Assembly: GCA_965197885.1 (NCBI GenBank)
Contig: OZ240231.1
Location: 192,504 to 256,503 of the forward strand
Reading direction: 5' to 3'
DNA: 64,000 nucleotides
Origin: Thermodesulfobacteriota bacterium
GTDB lineage: Bacteria; Desulfobacterota_D; UBA1144; Nemesobacterales; Nemesobacteraceae
Shown: piece by piece, positions 1-64,000 of the stretch
Layout: each line of letters opens with the position of its first letter
Numbering within the stretch: the first letter of the stretch is position 1
Made by a program: the position numbers and the translations under genes
The notes under the pieces: generated by a model
What the model was told of the DNA's origin: nothing
The model's input: the letters and a program-made list of their open reading frames with translations, nothing else
Databases searched by the model: none

Positions 1-191
1 AAAATCACGCTAAGGATCATGAGTGCTACCAGAATTCCCATCATGTAAAAAGGCACGCTTGTGTTGTATCCCTTTTCTATGTTAGGAACTCTCTTCTGGG
101 ACCAGATTATGGGAGGTGCTTCGTTTTCATCCGGTGCCTCAGCCTCCTGCTCTGCCGTTTCTTCTGTTTTTTGCTCCTCTGTTTCCGCCAT
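1..191 (-). CDS. hypothetical membrane protein, N-terminal fragment (gene continues beyond window start)
   Basis: Minus-strand reading from ATG (complement at 189-191) gives MAETEEQKTEETAEQEAEAPDENEAPPIIWSQKRVPNIEKGYNTSVPFYMMGILVALMILSVI..., with a GGAGA Shine-Dalgarno 7 nt upstream. An acidic N-terminus is followed by a hydrophobic helix. The + strand ORF 61-339 in the track looks like a shadow ORF. Confidence 0.4.
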   Translation of the reverse strand, partial: MAETEEQKTEETAEQEAEAPDENEAPPIIWSQKRVPNIEKGYNTSVPFYMMGILVALMILSVI

Positions 192-320
192 TTTGAGGTC
201 TCCTGGGACTGCGCGTACGGAAAAATTATCACGCAACGCACCCCGAAAATCAAGTTTTCCGACGGGTTGTGACCGTTTTTTGGGCGCTTCCTACATTCAA
301 AATAGATCACTTGACCAAAA

Positions 321-360
321 AAGGGGGAGGGGTAATTAAAAAAGGGGGAGGGGCAATATG
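321..360. repeat. tandem G-rich direct repeat (aaaagggggaggggYaat x2) upstream of the lipoprotein gene
   Basis: Read directly: aaaagggggaggggtaatt then aaaaagggggaggggcaatat, about 60 nt upstream of the ATG at 421 and followed by an aggagga RBS. Confidence 0.5.
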
Positions 361-420
361 GTATAGTAGGTATAAATAGGCAGTTCTAGCAAGCAACATA
401 GGAGGAAAGAGGGGTTAAAA

Positions 421-3400
421 ATGAAAGTAACAACACGCGGGGACGACAACGCTTTTTCTCAACGGAAGGCGAGTATCCTTAGATCTTGCCATGCTTTCTG
501 TGGAATGAGATCAGCTGCGACGTCATTTTTTATTGCTGGCGTGCTTGTCCTCGTTCTGATTCTGGTCGGGTGTGGCAGTGACACCACACCTTCCGAATCT
601 CCCGATCCCGACAATCCCGCGTACAGAGACACTGACCCCGGTGTCCCGCCTCCAACGGTCTCCGACCCCGGTGTCCCGCCGCCAACGGTCCCCGACCCCG
701 ATGTCCCGCCTCCAACGGTCTCCGACCCCGGTGTCCCGCCTCCAACGGTCTCCGACCCCGGTGTCCCGCCTCCAACGGTCTCCGACCCCGGTGTCCCGCC
801 GCCAACGGTTCCCGACCCCGGTGTCCCGCCGCCAACGGTCTCCGACCCCGAGGATCCACCGCCAACGGTCCCCGTGATACACACAACACGACTGGATCAA
901 TCCATCACCTTTAACATACAGGATAGTGACCCTCTGAATGACCGGATTCTGAGGCAACCCCAGCAAGGAACGGTGATTTTGAATGCCGACGGCTCCGTTA
1001 CCTACTCGCCCGCACCCGGGGCTGTGGGAGAAGACAGCTTCGAAATTGAAATTAACGGAATCCCACGGGAGATCACCATTAATAACAACCTCGCTTATGA
1101 AGGCCAGATTGACGGCGGGGTGGACTCCTTCGGGAACGTTGAAGTGCTGTTGACGGGGGACGGAGTATTGGAAACCGCGTCGCCGGACGCTTCCGGCAGG
1201 TTCAGGTTCTACACGTTGCCGGACGGCGACTATGTCGTCAAGGTGCGGAAAGCGGGCTACACGTCATCGCTTGCCCGAGCGTTCAGCCTGGATATCGGGC
1301 AGCATGATTCTTTGCGTGATGGGATCGACCAGTTTGTTCTGGAAGCGATCGATTCGGATACCTTTGTCTATCACTGGGAGGAAGATCAGAGTGCGGCCGG
1401 CTATGATTATGCGGCCCATGTGAACCAACCCGTGGTCGTGGAGTTTCTGGATGAGCAGGTTGAGGTGGTCGACGGAGCGTCAGCCAGCCAGCTCCATCAC
1501 GACTACAACATCCTGCTGGTCGATTCGGAAAGCGGTTCATGGACACAAGAGCATGCCTACCGCCTTCTGGAAACCATGAAGTCCATCCCGCAGAAGCGGC
1601 GGGATCCCTATAAGGAACAGAGCCTTCCCGCAAGCAAGTGGCTCCTTGCTTCCGACCACCTGGAGGATGACATCCGGATTACACATCATCAGGACGAAAA
1701 CTACAGGGCCGTTCTCATTTCCGAAGATGCCTTCGTCAATGCCAGCCCCCGGATCGCCAGGGTTGAAGGCAAGCGAGGCATCTACTACTCACAACGTCTG
1801 CACCACGCGCTGGTGCGCTTCGTCACGGATAACGGCAGGGATGAAGCGGCGTACGAAGGGATTTTCCAGTCGCGTTACGGCGTCACGACTCGCATACCGG
1901 ATTATACCCAGCTCACCAGTTCCACCACCAGCGAGTCCGCGTCGCGCTTTCAGGAATTCCACCCCGAAGAGATCGTCCAATTGATCAATATGTTTGAGGA
2001 AATGCCCAGGGGGATGCACAAACTGCCTGAGCTGCAGTATCTGGTGCGGCGCTTGGACGGCACGCCGCACCCTAGATATCCTACTGCGCCTGCGGTGGCT
2101 TGGCCCGATTACGGCTATATCGAGTTCATGGAAAGCGGGTTCAGCGGGTTTTCCGTTGCCTACGTCCATCGCCTCATCATTCACGAAAAGGCGCATTTCC
2201 TGTGGGCCCATCAGTTCGACGGGCAACTCAAGCAGGACTGGATCGAATTAGGCGGCTGGTACCACGACTCGGAAAGTCTCAATGGTTGGTCGACGAGCAA
2301 GCAAACGGAGTTTGTCTCCGCCTACGCCCACTCAAAAGATCCAAATGAGGACATGGCCGAGTCCATCGCCTACTTCATCGTGAATCCGGACAAGCTGAAA
2401 TCCCGAGCCATCGGCAAGTACGAGTTCGTCCGCGACCGCATCATGCAAGGCAACATCTACATCTCCACCATCCGAGAAGACCTGACCTTTGAGGTATATA
2501 ACCTGTATCCCGACTACGTCTTTCCGGGCAAGATCCGGCGAGTGGATATTGTGGTCGAGGGGGAGGTGGAGGACGACAAAACAATCCATGTGGAAATTGA
2601 GTTACATGCCCTGGATGAGGAGTCAGAAGGAGCGAAACACGCCCTTATGCGCATTTTCAGCGAGACCGGCACCTTGGTGGACCTGTACCTCTACCCCATG
2701 GATGCGAACGGCAACCGGCTGACTCAGGGCACGGTGCTCAAAGGCAGCTTTGCTCTCAGCAAGCACGCCAAGACCGGTTACTGGCGGCCCAACCAGATCG
2801 TCATCACGGATGCGGTTGGCAACGAGCGGTTCGAAGGGGTGAATGACTTTGGGTGGAAACTCTACGTCGGCAACCTGCTTGAGGATCTCACCGCTCCCGA
2901 GTATGTGGGCAGTACGGCGTCACTGAGCAAGAGCGTGACGAGCTTGGAAGGCCGGGAGGTTCAGTTGATTCATGCGACCTGGGAGGTGGATGAGGACACG
3001 GCAATGCGGGGACGGGCACCTTGTTATGCCAGCCTGAATGATGATTTTCTGCAAACCTACAGGTATGAAGAGCATGGTTTGTATGACCCAGCCAGCAGTC
3101 TGTGTCAGGTGGACTTTATTATGCCTCACTACATGCCTAGTTCCATCTACAGGATGAATTACATCATCATGATCGACGAGGCACTGAATAGACAGGGGGT
3201 CTACTTCACCCATCCTGGGCACGGTCTGCGTCCGGAGGAAAGTATCGTGGATGAAACGCCCCAGCAAATTGAGCTGGTAACCGACAATCCGGACCTTGAA
3301 CCCCCTGAGTTGGATATCAACGACATTCAGATCGATGCCGAGCCCACCTATCCGGATGCGCCAAATGGCGAAACCCTGGTGACGATCACCTTTCGTGTCA

Positions 3401-3669
3401 GGGACAACATATCTGGTTACAAGATCGCAAGCATGGAGCTACGCGACCCCCAAGGCATCGAGCATCAAGGCTATCACTATCATGCGGGTCGCTCCCGATT
3501 ATTCCCCGAAGGCGATCCTACCGATTGGACCACTTACACCCAAACGGTGCTCCTGCCGCCGGGTTCCGCACCCGGTACTTGGGGACTGGCCGAGATGACG
3601 ATTAGGGACCGTGCGGGCAACTTCCAGCGCTACGATTTCACCGAGATCATCCACTTCGATGTATATTAG
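421..3669 (+). CDS. secreted lipoprotein with PT-rich decapeptide repeats, a CarboxypepD_reg-like domain and a putative zinc-metallopeptidase HExxH motif
   Basis: 1082-aa ORF. Lipoprotein-type signal (LVLVLILVGCGSD). 8x [ST/P]DPGVPPPTV repeats. GNVEVLLTGDGVLETASPDASGRFRFYTLPDGDYVVKVRKAGY resembles carboxypeptidase regulatory-like domains. IIHEKAHFLW contains HExxH. GC content is visibly higher than the neighbouring genes. Confidence 0.8.
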   Translation: MKVTTRGDDNAFSQRKASILRSCHAFCGMRSAATSFFIAGVLVLVLILVGCGSDTTPSESPDPDNPAYRDTDPGVPPPTVSDPGVPPPTVPDPDVPPPTVSDPGVPPPTVSDPGVPPPTVSDPGVPPPTVPDPGVPPPTVSDPEDPPPTVPVIHTTRLDQSITFNIQDSDPLNDRILRQPQQGTVILNADGSVTYSPAPGAVGEDSFEIEINGIPREITINNNLAYEGQIDGGVDSFGNVEVLLTGDGVLETASPDASGRFRFYTLPDGDYVVKVRKAGYTSSLARAFSLDIGQHDSLRDGIDQFVLEAIDSDTFVYHWEEDQSAAGYDYAAHVNQPVVVEFLDEQVEVVDGASASQLHHDYNILLVDSESGSWTQEHAYRLLETMKSIPQKRRDPYKEQSLPASKWLLASDHLEDDIRITHHQDENYRAVLISEDAFVNASPRIARVEGKRGIYYSQRLHHALVRFVTDNGRDEAAYEGIFQSRYGVTTRIPDYTQLTSSTTSESASRFQEFHPEEIVQLINMFEEMPRGMHKLPELQYLVRRLDGTPHPRYPTAPAVAWPDYGYIEFMESGFSGFSVAYVHRLIIHEKAHFLWAHQFDGQLKQDWIELGGWYHDSESLNGWSTSKQTEFVSAYAHSKDPNEDMAESIAYFIVNPDKLKSRAIGKYEFVRDRIMQGNIYISTIREDLTFEVYNLYPDYVFPGKIRRVDIVVEGEVEDDKTIHVEIELHALDEESEGAKHALMRIFSETGTLVDLYLYPMDANGNRLTQGTVLKGSFALSKHAKTGYWRPNQIVITDAVGNERFEGVNDFGWKLYVGNLLEDLTAPEYVGSTASLSKSVTSLEGREVQLIHATWEVDEDTAMRGRAPCYASLNDDFLQTYRYEEHGLYDPASSLCQVDFIMPHYMPSSIYRMNYIIMIDEALNRQGVYFTHPGHGLRPEESIVDETPQQIELVTDNPDLEPPELDINDIQIDAEPTYPDAPNGETLVTITFRVRDNISGYKIASMELRDPQGIEHQGYHYHAGRSRLFPEGDPTDWTTYTQTVLLPPGSAPGTWGLAEMTIRDRAGNFQRYDFTEIIHFDVY
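631..870 (+). repeat. 8 tandem copies of a 30-bp unit (tccgaccccggtgtcccgcc[tg]ccaacggtc) encoding xDPGVPPPTV
   Basis: Seen directly at 631, 661, 691, 721, 751, 781, 811 and 841; the units differ by only 1-3 nt. Confidence 0.95.
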
Positions 3670-3847
3670 GCGAGAGTTGAACCACTTGCCATCACGTCGC
3701 CATCGCGCGCCAGCGGCGGCCGCTCTTGACCGTCAGCATGGTGTGTGGCCGTGTAGAGAGTAAGTTACATGAGAATGTGGAAGTATTCAGTTTGATATGA
3801 TTTGACCTGTCAATTTAATTTGCTTCCTACATTCCTCGGGCGCTTCC

Positions 3848-3876
3848 TTGAAAACCCGGCTCCGTATATTTATAAT
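3848..3876 (+). promoter_or_regulatory. sigma70-type promoter (TTGAAA - 17 nt - TATAAT) upstream of the rhodanese gene
   Basis: ttgaaa at 3848-3853, 17-nt spacer, tataat at 3871-3876; the first gene ATG is at 3904/3931. Confidence 0.6.
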
Positions 3877-3903
3877 TAACCAAATACAGTAAAAGGTTGC
3901 GCA

Positions 3904-4773
3904 ATGCGCGACCGAACGGAGGTTTTAGAGATGGCGGATTACGCGAACCCGGACGTTCTTGTGAGCACGGACTGGGTAGAAGAGCATATTGACGACCCCG
4001 ATATAGTTATTGTGGAATCGGATGAGGACATACTGCTCTATGAAATAGGTCACATAAGAAATTCAGTAAAATTCGACTGGCAGACCGAGCTTCAGGATCA
4101 GCTTGTAAGGGATTACGTGAGCAGGGAAAACTTCGAGACGCTGCTTTCCGAAAAAGGCATTTCCAATGACCACGCGGTGGTTTTCTACGGAGACAGAAGC
4201 AACTGGTGGGCGTGCTACGCCTTCTGGACCTTCAAGGTTCTCGGACACGAAAAGTGCCTTGTAATGGACGGTGGCAGGCAAAAATGGGCTGATGAGGGAA
4301 GAGAGTTCGTAAAAGATGTTCCCGAAAGACCAAAAACGGATTACAAGGTGTCGGCGATTGATGAGTCCATAAGGGCTTTTCGGAATGAGGTGATGGAGCA
4401 CATGGAGTCTTCAAGGCCGCTTGTCGATGTCCGCTCTCCGAAAGAGTACTCGGGAGAGCTTCTTCACATGGAGGCTTACCCCCAGGAAGGCGCGCTTCGC
4501 GGAGGACATATTCCGGGTGCGGTAAACGTTCCCTGGGCTACTGCTGCCAACGAAGACGGAACTTTCCGTTCGGCCGATGAGCTTGTCGAGATATATGAAA
4601 AGGGACAGGGGCTAAGCAAGGATCAGGACGTGATTGCCTACTGCAGAATAGGAGAGCGCTCTTCTCACACCTGGTTTGTTCTTACCTATCTTCTTGGATT
4701 TGAAAACGTCAGGAATTACGACGGTTCGTGGACCGAGTGGGGAAACCTTGTGAGGGCTCCCATAGAAAGATAA
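3904..4773 (+). CDS. sseA: thiosulfate/3-mercaptopyruvate sulfurtransferase (tandem rhodanese domains)
   Basis: Two rhodanese domains; active-site loop [12 protein letters not shown] is typical of SseA/CysA-type sulfurtransferases. An alternative start at 3931 (MADYANP...) has a better SD (GGAGG 8 nt upstream). Confidence 0.85.
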
Positions 4774-4804
4774 AAGGAGAAGCGTTTTTTATACGGATAA
4801 AAAA

Positions 4805-4840
4805 GGATGTGATCTTACGGGTCCGCATCCTTTTTTTTTT
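4805..4840 (+). terminator. rho-independent terminator-like hairpin followed by T10
   Basis: ggatgtgatcttacgggtccgcatcc stem-loop followed by tttttttttt at 4831-4840, 30 nt after the sseA stop; an A-run upstream allows bidirectional function. Confidence 0.55.
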
Positions 4841-4854
4841 GAGAGCATGCGAAT

Positions 4855-5280
4855 ATGGCCAACATAGAGGAAATAGTAAGGGAATTTCAAGGGGCGGATC
4901 GTCAGGAGATGATAGAGCTCCTGATAGATTATTCGGAAGGTCTTCCTGAAATTCCCAGAAGGTTTGCCGAGCTTGCGGACAGGGACCTCAACAAGGTGCA
5001 CGAGTGCGAAACCCCGGTCTTTATCTGGGTCGAGGTAGAAGACGGGAAGGCAAACATATTTGCCGACGTTCCCGAACCGTTTCCGACCGTGAGGGGGCTT
5101 GTATCGATTCTCGTAAGCGCTTTTGACGGACTCAGCCCGGAGGAGATCGAGTCTGCGCCAACGGACTTTATCTCCCGCCTCGGACTAGCCCAGCAACTGG
5201 GGATAAGAAGGGTCAGGGGTCTAAGCGCGGTTTATGCGAGGATAAAAAGCGAGGTCAGAAGGCACGGCACGGTCACATGA
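4855..5280 (+). CDS. sufE: SufE-like sulfur acceptor protein (Fe-S metabolism associated domain)
   Basis: 141 aa; KVHECETPVFIW matches the conserved Cys region of the SufE/CsdE family; size and acidic character fit. Confidence 0.6.
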   Translation: MANIEEIVREFQGADRQEMIELLIDYSEGLPEIPRRFAELADRDLNKVHECETPVFIWVEVEDGKANIFADVPEPFPTVRGLVSILVSAFDGLSPEEIESAPTDFISRLGLAQQLGIRRVRGLSAVYARIKSEVRRHGTVT

Positions 5281-5666
5281 TTGAAGAAGACAGAATGAAG
5301 ATGATCATGGATCATTACGAGAATCCGAGGAATTTCGGCGCCCTGGACCGCCCCACGGTGACTCTCAGAGGCGGCAACCCCAATTGCGGCGACACCATAA
5401 ATATCTATATCCGCATGGACGGCGAAAACATTATAGAAGATATAAGTTTTGACGGGGAAGGCTGCACAATAAGTCAGGCCGCAGCTTCTCTTCTTACGGA
5501 CTTCGTAAAGGGAAAGACCGTCGAGCGGGTCGGGGAGCTGGATTCCGATTACCTGAAGGAACTTCTTGGCAAGGACATCATGGTAACCCGTCCGAAATGC
5601 AGCCGTCTTGCCCTTGAAACCCTTAAATCCTGGGTCAGAGGTTTTGGGAAGGGAAAAACCGCCTGA
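5277..5666 (+). CDS. sufU: NifU/IscU/SufU-like Fe-S cluster scaffold / sulfurtransferase
   Basis: DHYENPRNFG...NPNCGDTINIY...GEGCTISQAAAS...RPKCSRLALE: the three conserved Cys of the U-type scaffold. ATGA overlap with the sufE stop. Confidence 0.8.
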   Translation: MIEEDRMKMIMDHYENPRNFGALDRPTVTLRGGNPNCGDTINIYIRMDGENIIEDISFDGEGCTISQAAASLLTDFVKGKTVERVGELDSDYLKELLGKDIMVTRPKCSRLALETLKSWVRGFGKGKTA

Positions 5667-5718
5667 TTTTGTGTATAATTCACGGTAATACTCAAGCAGA
5701 CCCAAGGAGATTTAAATA

Positions 5719-7053
5719 ATGAAAAACGGCAAACTAGACAAAACGATTCTAAGTGAGAGAATCGAGGAGGCGCTTAAGTATCCGCTTTTCGATTCCATAT
5801 TCAACAGGCGCTCAAGAAGGTTCGGCCTCGGAATGGAGCTTAAAGACAGCACCCTTGAGTTCAAGTCGAATTACGCCCCCGTACCTCTGAGCGAGGTAGA
5901 GGAAGCGCTTTTGGTATGGGCCGGGACGGGGCTCACCGGGCTTTGCCTCGCCGATCTGCCGCCTGAGAACGGGATAGATCTTCTCTGCCAGTGGACGGGA
6001 AGAACCTGGCCTTCTGCGTGCAACAACCACGGAACAGAACTTTTTTTCACAAACGACGACGGACTCTACCACGTGGACGTGAAAAACATGCTCCCCAAGG
6101 AGCATGAGATTGATCTGTTTTTCAAGCTTTCCCGCGAGGAGAAAATCGCGAGGGTTCTCGAACTTTACAGGGAAAGCCTTAACAAGCTTGAGGACGGAAG
6201 GGCCGACATGCCTGACAAGATGCCCGGGCTCTTTGAGTTTAACCAGTGGAACGCCAACAAGCCCGGAACCACGCTTTTCGTTCCCGTCACCGACGTGACC
6301 GAGGAGTACCTGAATCTTCTCACCCTTTACTGCAGTCACACCTACGGATTCACGATTATCGACGATCTTACCGGAAAGCCCGCGGGCGTCGAGAAGTGGG
6401 TGGAAAAGGGCAGATTAAAGGGTGAAATCAAGCTTTCCCTATTTGATCTCGAGGTAAGGATTCTCACGGGACTTAACGTCGAACAGGCCTTTATAACCCA
6501 GAACATGGCGCTTGCCCTTCAGCCTCTGGGGCTTGCGGGATGGGCGTTTACGGGCTTTATTCCGAGGTTTGCCATGGGAGCCGCTCCGAACCTGTTCAGG
6601 GGACTTGGATTTCGATTTATCCAGCCGAAAAAGGGTACGATCGATCCTCCCACCACCGTTCCCGTAGGAAAAGACGGGGTTTTTGAAGCCTACTGTCCGC
6701 CTTACTATAAAAACATGGACGATGCGATCGATCATTTCTTAGCACATAAATGGAAAGCTTGGGAGTCTGACAAGCCTTTCCCGTACACAGAACCCGACAG
6801 GCATCTCATGAAGGCCCCCAAACCCACGGAAACCACCATGCAGATCGTAAGGGATGTAGCGAACTATATTTATGACACTTACGGCAGATTCCCCGCATTC
6901 GTGGACCCCATGTACATGAGGCTTGTGTTTCAGGCGATGCACATAGATCTGGATTTCTACGACAAGTACTACCCGAAAGGTTCTTATTCGGACAGGCATC
7001 TAAGCACTTTTCTTGAGAATCATCCGGACCAGAGAGAACGGTTCGAAAAATAA
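5719..7053 (+). CDS. uncharacterised 444-aa protein, possibly nitroreductase-fold (SagB/ThcOx-like)
   Basis: N-terminal IFNRRSRRFGLG resembles the RRSxRxF signature of nitroreductase-superfamily proteins; the rest was not recognised. Co-oriented, closely spaced with neighbours. Confidence 0.5.
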   Translation: MKNGKLDKTILSERIEEALKYPLFDSIFNRRSRRFGLGMELKDSTLEFKSNYAPVPLSEVEEALLVWAGTGLTGLCLADLPPENGIDLLCQWTGRTWPSACNNHGTELFFTNDDGLYHVDVKNMLPKEHEIDLFFKLSREEKIARVLELYRESLNKLEDGRADMPDKMPGLFEFNQWNANKPGTTLFVPVTDVTEEYLNLLTLYCSHTYGFTIIDDLTGKPAGVEKWVEKGRLKGEIKLSLFDLEVRILTGLNVEQAFITQNMALALQPLGLAGWAFTGFIPRFAMGAAPNLFRGLGFRFIQPKKGTIDPPTTVPVGKDGVFEAYCPPYYKNMDDAIDHFLAHKWKAWESDKPFPYTEPDRHLMKAPKPTETTMQIVRDVANYIYDTYGRFPAFVDPMYMRLVFQAMHIDLDFYDKYYPKGSYSDRHLSTFLENHPDQRERFEK

Positions 7054-7105
7054 TATCGGCTTGCGGAGAAGCAAACTCGGCTTGCGGTAAGGAAGGAAAC
7101 CAGCC

Positions 7106-8380
7106 ATGCGCGTAGCGATTATCGGAAATGGGGTGACCGGGGTCGCAGCCGCCCTGCGCATACGCAAGCTGCAGCCCGACTGGGAGATCGTCATGATCTC
7201 GGGGGAATCTTCCTTTCACTATTCCCGCCCGGCGCTCATGTACATATTCATGGGTCACATGAGCTACGGGGACACCAAGCCCTACGAAGACAGTGTCTGG
7301 CGGAAAAACCGCATTGATCTGTTAAGGGGCTGGGTTACCGAGATTGATGCCGCCGGAAAAAAACTCATCATGCACGAAAAAGATTCCGTTGCGTTCGATA
7401 AGCTGCTTATCGCCACGGGATCAAAGTCCAACAAGTTCGGGTGGCCCGGTCAGGACCTTAAAGGCGTCCAGGGCCTCTACAGCCTTATGGATCTCAGGCT
7501 TCTTTACGAGAATGTAAAAGGCGCCCGAAGCGCCGTTATAGTCGGGGGAGGACTCATTGGAATTGAGTTTGCCGAGATGCTTCACTCACGCAATATCCAC
7601 GTTACTTTCCTGGTGAGGGAGCAGTCCTACTGGACGAATGTCCTTCCGATGGAGGAATCTCGGATGATAAACCGTGTGATCACCGAACAGGGGATTGATC
7701 TCAAGCTCACCACGGAACTTAAGGAAATAGTAGGGGACGATTCGGGAAGAGTACGGGGAGTTATGACTAATAAAGAGGAATTTATCGAAGCTCAGGTCGT
7801 CGGACTCACCGCGGGAGTAAGTCCCAACACCGCCCTTGCAAAGGCAAGCGATATAAAGACGGGGAGAGGGATACTGGTCGACTGGAGCTTCAGAACGGAT
7901 ATCCCGGATGTGTTTGCCGCGGGGGACTGCGCCGAGATAGTCACGGAAGGGGAGGGGAGGAACCTGATTCAGCAGGTCTGGTATACGGGCAAGAGCCAGG
8001 GAAGAGTGGCAGGAGAGGCTATAGCCGGAAAGCCAAGCGTTTATGACCCTGGAATATGGTATAACTCCGCAAAGTTTTTTGATCTCGAATACCAGACTTA
8101 CGGTACCGTGAGAAACGTTCCATTTGAGGAGGAAACCAATTTTTACTGGGAACACCCTGATCATAAGCGTTCCATAAGGATTGTTACCAGTGGTGAAGTG
8201 GTTTGCGGTATAAACGTCATGGGTCTTCGCTACAGTCACAGGGTCTGCGAGAGGTGGGTAGCGGAGAAAAGGTCCCTTGATTACGTGCTTGACAATCTTG
8301 GGGAGGCCAATTTTGATCCCGAGTTCTACGAAAAATGCGAAACGGAGATAATAAAGGAGATAAGGAAACAGGCTGCCTGA
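7106..8380 (+). CDS. FAD-dependent pyridine nucleotide-disulfide family oxidoreductase (ferredoxin/rubredoxin reductase-like)
   Basis: Two Rossmann dinucleotide motifs (VAIIGNGVTGVAAA and VIVGGGLIGIEFAE) and GDCAEI near the C-terminal third; no N-terminal redox-active Cys pair, so not CoA-disulfide reductase type. Confidence 0.8.
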   Translation: MRVAIIGNGVTGVAAALRIRKLQPDWEIVMISGESSFHYSRPALMYIFMGHMSYGDTKPYEDSVWRKNRIDLLRGWVTEIDAAGKKLIMHEKDSVAFDKLLIATGSKSNKFGWPGQDLKGVQGLYSLMDLRLLYENVKGARSAVIVGGGLIGIEFAEMLHSRNIHVTFLVREQSYWTNVLPMEESRMINRVITEQGIDLKLTTELKEIVGDDSGRVRGVMTNKEEFIEAQVVGLTAGVSPNTALAKASDIKTGRGILVDWSFRTDIPDVFAAGDCAEIVTEGEGRNLIQQVWYTGKSQGRVAGEAIAGKPSVYDPGIWYNSAKFFDLEYQTYGTVRNVPFEEETNFYWEHPDHKRSIRIVTSGEVVCGINVMGLRYSHRVCERWVAEKRSLDYVLDNLGEANFDPEFYEKCETEIIKEIRKQAA

Positions 8381-9774
8381 TGGAACAGAACACGACAGAT
8401 TACGATTTCGACGAAGAAACCCTGGGTTTTGAGGAACCGGAGAAAGCTCCGGCCACGCCGCTTGGCAACGGAGAAAAGCTTTCTCTTGCCGTCTTGGGAT
8501 TCGGAATATTGATGTTTGCGCTGCAGGCGCTGGGTATGCCTCCGGGCGGCACCTGGGCCGGGTTTCTCCTGGTCTTCCTTCCCGTTCTCTTCGGTACGGC
8601 GTTTTACTTCTACCTTGATTTCAAAGGCACCGTCCCGGGGATCAAGCATGATAACATCTACTTCAGGGGAATAACTTCCCGGGGAGCTCTGGGCTGGCTT
8701 ATAGGCGTGGTGTTTACCGGTTTCTACATAGCGCTTTACTGGTTTCCCGAATACCTGGCGGGGGGAATAAGTATTGTAAACCCGCTTTCAATTGCCCTTT
8801 CCGGTTCTCCGGCTAACAACTGGTTTTTCTACGGTTTTCTCTACACCGTAGCAGTTTTTATTTTCGGCATAAGAATGTTCATGAAATACAGGAATAACCG
8901 CTACCAGAAGATAAGAACGGCTTCGGTTATGTTCTTCCAGCTCGGGTTCGCCTTTCTCATCCCAAACATACTTATGCTGTTTAACCAGCCCGAGTTTTAT
9001 CTTAGCTACTTCTGGCCGCTTAAACCCGAATACCTGTTCCCGGGCACTTTAAGCTATTTTGTGAATCATCCCGGCGGTCTCGGGATGTTCCTTATTTTCT
9101 GGGGAGCCGTGATGACTTTTGTGGGCACTCCGCTGCTTACCTACTATTTCGGCAAGAGGTGGTACTGCTCGTGGGTGTGCGGATGCGGAGGGCTTGCGGA
9201 AACCATGGGGGACCCGTGGAGACAGCTCTCTGACAAATCGAAAAAGGCGTGGCGCTTTGAGCGCTGGATAGTACATTCCGTACTGGTGTTTATCGTCGTT
9301 ACAACGGTTCTTCTCTGGATTAACTCCGCGACCTCGGGAGCGGTGTTCGGAGAAGCGTCGATGTCTCTTAAGAAGTGGTACGGGTTCTACATCGGGGCCA
9401 TTTTCTCGGGGGTTATCGGCGTTGGTTTCTACCCCATGATGGGAGCCAGGGTGTGGTGCCGGTTCGGTTGCCCGATGGCGGCTGTGCTCGGGATTTTCCA
9501 GAGGTATCTCTCAAGATTCAGAATTACCACAAACGGCGACCAGTGCATGTCATGCGGGAACTGTTCCACCTACTGCGAGATGGGCATAGACGTCAGGGCT
9601 TACGCCCAGAAGGGCGAGAACATAGTGAGAGCGTCATGCGTCGGATGCGGAGTGTGCTCAGCCGTGTGTCCCAGGGGAGTGCTTAAGCTTGAAAACGGGG
9701 GGACTTTCAAGGACAGGTTCTCCGGGTCGGACAAGCCGCTTGGGGCGCTTATGGATTCGCTCAAACACGTTTAG
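8381..9774 (+). CDS. polytopic membrane polyferredoxin (NapH/MauN-like 4Fe-4S binding protein)
   Basis: Multiple TM helices; CSWVCGCGG motif; two C-terminal 4Fe-4S motifs (CMSCGNCSTYCEMG and CVGCGVCSAVCPRG). Start taken at the ATG right after the upstream stop at 8378-8380 rather than the track's 8335. Confidence 0.75.
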
Positions 9775-10014
9775 CTTTAAGGGAAGGACAGACTAAATAA
9801 GCCTCTGGCAATCAAAATAGTCTGTGGCACAGCACATTACGAGCGTCTCTCGTTCGCTTTCTTCGTGTAGAGTGACTTAAATCGATCCGCACTCTTGATA
9901 ACCAGATCTCTAGGGCTGAGTTGTTTTCCATAGTACGGAGAGAATCATAATCTGCCAAAAGTGTCGCATTCGGAGTTAATGGGAACCATTACCCGAAAAA
10001 ATGCTTATAAAGAA

Positions 10015-11286
10015 TTATCGACATCTTCCACCGGCATGTTCAAAGGCGGTGTTGCAATCGTGAACTCCACGACCCGCATGATCGCAGTCAAGCAGTCTTT
10101 CTTCAGTGCCGTTACAGGCTACATCGTCCAGCAAGAAACTGGTTGGCCCGGTGGTGGTTGTTGATGGCGACATGCTAAGAATAGGCTGCGCCCCTCTTGC
10201 GTCGAACATCTGGTCACACGCGACATCTACATCATAATTCCCCCATTCATCGTCACATATTCCCTTCCATTCCATATCCGTACTGTCATATATTTCAAAT
10301 CTACCTATCTTTTCATTCGCCCCTCCCACTAACCGAAGGTGGCCGTCGAAATAATCAGTATCCTCTTCACTGGGACTGGACCCCAGAGTAACCTCTTCCC
10401 CCGGATGGCTTTGGATCTTTTCTGAATTACCGGCACTATCCATGAAGCTTGCCTTCACCTTGATCTTTTTACCGAAATCTTCACGCCCGATAACATAGGT
10501 GGAATTTGCCGCGCCGGAAATATCGGACTCGTTATTAAGATTGTTAATCAGATGATTAACCCTTACCCACTCATAGCTGAAAGTTACATCCGTCGGAATC
10601 TCGTTGTCGTCCTCTATGTCCGAGACGTCCGCAGTCAGCGTCTGCCCGACCTCGTATTCACCCGTGATTGTCATGAGGCCGGCGGCGGTAGAGTTAGCGC
10701 TGCTGTCTGGAGCGGCACACCTGACGTGAAAATACTCTTGATTGAAGCAAATGTGAACTCCACGTCCTCCATGCCTGCAGTCAAGCAGCTTTCTCTCCGA
10801 ACCCGCGCATTCAAGATCGCTTAGTTCCATCCCCGGCACATTGCGTTGTACGGATGCAGGCGGTGTCCCATGGATGTAGTCATATGTCGTCGTCCCTCCC
10901 AAATAACCTAGCTGACGACATATAACCTCTGCCTCTTCAGTAGCGTACCGGCTATCTTCTATACCATCATCGCATATTCCCTTCCATTCCCCGGTACCGT
11001 CGCCATCCTCATCATCAAATATCTGAGGTCTGCCCGAGTAATCTGTTGAAACAGTGTCAAGTGAGTTTGTTTCCACCAATCGAAGATCGCCATCGCTATC
11101 GTCGGCGCTGGATAGAACTGGACCTCCCAGCAGTAAAAACCCTAGCAGCAGTACCGCCGCCATCGGGCAACCACGCAAGATGTCAAGAATCTTGGCCACC
11201 ACTCCCCCGCGCACACGCAAACGCGTCGCTTCATCATTCATATTTTCAGAACGGATTACCGATTTCCCTAAGCCTGTTTCTAACAT
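10015..11286 (-). CDS. secreted protein with two SRCR (scavenger receptor cysteine-rich)-like domains flanking a central beta-sandwich-like domain (paralog 1)
   Basis: DLRLVE...GRPQIFD...WKGICDDGIED...EAEVICRQLGY...LECAGSERKLLDCRHGGRGVHICF...VRC and HLRLVGG...GRFEIYD...WKGICDDEWG...VACDQM...VACNGTEERLLDCDHAGRGVHDC match the SRCR consensus. Signal peptide MAAVLLLGFLLLGGPVLSSA. Start chosen at the ATG with an AAGGAGG SD (11286). Confidence 0.8.
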   Translation of the reverse strand: MLETGLGKSVIRSENMNDEATRLRVRGGVVAKILDILRGCPMAAVLLLGFLLLGGPVLSSADDSDGDLRLVETNSLDTVSTDYSGRPQIFDDEDGDGTGEWKGICDDGIEDSRYATEEAEVICRQLGYLGGTTTYDYIHGTPPASVQRNVPGMELSDLECAGSERKLLDCRHGGRGVHICFNQEYFHVRCAAPDSSANSTAAGLMTITGEYEVGQTLTADVSDIEDDNEIPTDVTFSYEWVRVNHLINNLNNESDISGAANSTYVIGREDFGKKIKVKASFMDSAGNSEKIQSHPGEEVTLGSSPSEEDTDYFDGHLRLVGGANEKIGRFEIYDSTDMEWKGICDDEWGNYDVDVACDQMFDARGAQPILSMSPSTTTTGPTSFLLDDVACNGTEERLLDCDHAGRGVHDCNTAFEHAGGRCR

Positions 11287-11941
11287 TTTAGAGCCTCCTT
11301 TAAAAACACAACCGATGGCTAGCACTGCCTAGTCACTCCTAGTTTATTCTACTTCCCCACCTTGACCGCTGTCAAGTGGAGAAAGTGTAGGAACCATAAA
11401 TTCAGGCTTCTTGGTCTTGCAGACTGTGGAAGTACCGAGCGTAAAGCAGCAAAAATGTGGATAACGTCTTAAGTTTTTCGCAAATTTAAAAGGGAAGGAA
11501 GACGGCATTCCTTTATAAATCCGGCTAGATAAACAGTGCTCCCCAATTTATTTAACGGGAGGAAACACCGCCATCAGCAATTATACGACGAAGAGCCCCA
11601 AAAAGGTAATTCAGATAAACGAGAAGGAGCCTAGGCTTCACTTAAGCTCCCTTGTGACGGATGCTGAACAATCCTATGGAGGAAATTATCCATGAGATCA
11701 GGAGGCGGCCCCGGGTGGTTGAAGCTTTCCCCGATGGACAGAAAGGAGATAATTGAGGTAAGACAGCAAGATCAGATCAGATTTTTCAGGTTCGGAGACT
11801 CATGAGTCTTTGAACCTGAAACTGAAGAAACGCCAAAAACCCAGATTTGCGAAAAATTCCGAGCGCTGGCCTTTGCTGAGAACAGTTTCAGTGATGTCAT
11901 TTCTCAGTTCTTAGGAGAACCGAAGCGATTTCCCTGAACAT

Positions 11942-12397
11942 TCAGATACGGAGAAATCCAACGGATTTCATGCTTTCTTTGCTTCCGCGGTCAATTCTCT
12001 CGACCACCTCGCCGCTCTTTATGTCAAAAACGAAACAGGATATTCCGGAAAGTATCTCTAGGTTAAACTCCAGGAAATTGTTTACGTACATCTTGGAGTC
12101 TTCAATCGTTTCCTTGGGATCGGCTTTATCCGGGTTTCTTACGAGAATGAAATACGCGCACAGAAAATCCGGAAGGTCAGCGTTATGGGCGAATACAGCT
12201 TTTGAATCGTATTTCAGGATTACATTCTGGTTGAAATAGCGCTGGTATCCGGCGATTAGCGGCTGGTTCAGATGAGAGAGGGCGTAAACGATCGCGCAGG
12301 CGATTTTGTCCTGGTTCTCAATCATGAAATCAAGCGATTCCTTGTTGAACCCCTCGAGTGTTATTTCCGGTTTTTCCTTGTTTCGTGGTTCTCGCAT
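11942..12397 (-). CDS. hypothetical protein (151 aa)
   Basis: Intact ORF downstream of rny on the same strand; no recognisable motif. Confidence 0.5.
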   Translation of the reverse strand: MREPRNKEKPEITLEGFNKESLDFMIENQDKIACAIVYALSHLNQPLIAGYQRYFNQNVILKYDSKAVFAHNADLPDFLCAYFILVRNPDKADPKETIEDSKMYVNNFLEFNLEILSGISCFVFDIKSGEVVERIDRGSKESMKSVGFLRI

Positions 12398-12485
12398 TTC
12401 TTCCTCCTTCAGCAGTTCCCGCTTCCCGGTCTGTTTTTAAGTGCCGGTGTAATATACCACAAAGATCCCGCGTTTGGCGTGTTTT

Positions 12486-14041
12486 CTATGAAGCGTACGC
12501 CGTCGCCCTGCTTTCCCTTATGACCATGATTTTTATCTGTCCCGGATAAACGACCTCTTCTTCTATCTTCTTGGCTATTTCATGCGAGAGAATTGCTCCC
12601 TCCTCATCGCTTACCTGATCGCTTTCCACTATCACCCTTACCTCTCTTCCGGCCTGAATCGCATAGCATCTTTCAACGCCCGGAAAAGAACTCGCGACGC
12701 CTTCTATGCTCTCGATTCTTTTTACGTAGTTTTCATACGTTTCCCTCCTCGCTCCGGGGCGGGCAGCGGAAATAGCGTCGGCTGCCTGAACGAGAAGCGG
12801 CAGAACTCCCTGGGGCTGCGGGTCATGGGTTTTTTCAAGCGCGTCGATGATCTCAGGGGGCTCGCCGTATTTTTTGACGATATTAGTCCCTATGTCCACG
12901 TGGGAACCTTCAACTTCGTGATCAATCGCTTTTCCTATATCGTGGAGCAGGCCGGCCCTTTTCGCGAGCTTTTCGTCGTAGCCGATTTCAGAGGCAAGCA
13001 TTCCGCAGATAAATCCCACTTCAATCGAGTGGTTGAGTATGTTCTGCGAGTAGCTTGTTCTGTATTTAAGCATCCCGAGCTTGCTTATCAGGTCCGGATG
13101 CATGCCGCTTATGCCGAGGTCAAAAAGCGCTTTTTCCCCTTCTTTCTGTATTTCCTTTTCTACTTCCTTTTCAACCTCGGTTACCACTTCCTCAATCCTT
13201 GCGGGATGAATTCTCCCGTCAGCTATCAGCCGCTCAAGCGAAATTTTCGCCACTTCCCGCCTTATGGGATTAAAGCACGAAATCACGACCGTCTCGGGCG
13301 TGTCGTCGATAATGATGTCCACCCCGGTGCGAAGCTCTATGGAGCGGATGTTCCGTCCTTCTCGCCCGATAATCCTTCCTTTTACGTCGTCGCTTGGAAG
13401 ATTGACTACCGACACCGTTTTCTCGCTTGTGTATCTGCCGGAATATCTCTGAATGGCAAGAGATATGATATCCTTTGCCTTCCGCTCGGCGGCGGAATTG
13501 CACTCTTCCTCTATATACTTGAGTTTTTAGCCGCTTCGTGTCTCGCCTCATTTTCTACCAGGCTTACGAGTTCCGCTTTTGCCGCTTCGCGGGTAAGGCC
13601 TGATATCTCCTCTATTTTTCCCTTTATATCTTCAATGTTCTCATCAAGAGTCCTCTGCTTTTTTTCGGCGGCCAGATTCTTGCTTTCGAGTTCCGCCTGC
13701 ATTTCTTCAAGCGCCGCCTCTTTTTTATCAATCTCCTCGTATTTCATGCTGAGGCCATCTTCCCTAGCTTTGAGTTTCTTCTCGGTGGCAGAGAATTCCC
13801 TGCGTTTCTCACTCGACGTTCTCTGCATCTGGGAATTTTTGTCCTTGACGAGTTTCTTCGCCCTGTTCTCCGCCCTGTTTCTTACCTCTTCTGCTTTCTT
13901 CTCGGCCTCTTCGATTATAATCCGGGCCTGGTCCCGGCTTTTACGGACCCTGTTTTTTTCCATAACCATCCTGTAGATGAAATGGGCGGCGAATCCAAGC
14001 CCGAAGAGCAGTAAAAACCATAATGTTGATTGTACTTGCAT
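12486..14041 (-). pseudogene. rny: ribonuclease Y, reading frame broken by a 1-nt shift in an A5 (coding-strand) homopolymer at 13524-13528; may be a sequencing artefact
   Basis: ORF 13511-14041 encodes the TM plus coiled-coil N-terminus ending ...EARHEAAKNSSI*. ORF 12486-13415 encodes the KH and HD domains (VVNLPSDDVKGRIIGREGRNIR...LLHDIGKA). Inserting one A in the gctaaaaactc run gives the continuous read AAKKLKYIEEECNSAAERKAKDIISLAIQRYSGRYTSEKTVSVVNLPSDD, which matches the RNase Y linker. Confidence 0.7.
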
Positions 14042-14042
14042 T

Positions 14043-14816
14043 TCAGTCTCCTTCTTTTCCCAGACAGTCGATTGCTCCGTCTTCGGTGATTATGCGACCC
14101 GTCTTCACGTCGGTTTCTTGCGAAGGGATGCTTTTTAGCACTTGGAACCGGTAAGCCAGTCCGAAGCGGACCTGCCTGGGTATATCTTTTAAAAACCTGT
14201 CATAAAAACCTTCTCCGTACCCTATTCTGTTTCCGGAAAAGTCAAAAGCCACTCCCGGCACGAGCACGAGGTCAAGTTCATCGCTTCGGGCACGCTCGGT
14301 GTCCGCCGGGGGCTCGGGGATGGCGAAAGCACCGGGGGTAAGTTCCTCAATATTCCTTGTTCTTAGAAAAACAAGGTTAGAACCTAGGGTTTTTGGAAAA
14401 AAAACTTTTTTTTCAAGATCGATGCATTTTTTGAATATTCCACGGGTATCGACTTCGCCGTTTACGGGGAAATAAAGAGCGACGCTCGATGCATTGGCAA
14501 AAGCCTTTTCTGAAAGAAGAACCTTGAGGATCAGGCCGGATTTTTCCTGGAGGAGAGATTGAGGAAGGTTTTTTCTTTTCTCGAGAAGGTCTCTTCTCAG
14601 CTTTTCCTTTTTCTCAAGGATTAAATCCCCTGAGCTGGCTCCCAGGGAACTGTCTACGGATGTGGGGCCGGAGTGGGTCTCAGAAGTTGTTTCCTCTTGA
14701 TTTGAAAGGATCTTCGGGGCTTTCTTCAAGAAGGAGGGGTTCTTTCTGGCTTCCGGGTGATTCGAGCAGTCCGACCAGTTCTTCTGTTTTTCTTTTCGCG
14801 GTTCTCTTGAATTCAT
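14043..14816 (-). CDS. 5-formyltetrahydrofolate cyclo-ligase; start uncertain
   Basis: C-terminal LDLVLVPGVAFDFSGNRIGYGEGFYDRFL is the 5-FCL signature. The only in-frame ATG (14816) gives a roughly 70-aa low-complexity N-terminal extension overlapping zapA; the true start is probably further downstream at a non-ATG codon. Confidence 0.6.
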   Translation of the reverse strand: MNSREPRKEKQKNWSDCSNHPEARKNPSFLKKAPKILSNQEETTSETHSGPTSVDSSLGASSGDLILEKKEKLRRDLLEKRKNLPQSLLQEKSGLILKVLLSEKAFANASSVALYFPVNGEVDTRGIFKKCIDLEKKVFFPKTLGSNLVFLRTRNIEELTPGAFAIPEPPADTERARSDELDLVLVPGVAFDFSGNRIGYGEGFYDRFLKDIPRQVRFGLAYRFQVLKSIPSQETDVKTGRIITEDGAIDCLGKEGD

Positions 14817-15027
14817 CAAATTCCCTCTGTAATGCGAAGAAATCATCGACTATCTCAAGAGAAGCCAGAAAAACGGGAGGGGAGACGGTTATCAATACAT
14901 CGTCTCCAGCTGCTTTGGTGATTTTTTGTTCAAGATAATTTACAATATGCATTAGGTAATCTTTTTCGGCGTCCGTGACTACGGAATATTCCTTGCCGAA
15001 GAAAACTACTTTTATCCTGTCTTTCAT
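14680..15027 (-). CDS. zapA: cell division protein ZapA
   Basis: MKDRIKVVFFGKEYSVVTDAEKDYLMHIVNYLEQKI...VFLASLEIVDDFFALQRE fits the ZapA pattern (V.I.G..Y....D.......L...........A.LN...E). Confidence 0.7.
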   Translation of the reverse strand: MKDRIKVVFFGKEYSVVTDAEKDYLMHIVNYLEQKITKAAGDDVLITVSPPVFLASLEIVDDFFALQREFDEFKRTAKRKTEELVGLLESPGSQKEPLLLEESPEDPFKSRGNNF

Positions 15028-15233
15028 ACCGACTCTTCGCCAAGATGCTGTTCGATTGTCCGTATCATGGTGTCGACGCGTGTTCTAAGACGCTCTTTTT
15101 CGGCTTCAAGCGAGGCAACATTTCCTCTGAGCATCTTAATTTCTTCCAGCAATCTGTTGTGTTCTTCAGTCGTTTTGGCGTTTTCGTCTACAAACTCTCT
15201 GATTTTTCTCTCAAGAATCTCTAATGATTCCAT
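15024..15233 (-). CDS. ZapB-like coiled-coil cell division protein
   Basis: 69-aa coiled coil MESLEILERKIREFVDENAKTTEEHNRLLEEIKMLRGNVASLEAEKERLR, immediately upstream of and overlapping zapA by 4 nt. The track ORF extends further upstream into a non-coding region. Confidence 0.5.
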   Translation of the reverse strand: MESLEILERKIREFVDENAKTTEEHNRLLEEIKMLRGNVASLEAEKERLRTRVDTMIRTIEQHLGEESV

Positions 15234-15435
15234 AATAGGCGTAAATTGTATCACTATGATGAAATTATTACAAGAATCACGCTCGAAGAGGCGCTTTCGG
15301 TGATAGAGGGGGGTTTGGCCCACTCCGGGTTTGAAGTTACGGGGTTTCGCACTGAAAATGATCAGATTTACGTCGCCTACGAACCACTGTTTGCTAGCTC
15401 CACTTTCGTCAAGCCGGAGGTGAGGGTGGAATTCG

Positions 15436-15464
15436 GTGCGGGCCCGCCGGACCCGCACCTGGCG
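15436..15464. repeat. GC-rich dispersed repeat fragment (GCGGGCCCRCCGRACCCGCACCTGGCGCT), second copy at 40564-40592
   Basis: Near-identical 29-mer seen at both loci; both lie in short ORF fragments encoding ...AGPP[DN]PHLAL..., suggesting remnants of the same degraded gene or mobile element. Confidence 0.6.
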
Positions 15465-15491
15465 CTTAAGTATTCAGACGCCCGGGCTCCG

Positions 15492-18400
15492 CTACCATCT
15501 GAGGTCGCCCCGGAGCGCCACCGCGTGACTGGAGGGGAGGTCGGGGTTCTCGGTGCGGTCACCCTCAAGGCTGAGGTTAAAGGAGTCGCCGAGCCTAAGG
15601 CGCCATCCCGCCCTGTATCTCCTGTCCCCAGACATGGAGAACCCTCCGTAAGGAGTGATGACTCCTGAGCCCCCAAACGCCCCCATCGCGTAACCCGCCT
15701 CGGCGTCCAGTCGTCCCGGGGCCTGATCGCCTCCTGCAAGCCCCCGCGTATCCCCCATTGCCCAAAGACCCTCAACCCCGCTTGCAGTGGTTCCAACGGA
15801 TGAACCGAGCTTTGCCGAGAATCCCCTCTCCGCTCCCCCTGGAGCGAACTGCAGGGAACCCCCGGCTCCCCATTCTGAGTAGCCGCTTCGCTCATGAGCC
15901 ATGAGCCTTCGCGCTGTAATCTCCACCGTGAGTCCTCTTGAGGGGTTTATGTAGCGCATCGCGCCTCCCATTTCAAAACCCATGCCCCTCTCCGCGTCCC
16001 CTCCGTCTCGTCTCACTCCAAGCTCAACAGACGGGATGAGGGAACTTCCCGAAGCAAATGCAAAGGGTCGGGAACCCTCAAGTACAAGGCGAAGCCTGCT
16101 TACGTCGGCTTCTGTCTCCGTCATCCGGGAGGTTCCCTCTGAAGAGGTTCTCACTAAAAGCGCGTCTGTGCGGGCTGAGATATCAAATCCCCCGGCTGCA
16201 ACCAGGGCGCCCCGGGCCCCGAGGGCCGCCATCTTCATTTCAATATCGGTTTTCTCTCCTCCTCCTTCGTAGGTAAGGGTGAGTTCACCCTTACCGTAGC
16301 CGAGAAGGGTCCAGGCGCTTAAGCGATCGTTTAAGGAGAAGCGAAGGTATGGGTGAGCGCTTGTTATGGAGCTTTTAAGGTCTCCTTTTATATCACCTGA
16401 GTTGTAAGAGCCGTCTCCCGTGCTTCTCGCAAGGGCAAGGCCCAAAAGCACACGGTCCCACGCGCGGTCAACTCCCAGGGTTGCCGTGGTTACGTCTCCG
16501 TCAATTGAGAGGTCGGAATCTCGTCCCGAGAAACTCGTCCGTGCCGCTCCTCCCCACGCCGTCCATCCGGGCCCGGGGTTTTGGGTTGCGTTCTGGGCTA
16601 GGGAAACTTCAAAGGAAGAGCTGAGCAGGAACTCCCGCATCCTGAGGCTATTGAAGTTCTCGGGGCGGCGGTCCTCGGGAACCAGTTCATCCCATGGGGA
16701 TATTTCCGTTATCTCCGTGGCGGGAGGCTCTTTCAGTTCCGCGCCTCCAAGGGTTACTCCGCGTGAGGGCTCTTGGGCGGAGGACATCCTCCCTCTTACG
16801 GCTTCCACAGCGTGGTTTGCCACTGTGCGCCCGAAGCGGGCAAGCCACGCCTTGACGCTCCGCGCCTCCTGGTGGTCGGTCGTCGTGACCATGAACGCCT
16901 GCGTCGCCGTCAGCCCGCCGGGGTCCTGTGCCGTCACCGTCACCGTCGCCGTACCCGGACGCGTCGCGGTCAGCGTCAGCGTCGCGCCGGTGAGGTGCAA
17001 CGCCACTGCCTGATCCGACACGACGGCCGTGTAGTCGAGCGCGTCGCCGTCCCGGTCTGCGAAGAACGGGATCAGATCGAGCGCCACCGGCTCGTCTCCG
17101 ATATCCAGGGTCCGATCGGGGATGACGCCCGCTGCAAGCGGCGGGTCGTTCACCGGCCGCACCGTCACGTCCACCGCCGCCCGGGCCGTCAGTCCCGATC
17201 CGTCGCCCACGACGTAGGTGAAGCTGTCGGTGCCGTGAAAGTCAGGCTCCGGCGTGTACACCACCGCTCCTGTGTCGGTCACCGCCGTGCCGTGCGTCGG
17301 CGCCGATACCTCCACCAGCGCCAGCGCGTCCCCGTCGGGGTCGCTGTCGTTGCTGAGCACGTCGATGGTAACCGGCGTGTCCTCGGGCGTGTCCGCCGCG
17401 TCGTCACCCGCCAGCGGCGGGTCGTCCACCGGCAGCACCGTCACGTCCACCGCCGCCCGGGCCGTCAGTCCCGATCCGTCGCCCACGACGTAGGTGAAGC
17501 GGTCGGTGCCGTGAAAGTCAGGCTCCGGCGTGTACACCACCGCGCCTGTGTCCGACACCACCGCCGTGCCGTGGGTCGGCGCCGATACCTCCACCACCAC
17601 CAGCGTGTTCCTGTCGGGGTCGCTGTCGTTGCCGAGCACGTCGATGGTCACCGGCGTGTCTTCGGGCGTGTCCGCCGCGTCGTCGACCGCCCGCGGCGGG
17701 TTGTTCACCGGCGGCGGCGGGGTCGTCCTGATGCGCCCCGACGGCGACCAGGGACCGGTGCCATCACTATTGGTGGCGCGCACCTGCACCTGGTAGGCGG
17801 TGGGGGCGGCGGTCAGGCCCGCGATCGTGGCGCTGGTGCCGCCCACGCCTTGGGGGCCGGGGGTAAAGTCCCCGCTTGTGCCTTCCCGGTACTGCAGGTC
17901 GTAGCTAGAGATGTCCGGCCGGCCGGTGTTCGAGGGCGCGCTCCAGCTCACCGTCAGGCTGTCGGGCGTGCCGGGGGTCGCCGTGACTCTGGGCGTCGCG
18001 GGCGCCAGCGGCCGCTCGTTGACGTCGTTAGTGAGATCAATCGTCACCGTGACCGTGTCGGTGCCGCCGTTGCCGTCGTCGGCCTTCACGATCACCGTGT
18101 AGCTCGGCGTGGTCTCGTAGTCGTAGGTGACGCCGGGCCTCGTGCGGATCTGGCCGCTGGTCGAGACGATCGAGAACGACGACGCGTCCATGCCGCCCTC
18201 CAGGGTGTAGGTCAGCTGGTCGTTGTTGCCGTCGGTGGCGGTGACGGGGGCGCCGACATCGGTGTTGGCGGGGCTGTTCTCGGCGACGCTACGCGTGGCG
18301 GTCGAGGAGGAGAACGTCGGCGCGGAGTTGCCGGCGGTGTTGGTCTGCCCCGATCCAGACGGCGACCAGGGGCTGTTGCCATCACTATTGGTGGCCCGCA

Positions 18401-20891
18401 CTTGCACCTGGTAGAGGGTGTTCGCGGTTAGGCCCGTGATCGTCGCGCTGGTGCCGGTCTCGTTCTGGGGGCCGTCGATGAAGGTCCCGCTGGTGCCTTC
18501 CCGGTACTGCAGGTCGTAGGTGTCGATGGCGGGACCGGTGTTCGTCGGCGCCGTCCAGGTCACCGACAGGCTGGTGGTGCTGCCGGCGACCGAGGACACC
18601 GAGGGGGCCGCCGGCTGGCCCGGCGGGGTGGGGACGTAGGCGTTGGTCACGGTGGTCGCGGCGCGGGCGAGGTTGCCGTTGCCAGCGGCGTCGTCGACGG
18701 CGTCGGCGGCGAGCGCCACGGTGAGGTTCGTGGCCGAAGCGGTCAGGGCCGTCGTCAGGGTGATTTCGACCTTGGTTCCAACCACGCTCGCCGCGCTCGT
18801 CGCCGCGGTGACGCTGTTGGCCTGGATGGTGATGTCGCTATGACTGACCGCTCCGATGTCCTCGCTGAACACCAGCAACACCGATGCGCCGTTGGCTGAC
18901 GTCGTCGGCGCATCGGTGCCGGTGGTGACGAGCGTCGGGCGGATGCCGTCGACCTTGTGCCCGGCGTCAATGGCGACCGCGGTGTGGTCGAGGGCGGCGC
19001 TGATGGTCGTGCTGCCGGTGGCCGTGATGGTGCCGCTGGTTAGCGTGTTCGCCGCGATCCCGACGCCGTTCGGCGCCGTGTCGCCCACGCCCACCGTGTA
19101 GCTGCACGCCATCGTGGTCGTGTTCATGCCGGTCGCGCAGGTGGCCCCTTTCGCTGTGCCGTCAAAGTCCAGCTCCAGCTCCGGGGTGCCGGTGATGTCG
19201 ACCGCCGCGTCGAAGGTCACCGTCGCCGTGACGGTGTCGCTGATCGCGTAGGTGTTGTCAGTGCCGGGGGTGGAGGTCAGCGCGACCGACGAGACCTCCG
19301 GGCCGTCGGCCGTCAGCGCCAGGCAGACCGCGTAGCCATCGGCCCAGGTGGGGACGTTGCTGTACCAGGAATAGGCGTTCTGGGCGGAGCCGTACAAAGC
19401 ATCCGCCAACTGGTACGTCTGAGTCCCGACGTGAAACACGAGATCGTCCGCGGCGGTCCCGAGTTGCTCAGTGTCTCCGAGGTTGATCTGAAGTTGGACC
19501 GAGTCGACGAATAATGAATCGATTGTGTAGTCGGTGCCACCGAAACTGATCGTTGTGTCATCGAGACTCCCCCCGAAGCTGCTGTAACCGACCGCCAACG
19601 CATTCAGCCTTCCCACGGTCAGGTTTCCCGTCCAGACCTGGTTCGTCATCGAGGCGGCGCTGCACGCGACGGGCACGGCGACGCGAAGCACCCTGACGAT
19701 GTAGGTCTCCGTGGTCGTTGTGTCGGGCGCGGTCACCTTCACCTTGACGGTGTTGGTGCCGACATCGAGGTTGACCTGGAGGCCGGCGGTCATTGTGTCG
19801 GCGTCCGTCAGCGTGGCGTCCGAATCGTCGAGATACTCGACCGTCGCCGTCGTCTCGCTTGTCATCACGGTGATCGTGCTCTGGGTCACCGCATTCGCGA
19901 CCACAGCAAGGTACTCCTCTGGTGTGGTCGTGGCCGTGCCGAACGCCGGGCTAAGCGTCGCGCCGCTCACCGACAGGGCGCTCAGCGTCGCGTCGGTGGC
20001 GTCGCCGACCGTGTTCGCATAGCCAGAGACGATGATGCGAAGCGCCTCGTTGGCCCCGGACTTAAGCATCCAGGTACTGCCGCTCTGCCAGTAGAACTTG
20101 TTTTTGATGCTCCAGTCCGCGAGGCCGAGCGACGTATCTTCTCCGCTGGAGGTGGTGGTGTTGAGCTCCACGCTCGCGGTGCCGCGCTGCGTGACGACCA
20201 CCACGTAGTTGGTGTTCGCCGAGAGGGCGAGGCCGGTGTGCGTGAACGTCGCGATGACCCCGGTCGTGAAGGTCGCCGGCGCCGTCAGGGCCGTGCAGTC
20301 GCCGGCGGTGGTGGATGGAAACTCGTTCGTGGTGCCATCCTCCTCGCAGACCTCGACGTCGAAGGGGTCGTTCTGGGCGTCCTCGGAGTTGACGCGCACG
20401 CTGGTGAGCGTGTAGCCGTTCGTGTTGGCACCCGTGTGGAACAGCTGCGCATGTTTGTTGCCACTGGTGCTGGCGTTGTCATCGGGCCCTTGCGCGGAGT
20501 TGCTCACGAGAATGCGCACCGTCTGCGCCTCCGCCGCGGCCGCCCCGAGGAGCACCAGGCCCAAGACGAGGACGGCGGTGCGGCCTGGACGGGCGTGCCG
20601 CAGGGCGGCACAGCCAAGAAGGAGCACGGCAAGGGCACGCAGTCCGCGCGCGAGGGACGAAAGCGGTTGGGTGGCTTGGGGTCGGGCGGCCGGGCTTCTT
20701 TTGCCCGAAGACCGCGCCCCGGCGGGGACGACGGAAGGCAGCTTGGCCGGGGAGGCCGAATTCAGGCGATAATCTCGGCTCCGTGTATTACAAAAATGGG
20801 GGGGGGGTAGCGCAAAGGATAGTTCTGGAATCCTCCGCGGAATCCATGGCTCTTCCCGGAATATCGCAGCCGGATGATACGGTGAAATCAA
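15492..20891 (-). CDS. giant autotransporter (type Va) adhesin, 1799 aa, with Ig-like, cadherin-like, FN3 and approximately 93-aa tandem repeat passenger domains
   Basis: C-terminal roughly 450 aa has the alternating hydrophobic pattern of an autotransporter beta-barrel and ends in ...LRGDLRW. FN3 domains (LSVTWTAPTNTGPAIDTYDLQYREG...YQVQVRATNSDG). Cadherin-like domain (ATDGNNDQLTYTLEGG...IDLTNDVNERP). Repeats of the TYTPEPDFHGTDSFTYVVGDGSG type. GC content is markedly higher than the flanks (GCC/GGC/GTC-rich codons). The annotated start is a TTG; see the phase-variation finding. Confidence 0.85.
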   Translation of the reverse strand: MISPYHPAAIFREEPWIPRRIPELSFALPPPHFCNTRSRDYRLNSASPAKLPSVVPAGARSSGKRSPAARPQATQPLSSLARGLRALAVLLLGCAALRHARPGRTAVLVLGLVLLGAAAAEAQTVRILVSNSAQGPDDNASTSGNKHAQLFHTGANTNGYTLTSVRVNSEDAQNDPFDVEVCEEDGTTNEFPSTTAGDCTALTAPATFTTGVIATFTHTGLALSANTNYVVVVTQRGTASVELNTTTSSGEDTSLGLADWSIKNKFYWQSGSTWMLKSGANEALRIIVSGYANTVGDATDATLSALSVSGATLSPAFGTATTTPEEYLAVVANAVTQSTITVMTSETTATVEYLDDSDATLTDADTMTAGLQVNLDVGTNTVKVKVTAPDTTTTETYIVRVLRVAVPVACSAASMTNQVWTGNLTVGRLNALAVGYSSFGGSLDDTTISFGGTDYTIDSLFVDSVQLQINLGDTEQLGTAADDLVFHVGTQTYQLADALYGSAQNAYSWYSNVPTWADGYAVCLALTADGPEVSSVALTSTPGTDNTYAISDTVTATVTFDAAVDITGTPELELDFDGTAKGATCATGMNTTTMACSYTVGVGDTAPNGVGIAANTLTSGTITATGSTTISAALDHTAVAIDAGHKVDGIRPTLVTTGTDAPTTSANGASVLLVFSEDIGAVSHSDITIQANSVTAATSAASVVGTKVEITLTTALTASATNLTVALAADAVDDAAGNGNLARAATTVTNAYVPTPPGQPAAPSVSSVAGSTTSLSVTWTAPTNTGPAIDTYDLQYREGTSGTFIDGPQNETGTSATITGLTANTLYQVQVRATNSDGNSPWSPSGSGQTNTAGNSAPTFSSSTATRSVAENSPANTDVGAPVTATDGNNDQLTYTLEGGMDASSFSIVSTSGQIRTRPGVTYDYETTPSYTVIVKADDGNGGTDTVTVTIDLTNDVNERPLAPATPRVTATPGTPDSLTVSWSAPSNTGRPDISSYDLQYREGTSGDFTPGPQGVGGTSATIAGLTAAPTAYQVQVRATNSDGTGPWSPSGRIRTTPPPPVNNPPRAVDDAADTPEDTPVTIDVLGNDSDPDRNTLVVVEVSAPTHGTAVVSDTGAVVYTPEPDFHGTDRFTYVVGDGSGLTARAAVDVTVLPVDDPPLAGDDAADTPEDTPVTIDVLSNDSDPDGDALALVEVSAPTHGTAVTDTGAVVYTPEPDFHGTDSFTYVVGDGSGLTARAAVDVTVRPVNDPPLAAGVIPDRTLDIGDEPVALDLIPFFADRDGDALDYTAVVSDQAVALHLTGATLTLTATRPGTATVTVTAQDPGGLTATQAFMVTTTDHQEARSVKAWLARFGRTVANHAVEAVRGRMSSAQEPSRGVTLGGAELKEPPATEITEISPWDELVPEDRRPENFNSLRMREFLLSSSFEVSLAQNATQNPGPGWTAWGGAARTSFSGRDSDLSIDGDVTTATLGVDRAWDRVLLGLALARSTGDGSYNSGDIKGDLKSSITSAHPYLRFSLNDRLSAWTLLGYGKGELTLTYEGGGEKTDIEMKMAALGARGALVAAGGFDISARTDALLVRTSSEGTSRMTETEADVSRLRLVLEGSRPFAFASGSSLIPSVELGVRRDGGDAERGMGFEMGGAMRYINPSRGLTVEITARRLMAHERSGYSEWGAGGSLQFAPGGAERGFSAKLGSSVGTTASGVEGLWAMGDTRGLAGGDQAPGRLDAEAGYAMGAFGGSGVITPYGGFSMSGDRRYRAGWRLRLGDSFNLSLEGDRTENPDLPSSHAVALRGDLRW
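17151..17709. repeat. intragenic tandem duplication (approximately 279-bp period) inside the autotransporter gene
   Basis: caccggc[ca]gcaccgtcacgtccaccgccgcccgggccgtcagtcccgatccgtcgcccacgacgtaggtgaagc... occurs at about 17151 and again at about 17431 with more than 95% identity. Confidence 0.85.
20798..20807. repeat. G10 homopolymer (C10 on the coding strand) in the 5' region of the autotransporter gene; candidate slipped-strand phase-variation tract
   Basis: Ten consecutive G at 20798-20807. It encodes PPP/PPH in two overlapping frames (see finding). Confidence 0.9.
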
Positions 20892-21305
20892 GCATTGTTC
20901 GAAAACCTCCGTAGGGAATCAGCTTCTTTGGGAGTATAACATACACCGACCGGTTATACCAAGTCATTTTACGCCGCAAGGATTTTTTGGTTCCGATTTC
21001 CGCAGCGATAGCGGGACCGGCACGGCATCGGCCCGCATTCCGGCAATCTGACGGTCATGCTGCCTGATTCAGACAGAATACGGCATCGATTCCCGCGGAA
21101 CCGGCAATCCTCACCGACCAGCGGACGCAGCAACCCCTTCAGGGTTGCCTGCAGCTAAAATTGTTTTGCTTGATTCAAGCTTCAAAGAGAAGTACTGGGT
21201 AAAAAGTTTTTCGCCCCCTGCGAAAACCCTTGCTCTATATGCGTATACTCAACAGCGTAAATGCCTCTCGAAGCGTCTATACACGGAGTCGCAAAGACGA
21301 TTTTT

Positions 21306-21335
21306 TTTACATTTTGAGAACTTTTTGTCTATAAT
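21306..21335 (+). promoter_or_regulatory. putative sigma70 promoter upstream of prfA (TTTACA - 18 nt - TATAAT)
   Basis: tttaca at 21306-21311 and tataat at 21330-21335, 8 nt before the prfA ATG (near-leaderless). Confidence 0.4.
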
Positions 21336-21343
21336 TCCCTGCC

Positions 21344-22432
21344 ATGCAAGCAAGTCCCGTCGAAGATAAGAAGCTGTTTGAAAAACTCGAAGAGCTTGAG
21401 CGGAAGTTCATTGAGCTTGAGAAGGCGCTCAGCGACCCGGATATCTCCGCCCAGCGGAGAATCAAGTGTTCAAAGGAGCGGGCGGAACTTGAGGACGTGG
21501 TCTCCGTTTACAGACGACTTAAGGAAGTTGTGGAGACAGCCGAGGAGAACCGCAAGCTGCTTGATGACAGGGAACTTGCGTCTCTTGCCCGCGAGGAGCT
21601 CGATGAGCTTTCGGAGGAGAAAAACGGACTTGAAGAGAGGCTCAGGGAACTTCTTCTTCCCAAAGATCCGAATCTTGGGAAAAACGTTTTCCTCGAGATA
21701 AGGGCCGGAGCCGGAGGGGAGGAGGCGGCGCTTTTCGCGGCTGACCTTCTCAGGATGTACTCAAGGTACTGTGAGGATCGCCGCTGGAAGGTCGACACCA
21801 TAACCATGAATGAAACCGGGATCGGAGGAATAAAGGAACTTGTGGTAAAAATTGAAGGAAGAGATGTTTACGGAAAGCTCAGGTATGAAAGCGGGGTTCA
21901 CAGGGTCCAGCGAATACCCTCGACGGAGGCCGGCGGGAGAATACATACATCCACGGCAACCGTCGCCGTGCTGCCGGAGGCCGACGAGGTTGACGTGGAA
22001 GTGGACGAGAAGGAACTCAAGGTGGATACTTTCAGGTCTTCGGGGCCGGGGGGTCAGCACGTCAACAAAACGGATTCCGCGATAAGGATAACCCACCTTT
22101 CCACGGGAATAGTCGTTCAGTGCCAAGATGACCGCTCGCAGCAGAAAAACAGGGTTCACGCCATGGGTATGCTCCGCGCGAAACTTTACGAAATGGAGGA
22201 GCGCAAGCGCGCAAGCGAAATTTCGCGCACCAGGAAAACCCAGGTCGGAAGCGGGGACAGAAGCGAAAAGATAAGAACCTACAACTTTCCCCAGGGAAGA
22301 ATAACCGACCACAGAATAGGGCTCACTCTCCATAAGCTTGATGCGGTGCTGGGAGGAGATCTTGATCCTCTGCTGGAGCCGCTCGCAGCTCATTTTCAGG
22401 CGGAAAGTCTTAAGAATCTCTCGGAGGGCTGA
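21344..22432 (+). CDS. prfA: peptide chain release factor 1
   Basis: PST tripeptide in RIPSTEAGGRIHTS (RF1-type PxT, not the SPF of RF2); GGQHVNKTDSAIRITHL GGQ motif; no frameshift site. Confidence 0.92.
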   Translation: MQASPVEDKKLFEKLEELERKFIELEKALSDPDISAQRRIKCSKERAELEDVVSVYRRLKEVVETAEENRKLLDDRELASLAREELDELSEEKNGLEERLRELLLPKDPNLGKNVFLEIRAGAGGEEAALFAADLLRMYSRYCEDRRWKVDTITMNETGIGGIKELVVKIEGRDVYGKLRYESGVHRVQRIPSTEAGGRIHTSTATVAVLPEADEVDVEVDEKELKVDTFRSSGPGGQHVNKTDSAIRITHLSTGIVVQCQDDRSQQKNRVHAMGMLRAKLYEMEERKRASEISRTRKTQVGSGDRSEKIRTYNFPQGRITDHRIGLTLHKLDAVLGGDLDPLLEPLAAHFQAESLKNLSEG

Positions 22433-22483
22433 CGGCTCTTCCTGACTTGTATTTGCCGGTCCGCGCAATACAATATACCTTCA

Positions 22484-23287
22484 ATGAAGGTTATCTATAT
22501 TATTTCCGCCCTTTACCTGCTTTCCTCCCTTCTCTACGGAACGTACCTTTGGTCGCAGAAAAGAAAAATCTCCCGGGCGGGAGTTTATTTCGCCGTTGCG
22601 GGAGTGCTCGTTCATACCGCCTTGCTCGTTGTTTTCCTCGTGCGCGGGGATATACTGGCCGGAAGCACTTCAAGGCCTCTTTTTATTTTTTCGTGGTTAA
22701 TAGCGCTTGTCTTCCTCGTCTCGCAGCTAAGGTTCAGGACCCCGGTGCTCGGCGCGTTCGTGCTCCCTGTGGCCTTTCTTGGAACCCTGCCCTACGTGAT
22801 CATTCCTGACGGGATGATCACCCAGGATCCTACGCTTAGCAACCCCTGGGTACTCGCGCATATACTGTCCATTTTCCTTGGGGAGGCGTTTTTCGCGATA
22901 TCGTTTCTCGCGGGCGCGATCTACATATTTCAGGAAAACCAGCTAAAGTCTAAAAGAATCGGAAGCCATCTGAAAAAACTCCCTTCCCTGATAACCCTTG
23001 ACAGGATAAACCACCTTAGTCTTCTGCTCGGGTTTCCCCTTCTGACCGTGAGTCTCATAATCGGTTTCATACTGGCAAGGGAGATATGGAGTGAGGGGTG
23101 GATATGGGGAGCCAAGGAGACGTGGTCGACGGTTACGTGGCTTCTTTACGCTTTTTTGATAAACGGACGCCTTTCGCTTGGGTGGAGAGGCAGAAGGGCC
23201 GCGGTCGGAGCGGTGATCGGATTCTGCATTGTGGTGGTGACGTTTGTGGTGGGATATGTCTTCCCGGGGCAGCACAGATTTGAGTGA
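22484..23287 (+). CDS. cytochrome c assembly protein family membrane protein (CcsA/HemX-like)
   Basis: Polytopic membrane protein with a Trp-rich segment WSEGWIWGAKETWSTVTWLLY reminiscent of the CcsA/ResC WWD-like region. Confidence 0.55.
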   Translation: MKVIYIISALYLLSSLLYGTYLWSQKRKISRAGVYFAVAGVLVHTALLVVFLVRGDILAGSTSRPLFIFSWLIALVFLVSQLRFRTPVLGAFVLPVAFLGTLPYVIIPDGMITQDPTLSNPWVLAHILSIFLGEAFFAISFLAGAIYIFQENQLKSKRIGSHLKKLPSLITLDRINHLSLLLGFPLLTVSLIIGFILAREIWSEGWIWGAKETWSTVTWLLYAFLINGRLSLGWRGRRAAVGAVIGFCIVVVTFVVGYVFPGQHRFE

Positions 23288-23378
23288 GGTTACCGGCTGT
23301 TTTGCGTAATTCAGGTATACAAAAATCCGGAAATGACGTTATAATATATCTCCTAAATCGCAACAACAACACTGTCTT

Positions 23379-23594
23379 ATGGAGGAAACAATGGCTGTAG
23401 CTAGAGTAACGGAAGTGATAGGATCATCCGATAAGTCATGGGATGACGCTGTGCAGGAGGCTCTTGACAGGGCGAACAAGACGATAAGGGGCCTTACCGG
23501 AATCGAAGTGACTAAAATGAACGCCCGCATAGAGGACGGGGAGATTACCGAATACCGCTCCCACGTCAGAATCACTTTTATTCTGGAAGATTAG
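23379..23594 (+). CDS. dodecin (flavin-binding) family protein
   Basis: MAVARVTEVIGSSDKSWDDAVQEALDRANKTIRGLTGIEVTKMNARIEDGEITEYRSHVRITFILED aligns with bacterial dodecins (…YRVIEIVGTSPDGVDAAIQ…FQVTMKVGFRLED). The start may be the internal ATG at 23391. Confidence 0.8.
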   Translation: MEETMAVARVTEVIGSSDKSWDDAVQEALDRANKTIRGLTGIEVTKMNARIEDGEITEYRSHVRITFILED

Positions 23595-23633
23595 TATTTT
23601 TTCCCGGAACATTTTCCCAGAACTGAAAACGAC

Positions 23634-24512
23634 GTGATGAACAGTTTTGTAAAATCACATGGATTGGGAAATGATTATATTGTCTTAGACAGCGCCGACA
23701 TAGATTTTGAGCTCGGCAAAAACGCAATAGAACTCATATGCCATAGGAACTACGGCGTAGGTTCAGACGGGATACTGCTCCTGGTACCCCCTGGCAGCGG
23801 GGATTTCGGGCTCAGGATTCTCAATCCCGACGGGAGTGAAGCGGAGAAAAGCGGAAACGGGCTCAGAATTTTCGCCAAGTATCTTTACGAGAAAGGGCAT
23901 GCTTCTGGCAAGACTTTCTCCATAGATACTCCCGGCGGTCTTGTTACGGCCGAAGTCGAGGAAAAAGACGGAAAGGTACACCACGTCACGGTCGAGATGG
24001 GCAGGGCGACTTTCAGGGCGGATGAAATACCGGTAGATATTGAAAAAGAAGAAGTGGTGGCGCAGCGCCTCACGCTCGGGGGAGGGGAATTTGATTTTAC
24101 GGCCGTTTCAGTGGGTAATCCGCACTGCGTTATTTTCTTTGATGAACTTAGAGAAGATCTCATAAGGGAACTTGGACCCGAGATAGAGAACCACCCTGTT
24201 TTTCCGAACAGAACAAATGTTCAGTTCGCTCAGGTGATTTCGCGCGACAGCGTCCGTATTCTCATCTGGGAGAGAGGGGCCGGTTATACTCTTGCCTCTG
24301 GGAGCAGTTCCTGCGCGGTTGCGGCCGCGTGCGTAAAATCTGGTCTTACGGGTCGCCAGCTTCGGGTTATGATGCCCGGCGGGCGTCTTGACATAAACGT
24401 CGGGGATGACTGGTCAATCACGATGCGCGGTGAAGTGGAAGAGGTTTTTTCCGGAATCTTAAGCGACGACCTGCTTTACAAGCTAAGAAATCCCTCCGCG
24501 ATAAACTTTTAG
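23634..24512 (+). CDS. dapF: diaminopimelate epimerase
   Basis: HGLGNDYIVLD N-terminus; SVGNPHCVIF active-site Cys region; SGSSSCAVAAA second catalytic Cys. Confidence 0.9.
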   Translation: MMNSFVKSHGLGNDYIVLDSADIDFELGKNAIELICHRNYGVGSDGILLLVPPGSGDFGLRILNPDGSEAEKSGNGLRIFAKYLYEKGHASGKTFSIDTPGGLVTAEVEEKDGKVHHVTVEMGRATFRADEIPVDIEKEEVVAQRLTLGGGEFDFTAVSVGNPHCVIFFDELREDLIRELGPEIENHPVFPNRTNVQFAQVISRDSVRILIWERGAGYTLASGSSSCAVAAACVKSGLTGRQLRVMMPGGRLDINVGDDWSITMRGEVEEVFSGILSDDLLYKLRNPSAINF

Positions 24513-24526
24513 AGCGCTCCGTTTTC

Positions 24527-25786
24527 TTGATGAAAAAACTGCTTTTAACGGCGGACTTTGTGGTTCCGGTAAGTTCAGAACCGATTCGCAACGGAGCAGT
24601 CGTCGTGGATGGTGGGCGTATCGTTGACATCGGAACATCGGGAGAAATCGAGGCTGCCTACCCCGACTTTCAGAAAATAAGAAAACCGAACTCTATAATA
24701 CTCCCCGGGTTCGTAAACGCCCACACACATCTTGAGCTCAGCTGGACGAAGGGAAAGATCAGGGGTTTTGAAGATTTTACCGGATGGCTTGAGCGGTTAA
24801 TCACCCTTAAGGCCGACGGGATTGATCAAGGCCTCATGGAAGATTCAATGAAGACGGGGCTTCGCGATGTCATAGAAAGCGGAGTTACAACCGTTGGGGA
24901 AATATCCTCTTTGGATTTCGGGGGAAGGGAGATCCTCAAAAATTCGGGGATGAGGATTATTGCGTTTCTCGAACTTTTTGACCGGGTTTCACCAAGGCTT
25001 CCCTCGCTTGAATTTCAAAGCGAAGACCTCTATGAGGAAAGACCCTTTCCGCACGCGCCTTATTCCTGCGGCCCGGAACTTCTGGATGCGGTTTTCGCCT
25101 GCGCGCGCGAAAACGCGGTTGCGGCAGGAATCCACCTGGGCGAGAGCCCTGATGAAGTCGATTTTCTGCGAAACCTGCCCAACAAATTTGAACGGAAAAT
25201 CTTTCCGCTTATAGGGAAAAAACCCTTCGAGAGGCCAGGGGCCGAGACACCGACGCGCTACATAGACGGATTTCTGCGTGGAGGAGACGTAAGACTCTCC
25301 GCCGTTCATATGGTCCAGGTGGTGGCCGGAGACATGGAGATAGTCCGAAGCGCCGATATCGGCATTATTCTTTGTCCCAGGAGCAATGTTTTTCTTAAAG
25401 TGGGGAAACCGAACCTCCGGCAGATGCTTGATTATGAAAGGGTAGGGCTCGGGACCGACGGGCTTTCGAGCAACTCGGATCTTGATTTCTTTCGGGAAAT
25501 AAGATTCCTCCGTGACATTATGGCCGAGCAGGGAATACGGCAAAGCGCCCGTCTGGCAGTTTGTTTCGCGACTCTCGGTGGGGCAAAGGCTCTTTTTATC
25601 GAAGAGAAGACAGGAAGTCTTGAGATAGGAAAAAGTGCCGACATCATATGCGTTGACTGCGAAGGGGAAATTGCTCCCGATCCCTATTCTTGCATAGTGT
25701 CTTCGGGGCCGGAGAATCTTCGGTTCTCAATGGTAGGGGGGAATTTCATCTACCGCAAAGACTCCTGTGCCTCTTGTGAGCATTAG
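24527..25786 (+). CDS. metal-dependent amidohydrolase, MtaD / aminodeoxyfutalosine deaminase-like
   Basis: ILPGFVNAHTHLELS metal-binding motif of the chlorohydrolase/MTA-SAH deaminase family; located about 1 kb from mqnD/mqnA. Confidence 0.7.
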   Translation: MMKKLLLTADFVVPVSSEPIRNGAVVVDGGRIVDIGTSGEIEAAYPDFQKIRKPNSIILPGFVNAHTHLELSWTKGKIRGFEDFTGWLERLITLKADGIDQGLMEDSMKTGLRDVIESGVTTVGEISSLDFGGREILKNSGMRIIAFLELFDRVSPRLPSLEFQSEDLYEERPFPHAPYSCGPELLDAVFACARENAVAAGIHLGESPDEVDFLRNLPNKFERKIFPLIGKKPFERPGAETPTRYIDGFLRGGDVRLSAVHMVQVVAGDMEIVRSADIGIILCPRSNVFLKVGKPNLRQMLDYERVGLGTDGLSSNSDLDFFREIRFLRDIMAEQGIRQSARLAVCFATLGGAKALFIEEKTGSLEIGKSADIICVDCEGEIAPDPYSCIVSSGPENLRFSMVGGNFIYRKDSCASCEH

Positions 25787-25804
25787 TTCTCTACTGTATC
25801 CCCG

Positions 25805-26872
25805 ATGACCGAATCGAAGCCCCAAAAGCTTTTTGTCTATGGAACCCTGCGAAAGGGCGGGACGAGAAGCGGGCACCTTGAGCGATGCAGGCTGCTTGGG
25901 ATGATGAAAGTTCCCGGCGCTCTTTACCGTACGCCTCTTGGTTATCCGGCAGCCGTGTTTGACGAGACTTCCTCTCTTACTGTCCAGGGAGAGCTCTATG
26001 ATCTTCCCCCGGATTCCGAAGTTTTTATCAGGAGCGTGGACCGCCTGGAGGGCGTGGATGAAAAGCTTTTTTCAAGATCGGTCATCCGCTGTGAACAAGA
26101 ATCTTTTTATTCCTATGAACCGGGCCCGGATCTCAGAAGGCGGGTCAGCGATACGGACATAATAAAAAGCGGCAACTGGTTCTCCGGTCCCGCCCTCTGC
26201 GGCGAGGACCCTTTTTCTTTTGCCGTTGCTTTTGAGAACATCCAGAAACAGTACTACAGAATGAAACCCGACGGTCACGCGGAAGAGAACATCTTTCTTG
26301 AAGGCACGGTCCCGGTTCTTGTGACCTGTCCGCACTCAACCGCCCATACGAGAATGGGGAAACTGAAACGCCATGAATTCTACACCGCCGCCCTCGGCGC
26401 CGTGGCGCATCTGGTTCTCGGCTGCCACTGTCTTTACGCGAACAGGGAACAGGAAACAGACCCTAATTACTATGATGACTGCGGTTTTAAGACCGCGCTT
26501 GGAAAAATTCTATCCGAGACGAAAATAGATCTCGTCGTGGATATACACGGTACCGGAAACGAGAGGCCCGAGGATCTGTTTCCGGGGGTGGGGACGGAGA
26601 GGGAATTCCTTCTTTCGGCCCCGGATGTTCTTGATAAGTTTTATCTGACCGCGGAGGAACATGGAATTGCTGCCGGAAGCGCAGGTATTTTTCCCGCGGC
26701 AAGGCAGATGACCGTGGCGAAGTTTGCCGCGAACCGGTTTTCGGTTCCTGCGATCCAGATCGAGATAAGCGACAGGCTCAGGATGCCGTGGCGGCGGGAA
26801 AAAGAATTTCGCCGCCTCTTAGGGTTTCTTCTGGGGTTTGTCGAAAAAGTAATTTCAGAGAAAGTGGGCTAG
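25805..26872 (+). CDS. fusion protein: N-terminal gamma-glutamyl cyclotransferase (AIG2/GGCT-like) domain plus uncharacterised C-terminal domain
   Basis: KLFVYGTLRKGG... is the GGCT/AIG2 signature; C-terminal about 200 aa (VLVTCPHSTAHTRMG...VDIHGTGNE) not confidently assigned. Confidence 0.55.
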   Translation: MTESKPQKLFVYGTLRKGGTRSGHLERCRLLGMMKVPGALYRTPLGYPAAVFDETSSLTVQGELYDLPPDSEVFIRSVDRLEGVDEKLFSRSVIRCEQESFYSYEPGPDLRRRVSDTDIIKSGNWFSGPALCGEDPFSFAVAFENIQKQYYRMKPDGHAEENIFLEGTVPVLVTCPHSTAHTRMGKLKRHEFYTAALGAVAHLVLGCHCLYANREQETDPNYYDDCGFKTALGKILSETKIDLVVDIHGTGNERPEDLFPGVGTEREFLLSAPDVLDKFYLTAEEHGIAAGSAGIFPAARQMTVAKFAANRFSVPAIQIEISDRLRMPWRREKEFRRLLGFLLGFVEKVISEKVG

Positions 26873-26909
26873 GGCGGATAACGCGCTGTGTTTCTGCAGG
26901 CCGAAAAAA

Positions 26910-27743
26910 TCAGCCGCAGAGAATATCAAGCCTTGGACTCTCGGCTATGATTCCCTTTCTGCGAGCTTTCTCAAAAAGATGCTCAAGCGCCCCGGTTCCG
27001 CTTTCTCCAAGATCTCTTGTCCATTCATTTACGTACATTAAAACGAACTTCTCCCCGGTATCTTCGCTCATCCCCCTTCCAAAGCGCATCGCGTAATCAA
27101 GAGCTTCTTTTTTGTTTGAAAGGGCATATTCTATGCTTTCTCTGTGTACCCGAAGAACTTCAGTGTCAAGCCCCCGGGGTATGTCTCTTCTAAGGACGTT
27201 TAGCCCAAGCGGCATCGGAAGGTCGGTTTCCTCTGCCCACATCACTCCGAGGTCGAGCAGAAGCTCAAGCTCCATCTCTTCGTAGGTAAGCTGCCCCTCA
27301 TGTATAAGAAGGCCCGCGTCCACTTCTCCGGTGAGCACTTTGTCCATGATCTCGTCAAAAGGTGCTTCCACAGGAATGAAATCATCCGCGTAGAGACGGA
27401 GAAGAAGATACGCGGTCGTGAGTTTTCCGGGTACCGCGACGGTTCTTCCCCTGAGGTCGGAAATTTTCTCCCTGGCGACCACTATGGGTCCGTAGCCTTT
27501 CCCCATGCTGGCTCCGCAGGATAGAATCCGGTAGCGGTCCTGCACGCTCAGGTATCCGTGGGCGGAGATTGCCGTGGTTTCAAGTTCCGCTTTCATGGCT
27601 CTTTTGTTAAGGGATTGTATGTCTTCGATCACGTGCTCAAAGTCGATTTCCTCGGAAACCACCTTTCCGCTCGCTATGGCGTAGAACATGAACGCGTCGT
27701 CCGCGTCGGGACTGTGGCCCAGTTTCATGATCCGTTTCTCCAT
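26910..27743 (-). CDS. mqnD: 1,4-dihydroxy-6-naphthoate synthase (futalosine pathway, PF02621 family)
   Basis: LGHSPDADDAFMFYAI matches the MqnD-type (SPxxxDxF) N-terminal motif of the periplasmic-binding-like menaquinone biosynthesis family. Confidence 0.7.
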   Translation of the reverse strand: MEKRIMKLGHSPDADDAFMFYAIASGKVVSEEIDFEHVIEDIQSLNKRAMKAELETTAISAHGYLSVQDRYRILSCGASMGKGYGPIVVAREKISDLRGRTVAVPGKLTTAYLLLRLYADDFIPVEAPFDEIMDKVLTGEVDAGLLIHEGQLTYEEMELELLLDLGVMWAEETDLPMPLGLNVLRRDIPRGLDTEVLRVHRESIEYALSNKKEALDYAMRFGRGMSEDTGEKFVLMYVNEWTRDLGESGTGALEHLFEKARRKGIIAESPRLDILCG

Positions 27744-27766
27744 CTTCGTCTCCTTCTGGGTTTTGT

Positions 27767-28576
27767 TTACGACGGGTCCGCGTAGAAGTGGATTTCGTTT
27801 TTCTTCTCTATTTCGTTTAGCTCAAAAAGAAGGTCGCGATATTTTATCAGTCCTTCAATCTTGGGGCCGTCAAGGTCGTATTTTATTCTTTCTTCGAGGT
27901 AAGTCAGGCACTGCTCTTTGGTAAGCCCCAGTTTTTCAGATTCGATATCCACTATTTCCGAAATGAGCTTCACTCCTTCTTCTCTGATCAAAGGAAAACA
28001 TTTGCAGCTCTCGCCGGCGCTATCATCTCCCTTTTTGATCGCCATTACGGCGTATACGAAAGGAAGGGCTGTTTCCTTCGTCCAGAGTTCCCCTAGGTCA
28101 TACGTGAAAGCATATCTGTCGGCAAAGAGATGGCGGGCCTGGAGGCCAGCGTTGCCGATAAGCATCCCGCCGTCAACTCCCTCAAGGAAACCGTTTCCGG
28201 GTTCTCTTTTTACGTATTCGGGCTTAAGACCCAAAAAAAGCTCAAGAACGATTCTGAGCAGGGCCGTCGAGCTCCTGGACCTGCTGTCAACCGATACGCT
28301 TTTAATTTCCGTTATTTCTTTGCGCGCCTTAAGTATCACGCTGTCAACTTTCCCGAAAGAGGATATGGAAATATCGGGCAGAATGGAGTAGCTGTCGGTT
28401 CTTAGAAATTCGATTGAAGGAATGGGTGCGACATCCACGACTCCTTCCGACAGATTCTCGGAAAGGAGGGAAGGGTCAAAATACATTATATTGAAGCTGT
28501 GCTCCACGACCCCTTTTTCCAGAGGGTAAATGAGCGGGCGCATGTTAAGGAAAGGCGCTGCCCCGAGATTTATCAA
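27767..28576 (-). CDS. mqnA: chorismate dehydratase (futalosine pathway)
   Basis: LGAAPFLNMRPLIYPLEKG matches the MqnA-type (G.V.YLNA.PL) N-terminus of the same family; adjacent to mqnD. Confidence 0.7.
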   Translation of the reverse strand: MINLGAAPFLNMRPLIYPLEKGVVEHSFNIMYFDPSLLSENLSEGVVDVAPIPSIEFLRTDSYSILPDISISSFGKVDSVILKARKEITEIKSVSVDSRSRSSTALLRIVLELFLGLKPEYVKREPGNGFLEGVDGGMLIGNAGLQARHLFADRYAFTYDLGELWTKETALPFVYAVMAIKKGDDSAGESCKCFPLIREEGVKLISEIVDIESEKLGLTKEQCLTYLEERIKYDLDGPKIEGLIKYRDLLFELNEIEKKNEIHFYADPS

Positions 28577-28598
28577 TGACCGGTCCCCCTTTTTTTGT

Positions 28599-29777
28599 TC
28601 ATAGGTATGCGTCCCGTATTCCCTGACCTTTTGTCCATCTGCTCGGAAGAAATGTCTTCTGGTAAAGCGAGAGCGCGTAAAGATCGGACATTCCCGCTAT
28701 AAAGTCGCATACGGCTCTTTGCAGCGTCTCATCCTCGCGTGCGGGCATTTTGCAGAAGCTCTCGCGGAAGATCTTCTCGTTCTCGCAGAAATACAAGTAG
28801 AGTTCCTTTACGACTTTTTTGGATTTGTTGTGAAGCGAGAGCAGCCGCTCGCTTACGTAGACATTCTCGTAGAGATATCCTCTGAGGCCCAGAAGCGCTT
28901 CGAACACCCCCCCGCTCATCAAAATTTTCATCTCGCCTCTTGCGATGGTCTGCTCCACGATGTCAACTACCATCGTGTTTATTCTTTGTGAGGCCGTTTC
29001 TCCGAGAACCGAGACATATTCTGCGGGAACATCGCCGGGCGATATGATACCCGAGCGGACCGCGTCATCAAGATCGTGATTTGTGTAAGCGACAAGGTCC
29101 GAGATTTTCGTTACCTGACCTTCCATGGTAAGCGGCCTGTTCTCCTCGGTTTCTATTCCCTCTTTGCCCCATCCCTTGGAATGTTTTGCTATTCCCTCCC
29201 TGACTTCATGCGTAAGGTTAAGTCCCGCTCCGTCGCGCTCAAGTACTTCCACAATCCTTACGCTTTGGAGAACATGTTTGAACCCGCCGGGAAAAACCTC
29301 GTCCAGCCCTTCTTCGCCGGAGTGACCGAAAGGAGTGTGACCGAGGTCATGACCGAGCGCTATTGCTTCGGTCAGGTCTTCATTGAGCATAAGGGCTTTC
29401 GATATGGTTCTTGCTATCTGCGAGACTTCTATTACGTGCGTGAGTCTCGTGCGGTAGTGATCGTTGGTTGGAGAAATGAATACCTGGGTTTTGTGCTTGA
29501 GTCTCCTGAAGGCCTTGGAATGGATTATCCTGTCCCGGTCCCTCTGAAAGCATGTCCTTATGTCGCATTCACGCTCGGGGTTTACTCTTCCCTCGGATTC
29601 GCAGCTCAGAGTCGCCCCCGGACTAAGCAGTTTTTTTTCGTTTTCCTCGGTCTGTTCTCGTATCAGCAAGATGTTTCGAACCTCTTTTACGGCAGTCTTA
29701 CCAGCACTCCCATCTCTGACAGGAATTCCTTTGCCTCGTTTATTGAGTACTTGCCGTAATGAAAAATCGAGGCGCAC
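28599..29777 (-). CDS. dgt: dGTP triphosphohydrolase-like HD-domain protein
   Basis: [21 protein letters not shown]...[17 protein letters not shown]...[14 protein letters not shown] is the dGTPase-family HD motif. The annotated start overlaps hisF by 90 nt, so the true start is probably downstream. Confidence 0.85.
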
Positions 29778-30448
29778 AAAACGGCGTCCGCCCGTCCCGC
29801 TTCCACGGCTTCAAGCAGATGTTCAAGCCGCCCCGCGCCTCCCGAAGCTATGACGGGAATACCAACGATTCCGGAGATAGCTCTTGTGAGTTCAAGGTCG
29901 TACCCGTCCTCGGTACCGTCCCTGTCCATGCTCGTAAGAAGAATTTCGCCCGCTCCGAAATCCTCCATCTTGGCGGCCCAGCCGACTGCGTCTATTCCCG
30001 TCGGATTGCGTCCGCCGTGGGTGAAAACCTCCCAGCCTCCGTCGTTTCTTCTCCTCGCGTCTATCGCGACCACTATGCACTGGCTTCCGAACCTCTGAGA
30101 AGCCCTCCTTACGAAATCGGGGTCCGCTATGGCCGCCGTGTTGATCGTAATCTTGTCCGCCCCCGCCAGCAGAAGTTCCCTTACGTCCTCCACGGTTCTC
30201 AGTCCCCCTCCGACGGTCAGGGGAACGAAGACCTCGCTCGCGGTCCGCTCGACAACGTCTATCATCGTCTTTCTCTTTTCGTGTGAGGCGGTGATATCAA
30301 GGAACGTTATCTCGTCGGCACCCTCTTCGCTGTACTTCTTCGCCACTTCAACCGGGTCTCCCGCGTCCCTGAGATTAACGAAACGCACCCCCTTTACCAC
30401 TCTTCCGTCCTTTACGTCAAGACACGGTATTATCCTTTTTGAAACCAT
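29687..30448 (-). CDS. hisF: imidazole glycerol phosphate synthase cyclase subunit
   Basis: [39 protein letters not shown]... is canonical HisF; start set at MVSK rather than the upstream ATG in the track. Confidence 0.92.
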
Positions 30449-30449
30449 G

Positions 30450-31172
30450 CTATTGAAACCTTCGTATGCTGTCTTCAAGATCTATGGAGCCCGAGTAAAG
30501 CGATTTCCCTAGTATCGCTCCCACCAGGTCGCCATTCCCGATGGACTGTATCTCGCTCAGGTCGGCAAGCGAGGCGATACCTCCCGAAACGATTACCGGG
30601 AGCGGGCACAGGGAAAGAAAGCTTTTTACTGAATCCGCGTCTATTCCCTCCATCGTGCCGTCCCTGTCAACGTTTGTGTGGATAACAAGCGACACGCCGA
30701 TATCGCGGAATTCAAGCATCGACCCGGCAATGCTTGTGTCTATTGTTTCTTTCCATCCCCGAAGAGCTATCTTTCCTCCCTTGGTATCAACTCCGACGGC
30801 TATTTTCCCGGGAAATCTCCCGCATACATCCCTGAGAAACCCCCTGTCGGTGAAAGCCGAAGTGCCTATTATCACCCTCTTTACGCCAATTTCGAGGTAC
30901 TTCTCCACGGCGGCGATATTTCTTATCCCGCCTCCGACCTGGATGTTTGAGGAAACGGACCACACTATTTCCCTTACCGCTTCGAAATTTCTGGGGTCTC
31001 CCCTGAAGGCTCCGTCAAGATCCACGACGTGGATCCACTCGGCTCCGCACCGCTCCCACCTCTTGGCGGTGTCCGGGGGGCTGTTTGAAAATACGGTCTC
31101 CGTTCCCTCCTCTCCCTTGAGAAGTCGCACGCAGTTTCCGTTTTTTAAGTCTACGGCGGGGATTATGAGCAA
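30450..31172 (-). CDS. hisA: phosphoribosylformimino-5-aminoimidazole carboxamide ribotide isomerase
   Basis: [23 protein letters not shown]... is canonical HisA; adjacent to hisF. Confidence 0.92.
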
Positions 31173-31275
31173 TTCAGAACCTCATTTAACTAAAAGCCAC
31201 GGGAAATAATACACAAATCGAGAGGTTATTATAAGAATATTTCGAAAAAATACCGATTTAGATCCACTCTTCTAC

Positions 31276-32265
31276 TTAGCCTGGAGAATCACGCAGTATT
31301 TCCTCCCTGATTTCCCTAAGCGTGAATCTGCGTGATTTAAGTTCATTTATTAATTTTATTCTTTCGACCATCTCCTGTGTGTAGAGTTGGTACCCGGCGT
31401 CGGTAACTTCGGCGACTTCAAGCAAACCTTCCTTGGTCCAGTGGCGTATGGCGGAATTTCTTTGGTTGACCAGTTTTGCCAGTTCGCCGATTTTAAGCAG
31501 AGGACCCTTGTTATCACCTGTATCCGTTCTGCCTTCAGCTGCCTTGAGATATATATCAAGTGAACGGTCAACTGCCCGCGCGATAATTTTCATGTAAGCG
31601 TCTTTAGAGCCGCCCAGCTGCGCTTTTTCAAGCGAGTCGATATAAGCCAACCGGTCACGTTTGCGTATTATTGCTGCCGGATAACCCGACATGAGCAGGA
31701 TCATGTTCATTAGGAGTCGTGCCGCGCGGCCGTTACCATCGGTAAACGGGTGGATGGTAACCAGGCGGTAATGAGCTTCCGCAGCCAATTCTACCGGGTG
31801 CAGGTCGATTGCCAGCTTGAGCCATTTCGCTAACCCGTTCATCAGGTCCGGCACTTTGCGCGGATTTGGCGGCACCACCATCGAACCGGAGATTCGCACC
31901 GGCGTCACGCGATAACGACCGGCATTTAGATCATCAATGCCTTTCATAATAAGATAGTGGATATGCAGGATGTCCTCTTCGGTCAGCGAACGCGTCCCGC
32001 GTTTGGCTTGTTCTTTCACCCAGTCCAGGGCACGGACGTGGTTTACGGCTTCCATGTGCTCCAGAAGTGATTTCCCCCCGATGGTGAGACCTTTTTCGAC
32101 CACCAGCGCGGTTTCACGGCGACCTAGCGTATTTCCTTCAATTGCGTTACTCGTGTAGGTCAACTCAACCCGAAACCATCCATCCAGATTGCTTAGGAGT
32201 GCGTCAGGCAGCGGTCCATACTCATCCAGCAACCTTTTTTTTGCGGTCAGGTTTTCGTATTTCAT
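31276..32265 (-). CDS. Fic-family protein (AMPylator-type HPFxxGNGR motif) with C-terminal MerR-like HTH
   Basis: HPFTDGNGRAARLLMNMILLMSGYP Fic motif; C-terminal IGELAKLVNQRNSAIRHWTKEGLL...LREI resembles a MerR-type HTH. Confidence 0.85.
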   Translation of the reverse strand: MKYENLTAKKRLLDEYGPLPDALLSNLDGWFRVELTYTSNAIEGNTLGRRETALVVEKGLTIGGKSLLEHMEAVNHVRALDWVKEQAKRGTRSLTEEDILHIHYLIMKGIDDLNAGRYRVTPVRISGSMVVPPNPRKVPDLMNGLAKWLKLAIDLHPVELAAEAHYRLVTIHPFTDGNGRAARLLMNMILLMSGYPAAIIRKRDRLAYIDSLEKAQLGGSKDAYMKIIARAVDRSLDIYLKAAEGRTDTGDNKGPLLKIGELAKLVNQRNSAIRHWTKEGLLEVAEVTDAGYQLYTQEMVERIKLINELKSRRFTLREIREEILRDSPG

Positions 32266-32276
32266 GAGACGAACTA

Positions 32277-32298
32277 TAAACCATAACGTTATGGTTTA
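32277..32298. promoter_or_regulatory. 22-bp perfect palindrome (TAAACCATAACGTTATGGTTTA), candidate operator 12 nt upstream of the Fic-HTH start codon
   Basis: The reverse complement of taaaccataac is gttatggttta; a perfect dyad was seen directly. Confidence 0.6.
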
Positions 32299-32693
32299 CA
32301 AGTTAGATTGAAATCGAGTAACTTCTGCGCTGTTGACGGGCAGGCTGAGACGGATTGAGGAGCGATATAACAGTCAATTGGGTGAACAGCCCCAGGCGAC
32401 ATACGGTCTCCCACAGTTAGATGGTGACGGTTGGCGCGCTTTTCTCGCGAAATTCAGGCGTGATTTCTTTCCCGGAATAACGAATCGGACCGCTATGATC
32501 TGTTCTTTCGGTATAAACCGGGCCACCAGTCCGGATAGTCTTTGTTTATATCCTCGGTGAAACGTCTCTCCATGTCCCGCTCCCAGTTCACCGAACTCAG
32601 CACCTCGTACGTGCGCGGACTGCTGCTAAAAATGGGTTCCTTTAAAAAATTTCCGTTATCCTGAGAAACTCCTGCTAGGATCTTTCCGTATTT

Positions 32694-34109
32694 TTAAAGC
32701 CCCTGCCGTGCTTGGCCGCTAATCCTGTCTTTTCTGTGTTTTCCAACGGAACGCCTTTTGGACGAGATTGCCAAAAACAGGGCGGATACGACCAAGAACA
32801 AGTTGAATACAGTGCTTTCAGGCGCACCCTCCGCTCCCGCCGCGACAATCGCGCACCCTCCACCGCCATCCTCAACCTCTGATTCCAAGTAAATCCCTGA
32901 ACCAAACACATAAACAGGTGCGTCAGGATCTTCCTTGAGAAGCGGGTTAAGTGTAACGGCTTTTGCGTAGGCAAGCTTGGGCGAAGTGCCGCCAGCACCG
33001 CCGCCGGGGGGATCGTCATTCGAATCCGCCGGATCGTCCCAGTTGTAATTGACAAAGCCTCCAACAAACCCTCCGTGTTCGTCCCGCGTCTTCGCCGCCG
33101 CGATGATCCTCTGAATGGTGTCAACTAAAGTCGGGTCTTGGCTTTGTAGCAAGTTTGTCTGCTCAATCTTTCTGTTGGCACCGTTAAATATAACGTTGCC
33201 CCTCCCATCCATTATATAGATGTAGGTGGAACCATCTCTCCAGGGCCCGCCTTCAGTCCTGAAAAGTTCCCGTAATTGTATGACGTCAATCTCGGGTCGG
33301 CTCAAGGCTTTGAGAAAGAAATGAATTGCCTCTTCTACAAACAGCTTCAGCAGTCCCCGATCTTCTTTCTCTTTCACATTTTTAGCCGAATTGGTAGGGT
33401 TTATCGAAAAACCAATACGGCCGAGTTTTATCTTGCCCTGACTAATGCTAATGGGAGTAGGGTCAACTCCATCCTCCAGGTTGAAACCACCGACCAGAAC
33501 AAATCTTTGCCGCCCGGGCGCGGTTGGATTGGTAAGCGGGATGGATGATAGACCGGCGAATGAAAGCGCGTAACTCACCCTGGGGCTTTGATCGTCTTGC
33601 CCATAATACATAACGGAGTCTCCATCCTCCTCGTCTGCGGCCAGAAAATACTCCCCGACGGGGTTTAGCTTGCCATCTACAAGTCTAGACCAGTCTTGGT
33701 CTTCCAGTTCTCTGTTGGGGTGAACATAGACGCCGCCACCGGGGGGAAGGAATAGGAATGAACAACCAATATCTAGGGCTTCATCCGGTGTACAGGTGGC
33801 GGGACCTGTGAGAAGAATGAGGTATGTGTCTTTATGCTTCCAATATCCTTCCTTCCTGAAATCGTTAAAGATTTCGGTTGCTTGTTCAAGAGTGCTGGTA
33901 ATCCCCAAGTGGTATGCCGCGTCTTTCACGAACTTCTCCAACAGCTCCATTCGCTCTATATTGTCAGCTGCCTCTGCCACGTCCTTCGCCATCGTGCCTT
34001 CATGGGCAACGGCTGTGCGAACACTGGAGAATACACCGGCCAGCGCAAGCGCACAGCAGAAAAGAATCAACGACTTTACAGTTTTTATTATAATATCCTC
34101 CTTTGCCAC
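32694..34109 (-). CDS. secreted tandem Cache/PDC-like domain protein with Gly-rich region and Cys-containing C-terminal hydrophobic tag (paralog A)
   Basis: Signal peptide LILFCCALALAGVFSSVRTAVA; two ...Y..L....GGVYVHPNRELEDQDWS / TYIYIMDGRGNVIFNGANR segments typical of Cache-like ligand-binding folds; DDPPGGGAGGTSPKL; C-terminus GCAIVAAGAEGAPESTVFNLFLVVSALFLAISSKRR. Confidence 0.7.
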   Translation of the reverse strand: MAKEDIIIKTVKSLILFCCALALAGVFSSVRTAVAHEGTMAKDVAEAADNIERMELLEKFVKDAAYHLGITSTLEQATEIFNDFRKEGYWKHKDTYLILLTGPATCTPDEALDIGCSFLFLPPGGGVYVHPNRELEDQDWSRLVDGKLNPVGEYFLAADEEDGDSVMYYGQDDQSPRVSYALSFAGLSSIPLTNPTAPGRQRFVLVGGFNLEDGVDPTPISISQGKIKLGRIGFSINPTNSAKNVKEKEDRGLLKLFVEEAIHFFLKALSRPEIDVIQLRELFRTEGGPWRDGSTYIYIMDGRGNVIFNGANRKIEQTNLLQSQDPTLVDTIQRIIAAAKTRDEHGGFVGGFVNYNWDDPADSNDDPPGGGAGGTSPKLAYAKAVTLNPLLKEDPDAPVYVFGSGIYLESEVEDGGGGCAIVAAGAEGAPESTVFNLFLVVSALFLAISSKRRSVGKHRKDRISGQARQGL

Positions 34110-34577
34110 AAGGCAGATCTTTGTCTATCACGCCCTACACCAGCGTGTTCATTAGCATTGCAATCGAGCATTCCGGATTTCCGTAGGCTTGTTTCTAACA
34201 TTTCGAAAAACTCTCTAAAAAAAAGGCTGCCTGCCCATATTAGCACTATCCGGTTGCTTCTAATCTTCAATTTAACTGTACTTCCTAGTCCTATCTGCTG
34301 TCAAGGAGAATAAGTGGCATTTGCGATGTAGCGATTTTGATTTCTGGTTTCCGGTACGCTTTATGAAGTTTTGATTTAGAGGAAAATTTAAGAATCGAGT
34401 TTAATAAAAATTCACGGGTCGTTCGACCGAATGACCCGTGTTTCTATTTAAACCTTAATTTCGCTGAAAAAAAACTGAAGGAATGGTGCTGGAAGTTCGT
34501 GCCCAAGAGCACCAGTACTGGATCAGACAACCATCACGGCAGACCCAATCATAACACTATGGAGGTATTGCTTTATC

Positions 34578-34718
34578 ATGAACAATGATAAGACACTATT
34601 TTCTGCAGGTGTTGACTGGGGGCGAGGGTCCCACCAAGTCTGCGTTATCGATCAGGAAGGTTCCGTCATTGGAGAAGAATCCTTCAAGCACACCGGAAAT
34701 GCCGTATTGCCAAGTTGA
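34578..34718 (+). mobile_element. IS110-family transposase 5' remnant (46-codon N-terminal fragment only)
   Basis: MNNDKTLFSAGVDWGRGSHQVCVIDQEGSVIGEESFKHTGNAVLPS* matches the conserved N-terminus of IS110-family DEDD transposases (GVDWAxxxHxVxxxDxxG...). It stops after 46 codons and no catalytic core follows. Confidence 0.65.
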
Positions 34719-34780
34719 ATCCGGACTTTTCCATACGATAAGTCCTTGCCCGGGAACAGGGTATACCGAGTTGGGTACCC

Positions 34781-36037
34781 CTAGTTCGAACATCTGACTT
34801 TAGCATACTCCGGTCTCCATGAGCTACAATCGTGCACCCCACGGGTTCCATGCTCACAATCAAGCAGTTCATCTTCACCCCCATCGCATACCACCTCGTC
34901 AAGCAAGAAAGTTCTGGGTGCACTAATTCCTGATGAGTGTAGGGTTGGAGACGGGGTGTTTCCCGAGAAGCCTAACTGACTACACACGACCCCTGCCTCT
35001 TCTGACCCCCATCCGCTGTTAGCACATACCGACTCCCATCCTGTACCATCGCCATCGTCGGTTTTGCCATCGAATATTTCAACTCTGCCTTCAAGCTCAT
35101 TAACTCCTGCCGCCAGTCGAATCCGGCCGTCGTAGTTCGCAGCATCAGCAGCACTAACAGGGCCCGTTACCCGGCTTCGTACCTCTTCTTTATTTCCGGT
35201 GGGGGTAGCTTCATCGGTGAAACTCAGTTCAAGCTTGATACTTTTACCGAAATCCGCATCTGCAAGAACATAAGTGGAACTTGTCCCCCCGGAAATCTCA
35301 GTCTCGTTATCATCAGTATTAAGTCGGGTATTAACCCTGACCCACTGATAACTGAAGGTTGACGTCGCCGGAAGACCGTCGTCGTCCTCTATGTCCGAGA
35401 CGTCGGCGGTCAGAGTCTGCCCCACCTCCAGAGTGCCCGTGATTCCCAGCAGACCTTTGGCGGTGGAACTGGCACCTGACTCACAAGCAACTGTGAATAT
35501 CTCTCCATTGTAGCAATTATGCTTATCACGTCCTCCGTGCTCACAATCAAACACTCTTTTTTCCGAACCCGTGCACAGCAGATTGTCTATTACCATGTCG
35601 GGAAAATTCGCTGACACGCCTGAATCATAGGAAACGTCGTGAGTTATCTCTCCTCCCGAACACCCTAGCTGGCGGCATATTACGGCTGCTTCTTCTTTAG
35701 ACACATCATGTGAAAGTAAGCCATCATCACATATCCCCCTCCACGTGCCGTTCCCGTCATTATCCGGCTCATTGAATATCTCCGTCCTGCCCTCTCCTGA
35801 GCAAGCTGCTGTTCCTGTCACAACCGTGCCCGTCGCATCTAGTCTCCTTAATCGAAGGTCGCCGTCGGACTGCGCATTTACCTCCGCAGAACCTCCCAGC
35901 AGCAAAAACAGCAGTGACGCTACCAAGAGGGGTTTGCTCAAGAAATCCAAGGCTTTTATGATCCCCGTCCCGTGCGAGCAAACCACGCTGTTACTGTTAA
36001 AAAGCCTTCCAGGTTTCGTTAAGTATTTTTCCATCAT
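34781..36037 (-). CDS. secreted tandem-SRCR-like domain protein (paralog 2)
   Basis: Same architecture as paralog 1: DGDLRLRRLDATGTVVTG...GRTEIFN...WRGICDDGLLSHDVSKEEAAVICRQLGCSGG...LLCTGSEKRVFDCEHGGRDKHNC; central ITGTLEVGQTLTADVSDIEDDDGLPA domain; second SRCR ...WESVCANSGWGSEEAGVVCSQLG...VVCDGGEDELLDCEHGTRGVHDC. GAAGGAGG SD upstream of the ATG at 36037. Confidence 0.8.
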   Translation of the reverse strand: MMEKYLTKPGRLFNSNSVVCSHGTGIIKALDFLSKPLLVASLLFLLLGGSAEVNAQSDGDLRLRRLDATGTVVTGTAACSGEGRTEIFNEPDNDGNGTWRGICDDGLLSHDVSKEEAAVICRQLGCSGGEITHDVSYDSGVSANFPDMVIDNLLCTGSEKRVFDCEHGGRDKHNCYNGEIFTVACESGASSTAKGLLGITGTLEVGQTLTADVSDIEDDDGLPATSTFSYQWVRVNTRLNTDDNETEISGGTSSTYVLADADFGKSIKLELSFTDEATPTGNKEEVRSRVTGPVSAADAANYDGRIRLAAGVNELEGRVEIFDGKTDDGDGTGWESVCANSGWGSEEAGVVCSQLGFSGNTPSPTLHSSGISAPRTFLLDEVVCDGGEDELLDCEHGTRGVHDCSSWRPEYAKVRCSN

Positions 36038-36576
36038 CCTCAGAACCTCCTTCTGAACTTTTCTGTGTCCTAGGTCTAACCGCTTGGTCTAGATATAACC
36101 ATTCCACCCTATATTGTATATGTAAATTTAGCCCCGTCAATTTTTTCTTGGCGGCTTGATATTCAGGTGTTCTCTGTCGGTCCCCGTTCCACTAAAAATC
36201 TTCACGCATGCCACGTTAGGGCTTAGTTCCAGGCCGCACTCCGGATCTTTGCATGGGGTGTTCATCTCGACACTCCTTTGACACACATCTCCCCGGGAGA
36301 CACTTAAAGATGGCGGACCAACCGAGGCATTCGTTGATCAAATGGACAGTAACTTTAACTCAAATCAATTTTGCGCTGAGTAAAAGCCCTTAGGAAGGTA
36401 GAGGATTATAATCAGTTGAGAACCACGGGAAATAGCGGGGAATTGTGTACACAGCCAGTCACCCTCGTAGCGCGTAATTCCTGAGATGTCTCAACCTTAA
36501 TTCGGGAAGGTCACTTGTCTTCAAGATGTGCTTGCCCCTGACAATTGAGCATTCGGGTCGTGGAATGAGTGATTGC

Positions 36577-36620
36577 TTTTGTACCGAACATTCGGTTATA
36601 TTGTACCGAACATTCGGTTA
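36577..36620. promoter_or_regulatory. two tandem 22-bp direct repeats each containing the dyad ACCGAAcaTTCGGT; candidate operator upstream of Cache-like paralog B
   Basis: ttttgtaccgaacattcggtta (36577-36598) and tattgtaccgaacattcggtta (36599-36620), 49 nt before the ATG at 36669. Confidence 0.65.
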
Positions 36621-36668
36621 CAAGGTGTAACTGGACAAGGGCTTATCGTATATGAAGGAGAATGTGTC

Positions 36669-37991
36669 ATGAAAAATTTAAAGTCATCGTTTTTTTTCCG
36701 GTTTTGCTGTGTGCTTGTGCTGGCAAGCGTTTTTTTCGGTACGCGTCCCGCCGTTGCCCATGAAGGTACGACGGACGCCGCGACGGCGGAGGACGTGGCG
36801 AAGGCGACCGCCGATATGAAGCGGGATGTTCTGAGCGAATTCGTGGAACACGCGGCAGAGCACTTCGAGGGTGCCCAAAGCTTCGAACAGGCGGCCCAGC
36901 TCTTTGATGGGTTTCGGAACGAGAGAAGTTGGAATTATGAAGGTGTATACATCGTCCTTCTTACTGCTCGTGGCGGCGTGTACGTCCACCCCAACAGGGA
37001 GCTTGAGGATCAGGACTGGTCTGCCCTTCCGGATGAGGAGGGAAAAAACGTCGGGAAGCAGTTTCTGGCCGCAGGCGAGGATGGAGACTTCGTTATGTAT
37101 TATGGGCAAGACGATCAAAGCCCCAGAGTGAGTTACGTGCGACCGGTTGTCAATCCGTCTGTTCCGCTTAGCAACCCGAGCGCACCTGACCGGCAGAAAT
37201 TTATTCTGCTCGGCGGCTTCGATCAGGAGCACGGATTTCCGGATCCTCCCTACGATCCCGAGCAGGGTATAAAACTTCACGGTCAAGATTTCCCTGCACT
37301 TCCTGGAGTACAGGCTAAAGATGTGACGGAAGAAGGCGATCCGGAACGGAGAGAAGAGGAGCTGAGACAGTTTGTACGCGATGCGATTCACTTCTTTCTG
37401 ACAGCCTTGGATGGAGGTGAAGTTGACGTCATACAGTTGCGCAGACTCTTCAGGCTGGACGACGGGCCCTGGAGGCATCGCTCCACCTATATATATATCA
37501 TGGATGAAAGGGGCAACGTGATATTTAACGGGGCCAACAGAGGTATTGAGCAGACAAACTTGTGGGATTTTACTCCTCCTGACAGTGACGATACATTTAT
37601 TCAGAGGATCATAGCCGCGGCGGAGATGCCCGGCGGAGGCTTTATCAATTACAACTGGAACGATCCGGAGGATCCGAATGATGATCCTCCCGGTGGCGGT
37701 GCTGGCGGTACTTCGCCCAAGCTTGGTTTTGCCGAAGCCGTTTCACTTGACAGGCACGATCATTTGTCTCCCGTCTACGTGTTTGGTTCAGGGATTTATT
37801 TGGGGTCGCAGGATGATGATATGGAACTGCAGGGTGACGATGATGACGGAGCGTGTGCGATTGCGGGAGCGGGGAATACGCTTGAAAGCACCGCATTCAA
37901 TTTCTTCCTGCTTGTATCCGCCCTGTTTTTGGCAGTTTCGTTTAAAAGACATTTAACTGGAAGACGGAAGGAGCAACGCCAAAATCTGTAG
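36669..37991 (+). CDS. secreted tandem Cache/PDC-like domain protein with Cys-containing C-terminal tag (paralog B)
   Basis: Start at MKNLKSSFFFRFCCVLVLASVFFGTRPAVA with an AAGGAG SD; strongly similar throughout to paralog A (GGVYVHPNRELEDQDWS, MYYGQDDQSPRVSY, DDPPGGGAGGTSPKL). C-terminus GACAIAGAGNTLESTAFNFFLLVSALFLAVSFKRH. Confidence 0.7.
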   Translation: MKNLKSSFFFRFCCVLVLASVFFGTRPAVAHEGTTDAATAEDVAKATADMKRDVLSEFVEHAAEHFEGAQSFEQAAQLFDGFRNERSWNYEGVYIVLLTARGGVYVHPNRELEDQDWSALPDEEGKNVGKQFLAAGEDGDFVMYYGQDDQSPRVSYVRPVVNPSVPLSNPSAPDRQKFILLGGFDQEHGFPDPPYDPEQGIKLHGQDFPALPGVQAKDVTEEGDPERREEELRQFVRDAIHFFLTALDGGEVDVIQLRRLFRLDDGPWRHRSTYIYIMDERGNVIFNGANRGIEQTNLWDFTPPDSDDTFIQRIIAAAEMPGGGFINYNWNDPEDPNDDPPGGGAGGTSPKLGFAEAVSLDRHDHLSPVYVFGSGIYLGSQDDDMELQGDDDDGACAIAGAGNTLESTAFNFFLLVSALFLAVSFKRHLTGRRKEQRQNL

Positions 37992-38572
37992 AGTCGAAGA
38001 GAAGCGGACCCTTGAGAGGAGAGTGCGCCAATAAGGGCCGAGCACGGCGCGGACAGAGAAGTCGTATTCCGTCAGGGAAGAGAAGCGGGCCGGAAGGAAT
38101 CTCGGACTTCATCGACGCTAATGCGCTTTGGGTTACGATTACCGCAAGGCTTTCGGTCACAAGTTCTAACACTTCACAGGATTCCCCAGTCGGGTTTTAC
38201 TTACGTGGCGTGCTCAGAAGTGGCTGTGCGGGTGCTACATAAAGATGGCGGCTTCGGGCAAGAGCGCCAAGGGTGATAACGGTGGCCATCGCCAGGGAGC
38301 TTGTGCGGGTTTCATCCGGGACATAATCCGCCGCGAGATGGGCACAATAAAGGGGTCGACGGCGTAGGGAGAAGAACGCAAACAGAATAATCGTGTCAGG
38401 ACGAGGCGCGAGAGCGGAGAATCTCTGTTCTCAGTCTACGGGCACCTCGTTGACCCGTGCTATTGAGTCAAAGGTCAGTTCTGCGACTTAAGTGGACCCA
38501 AGCGACACCCGATCCGGTACCTTTATCAAAAGCCTGAATCAAGCGAAAAAATTAAAAATCAAGTTTAATTTT

Positions 38573-38690
38573 TTCACGGGTATCGACTGGGGACGAGAAT
38601 CCCACCGGATCTGCCATTGGAGAAAAATCCTTCAAGCACACCGGAAGTGCCGTATTGCTAAGTCAAATCCGGACCTTTCTATACGATAAG
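38573..38690 (+). mobile_element. second, more degraded copy of the IS110-family 5' remnant
   Basis: ...TGIDWGRESHRIC then frame lost; DNA aligns with 34600-34720 except for a roughly 22-nt deletion (gttatcgatcaggaaggttccgt) and a roughly 150-bp deletion upstream. Confidence 0.6.
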
Positions 38691-38729
38691 GTTCTTGCCC
38701 GGGAACAGGGCATACCGAGTTGAGTCCCC

Positions 38730-40448
38730 TTAGCTCCCTCCAGGCGAACATGTGACTTTAGCATAGTCCGGGTTCCATGAGCTGCAATCGTGCTCTCCAC
38801 GGGTTCCATGGTCACAATCAAGCAGTTCATCTTCATCCCCATCGCAGTCCACGGAGTCAAGCAAGAAAGTCCTGGGTGGACTAATGCTTGATAAGCTTAT
38901 GCCTTCTGCAGACGAGGTATTCCCCGATGCGCCTAACTGACGACACACGACCCCCGCCTCTTCCGATCCCCATCCGCTGTTAGCACATACTGACTCCCAT
39001 CCCGTACCATCGCCATCGTCGGTTTTGCCATCGAATATTTCAACTACGCCTCTAAGCTCATTATCTCCCGCCGCCAGTCGAATAGAACCGTCGTACTCCG
39101 CGGCATCAGCAGCACTGACAGTAACGGGGCCCATTACCCGACTTCGTACATCTTCTTCATTTCCGTCGTCATCGGCGAAACTCAGTTCAAGCTTGATACT
39201 TTTACCGAAATCCGCATTCTGAAGAACATAGGTGGAATTTACCGCATCGGAAATATCGGACTCGTTATCAGGAGTATCAAGCCGGGTATTAACCCTGACC
39301 CACTGGTAACTGAAGGTTGACTCCGCCGGAAGACCGTCTTTATCATCTATGTCCGAGACGTCAGCGGTCAGAGTCTGCCCCACCTCCGAAGTGCCCGTGA
39401 TTTTCAGCAGACCGGAGGCGGTGGAGTTGTCACCTGGAGGATCACAAGAGACTGTGAATATCTCTTTCTTGAAGCAATTATGATTTCCACGGCCTGCATG
39501 CTCACAATCAAGCACACTGTTTTCCGAACCCGTGCATACCAGATTGTCTATTAACATGTCGGGGAAATTCGCTATCACGCCTGAACCATAGAAAACGTCG
39601 TGAGTTATACTTCCTCCCGAACATCCCAGCCGGCGACATATTACGGCTGCCTCTTCTTTAGACACATCGTTTGAAGTTAAGCCATCATCACATATCCCCC
39701 TCCAATTGCCGGTCCCGTCATCGTCCGGATCATTGAATATCTCCGGCCTGCCCGAATCTGAGCAAATCGAGTCGCCTGTCAAAACCGTGCCGTCCGCATC
39801 TAGTTCCGTTAACCTGAGGTCGCCGTCTTTGTTGGAGTTTATAGGAGATGAAGGACCGGTTATACGAACTACGGCATTTTCGTGATGGGTAGTCCAACCG
39901 GCGTTCGTTCCGTCCCACGCATAAATACCCTCGACAAACCTATCCCGATCGCGGAGATTAAAAGTCTGATGCTCGGTATAACCAGAATCAGTATCATTCT
40001 GAGTCCCCGTATGCACATCATATCTGTCTAAGGGTTCCCCCTCCGGCGGAAAATCCGGCTTTATCCAAATTTTAAAACTGCCGGCGTTCACTCCACCCGA
40101 ACTAATAATTGCAATTTCGTAAGTATTATTTCCAAACTCAAAGAACCTGTCATCATTTGACGAGAAGGCCCCATTGGGAGCAGCACTAGTGCCATAGTGA
40201 GTTGTGGTCTCGGCTCCCTGACCTTGATCCACCTGAAATTCCAGCCGAGCAAGTTCCGTGTCCCCCGCCCATAAATCGCCGACGCTCAATAATGAGAATG
40301 CTAAGAAAACGGCCAGAATACCCGCGCTGCGGAGCACGGAAGGAACTTGCCGCCTCCGGGAAGCGGTTTCCCCGTTCCTCTTATTCCGAGATACTTGAAG
40401 ATTTATACCCTGAAAGCAATTTACATTCCCTGCACTTGGTTTACTCAT
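38730..40448 (-). CDS. secreted tandem-SRCR-like domain protein with additional about 170-aa N-terminal domain (paralog 3)
   Basis: C-terminal 400 aa collinear with paralog 2 (DGDLRLTELDADGTVLTG...WRGICDDGLTSNDVSKEEAAVICRRLGCSGG...; ITGTSEVGQTLTADVSDIDDKDGLPA; WESVCANSGWGSEEAGVVCRQLG). AGGAGGA SD upstream of the ATG at 40448. Confidence 0.8.
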   Translation of the reverse strand: MSKPSAGNVNCFQGINLQVSRNKRNGETASRRRQVPSVLRSAGILAVFLAFSLLSVGDLWAGDTELARLEFQVDQGQGAETTTHYGTSAAPNGAFSSNDDRFFEFGNNTYEIAIISSGGVNAGSFKIWIKPDFPPEGEPLDRYDVHTGTQNDTDSGYTEHQTFNLRDRDRFVEGIYAWDGTNAGWTTHHENAVVRITGPSSPINSNKDGDLRLTELDADGTVLTGDSICSDSGRPEIFNDPDDDGTGNWRGICDDGLTSNDVSKEEAAVICRRLGCSGGSITHDVFYGSGVIANFPDMLIDNLVCTGSENSVLDCEHAGRGNHNCFKKEIFTVSCDPPGDNSTASGLLKITGTSEVGQTLTADVSDIDDKDGLPAESTFSYQWVRVNTRLDTPDNESDISDAVNSTYVLQNADFGKSIKLELSFADDDGNEEDVRSRVMGPVTVSAADAAEYDGSIRLAAGDNELRGVVEIFDGKTDDGDGTGWESVCANSGWGSEEAGVVCRQLGASGNTSSAEGISLSSISPPRTFLLDSVDCDGDEDELLDCDHGTRGEHDCSSWNPDYAKVTCSPGGS

Positions 40449-40905
40449 CGTATTGTCCTCCTGCGTGCAATAAGGTATTAACAGTCGGCCCTAGAAAGAA
40501 CCGTTCGGTATAGTACCTCGATATCCCTACATCGTCAAGCAGGTGTCCCGGTGCCGAAGACTGCACTCCGCGCGGGCCCACCGAACCCGCACCTGGCGCT
40601 ATGGTATGCGCGACGGGAAAAACCTAGCCGTCGTTGCTTCCGCTTAAGACATCGGGGAAGTGTCCCGACGCCCGGGCCCTGCTGCCATAGGATTCCCCGG
40701 TCGGGGTTTACTTGCGTGGCGGTGATGACTGGAAGAAAACGCCGGTCGGCATTCCCGGGGAATGTGGTACCCACAGCTTTTCGAACTTTCATAAAGGCGA
40801 AGACGAAGACGTGACTTGAAGTTGGGGGAACTTGTGCTCTCACTATGCGATGTGGAGAGAGTGCGGGGTTGAATCCATGTTGCTTCCCGCTATATTGATC
40901 AGATA

Positions 40906-41319
40906 ATGAACCACTGGCTTGTTAAATCCGAACCGTTTAAATATTCATGGGAGGAATTTCTCCGCGACGGCTGGACATACTGGGACGGAGTGAGAAACTA
41001 CCAGGCGAGAAACAACCTCAAGGGCATGAAAGAGGGCGACCTGGTTCTTTTCTATCACAGCAACAAGGGTCTTGAAGTAGTAGGCATATCCGAGGTTATA
41101 AGGGAATATTACCAGGATCCTACGACGGAAGACGAAAGGTGGGTCGTGGTGGACCTGAAACCTGTGGAAACACTGGAGAATCCGGTATCTCTTAAGCGGA
41201 TCAAGGGCGACGAAAGACTCAAGGACATCGCGCTTGTGAGGCAAAGCAGACTGTCGGTCATGCGGATTGAAAAGAAGCATTTCGACACAATCGTCGACCT
41301 TGGAAGGGAAAACGCCTGA
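40906..41319 (+). CDS. EVE (PUA-like) domain protein
   Basis: MNHWLVKSEPFKYSWEEFLRDGWTYWDGVRNYQARNNLKGMKEGDLVLFYHS is the EVE-domain N-terminal signature. Confidence 0.85.
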   Translation: MNHWLVKSEPFKYSWEEFLRDGWTYWDGVRNYQARNNLKGMKEGDLVLFYHSNKGLEVVGISEVIREYYQDPTTEDERWVVVDLKPVETLENPVSLKRIKGDERLKDIALVRQSRLSVMRIEKKHFDTIVDLGRENA

Positions 41320-41420
41320 CTTCCACAAGGATGCGTAGAACCCGTCTGCTTCCTCATACAGTCGCGGAGGAAATTCATTTCTGTGAAACGCCGAAATGAG
41401 GACTCAACCGGCCGGCAAGT

Positions 41421-42841
41421 TTAATTGTTAATAGCACGCCATCTGTCCGGAAGTATAGCACGCCTTTTGTCCGGTTTTGCAGTAGAGCGATTGTCTTGAT
41501 TTATCTTCTCCATAAAGGAGGAGATAGCCATGGACCAGACAAGGTTTCTACAGAGAGTCAGGATGAACCAGTTCGAGCGAGTATACCAGAGATGGAAGGA
41601 GAAGAAGCTGACACAAACAGAGGCGGCCGGGCAGCTCGGGATCACGGAGAGGACATTTCGTCGTTACACAGTCCGATACAGGGACGAAGGTATGCAAGGG
41701 CTTTTAGACCGCCGTCTGGGAGCAGTTTCGCACAATCGGGCATCACGGCAGGAGACCTCGGAGGTGGTAGCGCTCTACAAGGGGGTTTACCCGGACCGTA
41801 ACGTGGCTCACTTCTACGAAGCGTACACCGAGCACCACGGAGGCCGTCGCTGCTACAACTGGGTTAAGAGGTGTCTTTACTCGGCAGGGGTGGCGAGAAG
41901 GCCCCGGGGCGGGGGAGTGCACCGTGAGCGCAGGGAGCGCAAGGAGCAGTCTGGGATGATGATACACCAGGACGCAAGCACTCACAGGTGGGTTCCCCAG
42001 GAGGTGTGGGATCTGGTGGTTACGATGGATGATGCCACAGGGGAGATATACAGCGCTTTTTTCGTTTGGGAGGAAGGGACATGGAGCAGCATGAGGGGTG
42101 TAAGGGATGTGTTGGAGAGAGAGGGTATATTCACAAGTTTTTACAGTGACAGGGGACCTCACTACTGGAGTACTCCCAAGATGGGAGGCCGCGTGGATAA
42201 AGACAATCCCACGCAGTTCGGAAGAGCGATGGCGGAACTGGGGGTGGTGATGATACCGGGATACTCCCCTGAGGCTCGGGGGCGCAGCGAGAGGATGTTC
42301 GGTACTTTGCAGGGGAGGCTGCCCGCGGAGCTGTGTGAGCGTGGTATAGTGGAGATGGAAGAGGCGAACAGGTTTCTCGCGGAGAGTTTCATTGAGGATT
42401 TCAACAGGCGTTTCATGGTGGCTCCCGCAGAGGAGGGAGAAGCGTTTGTGCCGCTGTTAGATGCCAAGCTCGACGACATACTGTGTTTGAAGTACCCCAG
42501 GGTAGTGGGCAATGACAACTGCGTTAGGTACAAGGGTATGAGTCTGCAGATCCCGGCGGTTGAGGATCGTCACCACTTCGTGAGGGCCAGGGTAATGGTG
42601 CACGAGCATGGGGACGGGAGCATGTCCGTATACCATGGGAAGCGTAAATTGGGTAAATATGACAAGGAAGGCAGATTGAAAAACAAAGGAGGAGTAAGCA
42701 GGCCGAAGGTTAACGTGGGCAAGCACCGCAGTTTCACATCAGCCTCTTCGGGCTACGCCCTGCGAGGCTGAAGTGAAGAAAGCAAAAGCGGACAACCCGC
42801 GTGCTATAAAACCGGTCAGTTCGTTTGCTATTAACATTTAA
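41421..42841 (+). mobile_element. apparently complete IS element, ISNCY (IS1202-like) family candidate, about 1.42 kb with 16-bp imperfect terminal inverted repeats
   Basis: Left end TTAATTGTTAATAGCA (41421-41436) and right end TGCTATTAACATTTAA (42826-42841) form a 15/16 inverted repeat. One long transposase ORF lies in between. Subterminal direct repeats atagcacgccNtNtgtccgg x2 at 41431-41470. GC higher than the flanks. Confidence 0.7.
41530..42771 (+). CDS. DDE transposase (rve/integrase-core type with N-terminal HTH), ISNCY/IS1202-like
   Basis: N-terminal HTH (LTQTEAAGQLGITERTFRRY); integrase-core-like block IHQDASTHRW...FYSDRGPHYWS...E; family assignment from memory of IS1202-group transposases, moderate. 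Confidence 0.7.
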   Translation: MDQTRFLQRVRMNQFERVYQRWKEKKLTQTEAAGQLGITERTFRRYTVRYRDEGMQGLLDRRLGAVSHNRASRQETSEVVALYKGVYPDRNVAHFYEAYTEHHGGRRCYNWVKRCLYSAGVARRPRGGGVHRERRERKEQSGMMIHQDASTHRWVPQEVWDLVVTMDDATGEIYSAFFVWEEGTWSSMRGVRDVLEREGIFTSFYSDRGPHYWSTPKMGGRVDKDNPTQFGRAMAELGVVMIPGYSPEARGRSERMFGTLQGRLPAELCERGIVEMEEANRFLAESFIEDFNRRFMVAPAEEGEAFVPLLDAKLDDILCLKYPRVVGNDNCVRYKGMSLQIPAVEDRHHFVRARVMVHEHGDGSMSVYHGKRKLGKYDKEGRLKNKGGVSRPKVNVGKHRSFTSASSGYALRG

Positions 42842-42906
42842 TTTTTCCATATCAGGTACTTACAGTTATGTTTACCTAGATAACTGGCTTATCATTTTAA
42901 TATCCT

Positions 42907-44400
42907 ATGAACACTCAACTTATCATCAACTCGCTTTTTAACGAAACGAGAATAGCTGTTTTGGAGAAAAGCAGACTGAGCGAGCTTTTCATCGAAAGAA
43001 AATCCAGTTCTTCCATGGTGGGGAACATCTACAAGGGGAAAGTCGAAAAGATAATCCCCGGAATGCAGGCGGCGTTTGTAGGTATAGGAGACGGCAGGTC
43101 TGGGTTTCTTTCCGCAGAGGATGTGTATGAGGAATCGCTGAGCGAGCTTTTTCTTGAAGAGGAAGAGACCACAAAGGCCTCAAGAAAAAACCACCAGCCG
43201 ATACAGGACGTGCTGCGTCAAGGTCAGGAAGTGATGGTTCAGGTCACAAAGGAACCCACCGGAAACAAGGGGCCAAAGCTGACCTCTCACGTCGGGATAC
43301 CGGGCAAGTATCTTGTTCTGCTTCCTGGGTCAGATTCTATAAACGTGTCCCGGAAAATAAAGGATAGAAAACGCAGGAAGAAATTCTCCGAAATCATGCA
43401 GGATAAGCCCGACGACATGGGTTTTATAGTAAGAACGGCGTGTGTGGGTGCGGAGGAGAAAGATATCAAGACCGAAATGAGGGTGCTTGTAAGAAAGTGG
43501 AGAAGAATAAAGAAAAAATATGAAGATTCGAAAACCCCGGGCGTCATACACGAAGAAGCCGATACCTGTATCAGGGTTGTCAGGGACTTGATGGGAAACG
43601 GTCTTAAGAAAATTGTTGTAGATTCCCCCAAAGCATACGACCAGATCAGCAAGTATTTTTCCGACAAGATTGAGAAGGATGACTTCAAAGTCGATATGTA
43701 CGATAAAAACGAACCCATATTCGACAGGTACGGAATTGAGAACCAGATCGAGAAAATGTACAGAAAAAAGGTGTGGATGAAGTCCGGAGGTTCCCTGATC
43801 ATAGATGAGGCCGAGGGGCTTACCGTTATAGACGTGAACTCGGGGAAACTCGTCGGAGAGGAATTTCACAAAGAAACAATAATGAAAACAAATGAAGAAG
43901 CCGCCGTCGAAGCCGCGAGGCAGATAAAGCTTCGCAACCTAGTCGGAATCATAGTCATCGATTTCATAGACATGCAGGCCATTAAATCCAGAAGGAGGAT
44001 AGAGTCGCTTTTTGCCGCTGAGATGAAAAAGGACAAGGCGAGGACTACGATCCAGAAAATATCATCTTTCAGCGTACTCCAGCTCACTAGGCGCAGAGTC
44101 AGGGAAAGCATACTTTCCGACCTGACCGAAACCTGCGATATTTGCGAGGGAAGCGGAAGAGTGAAATCGATATATACCACCTGTTATGAAATACTGAGGG
44201 ACGTTGATCAATGGACAAAGGAAAGTGGCGAAGGACCGCTTGTCGTGCACGCCAACAAGAAGGTGATAGAGAAGCTCAGGGAGATAGAAGGAAGATCCAT
44301 AAGAAAAATTCAGAGAGAGATGGGGATCAAAATAAAGTTCAAATCGACCGATGATCTTCTCGAAAAATTCACCATTTCCAGGGAAAAAAGTTCCGGTTAG
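42907..44400 (+). CDS. rng: ribonuclease G/E family endoribonuclease
   Basis: S1 domain GNIYKGKVEKIIPGMQAAFVGIGDGRSGFL; DNase I-like/RNase E catalytic core through ...IIDEAEGLTVIDVNSGK...VIDFIDM. Confidence 0.88.
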   Translation: MNTQLIINSLFNETRIAVLEKSRLSELFIERKSSSSMVGNIYKGKVEKIIPGMQAAFVGIGDGRSGFLSAEDVYEESLSELFLEEEETTKASRKNHQPIQDVLRQGQEVMVQVTKEPTGNKGPKLTSHVGIPGKYLVLLPGSDSINVSRKIKDRKRRKKFSEIMQDKPDDMGFIVRTACVGAEEKDIKTEMRVLVRKWRRIKKKYEDSKTPGVIHEEADTCIRVVRDLMGNGLKKIVVDSPKAYDQISKYFSDKIEKDDFKVDMYDKNEPIFDRYGIENQIEKMYRKKVWMKSGGSLIIDEAEGLTVIDVNSGKLVGEEFHKETIMKTNEEAAVEAARQIKLRNLVGIIVIDFIDMQAIKSRRRIESLFAAEMKKDKARTTIQKISSFSVLQLTRRRVRESILSDLTETCDICEGSGRVKSIYTTCYEILRDVDQWTKESGEGPLVVHANKKVIEKLREIEGRSIRKIQREMGIKIKFKSTDDLLEKFTISREKSSG

Positions 44401-44418
44401 CCAAAGGGGGCATTTTCA

Positions 44419-44841
44419 TTGAGTAAAGACGGATTTCTTTATCATGTGGCGATTGCCGTAAACGATATCAAGAAGGCTGAAGAGATGTACTCGAAATTGA
44501 TCGGGCTTCGGGTTATACACAGAGAGGACGTGGTTAACCAGGGAGTCAAAACGTCAATGCTTCGCTCCGAATCGGGGGAGGGTACCGCGGTAGAGCTTAT
44601 CGAACCTCTGGATGAGAATTCCCCGATTTCGGAATTTCTGAAGAAAAAGGGGGAGGGCGTTCATCACATCTGCTTTCTCGTGGATGATATAGAATCTTCC
44701 CTTCAAGCACTCAAAGAAGAAGGGGTCAGGCTTATTGATGAACATCCTAGGCCTGGGTCTTACAACTCAAAAGTCGCTTTCATACACCCCAAGTCAATGA
44801 ACGGAGTGCTGGTGGAACTTGCGGAGATGAAAAAGGACTGA
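44419..44841 (+). CDS. mce: methylmalonyl-CoA epimerase (VOC/glyoxalase family)
   Basis: FLYHVAIAVNDIKKAEEMY...GEGVHHICFLVDDIESSLQALKEEGVRLI...IHPKSMNGVLVELAE matches methylmalonyl-CoA epimerase. Confidence 0.8.
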   Translation: MSKDGFLYHVAIAVNDIKKAEEMYSKLIGLRVIHREDVVNQGVKTSMLRSESGEGTAVELIEPLDENSPISEFLKKKGEGVHHICFLVDDIESSLQALKEEGVRLIDEHPRPGSYNSKVAFIHPKSMNGVLVELAEMKKD

Positions 44842-44859
44842 GAAGGAGAGGGCTTTTGA

Positions 44860-45039
44860 TTAGGTGCCGTTCTGTTTCTCTTCCTTATCGCCTGAATCGT
44901 CGTCTTTTAGGGATTTTCTGAACCCGCTTATTCCCTTGCCCAGCGAAGACCCAAGATCTCCGAGCCTGCTCGGACCGAAGATTATGAGCAGGATTGCCAG
45001 TATCAGGATTAATTCCCATATGCCGAATTGCCCGAACAT
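44860..45039 (-). CDS. tatA: twin-arginine translocase subunit TatA/E (59 aa; absent from the ORF track, below its length cut-off)
   Basis: Minus-strand translation [59 protein letters not shown] has the TatA TM helix, the FGP hinge and an amphipathic tail. Confidence 0.8.
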
Positions 45040-45161
45040 GTTGCAGAAATGATACCTTAATCTATTAGTATCTCAAACATTTTTAAAGTGATGTTGGGAG
45101 AACAAGGAGATCTTCGGATGCCCTTTATCCCTCGGGGCTCGGGCTTTTGGTCTGTTGCGGA

Positions 45162-47252
45162 TTAAATTTTTGAGAAATCGGCGATCATGAAAAACAGATC
45201 TTTTATTTCATTGAGCAAAGCCAGGCGGTTGTCTCTGATCTTCTGGTCTTTGTCCATGACCATCACCGCGTCAAAGAACTGATCTATGGGGTTTGCAAGT
45301 GTTTTTATGGACTCAAGGGAACTCAGGTAATCGCCTTGCCCGGGAGCTTTTTCGGAATCGGCCAGTCTTTTTAGAACCGCGGTCTGTGTCTTGGTAAAAG
45401 CTCTATGGAGATCCTTTTCCGCCTTTTGCTTGAACAGTTTTTTATCAAGTGGCGAAGACGGCCTGGTTTTCGCTATGTTGAAAACCCTTTTAAAGCCCGT
45501 CGCCAGCGTATCAAAATCCTTGCGCCTCGCGAATTTTCCAAGTGCATTTATTCTATGGTAGGCGTCAAGGGGGTTGTCAAAACCGGCCGAGATAACGGAT
45601 TCGACGATATTTCTCTCATAGCCCGACTCCGTCATTAAGTTGCGGAACCTCTCGGAGAAAAATGCCAGAATGTTTTCTTTAAGTTTCTCCTCGGACAGTT
45701 TCCCCCTGCGAGTCTTTTGCGCGTCCGTGGAGTCAAGGACAAGCTTGATATTGCGCTCAAGGATTGCGGAAAGGGAAACATCAAACTTTTTCTCTATGGC
45801 GATCCTTATTATCCCGAGGGTCTGTCTTCTCAGTGCATAGGGATCAGAAGACCCTGTAGGTACGAGATCCGCGATGAAACAGGAGCAGATGTTATCCGTT
45901 TTGTCCACGATGCTTAAAAGCGCTCCGGTTCTCGTTCGTGGGAGTTCACCGGTTCTCGTAAGCGGCATGTATTGCTCTTCGATCGCGTTTGCGACGGCTT
46001 TTTTCTCCCCGGAGGCAAGCGAGTAATACTTGCCCATCACACCTTGGAGTTCGGCGAATTCAAAGACCATCTGGGTTGCGAGATCAGACTTTGAAAGTTG
46101 GGCGGCTCTCTCAAGGGCGGGATTGGCGAACATGTCGGCTGCAAGCGCCCTCATCCGCTCGACTTTTCCCCTGTAGCTTCCTATATCCGATAGAAACACC
46201 ATGCTCTCAAGCTCTTCTGTATAGTCGCCTAGGTTCTTTTTCGTGTCTTCAGAGAAAAAGAATTCGGCGTCGTTAAGTCTTGCCCTTATTACGCGTTCGT
46301 TCCCCCTTACAACCACCTTTTTATCTTTAACCGGGGTTCCGCAGACAAAGATGAAACTGGAAAGCAGTTTTCCGGTCTTCTCCGAATAAACGGGGAAATA
46401 TTTCTGGTGGTTCTTCATTACGCTTATAAGCACTTCCTCGGGCAAACTCAGGTATTTTTTCTCGAACTCTCCCACAAGAACCGTTGGATGCTCCACCAGA
46501 TTTACTACGGTTTCAAGCAACTCGGGATCCTCTTTTACCACTCCGCCTATCTTTTTCGCCGCCGTCTCGGTATCCCTTTCTATTACTTCCTTTCTTTTCC
46601 CGGGATCCGGTACTACGTTGTTTTTTTCAAGGGTTTTCAGATAATTTTCCCAGGATGCCACTCGAAACGACTTTGGAGAAGTGAACCTGTGACCGAAGCT
46701 TTGATCTGAGCTTTTGATGTTTTCAACACTGAATCTGACGGGTTTGCCGTCATAGACCGCCGCTATCCATCTTATGGGTCTTGCGAAGGTTAATTTTCCG
46801 CTGCCCCATCTCATTGATTTCCGGAAGGGGACCGAAGAGATGACTCCCGGAAGAATTTCTTTTAGGACAGATGAAGTTTTTCTTCCTTTTACGGTTCTCC
46901 TTACGCAGAGGAACTCTCCGTTATCCCTTTTTGCGATAACAAGTTCCTCGACATCAACTTTCTGGGATCTCGCGAAACCCAACGCGGCCTTGGTGGGTTC
47001 TCCGCTCTCGTCAAACGCTATCCGCTTGGGCGGTCCGAAGTTCTCGGTCGTTCGGTCCTTCTGCTTTCTCTCAAGTCCGCTTACCCTTACAGAAAGCCTT
47101 CTCGGGGTGTAGAGGATTTCCATTTCCCCTAACTCAATACCCTTGTCGCAAAGTTCTCCGCTCAGGATACTGCCCAGATCCTCCCGGGCTTTTTCAAGGA
47201 AAAGAGCAGGTATTTCCTCCGTTCCGATCTCGAGTATCAGTTCTTTTTCCAT
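45162..47252 (-). CDS. glyS: glycine--tRNA ligase beta subunit
   Basis: [25 protein letters not shown]... N-terminus and length are typical of GlyS; start set at MEKELIL (overlapping the glyQ stop) rather than the upstream in-frame ATG. Confidence 0.9.
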
Positions 47253-48133
47253 GGGTTGCTTTTCAGAAGAGGAAATCCCAGATTTTCTCTTGTCTGCAGA
47301 TACGAACTTGCGCACAGGTTCGCAAGTGCCCTTACCCTAGCTATGTATGACGCCCGCTCCGCTACCCCTATTGCCCCTCTTGCATCAAGGAGGTTGAAGG
47401 TGTGCGAACTTTTAAGACAGTATTCGTAAGCTGGGAGAGAAAGCTGCTTTTCGATAAGGGATCTGCATTCCCGCTCGTACATGTTGAACAGTTCGCTAAG
47501 CATCGCGGGGTCGGATTCCTCGAAGTTGTATTTTGAGAACTGGACTTCGCTCTGGTGATGAATCTCTCCGTACGTTATTCCCTTTGTCCACTCAAGATCG
47601 TAAACGCTTTCGACTTCCTGCAGGTACATCGCTATTCTTTCGGTTCCGTAGGTGATCTCGGCGGATATCGGGTCAAGATCTATTCCGCCCGCCTGCTGGA
47701 AGTAGGTGAACTGCGTTATTTCCATGCCGTCAAGCCACACCTCCCAGCCAAGTCCCCACGCTCCGAGAGTCGGGGATTCCCAGTCGTCTTCAACGAACCT
47801 TATGTCGTGCTCAAGCGGGTTTATTCCGAAGGACTTGAGACTGTCGAGGAAAAGCTCCTGAATGTCGTCGGGAGAAGGCTTTATTATCACCTGGAACTGG
47901 TAGTAGTGCTGAAGCCTGTTGGGGTTATCGCCGTATCTTCCGTCCGTCGGTCTCCTTGAAGGTTCGACGTACGCCACGTGCCAGGGTTCCGGGCCGAGAC
48001 ACCGCAGGAAAGTGGCCGGATGAAAAGTTCCGGCGCCTTTTTCTATGTCGTAAGGCTGGACTACAAGGCATCCCTTGGATGACCAGTAATCCTGGAGGGC
48101 TAGAATCAGTTCCTGGTAAGTCATGACCGGCAA
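47237..48133 (-). CDS. glyQ: glycine--tRNA ligase alpha subunit
   Basis: [48 protein letters not shown] is canonical GlyQ. Confidence 0.95.
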
Positions 48134-48225
48134 AATATTACCATTAAAACAGAAGAATCAAATACGCCGGCCCGTTTGTAAGGACTTTACCCGCAGGTGC
48201 TTTCGATGATCTGTAGGAATGGTTG

Positions 48226-49392
48226 CTATGAGGTTGTTTGTTGACCGGTTGGTTTCTGCCGGTACGGCTCCTCGAATGGGGGTAGATTGAGCCGGTAGCG
48301 TGTGTGGCGTCGCTGTCCGGTTCTGTGAAGCGCGCCCATGGCGACTAGATTGGCGAGATCGCGCGTTGCCGTTGAAGCCGGCGCCCCAGTTGTTCTTTGA
48401 TAATTATGCGCGCTGAGTCCGCCCTTGAAACCATCTGGTTCAGCGTCAAAGAGTCGCAGAAGCATTTTCTCCTGACGTGGGTTCAACAAGCCACGGAGCC
48501 GATCAAATAACTGTGTCTGCTGAATTGACCGGATCAGACGGCGTTCGCTCCAAATCTGGGCGTCCAGCACAGTCCCCGCAAACCATGTCAGCCAGTCAGT
48601 GATATCAAGTGGCCTGCAGCTGTTATCCAGAATGTCATAGTAGTCCTTGCGCCGTCGGGCGATGGTATGGGAAAGCGCAATCAGACTCGGTTCGCCGAGC
48701 GACTGAGCGAGAGCTTTTTCAGCTAGGGCGCGGGCTATACGGCCATTTCCGTCCTCGAAGGGATGAATACGCACAAAGTACAAATGTGCAATTCCCGCCC
48801 AGGTCAAAGAGGACAGCCTGTCCCCGATGGACGCGGTCTCACCATACCATGCTATGAAACGTTCCATCTCCTCTGTCATCCGCTCCGAAGGCGGTGCTTC
48901 ATAGTGAACCTTGGGTTTATAATCGGGCCCGGAAACAACCTGCATAGCTTCAGGATGTCGACGATATCCGCCGACAACCTCTAGGTGTCCACGGTTGTGC
49001 ATAAGCATCCGGTGCCAGTCCCACAGCGTTTTGTGGTCCAGCGGGCGGTCAAACTCGAGGTAGAGCGCTACCATCATCTCAGCCACTCCTTCTTCCTCCG
49101 GTGAAGCTGTCTTCCGGCTGGCGGTTAACCCAAACCGTCGGCGGATGGAAGATTGCACTGACTCCCGGTCGAGAATTTCACCTTCAATTGCTGAGGTCTC
49201 AACAGCTTCGCCGCTCAGCCACTTGACCCGCAGTTCGGACTGATTTTCATAGGTGAGCTGGCGCCAAGCACCGATCCTGCGGCCCGACTCGTGCAGGAAA
49301 CGTTCCTCGAGAGGTATCAGAACAGACCGGTCCCATGTGAAGTTTGGCCAGTCAGAATGTTGCCATACCCACTTCATGAGCGATAAAAACAC
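48226..49392 (-). CDS. Fic-family protein with N-terminal Fic/DOC-associated domain and C-terminal winged-helix region
   Basis: HPFEDGNGRIARALAEKALAQ Fic motif; GC-rich relative to glyQ and trmFO. Start ambiguous (GTG at 49392 abuts AGGAGG; the ATG at 49377 is 14 nt from the SD). Confidence 0.8.
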   Translation of the reverse strand: MFLSLMKWVWQHSDWPNFTWDRSVLIPLEERFLHESGRRIGAWRQLTYENQSELRVKWLSGEAVETSAIEGEILDRESVQSSIRRRFGLTASRKTASPEEEGVAEMMVALYLEFDRPLDHKTLWDWHRMLMHNRGHLEVVGGYRRHPEAMQVVSGPDYKPKVHYEAPPSERMTEEMERFIAWYGETASIGDRLSSLTWAGIAHLYFVRIHPFEDGNGRIARALAEKALAQSLGEPSLIALSHTIARRRKDYYDILDNSCRPLDITDWLTWFAGTVLDAQIWSERRLIRSIQQTQLFDRLRGLLNPRQEKMLLRLFDAEPDGFKGGLSAHNYQRTTGAPASTATRDLANLVAMGALHRTGQRRHTRYRLNLPPFEEPYRQKPTGQQTTS

Positions 49393-49396
49393 CTCC

Positions 49397-49430
49397 TATA
49401 GCCCATATTTTTACCTATTTTCGGGCTATA
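49397..49430. promoter_or_regulatory. inverted repeat TATAGCCC-N18-GGGCTATA immediately upstream of the second Fic gene
   Basis: Seen directly; 8-bp perfect arms. Confidence 0.4.
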
Positions 49431-49528
49431 GACAAGTGCTACGGTTCTGGCGACAAAGAATGCTTTCTCAATGCCAAGCTCATCCGCTTTTTTTTGAGCC
49501 TGTCAATCAGCACTGCAATGGTAAGCAG

Positions 49529-50863
49529 TTACGCGGACACATGGTGAAGAAGATCGTACGCACGTATGCTCTCAATGGCTCTTTGAGCAATGATTTGACG
49601 CTTTTTTTCCTTTCCCATCCTCCCTTCCACCTTGGGAAAAAGTCCGAAGTTTATGTTCATCGGCTGAAACCCGCTTTTTCCGGGAGCCGAGATGTACTCA
49701 AGCAGGGAGCCTATGGACGTTTCCCTCGGAACGGGTGCAGGCGCAAGTCCGAGCGCTTTTCTCGAGGCATTTATTCCGCAGACGATTCCAGTTGCCGCGG
49801 ACTCGACGTATCCTTCAACTCCCGTTATCTGTCCGGCGAAGAAAACGCTTGGACGGGATTTTAGGGAAAGATTTTTCTCAAGCAGCCTCGGGGAATCTAT
49901 GTACGTGTTTCTGTGTACGCTTCCGTATCTTAAAAATTCCGCCCCCTCAAGCCCCGGAACCTTTCTGAAAACGGCTCTTTGCTGCGGGTATCTGAGCTTT
50001 GTCTGAAAACCCACCATGTTATACATTGTCTCCTCACTGTTCTCCGTTCTTAGCTGCAGGACAGCAAAGGGGGTCTTGCCAGTTTTCGGATTAACAAGGC
50101 CGACGGGTTTCAGGGGGCCGAACCGGAGCGTATCCTTTCCTCTCTCGCACATGACCTCAACCGGCATACAGCTTTGAAAATAAATCGCTTTCTCAAACTC
50201 TCTGGTTTCCACTTTTTCTCCGTGAATCAGATTGTCCACGAGCTCGTAGTACTGATTCTCCGAGAGCGGACAGTTGAGATAATCCCCCTCCTCCGAGTCC
50301 CCGCGTTCGTATCTCGATCCCCTGAAGATCTTGGAGCGGTCGATTGTATCCGCATCGATTATCGGCGAGATAGCGTCGTAGAAGTAAAGATATTCGGATT
50401 CCGTAAGCGAGGAGATCTCAGCGCAGAGCGCATCCGAGGTGAGCGGGCCGGTGGCTACGATCACGATGCCATCTTCGGGTATTCTCGTTACCTCCTCTCT
50501 TCTTAAGTCTATAAGTTCGTTACCTTGGATTTTTCGCGTTATGTAATCCGAGAATATCTCCCTGTCTACCGCAAGGGCTTTTCCGGCCGGAACCTTTGAC
50601 GCTTCGGCCGCCTCAATGACAAGTGAGCCAAGAGATTTCATTTCCTCTTTCAGTATTCCCGAGGCGTTCTCCATGGATGCCGATTTCAGGGAGTTGCTGC
50701 ACACAAGCTCAGCGAGACCCGAGGTTCTGTGCGCGGCGGTTTTCTTGCGGGGCCTCATTTCGTAGAGGGTTGTCCTTATTCCGAACTTCGTTATCTGGTT
50801 CGCGGCTTCGACTCCTGCGAGTCCCGCGCCGATTATGGTTATCGATGGCTGTTTTCCGTTCAT
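49529..50863 (-). CDS. trmFO: methylenetetrahydrofolate--tRNA-(uracil-5-)-methyltransferase TrmFO
   Basis: ITIIGAGLAGVEAANQITKFGIRTTLYEMRP... and overall collinearity with the TrmFO/Gid family. Confidence 0.9.
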   Translation of the reverse strand: MNGKQPSITIIGAGLAGVEAANQITKFGIRTTLYEMRPRKKTAAHRTSGLAELVCSNSLKSASMENASGILKEEMKSLGSLVIEAAEASKVPAGKALAVDREIFSDYITRKIQGNELIDLRREEVTRIPEDGIVIVATGPLTSDALCAEISSLTESEYLYFYDAISPIIDADTIDRSKIFRGSRYERGDSEEGDYLNCPLSENQYYELVDNLIHGEKVETREFEKAIYFQSCMPVEVMCERGKDTLRFGPLKPVGLVNPKTGKTPFAVLQLRTENSEETMYNMVGFQTKLRYPQQRAVFRKVPGLEGAEFLRYGSVHRNTYIDSPRLLEKNLSLKSRPSVFFAGQITGVEGYVESAATGIVCGINASRKALGLAPAPVPRETSIGSLLEYISAPGKSGFQPMNINFGLFPKVEGRMGKEKKRQIIAQRAIESIRAYDLLHHVSA

Positions 50864-51087
50864 AAGAAGAATCCCGAAATGGTCTGTTTCTGGTCTAGAT
50901 GCCGGCTATCTAGTCTAGAGCAGTTTTCTGGTTTTGAGAAATCATATTATCATTGTGAAGTGACGGGGAATCAAAAACATGGTTGCTTGGGACCTTGGTT
51001 TCTGACCACAGAATTTGGGTTGCTAGTGTAAAAACAAATTGTTTTCTTTGGGTATTATATTCCCACTCTTTGATTAAGTGCAGAACT

Positions 51088-51747
51088 ATGAGCTACGGAG
51101 CAGTTGTATTTGATCTTGACGGAACCCTGATTGACTCTCTTGAGGATCTTGCTGATGCCGTGAATCAGGCACTCAGCATAAACGGGTTTCCACCGCGCGC
51201 GACCGGGTGTTTCAAGTACTTTATAGGAAAAGGCCCCAAGACCATGGTGGCCAGGGCTCTTCCCGAGGATAAAAAAGACGATGAAGACATCGTTGAAAAG
51301 TGCCTTGACGATTTCAACAGCATCTACAGCTGTGCCTTCAATGTGAAAACCAGGCTTTATGACGGCATACCGGATCTTCTGGATGAACTTTCCGAAAGAG
51401 GTGTAAAGAAGGCGATTCTTACCAACAAGCCGCATGTGTTTACCGAAAAATACGTGGAGAATCTGCTTGCAGACTGGAATTTCGAGATAGTCATAGGCCA
51501 GAGGGATGAACTTCCGAGAAAACCCGATCCCTCCGGAGCGCTTCGGATATCAAAGGAGCTCGGGATTGAGTCATCGCGGATGGTTTACCTGGGAGACTCC
51601 GGGGTGGACATGCTTACAGCAGTCGGGGCAGGCATGCTTCCGGTAGGAGTCCTCTGGGGGTTTCGAACGGGCGACGAACTTCGCGAAAATGGAGCTGAGC
51701 ACCTTATAGAAACTCCGATGGAGTTGCTTTCGATTGTTGACTTGTAG
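51088..51747 (+). CDS. HAD-superfamily phosphatase (phosphoglycolate phosphatase-like)
   Basis: AVVFDLDGTLIDS motif I; LTNKP motif II; GDSGVDM motif III/IV. Start at MSYGAVVFDLDG rather than the upstream extension in the track. Confidence 0.8.
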   Translation: MSYGAVVFDLDGTLIDSLEDLADAVNQALSINGFPPRATGCFKYFIGKGPKTMVARALPEDKKDDEDIVEKCLDDFNSIYSCAFNVKTRLYDGIPDLLDELSERGVKKAILTNKPHVFTEKYVENLLADWNFEIVIGQRDELPRKPDPSGALRISKELGIESSRMVYLGDSGVDMLTAVGAGMLPVGVLWGFRTGDELRENGAEHLIETPMELLSIVDL

Positions 51748-51756
51748 TTTCCGTGC

Positions 51757-52911
51757 ATGATGGATATGGATTTTGAACAGGTAAAACTGGGGATTCTCGG
51801 AGGCGGGCAGCTGGGGAAAATGCTTTGTCTCGTTGCAAGCAACTGGAACCTCAGCACCTATGTGCTTGACCCTTCCTCAGATTGTCCGGCGGCATCTGTG
51901 TGCACCGGGTTTTCCCATGGTAATTTCAGGAATTACGAGGATGTTTACGCGTTTGGCAAAAACGTTGACATTCTGACCATAGAGATTGAGCATGTGAACC
52001 TGCAGGCGCTTTTCCGCCTGCAGGAAGAAGGAGTCGTTATAAGGCCCGAGCCCCACGCGCTTGAACTTATACAGGACAAGGCCAGGCAGAAGAGGTTCTA
52101 CACTTCAAAGGGGCTCCCCACTGCGGACTTTTCGGTTTTTCCGGGAAAAGAGGCGATAGTTGCAGCCATCGAGTCCGGGGAAATAAGAATTCCTTTCGTT
52201 CAGAAACTTTCAAAGACGGGTTATGACGGAAGGGGAGTGTACGTCGTAAGGGGAAAAGAGCAGCTCAGCGATCTTTTGGAGGGGGAATCCGTCGTCGAGG
52301 ATCTTGTTGACGTGGAAAAGGAGATTTCCGTTATAGTGTCACATAATTCCGCCGGAGAAACGAAATGCTTTCCTCCGGTTGAGATGGTGTTTAACAGCCA
52401 CGCCAACATAGTTGAATTCCTGATAAGTCCCTGTGAGCTTGACGATGCGCTATCTGTTCGTGCGTGCGAGCTTGCCGAGCGTACGATAAAATCTTTTGAC
52501 ATGTGTGGAATCCTTGCGGTTGAGATGTTTCTTTCCAAAAAAGGCGACATTCTCATAAACGAATCCGCTCCGAGACCGCATAACAGTGGACATCACACGA
52601 TTGACGCCGCACGAACCTCGCAGTACGAACAGTGTCTGAGATCGATTCTGGATCTTTCTCCAGGCGATACTGAAATAAAAACTCCTTCCGTTATGATTAA
52701 CATTCTCGGGCAGCCGGGTTTCGAGGGTCAGGTAAGATACGAAGGGCTTCGCGGATGCATGGGGGTTGAGGGAGCCAAGTTTCACATATACGGTAAAACC
52801 CAGACTAAGCCATACAGGAAGATGGGACATGTAACTGTGCTTGACGACGATATTGCAAGCGCGCTTGAAAAGGCAAAGTTCATAATGAATAATCTGAGGG
52901 CGATAGCATGA
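51757..52911 (+). CDS. purK: N5-carboxyaminoimidazole ribonucleotide synthase
   Basis: [18 protein letters not shown]-terminus; ATP-grasp core; C-terminal ...[25 protein letters not shown] typical of PurK. Confidence 0.9.
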
Positions 52912-53450
52912 AACCTGTTCTAGTAAGCGTTATCATGGGTTCTGACTCGGACCTTGCGGTCATGGGGGAAGCGGTCGAGGTTCTGGAACGATTCGGCATA
53001 GGGCATGAAGTTACTATAGTCTCTGCGCACAGAACTCCGGAGCGTCTTGTCGATTTTTCGAAAAAAGCTCACAAAAGAGGAATCAAAGTCATAATAGCCG
53101 GAGCGGGAGGCGCCGCGCATCTTCCGGGAATGGTAGCTTCCGTTTCTCCTCTCCCGGTCATAGGGGTTCCAATAAAATCCTCAAATTCGATTGACGGATG
53201 GGATTCCGTACTTTCCATCCTGCAGATGCCCTCAGGTGTTCCGGTTGCTACAGTCGCTTTAGGCGGGGCTAAAAACGCCGGCATCCTCGCCGTTGAGATT
53301 CTTTCGGTTGCCGACCCCGAGCTTTCACGCGCGGTGGCTGAGTACAAGAAGAAGCTTTCTTCTGAGGTAAAGAAAAAGGCCGTGCGGCTCGAAAAGCTGG
53401 GCGCCTCGGTCTATCTTGAGCGAATGAAGGCAGAGGAAGAGACTTCCTGA
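52908..53450 (+). CDS. purE: N5-carboxyaminoimidazole ribonucleotide mutase
   Basis: [17 protein letters not shown]...[17 protein letters not shown]... is canonical PurE; overlaps the purK stop. Confidence 0.92.
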
Positions 53451-53458
53451 AGTTCCAC

Positions 53459-53881
53459 TTACTGTATTGTCTTGTTACCCGGCTCGTAGCCCCGTACGGG
53501 AATTGGCGAGGCGTGATGAAAGATCATAAGCCATCTGTCGCCTTGCTTCTCGAATATGTTGGTTGACTGCGAGAGATTGAACATGACCGGGTCTCTTTTT
53601 ATGTATACCATCTCCTGCAGGCAGGTCACCCAGGCGATGTTGTCGCTTATGTCCACGGTCACGTTTGAAATGCTGATGTCGACTTGATCCTCGGGGTCAA
53701 AGACGCTCTCCCAGCTCTGCCTGATGGCTTGCCAGTTGCGAAGAGCGGTCCATCCCGGATGAACGCAGCCGGACCTCGAGTCCTTTATCCAGATCTCTCC
53801 CATAAGCTCGAGATTCCTGGTTCCCAAGGCCTCGTAAAAAAGGTTGTTGATCCTGAGTATTTCCTCGTTGTCCTTTTTCAT
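53459..53881 (-). CDS. NTF2-like (SnoaL/DUF4440-type) small protein
   Basis: 140 aa; composition and pattern (INNLFYEAL...WIKDSRSGCVHPGW...) consistent with the NTF2-like fold; low-specificity call. Confidence 0.5.
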   Translation of the reverse strand: MKKDNEEILRINNLFYEALGTRNLELMGEIWIKDSRSGCVHPGWTALRNWQAIRQSWESVFDPEDQVDISISNVTVDISDNIAWVTCLQEMVYIKRDPVMFNLSQSTNIFEKQGDRWLMIFHHASPIPVRGYEPGNKTIQ

Positions 53882-53900
53882 AGTCTAATCCTGAATAATT

Positions 53901-55487
53901 TTACCGGAAAAGATCGAGAATTCTGCCGAACTGCGAGAATATGTCTCCACGCATCCTCAGAATGTCGTTATACAGGGCTGCCGCCATGATGAAAATAAGA
54001 AAGGAAAATCCGATTCGCTGGGTTATCTCAAGGGTCTTTACGCTAAGCGGCTTTCTCTTTATTTTTTCAATGCCCAGATAGAGCAGATGTCCTCCGTCAA
54101 GCATAGGTATGGGGAGAAGGTTGATTAACGCGAGATTTATGCTTATAAGCGAGGTGAACTGAAGGAGATTCGATATGCCGCTTTGAGCGACATCCCCCGA
54201 CACTTTGGCTATCAGAAGAGGCCCCGCTACCGTTTTGCCGGCAGTGGCAAGCGCTATTTTCCCGGTTACGAGCTTGAATAGAAACCCGAAGAAAAGAATG
54301 GTGATTTCAACCGTCATGCGTGCCGCTTCGGCTATTCCCCTGCGAATCGATTCGAAAAAGCCGTATTTTTTAAGCACGCTGTCCGTACGGGGAGTAATGC
54401 CGATTATATAGCGCTCAATGCCTTGTTCCATTTCCGCTGCCAGGAGAAAATTCATCTCATCTCCACCGCGCTCAATCGTAAAATCAAGCCTTTTGCCCCC
54501 GCTTTCGGCTATTATGTCAGACATATGGTTCCAGTCCGTAACCTCTACGCCATCTATTGCCTTTATCTTGTCTCCCGGACGTATGCCTGCCTCCCAGGCG
54601 GGGCGGCCCTCGGATACCTGCTCTATGGTCGCGGCTATGGGCCTTGCAAATCCGGTCTCTACCCTGCCGTCGGAACCGGCTTCTGCGAAAAGAGCGAGAG
54701 TCCTGGTCTCGCTTCCGGTTCTCACCCTGAATTCAAGCAGCGAATCGGGGTTTGAGTGAACGCCAATGTTTACGTCTCTCCAGCTCTTGACCTCTTTTCC
54801 GTTTATGCTGAGTATCCTGTCACCCGCGGCGAATCCCGAGAGATGGGCGGGGGAATCTTTTTTTACGTAAGTTATGTCCGGAGGATCTTCCAGATAACCG
54901 GAGACGCTTATGCCGAACATGAACACGAGAGGCATGAAGAAGAAGGGGATTATGAAATTCATAGCCGGCCCCGCTATGACCACCAGGAACCTGTCGGTAA
55001 TGGACTTGGCGGAGAATCCTCTCTGGTAGTCCTTTTCGTAATAGGCTTCTATATCGTGGAGGGCCGAGTGGTTGATGAGGAAAGAGTAGATCTTCCCACC
55101 TCTTTCCACTTCAAGTTCTTTTTGCTGATTCGAGTCTGATCTTAGGACGTAGAGAAGCTTCTCCCAGCTTGGGTACTTCTCAAGACTGAATCCCTTTATC
55201 CCGATAATTCTGTCTCCTGAGGCAAGTGGCGATTCTGTGTCCGCGACGCTTTCGACAATTATGTTTCCCTCTTTTCCCTCGCCGTACATCTTCACGTATC
55301 CGCCGATGGGAAGGGCTGAAATGAGATATTCCGTTTCGCCTCTTACGAAAGAAACAAGTTTCGGGCCGAAACCCAGAGAGAATTGCTCGACCCTGATATT
55401 GCTTCTTTTCGCGAGCAGAAAATGCCCCAGTTCGTGAAAGAAGACTAGAATTCCTATTACGAAGATAAAAGCTAGGATTGTGATCAT
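53901..55487 (-). CDS. rseP: site-2 protease RseP (zinc metalloprotease with PDZ domains)
   Basis: ILAFIFVIGILVFFHELGHFLLAKR HExxH in the first TM; PDZ domains; C-terminal LPIPMLDGGHLL motif. Start set at the Met preceding the first TM helix. Confidence 0.9.
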   Translation of the reverse strand: MITILAFIFVIGILVFFHELGHFLLAKRSNIRVEQFSLGFGPKLVSFVRGETEYLISALPIGGYVKMYGEGKEGNIIVESVADTESPLASGDRIIGIKGFSLEKYPSWEKLLYVLRSDSNQQKELEVERGGKIYSFLINHSALHDIEAYYEKDYQRGFSAKSITDRFLVVIAGPAMNFIIPFFFMPLVFMFGISVSGYLEDPPDITYVKKDSPAHLSGFAAGDRILSINGKEVKSWRDVNIGVHSNPDSLLEFRVRTGSETRTLALFAEAGSDGRVETGFARPIAATIEQVSEGRPAWEAGIRPGDKIKAIDGVEVTDWNHMSDIIAESGGKRLDFTIERGGDEMNFLLAAEMEQGIERYIIGITPRTDSVLKKYGFFESIRRGIAEAARMTVEITILFFGFLFKLVTGKIALATAGKTVAGPLLIAKVSGDVAQSGISNLLQFTSLISINLALINLLPIPMLDGGHLLYLGIEKIKRKPLSVKTLEITQRIGFSFLIFIMAAALYNDILRMRGDIFSQFGRILDLFR

Positions 55488-55489
55488 CG

Positions 55490-56647
55490 CTAAGACAGAA
55501 AGCTCTCCATTACCGAACCGGCAGTTCTCCTCGACCACCTGTCCGCCTCTAATATATTGTCAAGACAACCCGAGTCAAGTTTGTCGTGACGCTCAAGTGC
55601 TTCTCTGACAATCGGGATTATGTCGGTAAATCTTATCCTCTCGTCAAGAAACGCGTTTACGGCCACTTCGTTTGCCGCATTCAGCACGGTCGGGTAAGTG
55701 CCGCCCATCCTGAGACATTCAATTGCAATTGCGGGAGCCTCGAATTTATCTGTATCAAGTTTTTCAAACGTAATGTCCGACAGGTCGTCCGGCGAGGCGG
55801 CAGTGTGTCCGAGATCAAGCCTCTCGGGATAGGAAAGCGCACGGGCTATCGGTATTTTCATGTCCGAGGCGGAAAGATGAGTTATGAACGAGCCATCAAT
55901 ATATTCAAGGATTGAATGAACGATGCTCTGGGGATGTACCCAGATCGATATTTTTTCGGTGGGTATGTCAAAAAACCACCTTGCCTCTATAATTTCAAAT
56001 CCCTTGTTCATTAGCGTCGCCGAATCTATGGTTATCTTGGTTCCCATTTTCCATGTGGGATGGCAAAGCGCGGCGGCGACCGTGACTTTTTCCAGATCTT
56101 CTTTCGGTGTTTTGCGAAACGGTCCGCCAGACGCCGTTATAATAACCCGTTTGAGGAATTTACGGTCTTTTTCCCGGAGCGTCTGGAAAACGGCGCTGTG
56201 TTCACTGTCCACGGGAAGCAGAGTAACGCCCTGATTTTCTGCCTCGGAAATAAGAAGTCCTCCAGCGACCACCAGAGATTCTTTGTTGGCTATTGCCACA
56301 TCTCTTCCGGCCTGTATTGCGCAGAGGGTGGGCAGAAGACCCGGAAAACCTACCATGGAAGATATCACCAGATCGCAGTCCCCTTCTGTCGCAACCGCGA
56401 TATTCCCCTCGTCTCCGTAATGTATCTTGGTTTTCGGAGCGGCTATTCTCTTTAGTCGCTCCGAGTCTTCTTTTCGGGTGACCGATACGACATTCGGAGC
56501 GAATTCCTTTACCTGCTCTGCCAGAAGATCAATGTTTTTCCCCGCGCAAAGACCCGTAACCTCGAACTTTTCGGGAAATCTTCGTATTATCTCAAGCGTC
56601 TGCGACCCGATCGAACCGGTTGATCCGAGTATGGAGATTTTTTTCAA
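55490..56647 (-). CDS. dxr: 1-deoxy-D-xylulose 5-phosphate reductoisomerase
   Basis: KKISILGSTGSIGSQTLEIIRRFPEKFEV... is canonical Dxr. Confidence 0.93.
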   Translation of the reverse strand: MKKISILGSTGSIGSQTLEIIRRFPEKFEVTGLCAGKNIDLLAEQVKEFAPNVVSVTRKEDSERLKRIAAPKTKIHYGDEGNIAVATEGDCDLVISSMVGFPGLLPTLCAIQAGRDVAIANKESLVVAGGLLISEAENQGVTLLPVDSEHSAVFQTLREKDRKFLKRVIITASGGPFRKTPKEDLEKVTVAAALCHPTWKMGTKITIDSATLMNKGFEIIEARWFFDIPTEKISIWVHPQSIVHSILEYIDGSFITHLSASDMKIPIARALSYPERLDLGHTAASPDDLSDITFEKLDTDKFEAPAIAIECLRMGGTYPTVLNAANEVAVNAFLDERIRFTDIIPIVREALERHDKLDSGCLDNILEADRWSRRTAGSVMESFLS

Positions 56648-56648
56648 T

Positions 56649-57389
56649 CTAGCGCCCTTTCTCCCGTATCTGCTCTCCTGTCAGTCCGAACCTTCTTTCC
56701 CTGGTGCGGTAATTGGCGATGGCTTTTAGCAGGTGTCTTTTTCTGAAATTCGGCCAGAGAGTTTTCGTAACGTATATTTCGGCATAAGCCAGTTGCCACA
56801 GCAGAAAATTGGAAAGTCTCATCTCTCCCCCGGTCCTTATGAGCAGATCCGGTTCCGGCAGTTGGGATGTATATAGATATTTCTGGAAATCCTCCTCGGT
56901 TACCGTTTTTTCCCCTCTCTCCGCGATTATGTTGTTCACGGCGTTGATTATTTCCTCCCTGCCCCCGTAGCTGAGCGCCAGGGTTATCGTCAGGGAATTG
57001 CATTTCTCCGTCATTTTCATCACGCGCCCGAGAAGTTCACGTATGTCCGGTGGGAGGTTGGAGAGGTTCCCGATCGCGTTTAGCCTCGTGTTTTGCGCAA
57101 GAAGTTTTTCGCCTTCATTTGACAGGTAGTGTCTTAAAAGATCCATCAGCGCGAGGACTTCTTTCCCCGGTCTTTTCCAGTTCTGGGCGGAAAACGCGTA
57201 GAGGGTTACGTACTCTATTCCAATTTCCCTCGCGGCCCGGACCACCGATCTTGTCGATTTCATTCCTTCTCTGTGACCGCTAAGCCTGTCAAGATTCTTC
57301 CGCCGTGCCCATCTTCCGTTGCCATCCATTATTATGACGACGTGTCGGGGAATAGGCCCCGGCGAGGGAATGTCAAGATCTTTCTGCAT
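56649..57389 (-). CDS. uppS: undecaprenyl diphosphate synthase (isoprenyl transferase)
   Basis: HVVIIMDGNGRWARRKNLDRLSGHREG... is canonical UppS. Confidence 0.93.
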   Translation of the reverse strand: MQKDLDIPSPGPIPRHVVIIMDGNGRWARRKNLDRLSGHREGMKSTRSVVRAAREIGIEYVTLYAFSAQNWKRPGKEVLALMDLLRHYLSNEGEKLLAQNTRLNAIGNLSNLPPDIRELLGRVMKMTEKCNSLTITLALSYGGREEIINAVNNIIAERGEKTVTEEDFQKYLYTSQLPEPDLLIRTGGEMRLSNFLLWQLAYAEIYVTKTLWPNFRKRHLLKAIANYRTRERRFGLTGEQIREKGR

Positions 57390-57429
57390 TACGAGACACT
57401 GTTTGTGAGCTTCGCCGACGGCCGTCGCT

Positions 57430-57648
57430 TCAATTCGCTGCCCCGTAGATATACGAAACGGGATATGCGATCAAAACGACCGTAATAATTACCGCCATGG
57501 CCACGAGCAGGGCGACCGGGTATACGAGAAGCGCCCCAAGGTAGAAAAGAGCTCTTTTCAGCGGGAGCCATTCCCGGGATACTTCGGGAAGGTCGGAAAC
57601 ACAGCTTTTGACAAATCCTGATATTATTCCAGTAAAAAGTGTAGACAT
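57430..57648 (-). CDS. small hydrophobic hypothetical protein (72 aa), doubtful
   Basis: ORF with one or two predicted TM helices upstream of uppS; no SD seen. Confidence 0.25.
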   Translation of the reverse strand: MSTLFTGIISGFVKSCVSDLPEVSREWLPLKRALFYLGALLVYPVALLVAMAVIITVVLIAYPVSYIYGAAN

Positions 57649-57773
57649 ATGAGTGAACCGATCTGCCGTAAACCTATCTTATTTCCCTTTTTTCATCAAG
57701 GGCAAAAGCCGCTCTTTATCCGCTTTGTCCAAAAAATTTCCTTTCAGGTAAACTACCGAAAACGTAAACCGCG

Positions 57774-58913
57774 ATGAGAAGATTCCGCTTTTTTTTCATA
57801 GTATGCGCATTAGTTCCGGCTTTCCTTTTTTCAGGACCCCTTTTAGCAAAAGAAGACACATACAGAGGTCTTTCCGACTTCGCAAAGGCCCTGAACCTCA
57901 TAGAGAGAAACTATGTGGAAGAGGTTTCCTCCGAGCAGCTGACCCGAAGCGCTATAAAAGGCATGTTTGATTCCCTTGATCCCTATTCGGTTTATCTCTC
58001 ATCTGAAAGCCTGAGGAACCTTGAGATAGGAACGATGGGGGAGTTTGAGGGCATAGGAGTCGAGATTACGGTGCGAGACGGGCTTTTGACCGTTATATCC
58101 CCGATTGAGGGAGGTCCGGCGCAGGAAGCCGGAGTGAAATCTGGAGACATAATCGTCTCCATAGACGGAGAGAGTACCGGGAAAACCAACATAGTTGACG
58201 CTTTGGACCGCATAAGGGGGAGAGAGGGGACTAAAGTGGACATCGTTGTCAGAAGAGACGGGACCGAGGAAGACCATAAATTCACCATCACAAGACGGAT
58301 AGTGAAACTCAGAAGCGTTGAGTCCAGGCTGGTTGAAAAAGACATAGGATATATAAAGCTGTCACAGTTCCACAGGCACTCTGCGGACGAGTTCCTCAGT
58401 TCTTACAGGGGGCTTGAAAAAGAAAACGGCGCGAAGCTCGGAGGACTTGTGCTTGACCTCAGGAACAACCCCGGAGGATTGCTTGAACAGGCGCTTGCGC
58501 TTTGTGACATGTTCATTGATAAAGGACTTATCCTGAACGTGAAGGGGAGGTCCGAGCAGACCTCGAAGGAATATTTCGCCAGAAAGGGTATGGAGATACC
58601 GACCAATCACGTTGCCGTAATCGTAAACCGGGGAAGTGCGAGTGCTTCCGAAGTTCTCGCCGGGGCCCTCAAAGACAGCGGCAGGGCGAAGATAGTCGGT
58701 ACTAGGACATTCGGCAAGGGTTCTGTTCAGTCCGTAATAGAACTCTCCGGGGAAACAGGAGTGAAGATAACCACGGCAAGACTTTTCACTCCCAACGGGA
58801 TTCTCATAGATGACAAGGGCATAGAACCTGATATTTTTGTTGAAGGTGGCGAGAAGGATGCCCCTTCCGACCCGCAGCTTGCAAGAGCCTTGGAAACGGT
58901 AAAACGCATGTGA
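57774..58913 (+). CDS. ctpA: carboxyl-terminal processing protease (S41 family)
   Basis: Signal peptide, PDZ domain, NPGGLLEQALALCDMF and GSASASEVLAGALKDSGRAKIVGTRTFGKGSVQ S41 catalytic blocks. Confidence 0.9.
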   Translation: MRRFRFFFIVCALVPAFLFSGPLLAKEDTYRGLSDFAKALNLIERNYVEEVSSEQLTRSAIKGMFDSLDPYSVYLSSESLRNLEIGTMGEFEGIGVEITVRDGLLTVISPIEGGPAQEAGVKSGDIIVSIDGESTGKTNIVDALDRIRGREGTKVDIVVRRDGTEEDHKFTITRRIVKLRSVESRLVEKDIGYIKLSQFHRHSADEFLSSYRGLEKENGAKLGGLVLDLRNNPGGLLEQALALCDMFIDKGLILNVKGRSEQTSKEYFARKGMEIPTNHVAVIVNRGSASASEVLAGALKDSGRAKIVGTRTFGKGSVQSVIELSGETGVKITTARLFTPNGILIDDKGIEPDIFVEGGEKDAPSDPQLARALETVKRM

Positions 58914-58927
58914 GGAGATAAGGGGCC

Positions 58928-59818
58928 TTGAGTCAGAAGAGACGAACGAGAAAAAAACCGTCTGCCGGAAGAACCGGCGGCAAAAAAAACACGGCGAAAC
59001 TTTCCCACGCGGTCTTGGTTCTGCTTTTCTTTTTCGCCTTTTCGATCTTCGGCCTCCGGTATGTCGAGAAATTCCTTGACGAATGGTCACCCCGTGAGGT
59101 TACGCCTACTGTCGCTGACAAGATTGCGGAGAAAAAGCCCAAGCGTCCCGGAGTTGTTCTTATAATAGATGATCTGGGCGGCGACAGAGAATCGATTGAC
59201 ACGCTCCTCAAGATCAGGCAGCCGATCAACTTAGCTGTGCTTCCGCATCTTCCCCATTCCCGGTATGCTGCACGCGCCGCTTACCGCGGAGGGATGGACG
59301 TGATACTCCACCTTCCCATGGAACCCAAGGATGCTTCCGGTTACACGGCCGATGACGCTGGAGAAGGAGTCTTGCTGCTCGGCTTCTCGATAGACCAGAT
59401 AAGGAAGGAACTCAGAAGAAACATCATGGCGGTTCCCAATGTCGCCGGAGTCAACAACCATATGGGTTCCAAGTTCATGGAGAATGAAGAACCGGTAAGA
59501 ACGGTGATGCAGGAACTGAAGTCCAGGGATCTTTATTTTGTTGACAGCCTTACGACCCCGGACTCCCGTGGATACAGCGTGGCGAAACAACTTGGAGTAA
59601 AGACACTTAAAAGGGATGTCTTTATTGACCAAAAAGAGCGGGGCAAGGAATATACCATAAGGCAGCTTGATAAACTGGTAAGGATCGCCGAGAAAAAAGG
59701 CATAGCAGTAGGTATAGGTCATCCTTATCCGCCGACAATAGAGGCTCTTGCGGAGTACATGCCCAAGATTGAAGAAAAAGTGGAATTCATGAAAATATCC
59801 GCGGCCGCTTTGAACTGA
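58928..59818 (+). CDS. divergent polysaccharide deacetylase family protein (YibQ-like)
   Basis: TM anchor then VVLIIDDLGGDRESIDTLLKIRQPINLAVLPHLPHS...DVILHLPME is characteristic of the divergent polysaccharide deacetylase family. Confidence 0.75.
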   Translation: MSQKRRTRKKPSAGRTGGKKNTAKLSHAVLVLLFFFAFSIFGLRYVEKFLDEWSPREVTPTVADKIAEKKPKRPGVVLIIDDLGGDRESIDTLLKIRQPINLAVLPHLPHSRYAARAAYRGGMDVILHLPMEPKDASGYTADDAGEGVLLLGFSIDQIRKELRRNIMAVPNVAGVNNHMGSKFMENEEPVRTVMQELKSRDLYFVDSLTTPDSRGYSVAKQLGVKTLKRDVFIDQKERGKEYTIRQLDKLVRIAEKKGIAVGIGHPYPPTIEALAEYMPKIEEKVEFMKISAAALN

Positions 59819-59854
59819 GACGGTTGCTGAGGAAAAACCAGAAAGAGGATAGTC

Positions 59855-60043
59855 ATGGGACTTGTAGATGAGATAAGAAACAGAAGAGATTCATGGAGCC
59901 GGAGGCTTGAGGAGCAGAGGGCTTCCCAGGAGCCGTACGACTATGAATTCGAGAAGCGAAATTCCCGCAGAATCGAAGAAGAAATAAAAAAGAACCGGGA
60001 GATGGTCGGAAAATTCCCATCCGCGGAAAAACTATCAGAATAA
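59855..60043 (+). CDS. small basic hypothetical protein (62 aa)
   Basis: ORF with an upstream gaaagagga SD-like sequence; no motif recognised. Confidence 0.35.
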   Translation: MGLVDEIRNRRDSWSRRLEEQRASQEPYDYEFEKRNSRRIEEEIKKNREMVGKFPSAEKLSE

Positions 60044-60133
60044 TCGGCGAGAAGGAGGGGTTTAAAGGTGATTTGACAACGCTTTTTATATCCTTTAGGA
60101 TTTTCTTCCCCGTGAGGATGGAGGTTTAATTTT

Positions 60134-60325
60134 TTGCCAGGAATAACAGTAGGTAGCAGCGAAAGTATTGACAGCGCTTTAAAAAGGTTTAAAAAACAGG
60201 TTGAGAAGGGTGGGGTTCTTTCTGAAGTAAGGAAGAGAGAATACTACGAAAAACCGAGCGAAAAGAAAAAAAAGAAGCTGTTTGCTGCCAAAAAGCGCAG
60301 TTCAAGCAGCAGAAAAAGAAGATAG
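60134..60325 (+). CDS. rpsU: 30S ribosomal protein S21 (TTG start)
   Basis: [47 protein letters not shown] matches S21; first gene of the rpsU-dnaG-rpoD operon. Confidence 0.9.
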
Positions 60326-60394
60326 ACCGTTTTAATTTGCGTGGTTTTCACCTGAAGTTCTTTCTAAAGATCCCACCGAACTAAGTCGCTTTGA

Positions 60395-62188
60395 ATGAAG
60401 AATCCTTCTTTCACATCAGCGATAGCGGATATAAAGGCAAGGCTCAGTATAGCAGATGTCATACAGGGCTTTGTTTCCCTTAAAAAATCTGGAAAAAACC
60501 ATATCGGGCTTTGCCCGTTCCACGACGACAACAACCCTTCCATGCACGTAAATGATGAGAAGGGCTTTTTCCATTGCTTCAGTTGCGGAGCCGGAGGGGA
60601 TGTCTTCGGCTTCCTGATGAGGTACAGCAATATAGGTTTCCACGAGGCCTTAAAAGAACTTGCGCGGAAAGCCGGAGTCAGGCTTCCCGCCCCGCGTCCG
60701 CGCACGGAAAGCGCAAAGAAAAAAGAGATCGCCGCGGCGAGATTTTTTGAGATAAATTCCCTCGTCTGTTCGTTTTACAGCAAGAACCTTCTCCATTCTG
60801 GAAGGGACTCCGCGCAGGCCAGAGAGTATCTTAAATCGAGGGGGATCACTTCGGAGATAAACGAGGAATTCAAACTCGGCTTCGCTCCCGACAGCTGGGA
60901 CGCCGTCGTAAAATTTGCTTCCGGAGATAATATCAGTATCAAGGAGCTTGAAAAGCTTGGACTTGTCGTTGCGAGGGAGAGAGGAAGCGGGCACTATGAC
61001 CGGTTTCGAAACAGGATCGTTTTTCCCATAACCGATATAACGGGGCGAATTTGCGGTTTCGGCGGCAGAACCCTGACGGAAGACGAACCGAAACAGCCGA
61101 AATACATGAATTCCCCCGAATCCCCGGTTTTTGACAAAAAAAACGTTCTTTACGGACTTTACCACTCGAAAAATGAAATTGGAAGAAAACGTAAAGCCGT
61201 TCTGGTTGAGGGCTACATGGATTTCATAAAGCTCTACGCAAATGGAACGCGCAACGTGGTTGCCACATTGGGAACGGCCTTTACGAATGAGCACGCCAGG
61301 CTTCTTCGACGTTTCTGCGAAGAGGTAGTGATTGCCTACGACGGCGATGCAGCGGGGATACGTTCTGCCGTCCGGGCCGGAGAAATTCTTCTTGAACAGG
61401 GGATTTCTTCAAGTATCTGCCGCATTCCCGACGGACTTGATCCCGATGATTACCTGGAAGCGTATGGTCCGGAAAGTCTCGGCGAACTGATTGCGGACGC
61501 CGTTGATGTCTCCGATTTCATTATTGACGACACTTTCGCAAGATACAGGGAAAAGAAAATGTCTTCCGGAGAGTCGATGAGATTTCTCGCGGACATGGTT
61601 TCGAAAATAAAAGACCCGGTTCGAAGGGCCGAAGCTGTTTCCAAGGCAACCGGGATTTTCGGGATAAGGGAATCTGAGTTTCTTTCTATGATAAAAACTT
61701 CGGATTCTGGTAAAAACCGCGGATCACTTGCGCCGGTCTCCTTGATCCCGAAAAAAAGCGTTCATGAGAGAGAAATTGTAAGGATACTGCTTAAATTCCC
61801 CCACCTGCTTAGCGCTGAGAAAATCGAAAATGTCGGAGAGGATTTTGAAAATAATGATTTAAAGGTTATTCTCAAGCATGTGGGTGAAGGGGAGTTTACC
61901 GAGGTTTCCTCCCTGATGAGTTCTTTTGAAAAAATCGAGATGCAGCAGTTGCTGGGCGAGTTAATTTTTTCTTCGGATGATTTGATAGACGAGACGACTT
62001 CGGAGAAAATACTAAGTGGCTGCGTGAGAGAGCTTGAACTGAGAAACATAGCTTTTAAGCGTAACGAGGTAATGGATAGAATCCGCAAGCAGCGCGGTTC
62101 TTCGGATAAAAGCCTTGAAAGAGAGCTTGTTGAACAATACAGGAATCTGGTGAGAATAGAAAAAACCATAAAAGGAACTGTCAGTTGA
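60395..62188 (+). CDS. dnaG: DNA primase
   Basis: Zinc-ribbon [36 protein letters not shown]; TOPRIM block [12 protein letters not shown]...IAYDGDAAG. Confidence 0.95.
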
Positions 62189-63687
62189 ACCCAAACGACG
62201 AAACTAACGGGTTAGGGGGCGAAATCAGCGGGCAGGACGAAGGGGAATTCTCTGAATCCGTACAGGCACAGGGTTTTCAAAATGCCCCGGCTGATTCTCA
62301 GGCCGAAGACAGTCTCAAGAACGTAAAGAGTCAAGATGCCGACCAAGACCCTATAAGATCGTACATTCTCGCTATTGCACAGCACTCCCTCCTTTCCAAG
62401 GAGGAAGAGGTTGAGATAGCAAGACAGATTGAAAAAGGTAAAAAAATAATTGCGAGAATGATAATTGACAACCCTTTCATGATGAAAAAGGTTCTCAAAC
62501 TCGAAGAAGAGATCAAAGATGGGAGACTTGGCGCGGGTGATGTCTCCTACCAGGGCGAGGACATCGAATCCTCCACTGATGGCGAAGCATATCGCAATTC
62601 TATAAAGAATTTTCTTCCGATCAGACAGCTTTTTGCCGAGAACCAGGAACTGAGAAAGAAGCTCGGTACTCTGACACTTCCAGATGACGATAAAGCGAAG
62701 ATCTCAAGGAAAATCAGGAAAAACAACGAAAGGACTGTAGAACTTCTTGACGAAATTGATTTTTCCTCGGCACAGGCCAACAGGATATACAGTCTGGCCG
62801 TCGAGTATGTGGACAGAGTCGAGAGTGGGGTCTGTGACGACTGTATGATGGATGGTTCAGATGACGCTATTGGCAATGGTTCGGAATCTGAATATTCCGA
62901 GGAGAAACTCGCTTCGCTTAAAAGGGTGCTTGGGAGGTTTGAAAAAGCAAAGAAAGCTACTAAGAAAGCCAGAAAAAAACTTATCGAATGCAACCTTAGA
63001 CTTGTCGTCAGTATAGCGAGAAAATACATTAACAGAGGACTGCCGTTTCTTGACCTGGTTCAGGAAGGCAATATGGGGTTGATGAAAGCGGTTGAAAAGT
63101 TTGAACATGGAATGGGATACAAGTTTTCAACCTGTGCCACATGGTGGATAAAGCAGGCCATTACGCGTGCGATAGCCGATCAGGGAAGTCTTATAAGAGT
63201 TCCTGTTCACATGACCGAGAACATAAACAGGCTAAACAAGATCTCAAGATCCCTCATGCAGAAATTGGGTAGAGAACCCAAACCAGAGGAGATAGCCGAA
63301 GCAATGGATATACCCCTTGAGAAGGTATTGAAAATCATGAAGGTGTCACGCGACCCGATTTCGCTTGAATCTCCGATTGGTGAGGACGATTGCAGGCTGA
63401 TGGATATTATCTCGGACCCGACTTCCTCTTCTCCGCTTGACATGCTCGAAACCAAGGAATTGAACCGGATCATGCGCAACGCACTCTGCACCAATCTCAG
63501 TAACGGAGAGGAAGGAGTTGTCAAAATGCGTTTCGGTATAGATGAAGACAAGGAATATACCCTTGAAGAAATAGGAAAAAAATTAAATGTTACCCGCGAG
63601 AGGATAAGACAGATCGAGGTAAAGGCTATTAAGAAGCTAAAAAGGTTCGGAAGAGCTCTTCCAATAAGGGGTTTTAACTCTGACTGA
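62185..63687 (+). CDS. rpoD: RNA polymerase sigma factor RpoD (sigma-70), probable TTG start overlapping the dnaG stop
   Basis: Region 1.2 [29 protein letters not shown]; region 2 [53 protein letters not shown]; region 4 [19 protein letters not shown]. Confidence 0.93.
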
Positions 63688-63732
63688 TATTCCCGCTTGA
63701 CATTATTTTTTCCGATGATACTTTTCTGCGTC

Positions 63733-63845
63733 TAGGGTGGCTATGCTAAAGGGGAAGCACCCGGTCCCATCCCGAACCCGGAAGTTAAGTCCTTACAGGC
63801 CGATGATACTGCTCCTTTCAGGAGTGGGAAAGTAGGTAGCTGCCC
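63733..63845 (+). rRNA. rrf: 5S ribosomal RNA (not adjacent to a 23S gene within this window)
   Basis: ...ccggtcccatcccgaacccggaagttaagt...gccgatgatactg...gggaaagtaggtagctgcc reproduces the universally conserved 5S loop sequences; 5' GGTGGCTA pairs with 3' TAGCTGCC (two G-U pairs) to form helix I. A T-run follows. Confidence 0.85.
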
Positions 63846-63886
63846 TTTTTTTCTTTCCTTGTTTTCTCTAGTTCCCGGTGCCTGCG

Positions 63887-64000
63887 ATGCCAAAGACCAA
63901 TGTTGCCGTGTTTGTTTCCGGAAGCGGAACCAATCTTCAGGCGGTGATAGATTCTGGTATAGAATCCGCAAACATAGCCGTGGTTGTCTGCGATACCCCA
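63887..64000 (+). CDS. purN: phosphoribosylglycinamide formyltransferase, N-terminal fragment (continues beyond window end)
   Basis: MPKTNVAVFVSGSGTNLQAVIDSGIESANIAVVVCDTP matches the PurN N-terminus (AVLISGxGSNLQAIID). Confidence 0.75.
   Translation, partial: MPKTNVAVFVSGSGTNLQAVIDSGIESANIAVVVCDTP

What the first reader, a model, noticed from the sequence alone, without database searches (positions are those of the whole stretch)
37840..37991. Shared Cys-containing C-terminal tag on both Cache-like proteins resembles an unassigned sorting signal
Both paralogs (also 32694-32850 on the minus strand) end with a Gly-rich spacer (DDPPGGGAGGTSPKL), then G-C-A-I-[AV]-A-G-A, a short polar stretch (..EST[AV]FN), a roughly 17-residue hydrophobic helix (FLLVSALFLAVS / FLVVSALFLAIS) and a basic tail (KRH / SKRR). 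This arrangement of signature motif, TM helix and Arg/Lys cluster is that of exosortase, archaeosortase, rhombosortase and MYXO-CTERM-type sorting signals. MYXO-CTERM likewise has an invariant Cys before the helix. The motif GCAIxAGA...ESTxFNxFL does not match any tag I can name, so it may define a new sorting-signal class with a cognate processing enzyme elsewhere in the genome.
Basis: partly seen in the sequence, partly recalled or inferred. Interest (0 to 1): 0.65.

Follow-up and report, generated by a model that had tools for sequence, protein, structure and literature searches.

The report
Dadabacterial Cys-type C-terminal sorting tag
The shared tail of the two Cache-like proteins is a modular, cysteine-containing C-terminal sorting tag found on many unrelated surface proteins of Candidatus Dadabacteria. 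It is a diverged, so far uncatalogued relative of the myxobacterial MYXO-CTERM signal, and the same genome encodes a matching myxosortase-like membrane protease.

Summary
Both paralogs end in an acidic/Gly run, then G-x-C-A-I, about 11 polar residues, a TM helix and a basic tail.

A tail-only profile finds 135 protein clusters (E<=1e-3) among 1.84 billion. Thirty-one are not Cache proteins: they include LRR+fn3, Calx-beta, Spondin_N and fn3/He_PIG proteins.

The Cys is present in 214 of 215 tags. About a quarter of the Cache homologs lack the tag, so it is modular.

No curated sorting-signal model reaches its cutoff. MYXO-CTERM comes closest (18.6 bits against 20), and the window tails get no hit.

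There is no processing enzyme in the window. Dadabacteria, including this genome, encode a conserved 201-aa Rce1/CPBP protease whose best matches are all myxosortase models, though below cutoff. Its nearest outside relatives are genuine myxosortase-family proteins. Tagged genes lie within 10 kb of this protease gene in 4 of 8 lineages sampled, once directly adjacent.

Verdict: a new lineage-specific variant of the Cys-type (MYXO-CTERM-like) sorting system. Cleavage, lipidation and surface display are inferred, not shown.

The parts
36669..37991 (+). Paralog A gene: signal peptide, two sCache_2-like modules, acidic linker, C-terminal tag. The mechanical ORF starts at TTG 36573; the database start is ATG 36669.
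   Evidence: ORF list. 100% identical to P0001, 440 aa. Pfam sCache_2 1.8e-16 and dCache_2 1.5e-15. AF2 model pLDDT 80.7 with two alpha/beta modules. Foldseek best matches are sCache chemoreceptor sensor domains 2QHK/4EXO/5G4Y/4K08, target TM about 0.7.
36669..36758 (+). Predicted Sec signal peptide of A: MKNLKSSFFFRFCCVLVLASVFFGTRPAVA|HEG.
   Evidence: Read from the sequence: n-region, h-region and an A-x-A site. No signal-peptide predictor was run. The same ..AVA|HEG junction is in B and in the fused tandem units.
37842..37991 (+). Tag of A: DDGA-C-AIAGAGNTLEST, helix, basic tail, stop.
   Evidence: Tail HMM 64.0 bits. Coordinates. The AF2 model has a disordered segment (pLDDT<50) containing the Cys, followed by one long helix.
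37854..37856 (+). Near-invariant Cys codon of A (Cys428 of the ORF, Cys396 of P0001), followed by A-I-A, a CaaX-like tetrapeptide.
   Evidence: Cys present in 214 of 215 tail-HMM domains. Following positions: +1 Ala 77%, +2 Ile/Val/Leu 95%, +3 Ala/Ser 85%.
37893..37943 (+). Hydrophobic TM core of A (AFNFFLLVSALFLAVSF), with conserved polar Asn and Ser.
   Evidence: Hydropathy scan. AF2 helix 407-429 of P0001. Column conservation: Asn 57% at +15, Ser 53% at +21.
37944..37988 (+). Basic cytoplasmic tail of A (KRHLTGRRKEQRQNL).
   Evidence: Sequence. The Cys-to-basic-cluster spacing is 30 residues in 121 of 191 tails.
32694..34109 (-). Paralog B gene, same architecture, 52% identical to A.
   Evidence: ORF list. 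Pfam dCache_2 2.5e-11. BLASTP A vs B 52.2% over 473 columns.
32694..32867 (-). Tag of B: GGGG-C-AIVAAGAEGAPEST, helix (VFNLFLVVSALFLAI, 32766-32810), basic tail KRRSVGKHRKDRISGQARQGL, stop. The Cys codon is 32853-32855.
   Evidence: Tail HMM 59.1 bits. Coordinates.

Best explanation
The tail is a lineage-specific, Cys-type tripartite C-terminal protein-sorting signal of Candidatus Dadabacteria. It works like MYXO-CTERM.

Proposed pathway:
1. The protein is exported through Sec by its N-terminal signal peptide.
2. It is first held in the inner membrane by the C-terminal helix, with the basic cluster in the cytoplasm. The folded domain hangs in the periplasm on an acidic, flexible stalk.
3. A dedicated Rce1/CPBP-type glutamic intramembrane protease recognises the helix and the C-[AS]-[IVL]-[AS] motif. 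This is the 201-aa myxosortase-like enzyme conserved in Dadabacteria; in this genome it is P0248, outside the window.
4. The protease removes the helix just after the Cys. The Cys is probably lipidated and becomes the new membrane anchor for display on the cell surface.

The clients are ligand-binding Cache proteins and eukaryote-like adhesion proteins (LRR, fn3, Calx-beta, Spondin_N).

Shown here: the anatomy of the tag, its modular spread over unrelated proteins, the near-invariant Cys, the absence of a curated model, the existence and catalytic integrity of the enzyme, its presence on the same contig, and partial gene linkage.

Inferred: that this enzyme is the one that acts on the tag, the cleavage site, lipidation, and the final location.
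For: 1. Modularity. A 41-position tail-only profile finds 135 representative clusters at E<=1e-3, 25 of them at <=1e-10, in 1.84 billion proteins. Thirty-one of the 129 new representatives do not match a Cache-body HMM. The full-length ones carry LRR+fn3, Calx-beta, Spondin_N, fn3+He_PIG, or no Pfam domain.

2. Gain and loss. Eighty of 107 Cache homologs match a Cys-motif regex in their tails. Most of the other 27 end cleanly about 10-20 residues after the last conserved body motif; a few are truncated fragments.

3. Tight signature. Acidic run, G-G-C-A-I-[AS]-G, N-T-x-Q, L-[LF]-N-L-[FL]-L..S-V-L-F, then [RK]-R-R. Cys in 214 of 215 domains, a single Cys in 179 of 204, and a Cys-to-basic spacing of exactly 30 in 121 of 191.

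4. Same genome. The tagged Calx-beta protein P0216 and the CPBP protease P0248 are both on a contig of 1,919,453 bp, the same length as the contig of P0001, which is the window protein. Tag and CPBP lists share further contig lengths: 2441076, 2275767, 2386527, 825371, 624246, 450856, 10864.

5. Nearest known signals. MYXO-CTERM (7 of 30 tails) and JDVT-CTERM (5 of 30) are the most frequent weak NCBIfam hits. The best MYXO-CTERM scores are 18.6, 18.4 and 17.5 bits against a cutoff of 20, aligned over almost the whole model.

6. The enzyme.
- PF02517 at 67 bits.
- E115-E116-x3-R120, F141-x3-H145 and H188-x3-N192 are invariant in 36 sequences.
- AF2 pLDDT 91.4.
- The only meaningful PDB match is MmRce1, 4CAD (prob 0.99, TM 0.60).
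- In all seven Dadabacteria-clade orthologs tested, the top NCBIfam hits are myxosortase models (MrtP, Mrt_core, MrtS, MrtC, MrtX).
- Two of the three nearest relatives outside the clade that were tested (P0328; P0332, named as Myxococcales) pass the Mrt_core cutoff at 106.6 and 104.2 bits. The third, P0334, scores 84.2.

7. Linkage. Tagged genes lie within 10 kb of the CPBP gene in 4 of 8 sampled lineages:
- L002/L006/L007: Cache, one to three LRR proteins, and a Calx-beta gene that runs off the locus end and belongs to the tagged P0216 cluster.
- L011: a protein ending SGGCSLVAN..RRIRRRK.
- L014: an S8 subtilase ending GGGGGGCAVSE..RRKIRSR, starting 323 bp after the CPBP gene.
- L016/L017: a protein ending SDSGCSVAT..RRIRKR.

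8. Published precedent. MrtX cleaves MYXO-CTERM in a Cys-dependent way and is needed for surface anchoring, including in E. coli co-expression (PMC11980579). Haft linked four Cys-type signals to CPBP enzymes in silico (10.1101/2023.06.07.544157).

9. The structure model places the Cys in a disordered stalk 11 residues before a single long helix.
Against: - No experiment. Cleavage, lipidation and surface exposure are all by analogy.
- The CPBP gene sits in a conserved housekeeping context (gltBD, birA, nadE or rng). Both the CPBP and Cys tags turned up wherever I sampled Dadabacteria, so co-occurrence has no negative genomes and little discriminating power.
- In 4 of 8 lineages no tagged gene lies within 10 kb of the CPBP gene. 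Only 1 of 7 tag-centred loci has the CPBP within reach.
- The divergent tags in L011, L014 and L016 were recognised by architecture and motif, not by the tail HMM (7.6-8.1 bits for L011 and L014; L016 gave no hit).
- Enzyme scores are below the curated myxosortase cutoffs (Mrt_core 63-75 against 100).
- I could not enumerate other PF02517 paralogs, rhombosortases, exosortases or a type II secretion system, because only about 20-kb pieces of the genomes were accessible.
- The window proteins have unusually long basic tails (15-21 aa). A permanent membrane anchor would also explain that.
- 'Same genome' rests on equal contig lengths, not on direct retrieval of the 1.92-Mb contig.
Confidence: 0.62

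Rival explanations
1. A plain, unprocessed C-terminal membrane anchor. The helix stays in the inner membrane and tethers periplasmic binding or adhesion domains. The conserved Cys/Asn/Ser motif would serve oligomerisation, a disulfide, or contact with a partner protein, and the module would have spread by domain shuffling.
For: The architecture (signal peptide, periplasmic domain, one TM helix, basic tail) is topologically sufficient for a type I anchor. The window proteins have long basic tails of 15-21 aa. Stop-free tandem fusions, in which the tag helix and the next signal peptide form a hairpin, also work without any cleavage. There is no direct evidence of processing.
Against: A generic anchor needs no near-invariant Cys (214 of 215), no fixed 30-residue Cys-to-Arg spacing, and no conserved C-A-I-[AS]-G..N-T-x-Q segment outside the membrane across unrelated carriers. 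This pattern is the hallmark of enzyme-recognised sorting signals (10.1101/2023.06.07.544157). The closest known signals and the linked protease both belong to the myxosortase system. The clients are adhesion-type domains (LRR, fn3, Calx-beta, Spondin_N), which make little sense trapped in the periplasm of a diderm cell.
Confidence: 0.2
2. A genuine sorting signal, but processed by a different enzyme encoded elsewhere, such as a rhombosortase-like rhomboid acting at the Gly-Gly run, an exosortase/archaeosortase-type enzyme, or an unknown family. The CPBP protease would then be an unrelated housekeeping enzyme.
For: The motif begins with G-G(-G) as GlyGly-CTERM does. The CPBP gene's core neighbourhood is housekeeping, and half the lineages show no linkage. 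The rest of the genome could not be inspected. An IPTL-CTERM protein also sits next to the CPBP gene in L016, so adjacency is not exclusive to Cys tags.
Against: GlyGly-CTERM and PEP-CTERM models are not among the 14 families that any of 30 tails touches at E<=10, whereas MYXO-CTERM and JDVT-CTERM lead the list. The conserved residue is Cys, as in all four signals assigned to CPBP enzymes. The CPBP's best hits are specifically myxosortase models. An S8 protease with a Cys tag is directly adjacent to the CPBP gene in a distant lineage. The window contains no rhomboid or exosortase: its only multi-TM ORFs are an Fe-S membrane protein, a CcsA-like protein and RseP.
Confidence: 0.12
3. One reading: the tail is shared only because the two genes are paralogs, and has no wider significance.
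For: Within the 64-kb window only these two ORFs carry it.
Against: The tag is found on at least 15 non-homologous full-length proteins, and on a Calx-beta protein of the same contig. It is absent from about a quarter of the Cache homologs.
Confidence: 0.01

Closest known systems
MYXO-CTERM (TIGR03901) with myxosortases MrtX/MrtC/MrtP of Myxococcota
   Same: Extreme C-terminal tripartite design: Cys-containing Gly-rich motif, about 10 residues, TM helix, Arg cluster. Many-to-one relation with unrelated surface proteins. It is the closest curated model (up to 18.6 bits). The candidate enzyme is a CPBP/Rce1-type protease whose best hits are Mrt models, and two of its nearest outside relatives pass the Mrt_core cutoff.
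   Different: - No tail reaches the 20-bit cutoff, and the window-type tails do not hit at all.
- Usually a single Cys, not the frequent GCGC.
- C-A-I-[AS]-G and N-T-x-Q motifs.
- Conserved polar Asn and Ser in the helix.
- Acidic rather than neutral lead-in.
- Host is Candidatus Dadabacteria, whereas Haft's curation found true MYXO-CTERM only in Myxococcota.
- The enzyme is compact (201 aa), scores 63-75 bits on Mrt_core (cutoff 100), and has a clade-specific C-x-F-S-G-G-G-x-C-x-Q-N insert.
JDVT-CTERM (NF033191) with MrtJ (NF033192)
   Same: A single invariant Cys, similar length, conserved residues inside the helix, a CPBP-type cognate enzyme, and occasional direct adjacency of client and enzyme (as in L014).
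   Different: No Asp-Pro motif nine residues after the Cys. Several clients per genome rather than one. The client is usually not adjacent to the enzyme. Model scores are far below cutoff: the two listed JDVT-CTERM scores are 9.2 and 7.2 bits against 27, and MrtJ scores 36-43 against 75.
GlyGly-CTERM with rhombosortase
   Same: A Gly-Gly run immediately before the processing region, a TM helix, a basic cluster, and clients that are secreted or surface proteins of a diderm bacterium.
   Different: The conserved residue here is Cys. No GlyGly-CTERM model hit at E<=10. No rhomboid was found in the accessible DNA.
Eukaryotic CaaX box with Rce1 (structure 4CAD of the archaeal homolog)
   Same: The four residues C-A-I-[AS] fit Cys-aliphatic-aliphatic-X. 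The candidate enzyme has the Rce1 fold and the same Glu/His/Asn catalytic set. Rce1 cuts directly after a lipidated Cys.
   Different: The box is internal, followed by a TM helix, and lies on the periplasmic side. No prenyltransferase is implied. The resemblance is my reading of the profile, not a tested property.

Membership tests
MYXO-CTERM sorting domain (TIGR03901) | Tripartite C-terminal architecture: Cys-containing signature, TM helix, Arg-rich cluster at the extreme C-terminus | tested here: met
   Tails. Cys-anchored profile. AF2 model with a disordered Cys segment and then one helix.
MYXO-CTERM sorting domain (TIGR03901) | Invariant Cys in the signature motif | tested here: met
   214 of 215 tail-HMM domains have it. 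The exception is a 44-aa fragment.
MYXO-CTERM sorting domain (TIGR03901) | Score at or above the curated cutoff (20 bits) of the model | tested here: not met
   The best scores are 18.6, 18.4 and 17.5 bits. Only 7 of 30 tails hit at E<=10, and the window tails do not hit at all.
MYXO-CTERM sorting domain (TIGR03901) | Present on many unrelated proteins of one genome (6-43 in Myxococcales) | tested here: inconclusive
   At least 3 on the window's contig (A, B, Calx-beta P0216). At least 4 on one 624-kb contig, covering at least three architectures: LRR 1030 aa, Cache, P0200, Calx-beta P0341. A whole-genome count was not possible.
MYXO-CTERM sorting domain (TIGR03901) | Taxonomic range Myxococcota, as curated by Haft | tested here: not met
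   The named carriers and loci are Candidatus Dadabacteria or 'Thermodesulfobacteriota bacterium' MAGs.
MYXO-CTERM sorting domain (TIGR03901) | Cys-dependent cleavage by myxosortase and T2SS-dependent surface localisation | not testable with these tools
   Experimental properties (PMC11980579). No T2SS genes were sought outside the accessible pieces.
JDVT-CTERM (NF033191) | Nearly invariant Asp-Pro nine residues after the single Cys; model cutoff 27 bits | tested here: not met
   Positions +8 to +10 are Thr / mixed Thr-Ala-Ser-Pro / Gln, with no DP. The two listed scores are 9.2 and 7.2 bits, and 5 of 30 tails hit at E>=0.0027.
JDVT-CTERM (NF033191) | Typically one client per genome, adjacent to MrtJ | tested here: not met
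   Several clients per contig. Direct adjacency to the CPBP gene was seen in only 1 of 8 lineages, L014.
Synerg-CTERM / CGP-CTERM | Invariant Pro in a Leu-rich helix (Synerg); invariant Gly-Pro right after the Cys (CGP) | tested here: not met
   The Cys is followed by Ala-Ile, and there is no conserved Pro in the helix. Single weak hits only, at 10.4 and 12.7 bits.
GlyGly-CTERM / PEP-CTERM | Match to the GlyGly-CTERM or PEP-CTERM models; a PEP motif | tested here: not met
   Neither model is among the 14 families touched by 30 tails at E<=10. No P-E-P is visible in any listed tail.
CPBP / Rce1-like glutamic intramembrane protease (PF02517), for the candidate enzyme | Pfam gathering score; EExxxR, FxxxH and HxxxN motifs; Rce1 fold | tested here: met
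   67 bits against a cutoff of 22.4. All motif residues are invariant in 36 sequences. AF2 pLDDT 91.4, and 4CAD is the top PDB match at prob 0.99 and TM 0.60.
Myxosortase family (NF040914 Mrt_core and the MrtX/C/P/S/J/Z equivalogs), for the candidate enzyme | Score at or above the curated cutoff (Mrt_core 100 bits) | tested here: not met
   63-75 bits in eight clade members, with every equivalog far below its cutoff. Mrt models are nonetheless the top hits in all of them, and outgroups P0328 and P0332 pass at 106.6 and 104.2.
Myxosortase family, for the candidate enzyme | Co-occurrence with a Cys-type C-terminal signal, with no genome having one without the other | tested here: inconclusive
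   Shared contigs in at least 8 cases, and neighbourhood linkage in 4 of 8 lineages. No negative genomes could be examined.
Cache domain (sCache_2 PF17200 / dCache_2 PF08269), for the carrier proteins | Pfam gathering score and Cache fold | tested here: met
   60.9 and 57.5 bits for A, 33.9 and 43.7 for B. Foldseek matches to sCache sensor domains at prob 1.00.

The most novel reading that the evidence does not exclude
Candidatus Dadabacteria possess their own, uncatalogued Cys-type sorting system, a 'Dada-CTERM' tag plus a distinct myxosortase clade.
- It would extend myxosortase-type sorting beyond Myxococcota, Pseudomonadota, Synergistota and Thermococcales.
- These bacteria, probably host-associated, would use it to lipid-anchor eukaryote-like adhesins and solute-binding Cache proteins on their surface.
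- Its recognition motif is an internal CaaX-like box, C-A-I-[AS], suggesting the Rce1 rule 'cut after a lipidated Cys' is conserved from eukaryotic CaaX processing to bacterial surface sorting.
- Natural two-unit polyproteins with an internal tag followed by a second signal peptide would be cut into two surface proteins.
Probability: 0.5. Interest if true: 0.65.

Novelty: new variant of a known kind. Interest (0 to 1): 0.55.

Why it matters
C-terminal sorting signals decide which proteins a bacterium shows to the outside world. Each newly recognised signal-enzyme pair allows a whole surface proteome to be read from sequence.

- This tag marks the surface-displayed set of an uncultured phylum, covering solute-binding Cache proteins and LRR, fn3, Calx-beta and Spondin adhesins. 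Current annotation calls these only 'cache domain-containing' or 'hypothetical'.
- It supplies a fifth bacterial or archaeal lineage for the recently validated myxosortase mechanism.
- Its motif is unusually informative: CaaX-like, with conserved polar residues in the helix. That could help define how Rce1-type proteases pick their substrates.
- A curated HMM for the tag and one for the enzyme clade would be immediately usable for annotation.

Tried and rejected
- **Tail profile against 5.8 billion sequences:** nothing at E<=10. The profile is too short for that database size, so the search was uninformative. The unindexed representative search worked.
- **Genome-collection scans:** back-translating the diverse tail alignment failed. 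A tighter alignment returned only 5 loci. The metagenome scan returned only 2. A large tag-centred neighbourhood statistic was therefore not obtainable.
- **Exact-sequence look-ups of P0001 and P0216:** nothing found, so the 1.92-Mb contig itself could not be read.
- **Processing enzyme inside the window:** rejected. The only multi-TM ORFs are an Fe-S membrane protein (8335-9774), a CcsA-like protein (22484-23287) and RseP (53901-55538). An S41 CtpA-like protease (57774-58913) is generic housekeeping.
- **Sequence search of the enzyme profile against PDB:** only noise. The Rce1 relationship appears only at fold level.
- **DDPPGGGAGG as a spacer:** rejected. It belongs to the folded Cache body and is present in untagged homologs.
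- **Tag similarity as paralog inheritance only:** rejected.
Full report
**1. What is in the window**

ORF A (36573..37991 +; the database start is ATG 36669, giving the 440-aa protein P0001) and ORF B (32694..34109 -) are 52% identical paralogs. Both have an N-terminal hydrophobic leader ending A-V-A|H-E-G. Both hit Pfam sCache_2/dCache_2.

An AlphaFold2 model of A (pLDDT 80.7) shows two alpha/beta modules, at residues ~51-182 and ~225-377. Their best solved relatives are single-Cache chemoreceptor sensor domains (2QHK/4EXO, 5G4Y, 4K08; prob 1.00, target TM about 0.7). There is no cytoplasmic output domain.

After the body comes a disordered segment (pLDDT<50) with an acidic run and the Cys, then one long helix and a basic tail.
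- The quoted ranges are out of frame.
- B's Cys codon (32853-32855) falls just outside the quoted range.
- A reads GACAIAGAG.
- 'DDPPGGGAGGTSPKL' is not a spacer. It is part of the folded Cache body, about 75 residues upstream, and is conserved in homologs without any tag.

**2. Is it more than a shared paralog tail?**

Within the window the motif occurs only in these two ORFs. Outside the window the picture is different.

- *Cache homologs.* Of 107 homologs, all from Dadabacteria where a name is given, 80 match a Cys-motif regex in the tail. Most of the others stop cleanly soon after the last body motif. The tail is therefore gained and lost independently of the body.
- *Tail-only profile.* A 41-position profile searched against 1.84 billion representative proteins gave 135 clusters at E<=1e-3 and 25 at <=1e-10.
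- *Non-Cache carriers.* Against a Cache-body HMM, 98 of the 129 new representatives are Cache proteins and 31 are not. The full-length non-Cache carriers have LRR+fn3 (P0185, P0209, P0230, P0232, P0213, P0234), Calx-beta (P0216, P0227), Spondin_N (P0207), fn3+He_PIG (P0203), fn3 (P0199), or no known domain (P0145/P0201).
- *Same genome.* P0216 lies on a contig of 1,919,453 bp, the same length as the contig carrying P0001. So the window's own genome has at least a third, unrelated tagged protein.

**3. Anatomy of the tag**

From 199 unique tails aligned on the Cys:
- Positions -5 to -3 are mostly Asp; -2 and -1 are Gly.
- Position 0 is Cys.
- +1 is Ala (77%), +2 is Ile/Val/Leu (95%), +3 is Ala/Ser (85%), +4 is Gly.
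- N-T-x-Q lies around +7 to +10.
- The helix begins near +13, with L-[LF]-N-L-[FL]-L, and has a conserved Ser at +21.
- [RK]-R-R lies at +30 to +32.

The Cys-to-basic spacing is exactly 30 in 121 of 191 tails. A single Cys is present in 179 of 204. The Cys is present in 214 of 215 HMM domains.

Immediately upstream, homologs carry length-variable acidic or Pro/Thr/Glu repeats such as (TPEME)n. This is a stalk-like spacer.

Conserved polar residues inside the helix and a conserved motif outside it are what one expects when a membrane-embedded enzyme reads the segment. Haft argued this for JDVT-CTERM (10.1101/2023.06.07.544157). I also note that C-A-I-[AS] fits the CaaX pattern. That is my reading of the profile, not a tested property.

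**4. Comparison with known signals**

At E<=10, none of the curated NCBIfam sorting-signal models hits the window tails. Across 30 diverse tails the most frequent weak hits are MYXO-CTERM (7 of 30, best E 0.0018) and JDVT-CTERM (5 of 30, best E 0.0027). GlyGly-CTERM and PEP-CTERM are absent from the list.

Individual MYXO-CTERM scores reach 18.6, 18.4 and 17.5 bits against a cutoff of 20, aligned over nearly the whole model. The diagnostic features of the other three Cys-type signals are all absent:
- JDVT-CTERM: a DP motif nine residues after the Cys.
- Synerg-CTERM: an invariant Pro in the helix.
- CGP-CTERM: Gly-Pro directly after the Cys.

Haft's curation found genuine MYXO-CTERM only in Myxococcota, and his preprint does not mention Dadabacteria. 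A full-text search found no paper linking Dadabacteria to such a signal.

The tag is therefore outside every curated family, and nearest to MYXO-CTERM.

**5. The candidate enzyme**

The window has no intramembrane protease other than RseP.

In locus L002, from a Dadabacteria MAG, a 201-aa ORF lies 3.7 kb upstream of a tagged Cache gene. It carries PEEFFFRGY, FAVAHL and FHFAAN. Its properties are:
- It is PF02517 Rce1-like at 67 bits.
- Its top NCBIfam hits are MrtP (79 bits), Mrt_core (73; cutoff 100), MrtS, MrtC and MrtX. All are myxosortase models, and all are below cutoff.
- Seven further members of the clade, down to 40% identity, give the same ranking.
- Two of the nearest relatives outside the clade (P0328; P0332, named as Myxococcales) pass the Mrt_core cutoff at 106.6 and 104.2 bits.
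- In an alignment of 36 sequences, E115, E116, R120, F141, H145, H188 and N192 are invariant. The clade has its own C-x-F-S-G-G-G-x-C-x-Q-N insert.
- The AlphaFold2 model is confident (pLDDT 91.4). Its only meaningful PDB match is the Rce1 homolog 4CAD (prob 0.99, TM 0.60).
- Ortholog P0248 (90% identical) is on a contig of 1,919,453 bp, which I take to be the window's genome.

**6. Linkage between tag and enzyme**

*Contig-length matches* place tagged proteins and the CPBP on the same contigs in at least eight cases.

*CPBP-centred loci* from eight lineages gave the following.

| Lineage / loci | CPBP identity to the L002 ORF | Tagged genes within 10 kb |
|---|---|---|
| L002/L006/L007 | 90-100% | Cache, one to three LRR proteins, and a Calx-beta gene of the tagged P0216 cluster (its end lies beyond the locus) |
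| L011 | 43% | 439-aa protein ending DDDSGGCSLVAN...RRIRRRK |
| L014 | 44% | S8 subtilase starting 323 bp after the CPBP gene, ending GGGGGGCAVSE...RRKIRSR |
| L016/L017 | 40% | 432-aa protein ending SDSGCSVAT...RRIRKR (MYXO-CTERM 18.4 bits) |
| L008, L010, L013, L018 | 52-61% | none; housekeeping neighbours only |

*Tag-centred loci* contain the CPBP gene in 1 of 7 cases. A 20-kb slice is about 1% of a 2-Mb genome, so this is an enrichment. However, it is modest, the lineages are related, and tagged genes cluster in islands.

Both the tag and the CPBP turned up wherever I sampled the phylum. Co-occurrence therefore cannot discriminate between candidate enzymes.

**7. Mechanism proposed**

This follows the experimentally supported MYXO-CTERM pathway. 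There, MrtX is required for Cys-dependent C-terminal cleavage and surface anchoring, cleavage is reproduced in E. coli, and lipidation and a T2SS step are proposed (PMC11980579; 10.1101/2023.06.07.544157). The proposed steps are:
1. Sec export.
2. Transient anchoring in the inner membrane by the C-terminal helix, with the Arg/Lys cluster inside the cell.
3. Recognition of the helix and the Cys motif by the Dadabacteria CPBP protease.
4. Cleavage just after a (probably lipidated) Cys.
5. Transfer to the cell surface.

Shown here are the anatomy, the modular distribution, the Cys conservation, the enzyme's identity, fold and intact active site, and the same-contig and partial neighbourhood linkage. 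Inferred are the pairing itself, the cleavage site, lipidation and the destination.

**8. Rivals**

- *Unprocessed anchor.* This remains possible, at about 0.2. It would explain the long basic tails and the tandem fusions. It would not explain the near-invariant Cys and the extramembrane motif on unrelated proteins.
- *A different processing enzyme.* This cannot be excluded without whole genomes, and I put it at about 0.12. Nothing points to one.
- *The paralog-only null.* Refuted.

**9. Novelty and verdict**

This is a new, lineage-specific variant of a known kind of system: Cys-type C-terminal sorting signals read by myxosortase-like CPBP proteases. It is not captured by the NCBIfam or Pfam copies searched here. 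It is not named in the source annotations, which say 'cache domain-containing protein' and 'CPBP family intramembrane metalloprotease'. No paper in the searched library describes it.

It is a sound and useful finding of moderate surprise. The concept is established; the lineage, the motif, the client set and the polyprotein forms are new.

Noticed in passing
window 31276-42771: The two tagged genes lie in what looks like a lineage-specific island between hisA (30450-31172, -) and rng (42907-44400, +). The island holds Fic-MerR (31276-32265), Cache B, SRCR (34781-36037), Cache A, SRCR (38730-40448), a 137-aa ORF (40906-41319) and an HTH/transposase-like ORF (41530-42771). In loci L008 and L010 rng and hisA are close neighbours (no gene called between them in L008, one 489-aa gene in L010), and the CPBP-birA pair sits on the other side of rng.
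   Followed up: partly
window 10015-11325, 34781-36037, 38730-40448 (all -): Three secreted proteins with paired scavenger-receptor cysteine-rich (SRCR) domains (Pfam E about 1e-29). This is an animal-type domain that is unusual in bacteria. None carries the Cys tag.
   Followed up: partly
window 15492-20891 (-) and 421-3669 (+): Giant surface-type proteins: 1799 aa with cadherin-like, Big_9, fn3 and PKD domains, and 1082 aa with Big_9 and cadherin-like domains. Neither has the tag, so not every eukaryote-like surface protein of this genome uses it.
   Followed up: no
L005 79-2634; proteins P0108, P0109, P0110, P0111, P0112, P0134: Stop-free tandem fusions of two Cache units. An internal tag (helix plus basic cluster) is followed directly by the next unit's signal peptide ending A-x-A|HE. 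In at least L005 and P0134 the second unit ends in its own tag. The fusion recurs in several clusters that are less than 50% identical, so it is unlikely to be a sequencing error. It may be a polyprotein cut into two surface proteins, or a hairpin-anchored two-headed protein.
   Followed up: partly
L016 8845-9417 (and L017 8845-9417): A 190-aa protein with a bona fide IPTL-CTERM domain (TIGR04174, 23.8-26 bits, cutoff 20.5) ends about 580 bp upstream of the myxosortase-like CPBP gene. To my knowledge IPTL-CTERM has no assigned processing enzyme.
   Followed up: no
alignment A3, P0248 residues ~149-160: The Dadabacteria CPBP clade has a conserved C-x-F-S-G-G-G-x-C-x-Q-N insert, with two conserved Cys, between the FxxxH and HxxxN catalytic motifs. 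The insert is absent from the three relatives outside the clade in the alignment (P0328, P0332, P0334). Its function is unknown.
   Followed up: no
L014 10959-13361: An 800-aa S8 subtilase with a P-domain and He_PIG carries a divergent Cys tag and starts 323 bp downstream of the CPBP gene. This is a JDVT-like adjacent client-enzyme pair in a deep Dadabacteria-related lineage (GCA_964348445.1).
   Followed up: partly
L011 708-2027 and L016 2463-3761: The Cys-tagged proteins near the CPBP gene in two deep lineages contain 'acidic double-disulfide repeats' (NF033662, 39.9 and 24 bits, just under or well under the 41-bit cutoff). They appear to be orthologs kept near the enzyme gene.
   Followed up: no
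window 31276-32265 (-): A Fic/DOC domain fused to a MerR-type HTH (Pfam 1.1e-23 and 1.2e-15) lies directly beside tagged paralog B. A second Fic-like candidate may lie at 48226-49392; I did not scan it.
   Followed up: no

Follow-up and report, generated by a model that had tools for sequence, protein, structure and literature searches.

Arrangements with a separated 16S or 5S rRNA gene constitute a known class (PMC6582327). In Leptospira interrogans, all three rRNA genes are separate and each has its own promoter (PMC6582327, PMC2686494); in Thermoplasma acidophilum and Nanoarchaeum, the 16S, 23S, and 5S genes are likewise all unlinked and separately transcribed (PMC7761764, PMC2686494). Mycoplasma hominis carries two 16S-23S operons together with two unlinked 5S genes (PMC4342427). 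The commoner type of split is that of Helicobacter, Rickettsia, Thermus, Borrelia, and the planctomycetes, in which the 16S gene stands apart while 23S and 5S stay together (10.1101/705046, PMC6582327). In rrnDB, 23.6% of the bacterial genome entries show unequal rRNA gene numbers, arising mainly from additional 5S genes (PMC2686494). Large surveys devoted to rRNA unlinking scored 16S-23S linkage only and mention neither the 5S gene nor Dadabacteria (PMC7761764, 10.1101/705046), and our literature searches returned no paper on rRNA gene organization in Dadabacteria. The detached-5S organization of this class, detailed below, appears to be unreported so far. An earlier note on this DNA, made from the sequence alone, had remarked that unlinked 5S genes are known but unusual. 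The precedents of Leptospira, Thermoplasma, and the mycoplasmas agree with that remark; detached 5S genes are already known in other lineages, and Dadabacteria are an additional case of an unusual arrangement.

Close to the 3' end of the window, i.e., the whole 64-kb stretch of DNA analyzed here, a 5S rRNA gene lies between rpoD and purN, and this rpoD-5S-purN arrangement is fixed in the class Candidatus Dadabacteria. The explanation that best accounts for the whole, and that we consider a good bet, is one of an unlinked, lineage-fixed 5S unit that would be transcribed autonomously and would probably constitute the only 5S gene. The rrf gene of L. interrogans is similar in lying apart from rrs and rrl behind a promoter of its own; Leptospira, however, belongs to the Spirochaetota and has another gene neighborhood, with the dnaG-rpoD-5S-purN synteny being specific to Dadabacteria. 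Thermoplasma and Nanoarchaeum differ in being archaea, with archaeal promoters and processing. Mycoplasmas share with Dadabacteria a 5S gene detached from the 16S-23S unit in small genomes, but they are host-restricted Mollicutes for which a conserved link to rpoD or purN is not reported. As for the split operons of Helicobacter-type lineages, disruption of rrn is clade conserved there as well; those lineages keep 5S with 23S, whereas in Dadabacteria the 5S is the detached gene.

The 116-nt 5S gene occupies positions 63733..63848 of the + strand. It scores 86.9 bits with RF00001 over this interval, the gathering score being 38 (E = 3.4e-17; cmscan of the 64-kb window), in an untruncated alignment spanning model positions 1-120 of 120, and it obtains 141.9 bits from our own covariance model (CM R1), built from 14 distinct 5S sequences of the clade. 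At gathering thresholds, 5S is the sole Rfam family in the 64-kb window, and no tRNA gene was detected there by ARAGORN. Among relatives, RF00001 scores range from 77.6 to 88.6 bits. Given the Rfam E-value and conservation of the gene in 35 other assemblies, a chance match is excluded. The canonical 5S rRNA described in the earlier note is thus borne out at full model length and with intact loop motifs; that note had also named an Infernal score below threshold as grounds for abandoning the call, and the region scored well over the gathering threshold.

Several structural features support this assignment. Loop C (CCCAUCCCGAACCCGGAAGUUAAG) and loop E (GAUGAUA/GAAAGUAGG) align with high posterior probability to the model consensus and are unvarying in the core clade; the helix IV/loop D portion of the window 5S is 4 nt below consensus length. 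Pair counts on the Rfam structure show that the three-way junction of helices I-V is kept among relatives, with 96.2% of cells being standard pairs over 34 pairs, versus only 23-58% for slid partners. Helix I contains the two G-U pairs that had been reported earlier, now placed at U6-G110 and G7-U109. It also displays two compensatory pairs; because relatives vary little, covariation offers thin evidence. The thermodynamic fold of the 5S region is uninformative (MFE z-score 0.28), and evidence for structure thus comes from the covariance model and the pair counts. At the level of primary sequence, 5S identity amounts to 96.6-100% where RpoD identity is only 66-99%, and the most distant members still possess 5S genes that are 88.7% (L032) and 84.4% (L035) identical. 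That the 5S is so much more conserved than RpoD of the same genomes points to strong purifying selection. Judged by its sequence, the window 5S is a working gene rather than a decaying copy.

This gene is isolated from the other rRNA genes. Rfam detected no 16S or 23S gene anywhere in the 64-kb window, nor in the 10 kb downstream in L001, a relative that is 98-99% identical to the window; for the species of the window, the nearest 23S gene is hence >63 kb upstream and >10 kb downstream. Rfam scans at gathering thresholds of the window plus 14 loci, covering ~10 kb on each side of rpoD, returned 5S only. Nine universal 16S/23S signature motifs (allowing ≤2 mismatches), searched for across 52 sources totaling 1.03 Mb, formed no cluster and yielded two isolated chance matches. 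The earlier note had pointed to a 5S gene lacking a neighboring 23S; with no 16S or 23S in the window or in the 14 loci, this is a property of the lineage and not of a single contig.

To describe the distribution of the locus, an RpoD protein search at one genome per species returned 47 loci. The close loci derive from metagenome-assembled genomes (MAGs) labelled Candidatus Dadabacteria or Thermodesulfobacteriota, many at chromosome level and 1.5-2.4 Mb in size; in the NCBI taxonomy, Dadabacteria is a class of Thermodesulfobacteriota. BLASTN with the 116-nt 5S gave a match just 3' of rpoD in 33 of the 47 loci. When our own covariance model was applied to the window together with 49 loci (0.99 Mb), 36 sources were each found to contain exactly one 5S per locus stretch, a count that refers to rpoD-centered loci; the same model found no 5S in the outgroup loci L034 (RpoD 45% identical) and L036-L047. 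A module consisting of promoter, 5S, T-run, and purN is present, as a single copy each, in 35 further independent assemblies, over a range of RpoD identity from 99% down to 50%, with the T-run lacking in L035. Clade-wide, 5S-purN is the conserved unit, this linkage being tighter and more widespread than that of rpoD with 5S.

Two of these loci bear on public records. In L018 (JAAXHI010000133.1), labelled Candidatus Poribacteria and with an RpoD 89% identical to that of the window, 126 N at ~1563-1698 exactly fill the rpoD-purN gap in which relatives have the 5S gene; this looks like a Dadabacteria contig in a Poribacteria-labelled bin, with its 5S masked. L008 (CAYSDX010000089.1), labelled Spirochaetia, contains the full rpoD-5S-purN module and an RpoD also 89% identical to that of the window, an indication that this MAG is taxonomically mislabelled in the public record.

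With respect to gene number, we consider it probable that the locus represents the sole 5S gene of the genome; i.e., that this lineage has a split rrn operon, such that the gene between rpoD and purN would be the working and probably only source of 5S rRNA. The chief competing explanation, which we regard as unlikely though still deserving of weight, is that a canonical 16S-23S-5S or 23S-5S cluster exists elsewhere, with the copy between rpoD and purN being a second, dispersed 5S gene. An extra copy of this type sits uneasily with the presence of the locus in all sampled members of a class-level clade, without a single loss, and with its near-consensus promoter. Small genomes usually carry few rRNA copies, and the genomes concerned are of 1.5-2.4 Mb. 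In a context-blind search, a 54-base clade-specific 5S pattern was run over a metagenome collection and retrieved 2 contigs, both with the dnaG-rpoD-5S-purN layout (n = 2), i.e., every match was rpoD linked. As a weaker indication, the 5S is internal to long short-read contigs without a repeat-induced break, as in the 136-kb SPAdes contig of L013. Conversely, selection would act on a second copy as well, and such a copy could retain a promoter; where rRNA gene numbers are unequal in bacteria, additional 5S genes most often account for it (PMC2686494). A sole 5S gene nonetheless remains the reading that we favor.

Upstream of the 5S gene, alignment of relatives reveals a -35 hexamer, TTGACA, at 63697..63702 (+), 9 nt after the rpoD stop, followed after a 16-nt spacer by an extended -10 element at 63716..63724 (+), composed of TG (63716-63717), A, and TACTTT (63719-63724). 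The -35 is TTGACA in 35/36 sequences (TTGACT in L032) and lies at exactly -36..-31 from 5S nt 1 in 29 of the 31 unique upstream sequences. The spacer measures 16 nt throughout, save for 17 nt in L016. All 36 sequences contain a -10 of the form TAnnnT with T1, A2, and T6 invariant (e.g., TACTTT in the window and TATAAT in L032), 24/36 have TG one base 5' of it, and in at least 32/36 the end of the -10 is 8 nt from 5S nt 1. Upstream of 5S, invariance is confined to columns of the two hexamers, with columns of the spacer and discriminator drifting. As the hexamers and their geometry are conserved while intervening columns vary, this pattern constitutes the phylogenetic footprint of a sigma-70 promoter, and the 5S gene is predicted to have its own conserved, near-consensus sigma-70 promoter. 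The earlier note had located the TTGACA correctly but had seen "only a weak -10"; that description does not hold for an extended element with three positions invariant in all relatives.

The placement of this promoter would allow transcription to begin close to the mature RNA. A canonical start, 7-9 nt past the -10, would correspond to 63731-63733, with A63734 being the first purine encountered; there is no purine at the canonical +7/+8, leaving the exact start site uncertain within ~4 nt. We infer a transcript start within ~2 nt of the mature 5S 5' end. The primary transcript would thus approximate mature 5S rRNA and need little processing.

The P1 promoters of Escherichia coli rrn operons have near-consensus -35 and -10 elements, a 16-bp spacer, and an 8-nt discriminator, and their transcripts start 9 nt beyond the -10. 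The Dadabacteria 5S promoter shares the 16-nt spacer and the 8 nt following the -10. It differs in that its discriminator is neither GC rich nor conserved, in that its UP-element region overlaps the end of the rpoD coding sequence, and in that it would drive a 116-nt RNA and not a 5-kb operon. Transcription of eukaryotic 5S genes by Pol III, and of some stand-alone 5S genes in Crenarchaeota, begins approximately where the mature RNA begins and terminates in a T-run. The likeness of these systems to the Dadabacteria locus, i.e., a start near the mature end, a stop in a T-run, and little processing, is an analogy only; Pol III is another polymerase and uses an internal control region as opposed to an upstream sigma-70 promoter, and the control elements are not homologous.

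On its 5' side, the 5S gene follows dnaG (DNA primase; 60395..62188, +; TIGR01391, 433 bits) and rpoD (primary sigma-70 factor of 500 aa; 62185..63687, +; NF004208 and TIGR02393), which overlap by 4 nt at the rpoD start; the window RpoD is 99% identical to that of L001. A candidate dnaG-rpoD promoter, TTGACA-N17-TAGGAT, was found by pattern match at 60073..60101 (+), 294 nt 5' of the dnaG ATG, as one of 4 window matches to the promoter pattern versus 0.9 expected. It lies in the interval downstream of a 62-aa ORF (59855-60043), which lacks a Pfam match and so is not recognizably S21; the rpsU that precedes dnaG-rpoD in the macromolecular-synthesis operon (rpsU-dnaG-rpoD) was accordingly not recognizable here. 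The genes upstream of dnaG are of a housekeeping nature and include those for a ctpA-like protease, uppS, dxr, and rseP.

The intimacy of rpoD and 5S raises the matter of read-through. The 5S starts 45 nt past the rpoD stop (TGA, 63685-63687), the distance given in the earlier note, and in the window as well as in ~30 relatives only 9 nt, with no terminator, separate that stop from the -35. Read-through from rpoD is therefore possible, and rpoD transcripts probably enter the 5S and its T-run in the window genome, to go by this spacing. In L029 and L030, rpoD and the module are separated by an inserted gene for a 530-aa RTX-like calcium-binding repeat protein. In L029 the insert (11549-13141) is preceded by a canonical 11-bp hairpin-plus-T terminator after rpoD (11380-11405); in L030 a terminator with a 12-bp stem and T8 (13495-13522) follows the insert, 280 nt 5' of the 5S promoter. 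Promoter matches in these loci are 11/12 and 10/12, respectively, each with TG, and 5S, T-run, and purN are intact. Read-through from rpoD is thus not required. Given the conserved promoter geometry and a module that persists intact behind these terminators, the 5S gene is predicted to be an autonomous transcription unit. The suggestion in the earlier note that 5S could be co-expressed with rpoD by read-through consequently survives as a possibility for this genome, but not as the defining mechanism. Moreover, as a dedicated terminator appears only where rpoD and 5S are separated, the 5S together with its T-run probably also serves to terminate rpoD transcripts where 5S directly follows rpoD.

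The same evidence weighs on a more radical proposal, namely that 5S is not independently transcribed at all and represents the 3' end of the dnaG-rpoD mRNA freed by RNase processing, with TTGACA being incidental. The 9-nt, terminator-free interval in the window and ~30 relatives is what such a proposal would lead one to expect. It does not explain why both hexamers, their spacing, and their distance to 5S are conserved as neighboring bases vary, why L029 and L030 keep the promoter behind terminators, or why L035 maintains TTGACA-16-TAGAAT despite a 414-nt gap after rpoD; we thus deem it very improbable compared to transcription from the promoter of the 5S gene itself.

Within the 3' end of rpoD, a perfect 14-nt palindrome, GGAAGAGCTCTTCC, at 63649-63662 (+) encodes GRALP, and synonymous changes in relatives retain its symmetry (GGAAGGGCCCTTCC in L007). 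A terminator-like hairpin at 63647-63664 was considered as an rpoD terminator; it is on the minus strand and within the rpoD coding sequence, and was hence treated as a coding palindrome.

Least credible of all, to the point of being practically negligible, is an assembly or binning artefact in which a collapsed rrn operon or chimeric join put 5S beside rpoD: rRNA regions are classic misassembly sites in MAGs, but identical junctions are present in 36 independent assemblies from differing projects and technologies, long-read chromosomes included, with flanks colinear on both sides, and the layout recurs in two ENA long-read contigs, one at 64x coverage and the other, from a second strain, at 7x. 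These two ENA contigs encode an identical RpoD protein in a matching rpoD-5S-purN layout and are 99.5-99.8% identical to the window in DNA sequence over the overlap. The earlier note had raised misassembly of the contig at this point as a reason for doubt; recurrence of the module in 35 other assemblies disposes of it.

At the 3' end, a T7 run at 63846..63852 (+), the first T's of which are the last 3 nt of 5S, corresponds to the terminal U-run of the earlier note and is predicted to act as a leaky terminator or 3'-end signal. In 35/36 sequences (all but L035), the 3' strand of helix I gives way directly to 4-9 consecutive T residues and then to CTTTCC.... T-runs of ≥7 are common on the + strand of the window (18, vs ~2.8 expected), and the T-run counts as evidence only by virtue of its cross-species conservation. 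Folding places an 8-11-bp helix I immediately 5' of the U-run; this helix closes a structured domain of ~98 nt, unlike the compact hairpin of a textbook intrinsic terminator. Ordinary hairpin-plus-T terminators are used elsewhere in the lineage (L029, L030), making helix I plus the U-run a plausible stop signal. The transcript would thus end at, or be attenuated by, the U-run directly after the 3' strand of helix I. Since there is no compact hairpin, and since purN begins 38 nt further on without a promoter, the sequence suggests that any termination at the T-run is partial.

The gene downstream is purN (phosphoribosylglycinamide formyltransferase), of which the 5' part (63887..64000, +) is included before the window end cuts it; TIGR00639 is matched by the N-terminal 38 aa, and the full-length purN product of L001 scores 234.9 bits against the same model. 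Its ATG at 63887 is 38 nt past the 5S end, and the intervening 63853..63886 (+) is a conserved, pyrimidine-rich spacer, CTTTCCTTG...AGTTCCCGGTGCCTGCG, which in the alignment has no sigma-70-like promoter and which includes a Shine-Dalgarno-like GGTG 6 nt 5' of the purN ATG. A promoter scan detected no + strand sigma-70-like promoter at 63000-64000. A separate purN promoter in or after the 5S was considered and set aside, with no scan match and, by eye, hexamers of only 3-4/6 matches with A2 missing. As this 38-nt interval is devoid of a recognizable promoter, purN is probably expressed by read-through past the T-run. In L001, purN is the last + strand gene before the convergent genes for DAHP synthase, trmB, and aroB.

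Taken a step further, the locus can be pictured as a sole and processing-free 5S gene, transcribed from its mature 5' end onward, in which helix I and the U-run would form a leaky terminator that also ends the dnaG-rpoD mRNA and meters read-through into purN. We put this forward as a speculative composite that is more apt to fail than to hold. Were metered read-through true, a purine-biosynthesis gene would be driven by an rRNA promoter and thereby coupled to ribosome synthesis; were the gene both sole and processing free, 5S stoichiometry with 23S would be reached without co-transcription.

Our analysis adds a whole class of uncultured, mostly marine and sponge- or coral-associated bacteria to the short list of those in which 5S is detached. 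For the clade, the rpoD-5S-purN junction provides a stable synteny marker, and it shows annotators and those scoring MAG quality where the 5S gene is to be expected, a practical point given that in at least one public MAG the 5S has been replaced by N. The locus also offers a natural case in which to consider (i) 5S:23S stoichiometry without co-transcription, (ii) a bacterial 5S made with almost no end-processing, and (iii) a structured RNA gene as a terminator or attenuator of its protein-coding neighbors. Current understanding is not overturned; the same phenomenon is known in other lineages, and the chief mechanistic points are ones that we infer.

Elsewhere in the window, a 1799-aa ORF at 15492-20891 (-) contains Big_9, cadherin-like, fn3, and PKD domains and resembles an adhesin-like giant surface protein. 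Its G+C content of 0.61-0.72, vs ~0.50 for the genome, suggests either foreign origin or a strong repeat-driven compositional bias. The window further encodes purK (51757-52911) and purE (52908-53450). In place of these, positions 1-1198 of the two ENA contigs (L050 and L051) carry a Type ISP restriction-modification gene (N6_Mtase/Eco57I/Type_ISP_C) and a SEFIR/TIR_2 gene, with homology between the window and these contigs breaking at ~53384; the region at ~51757-53450 is a strain-variable defense-island junction.
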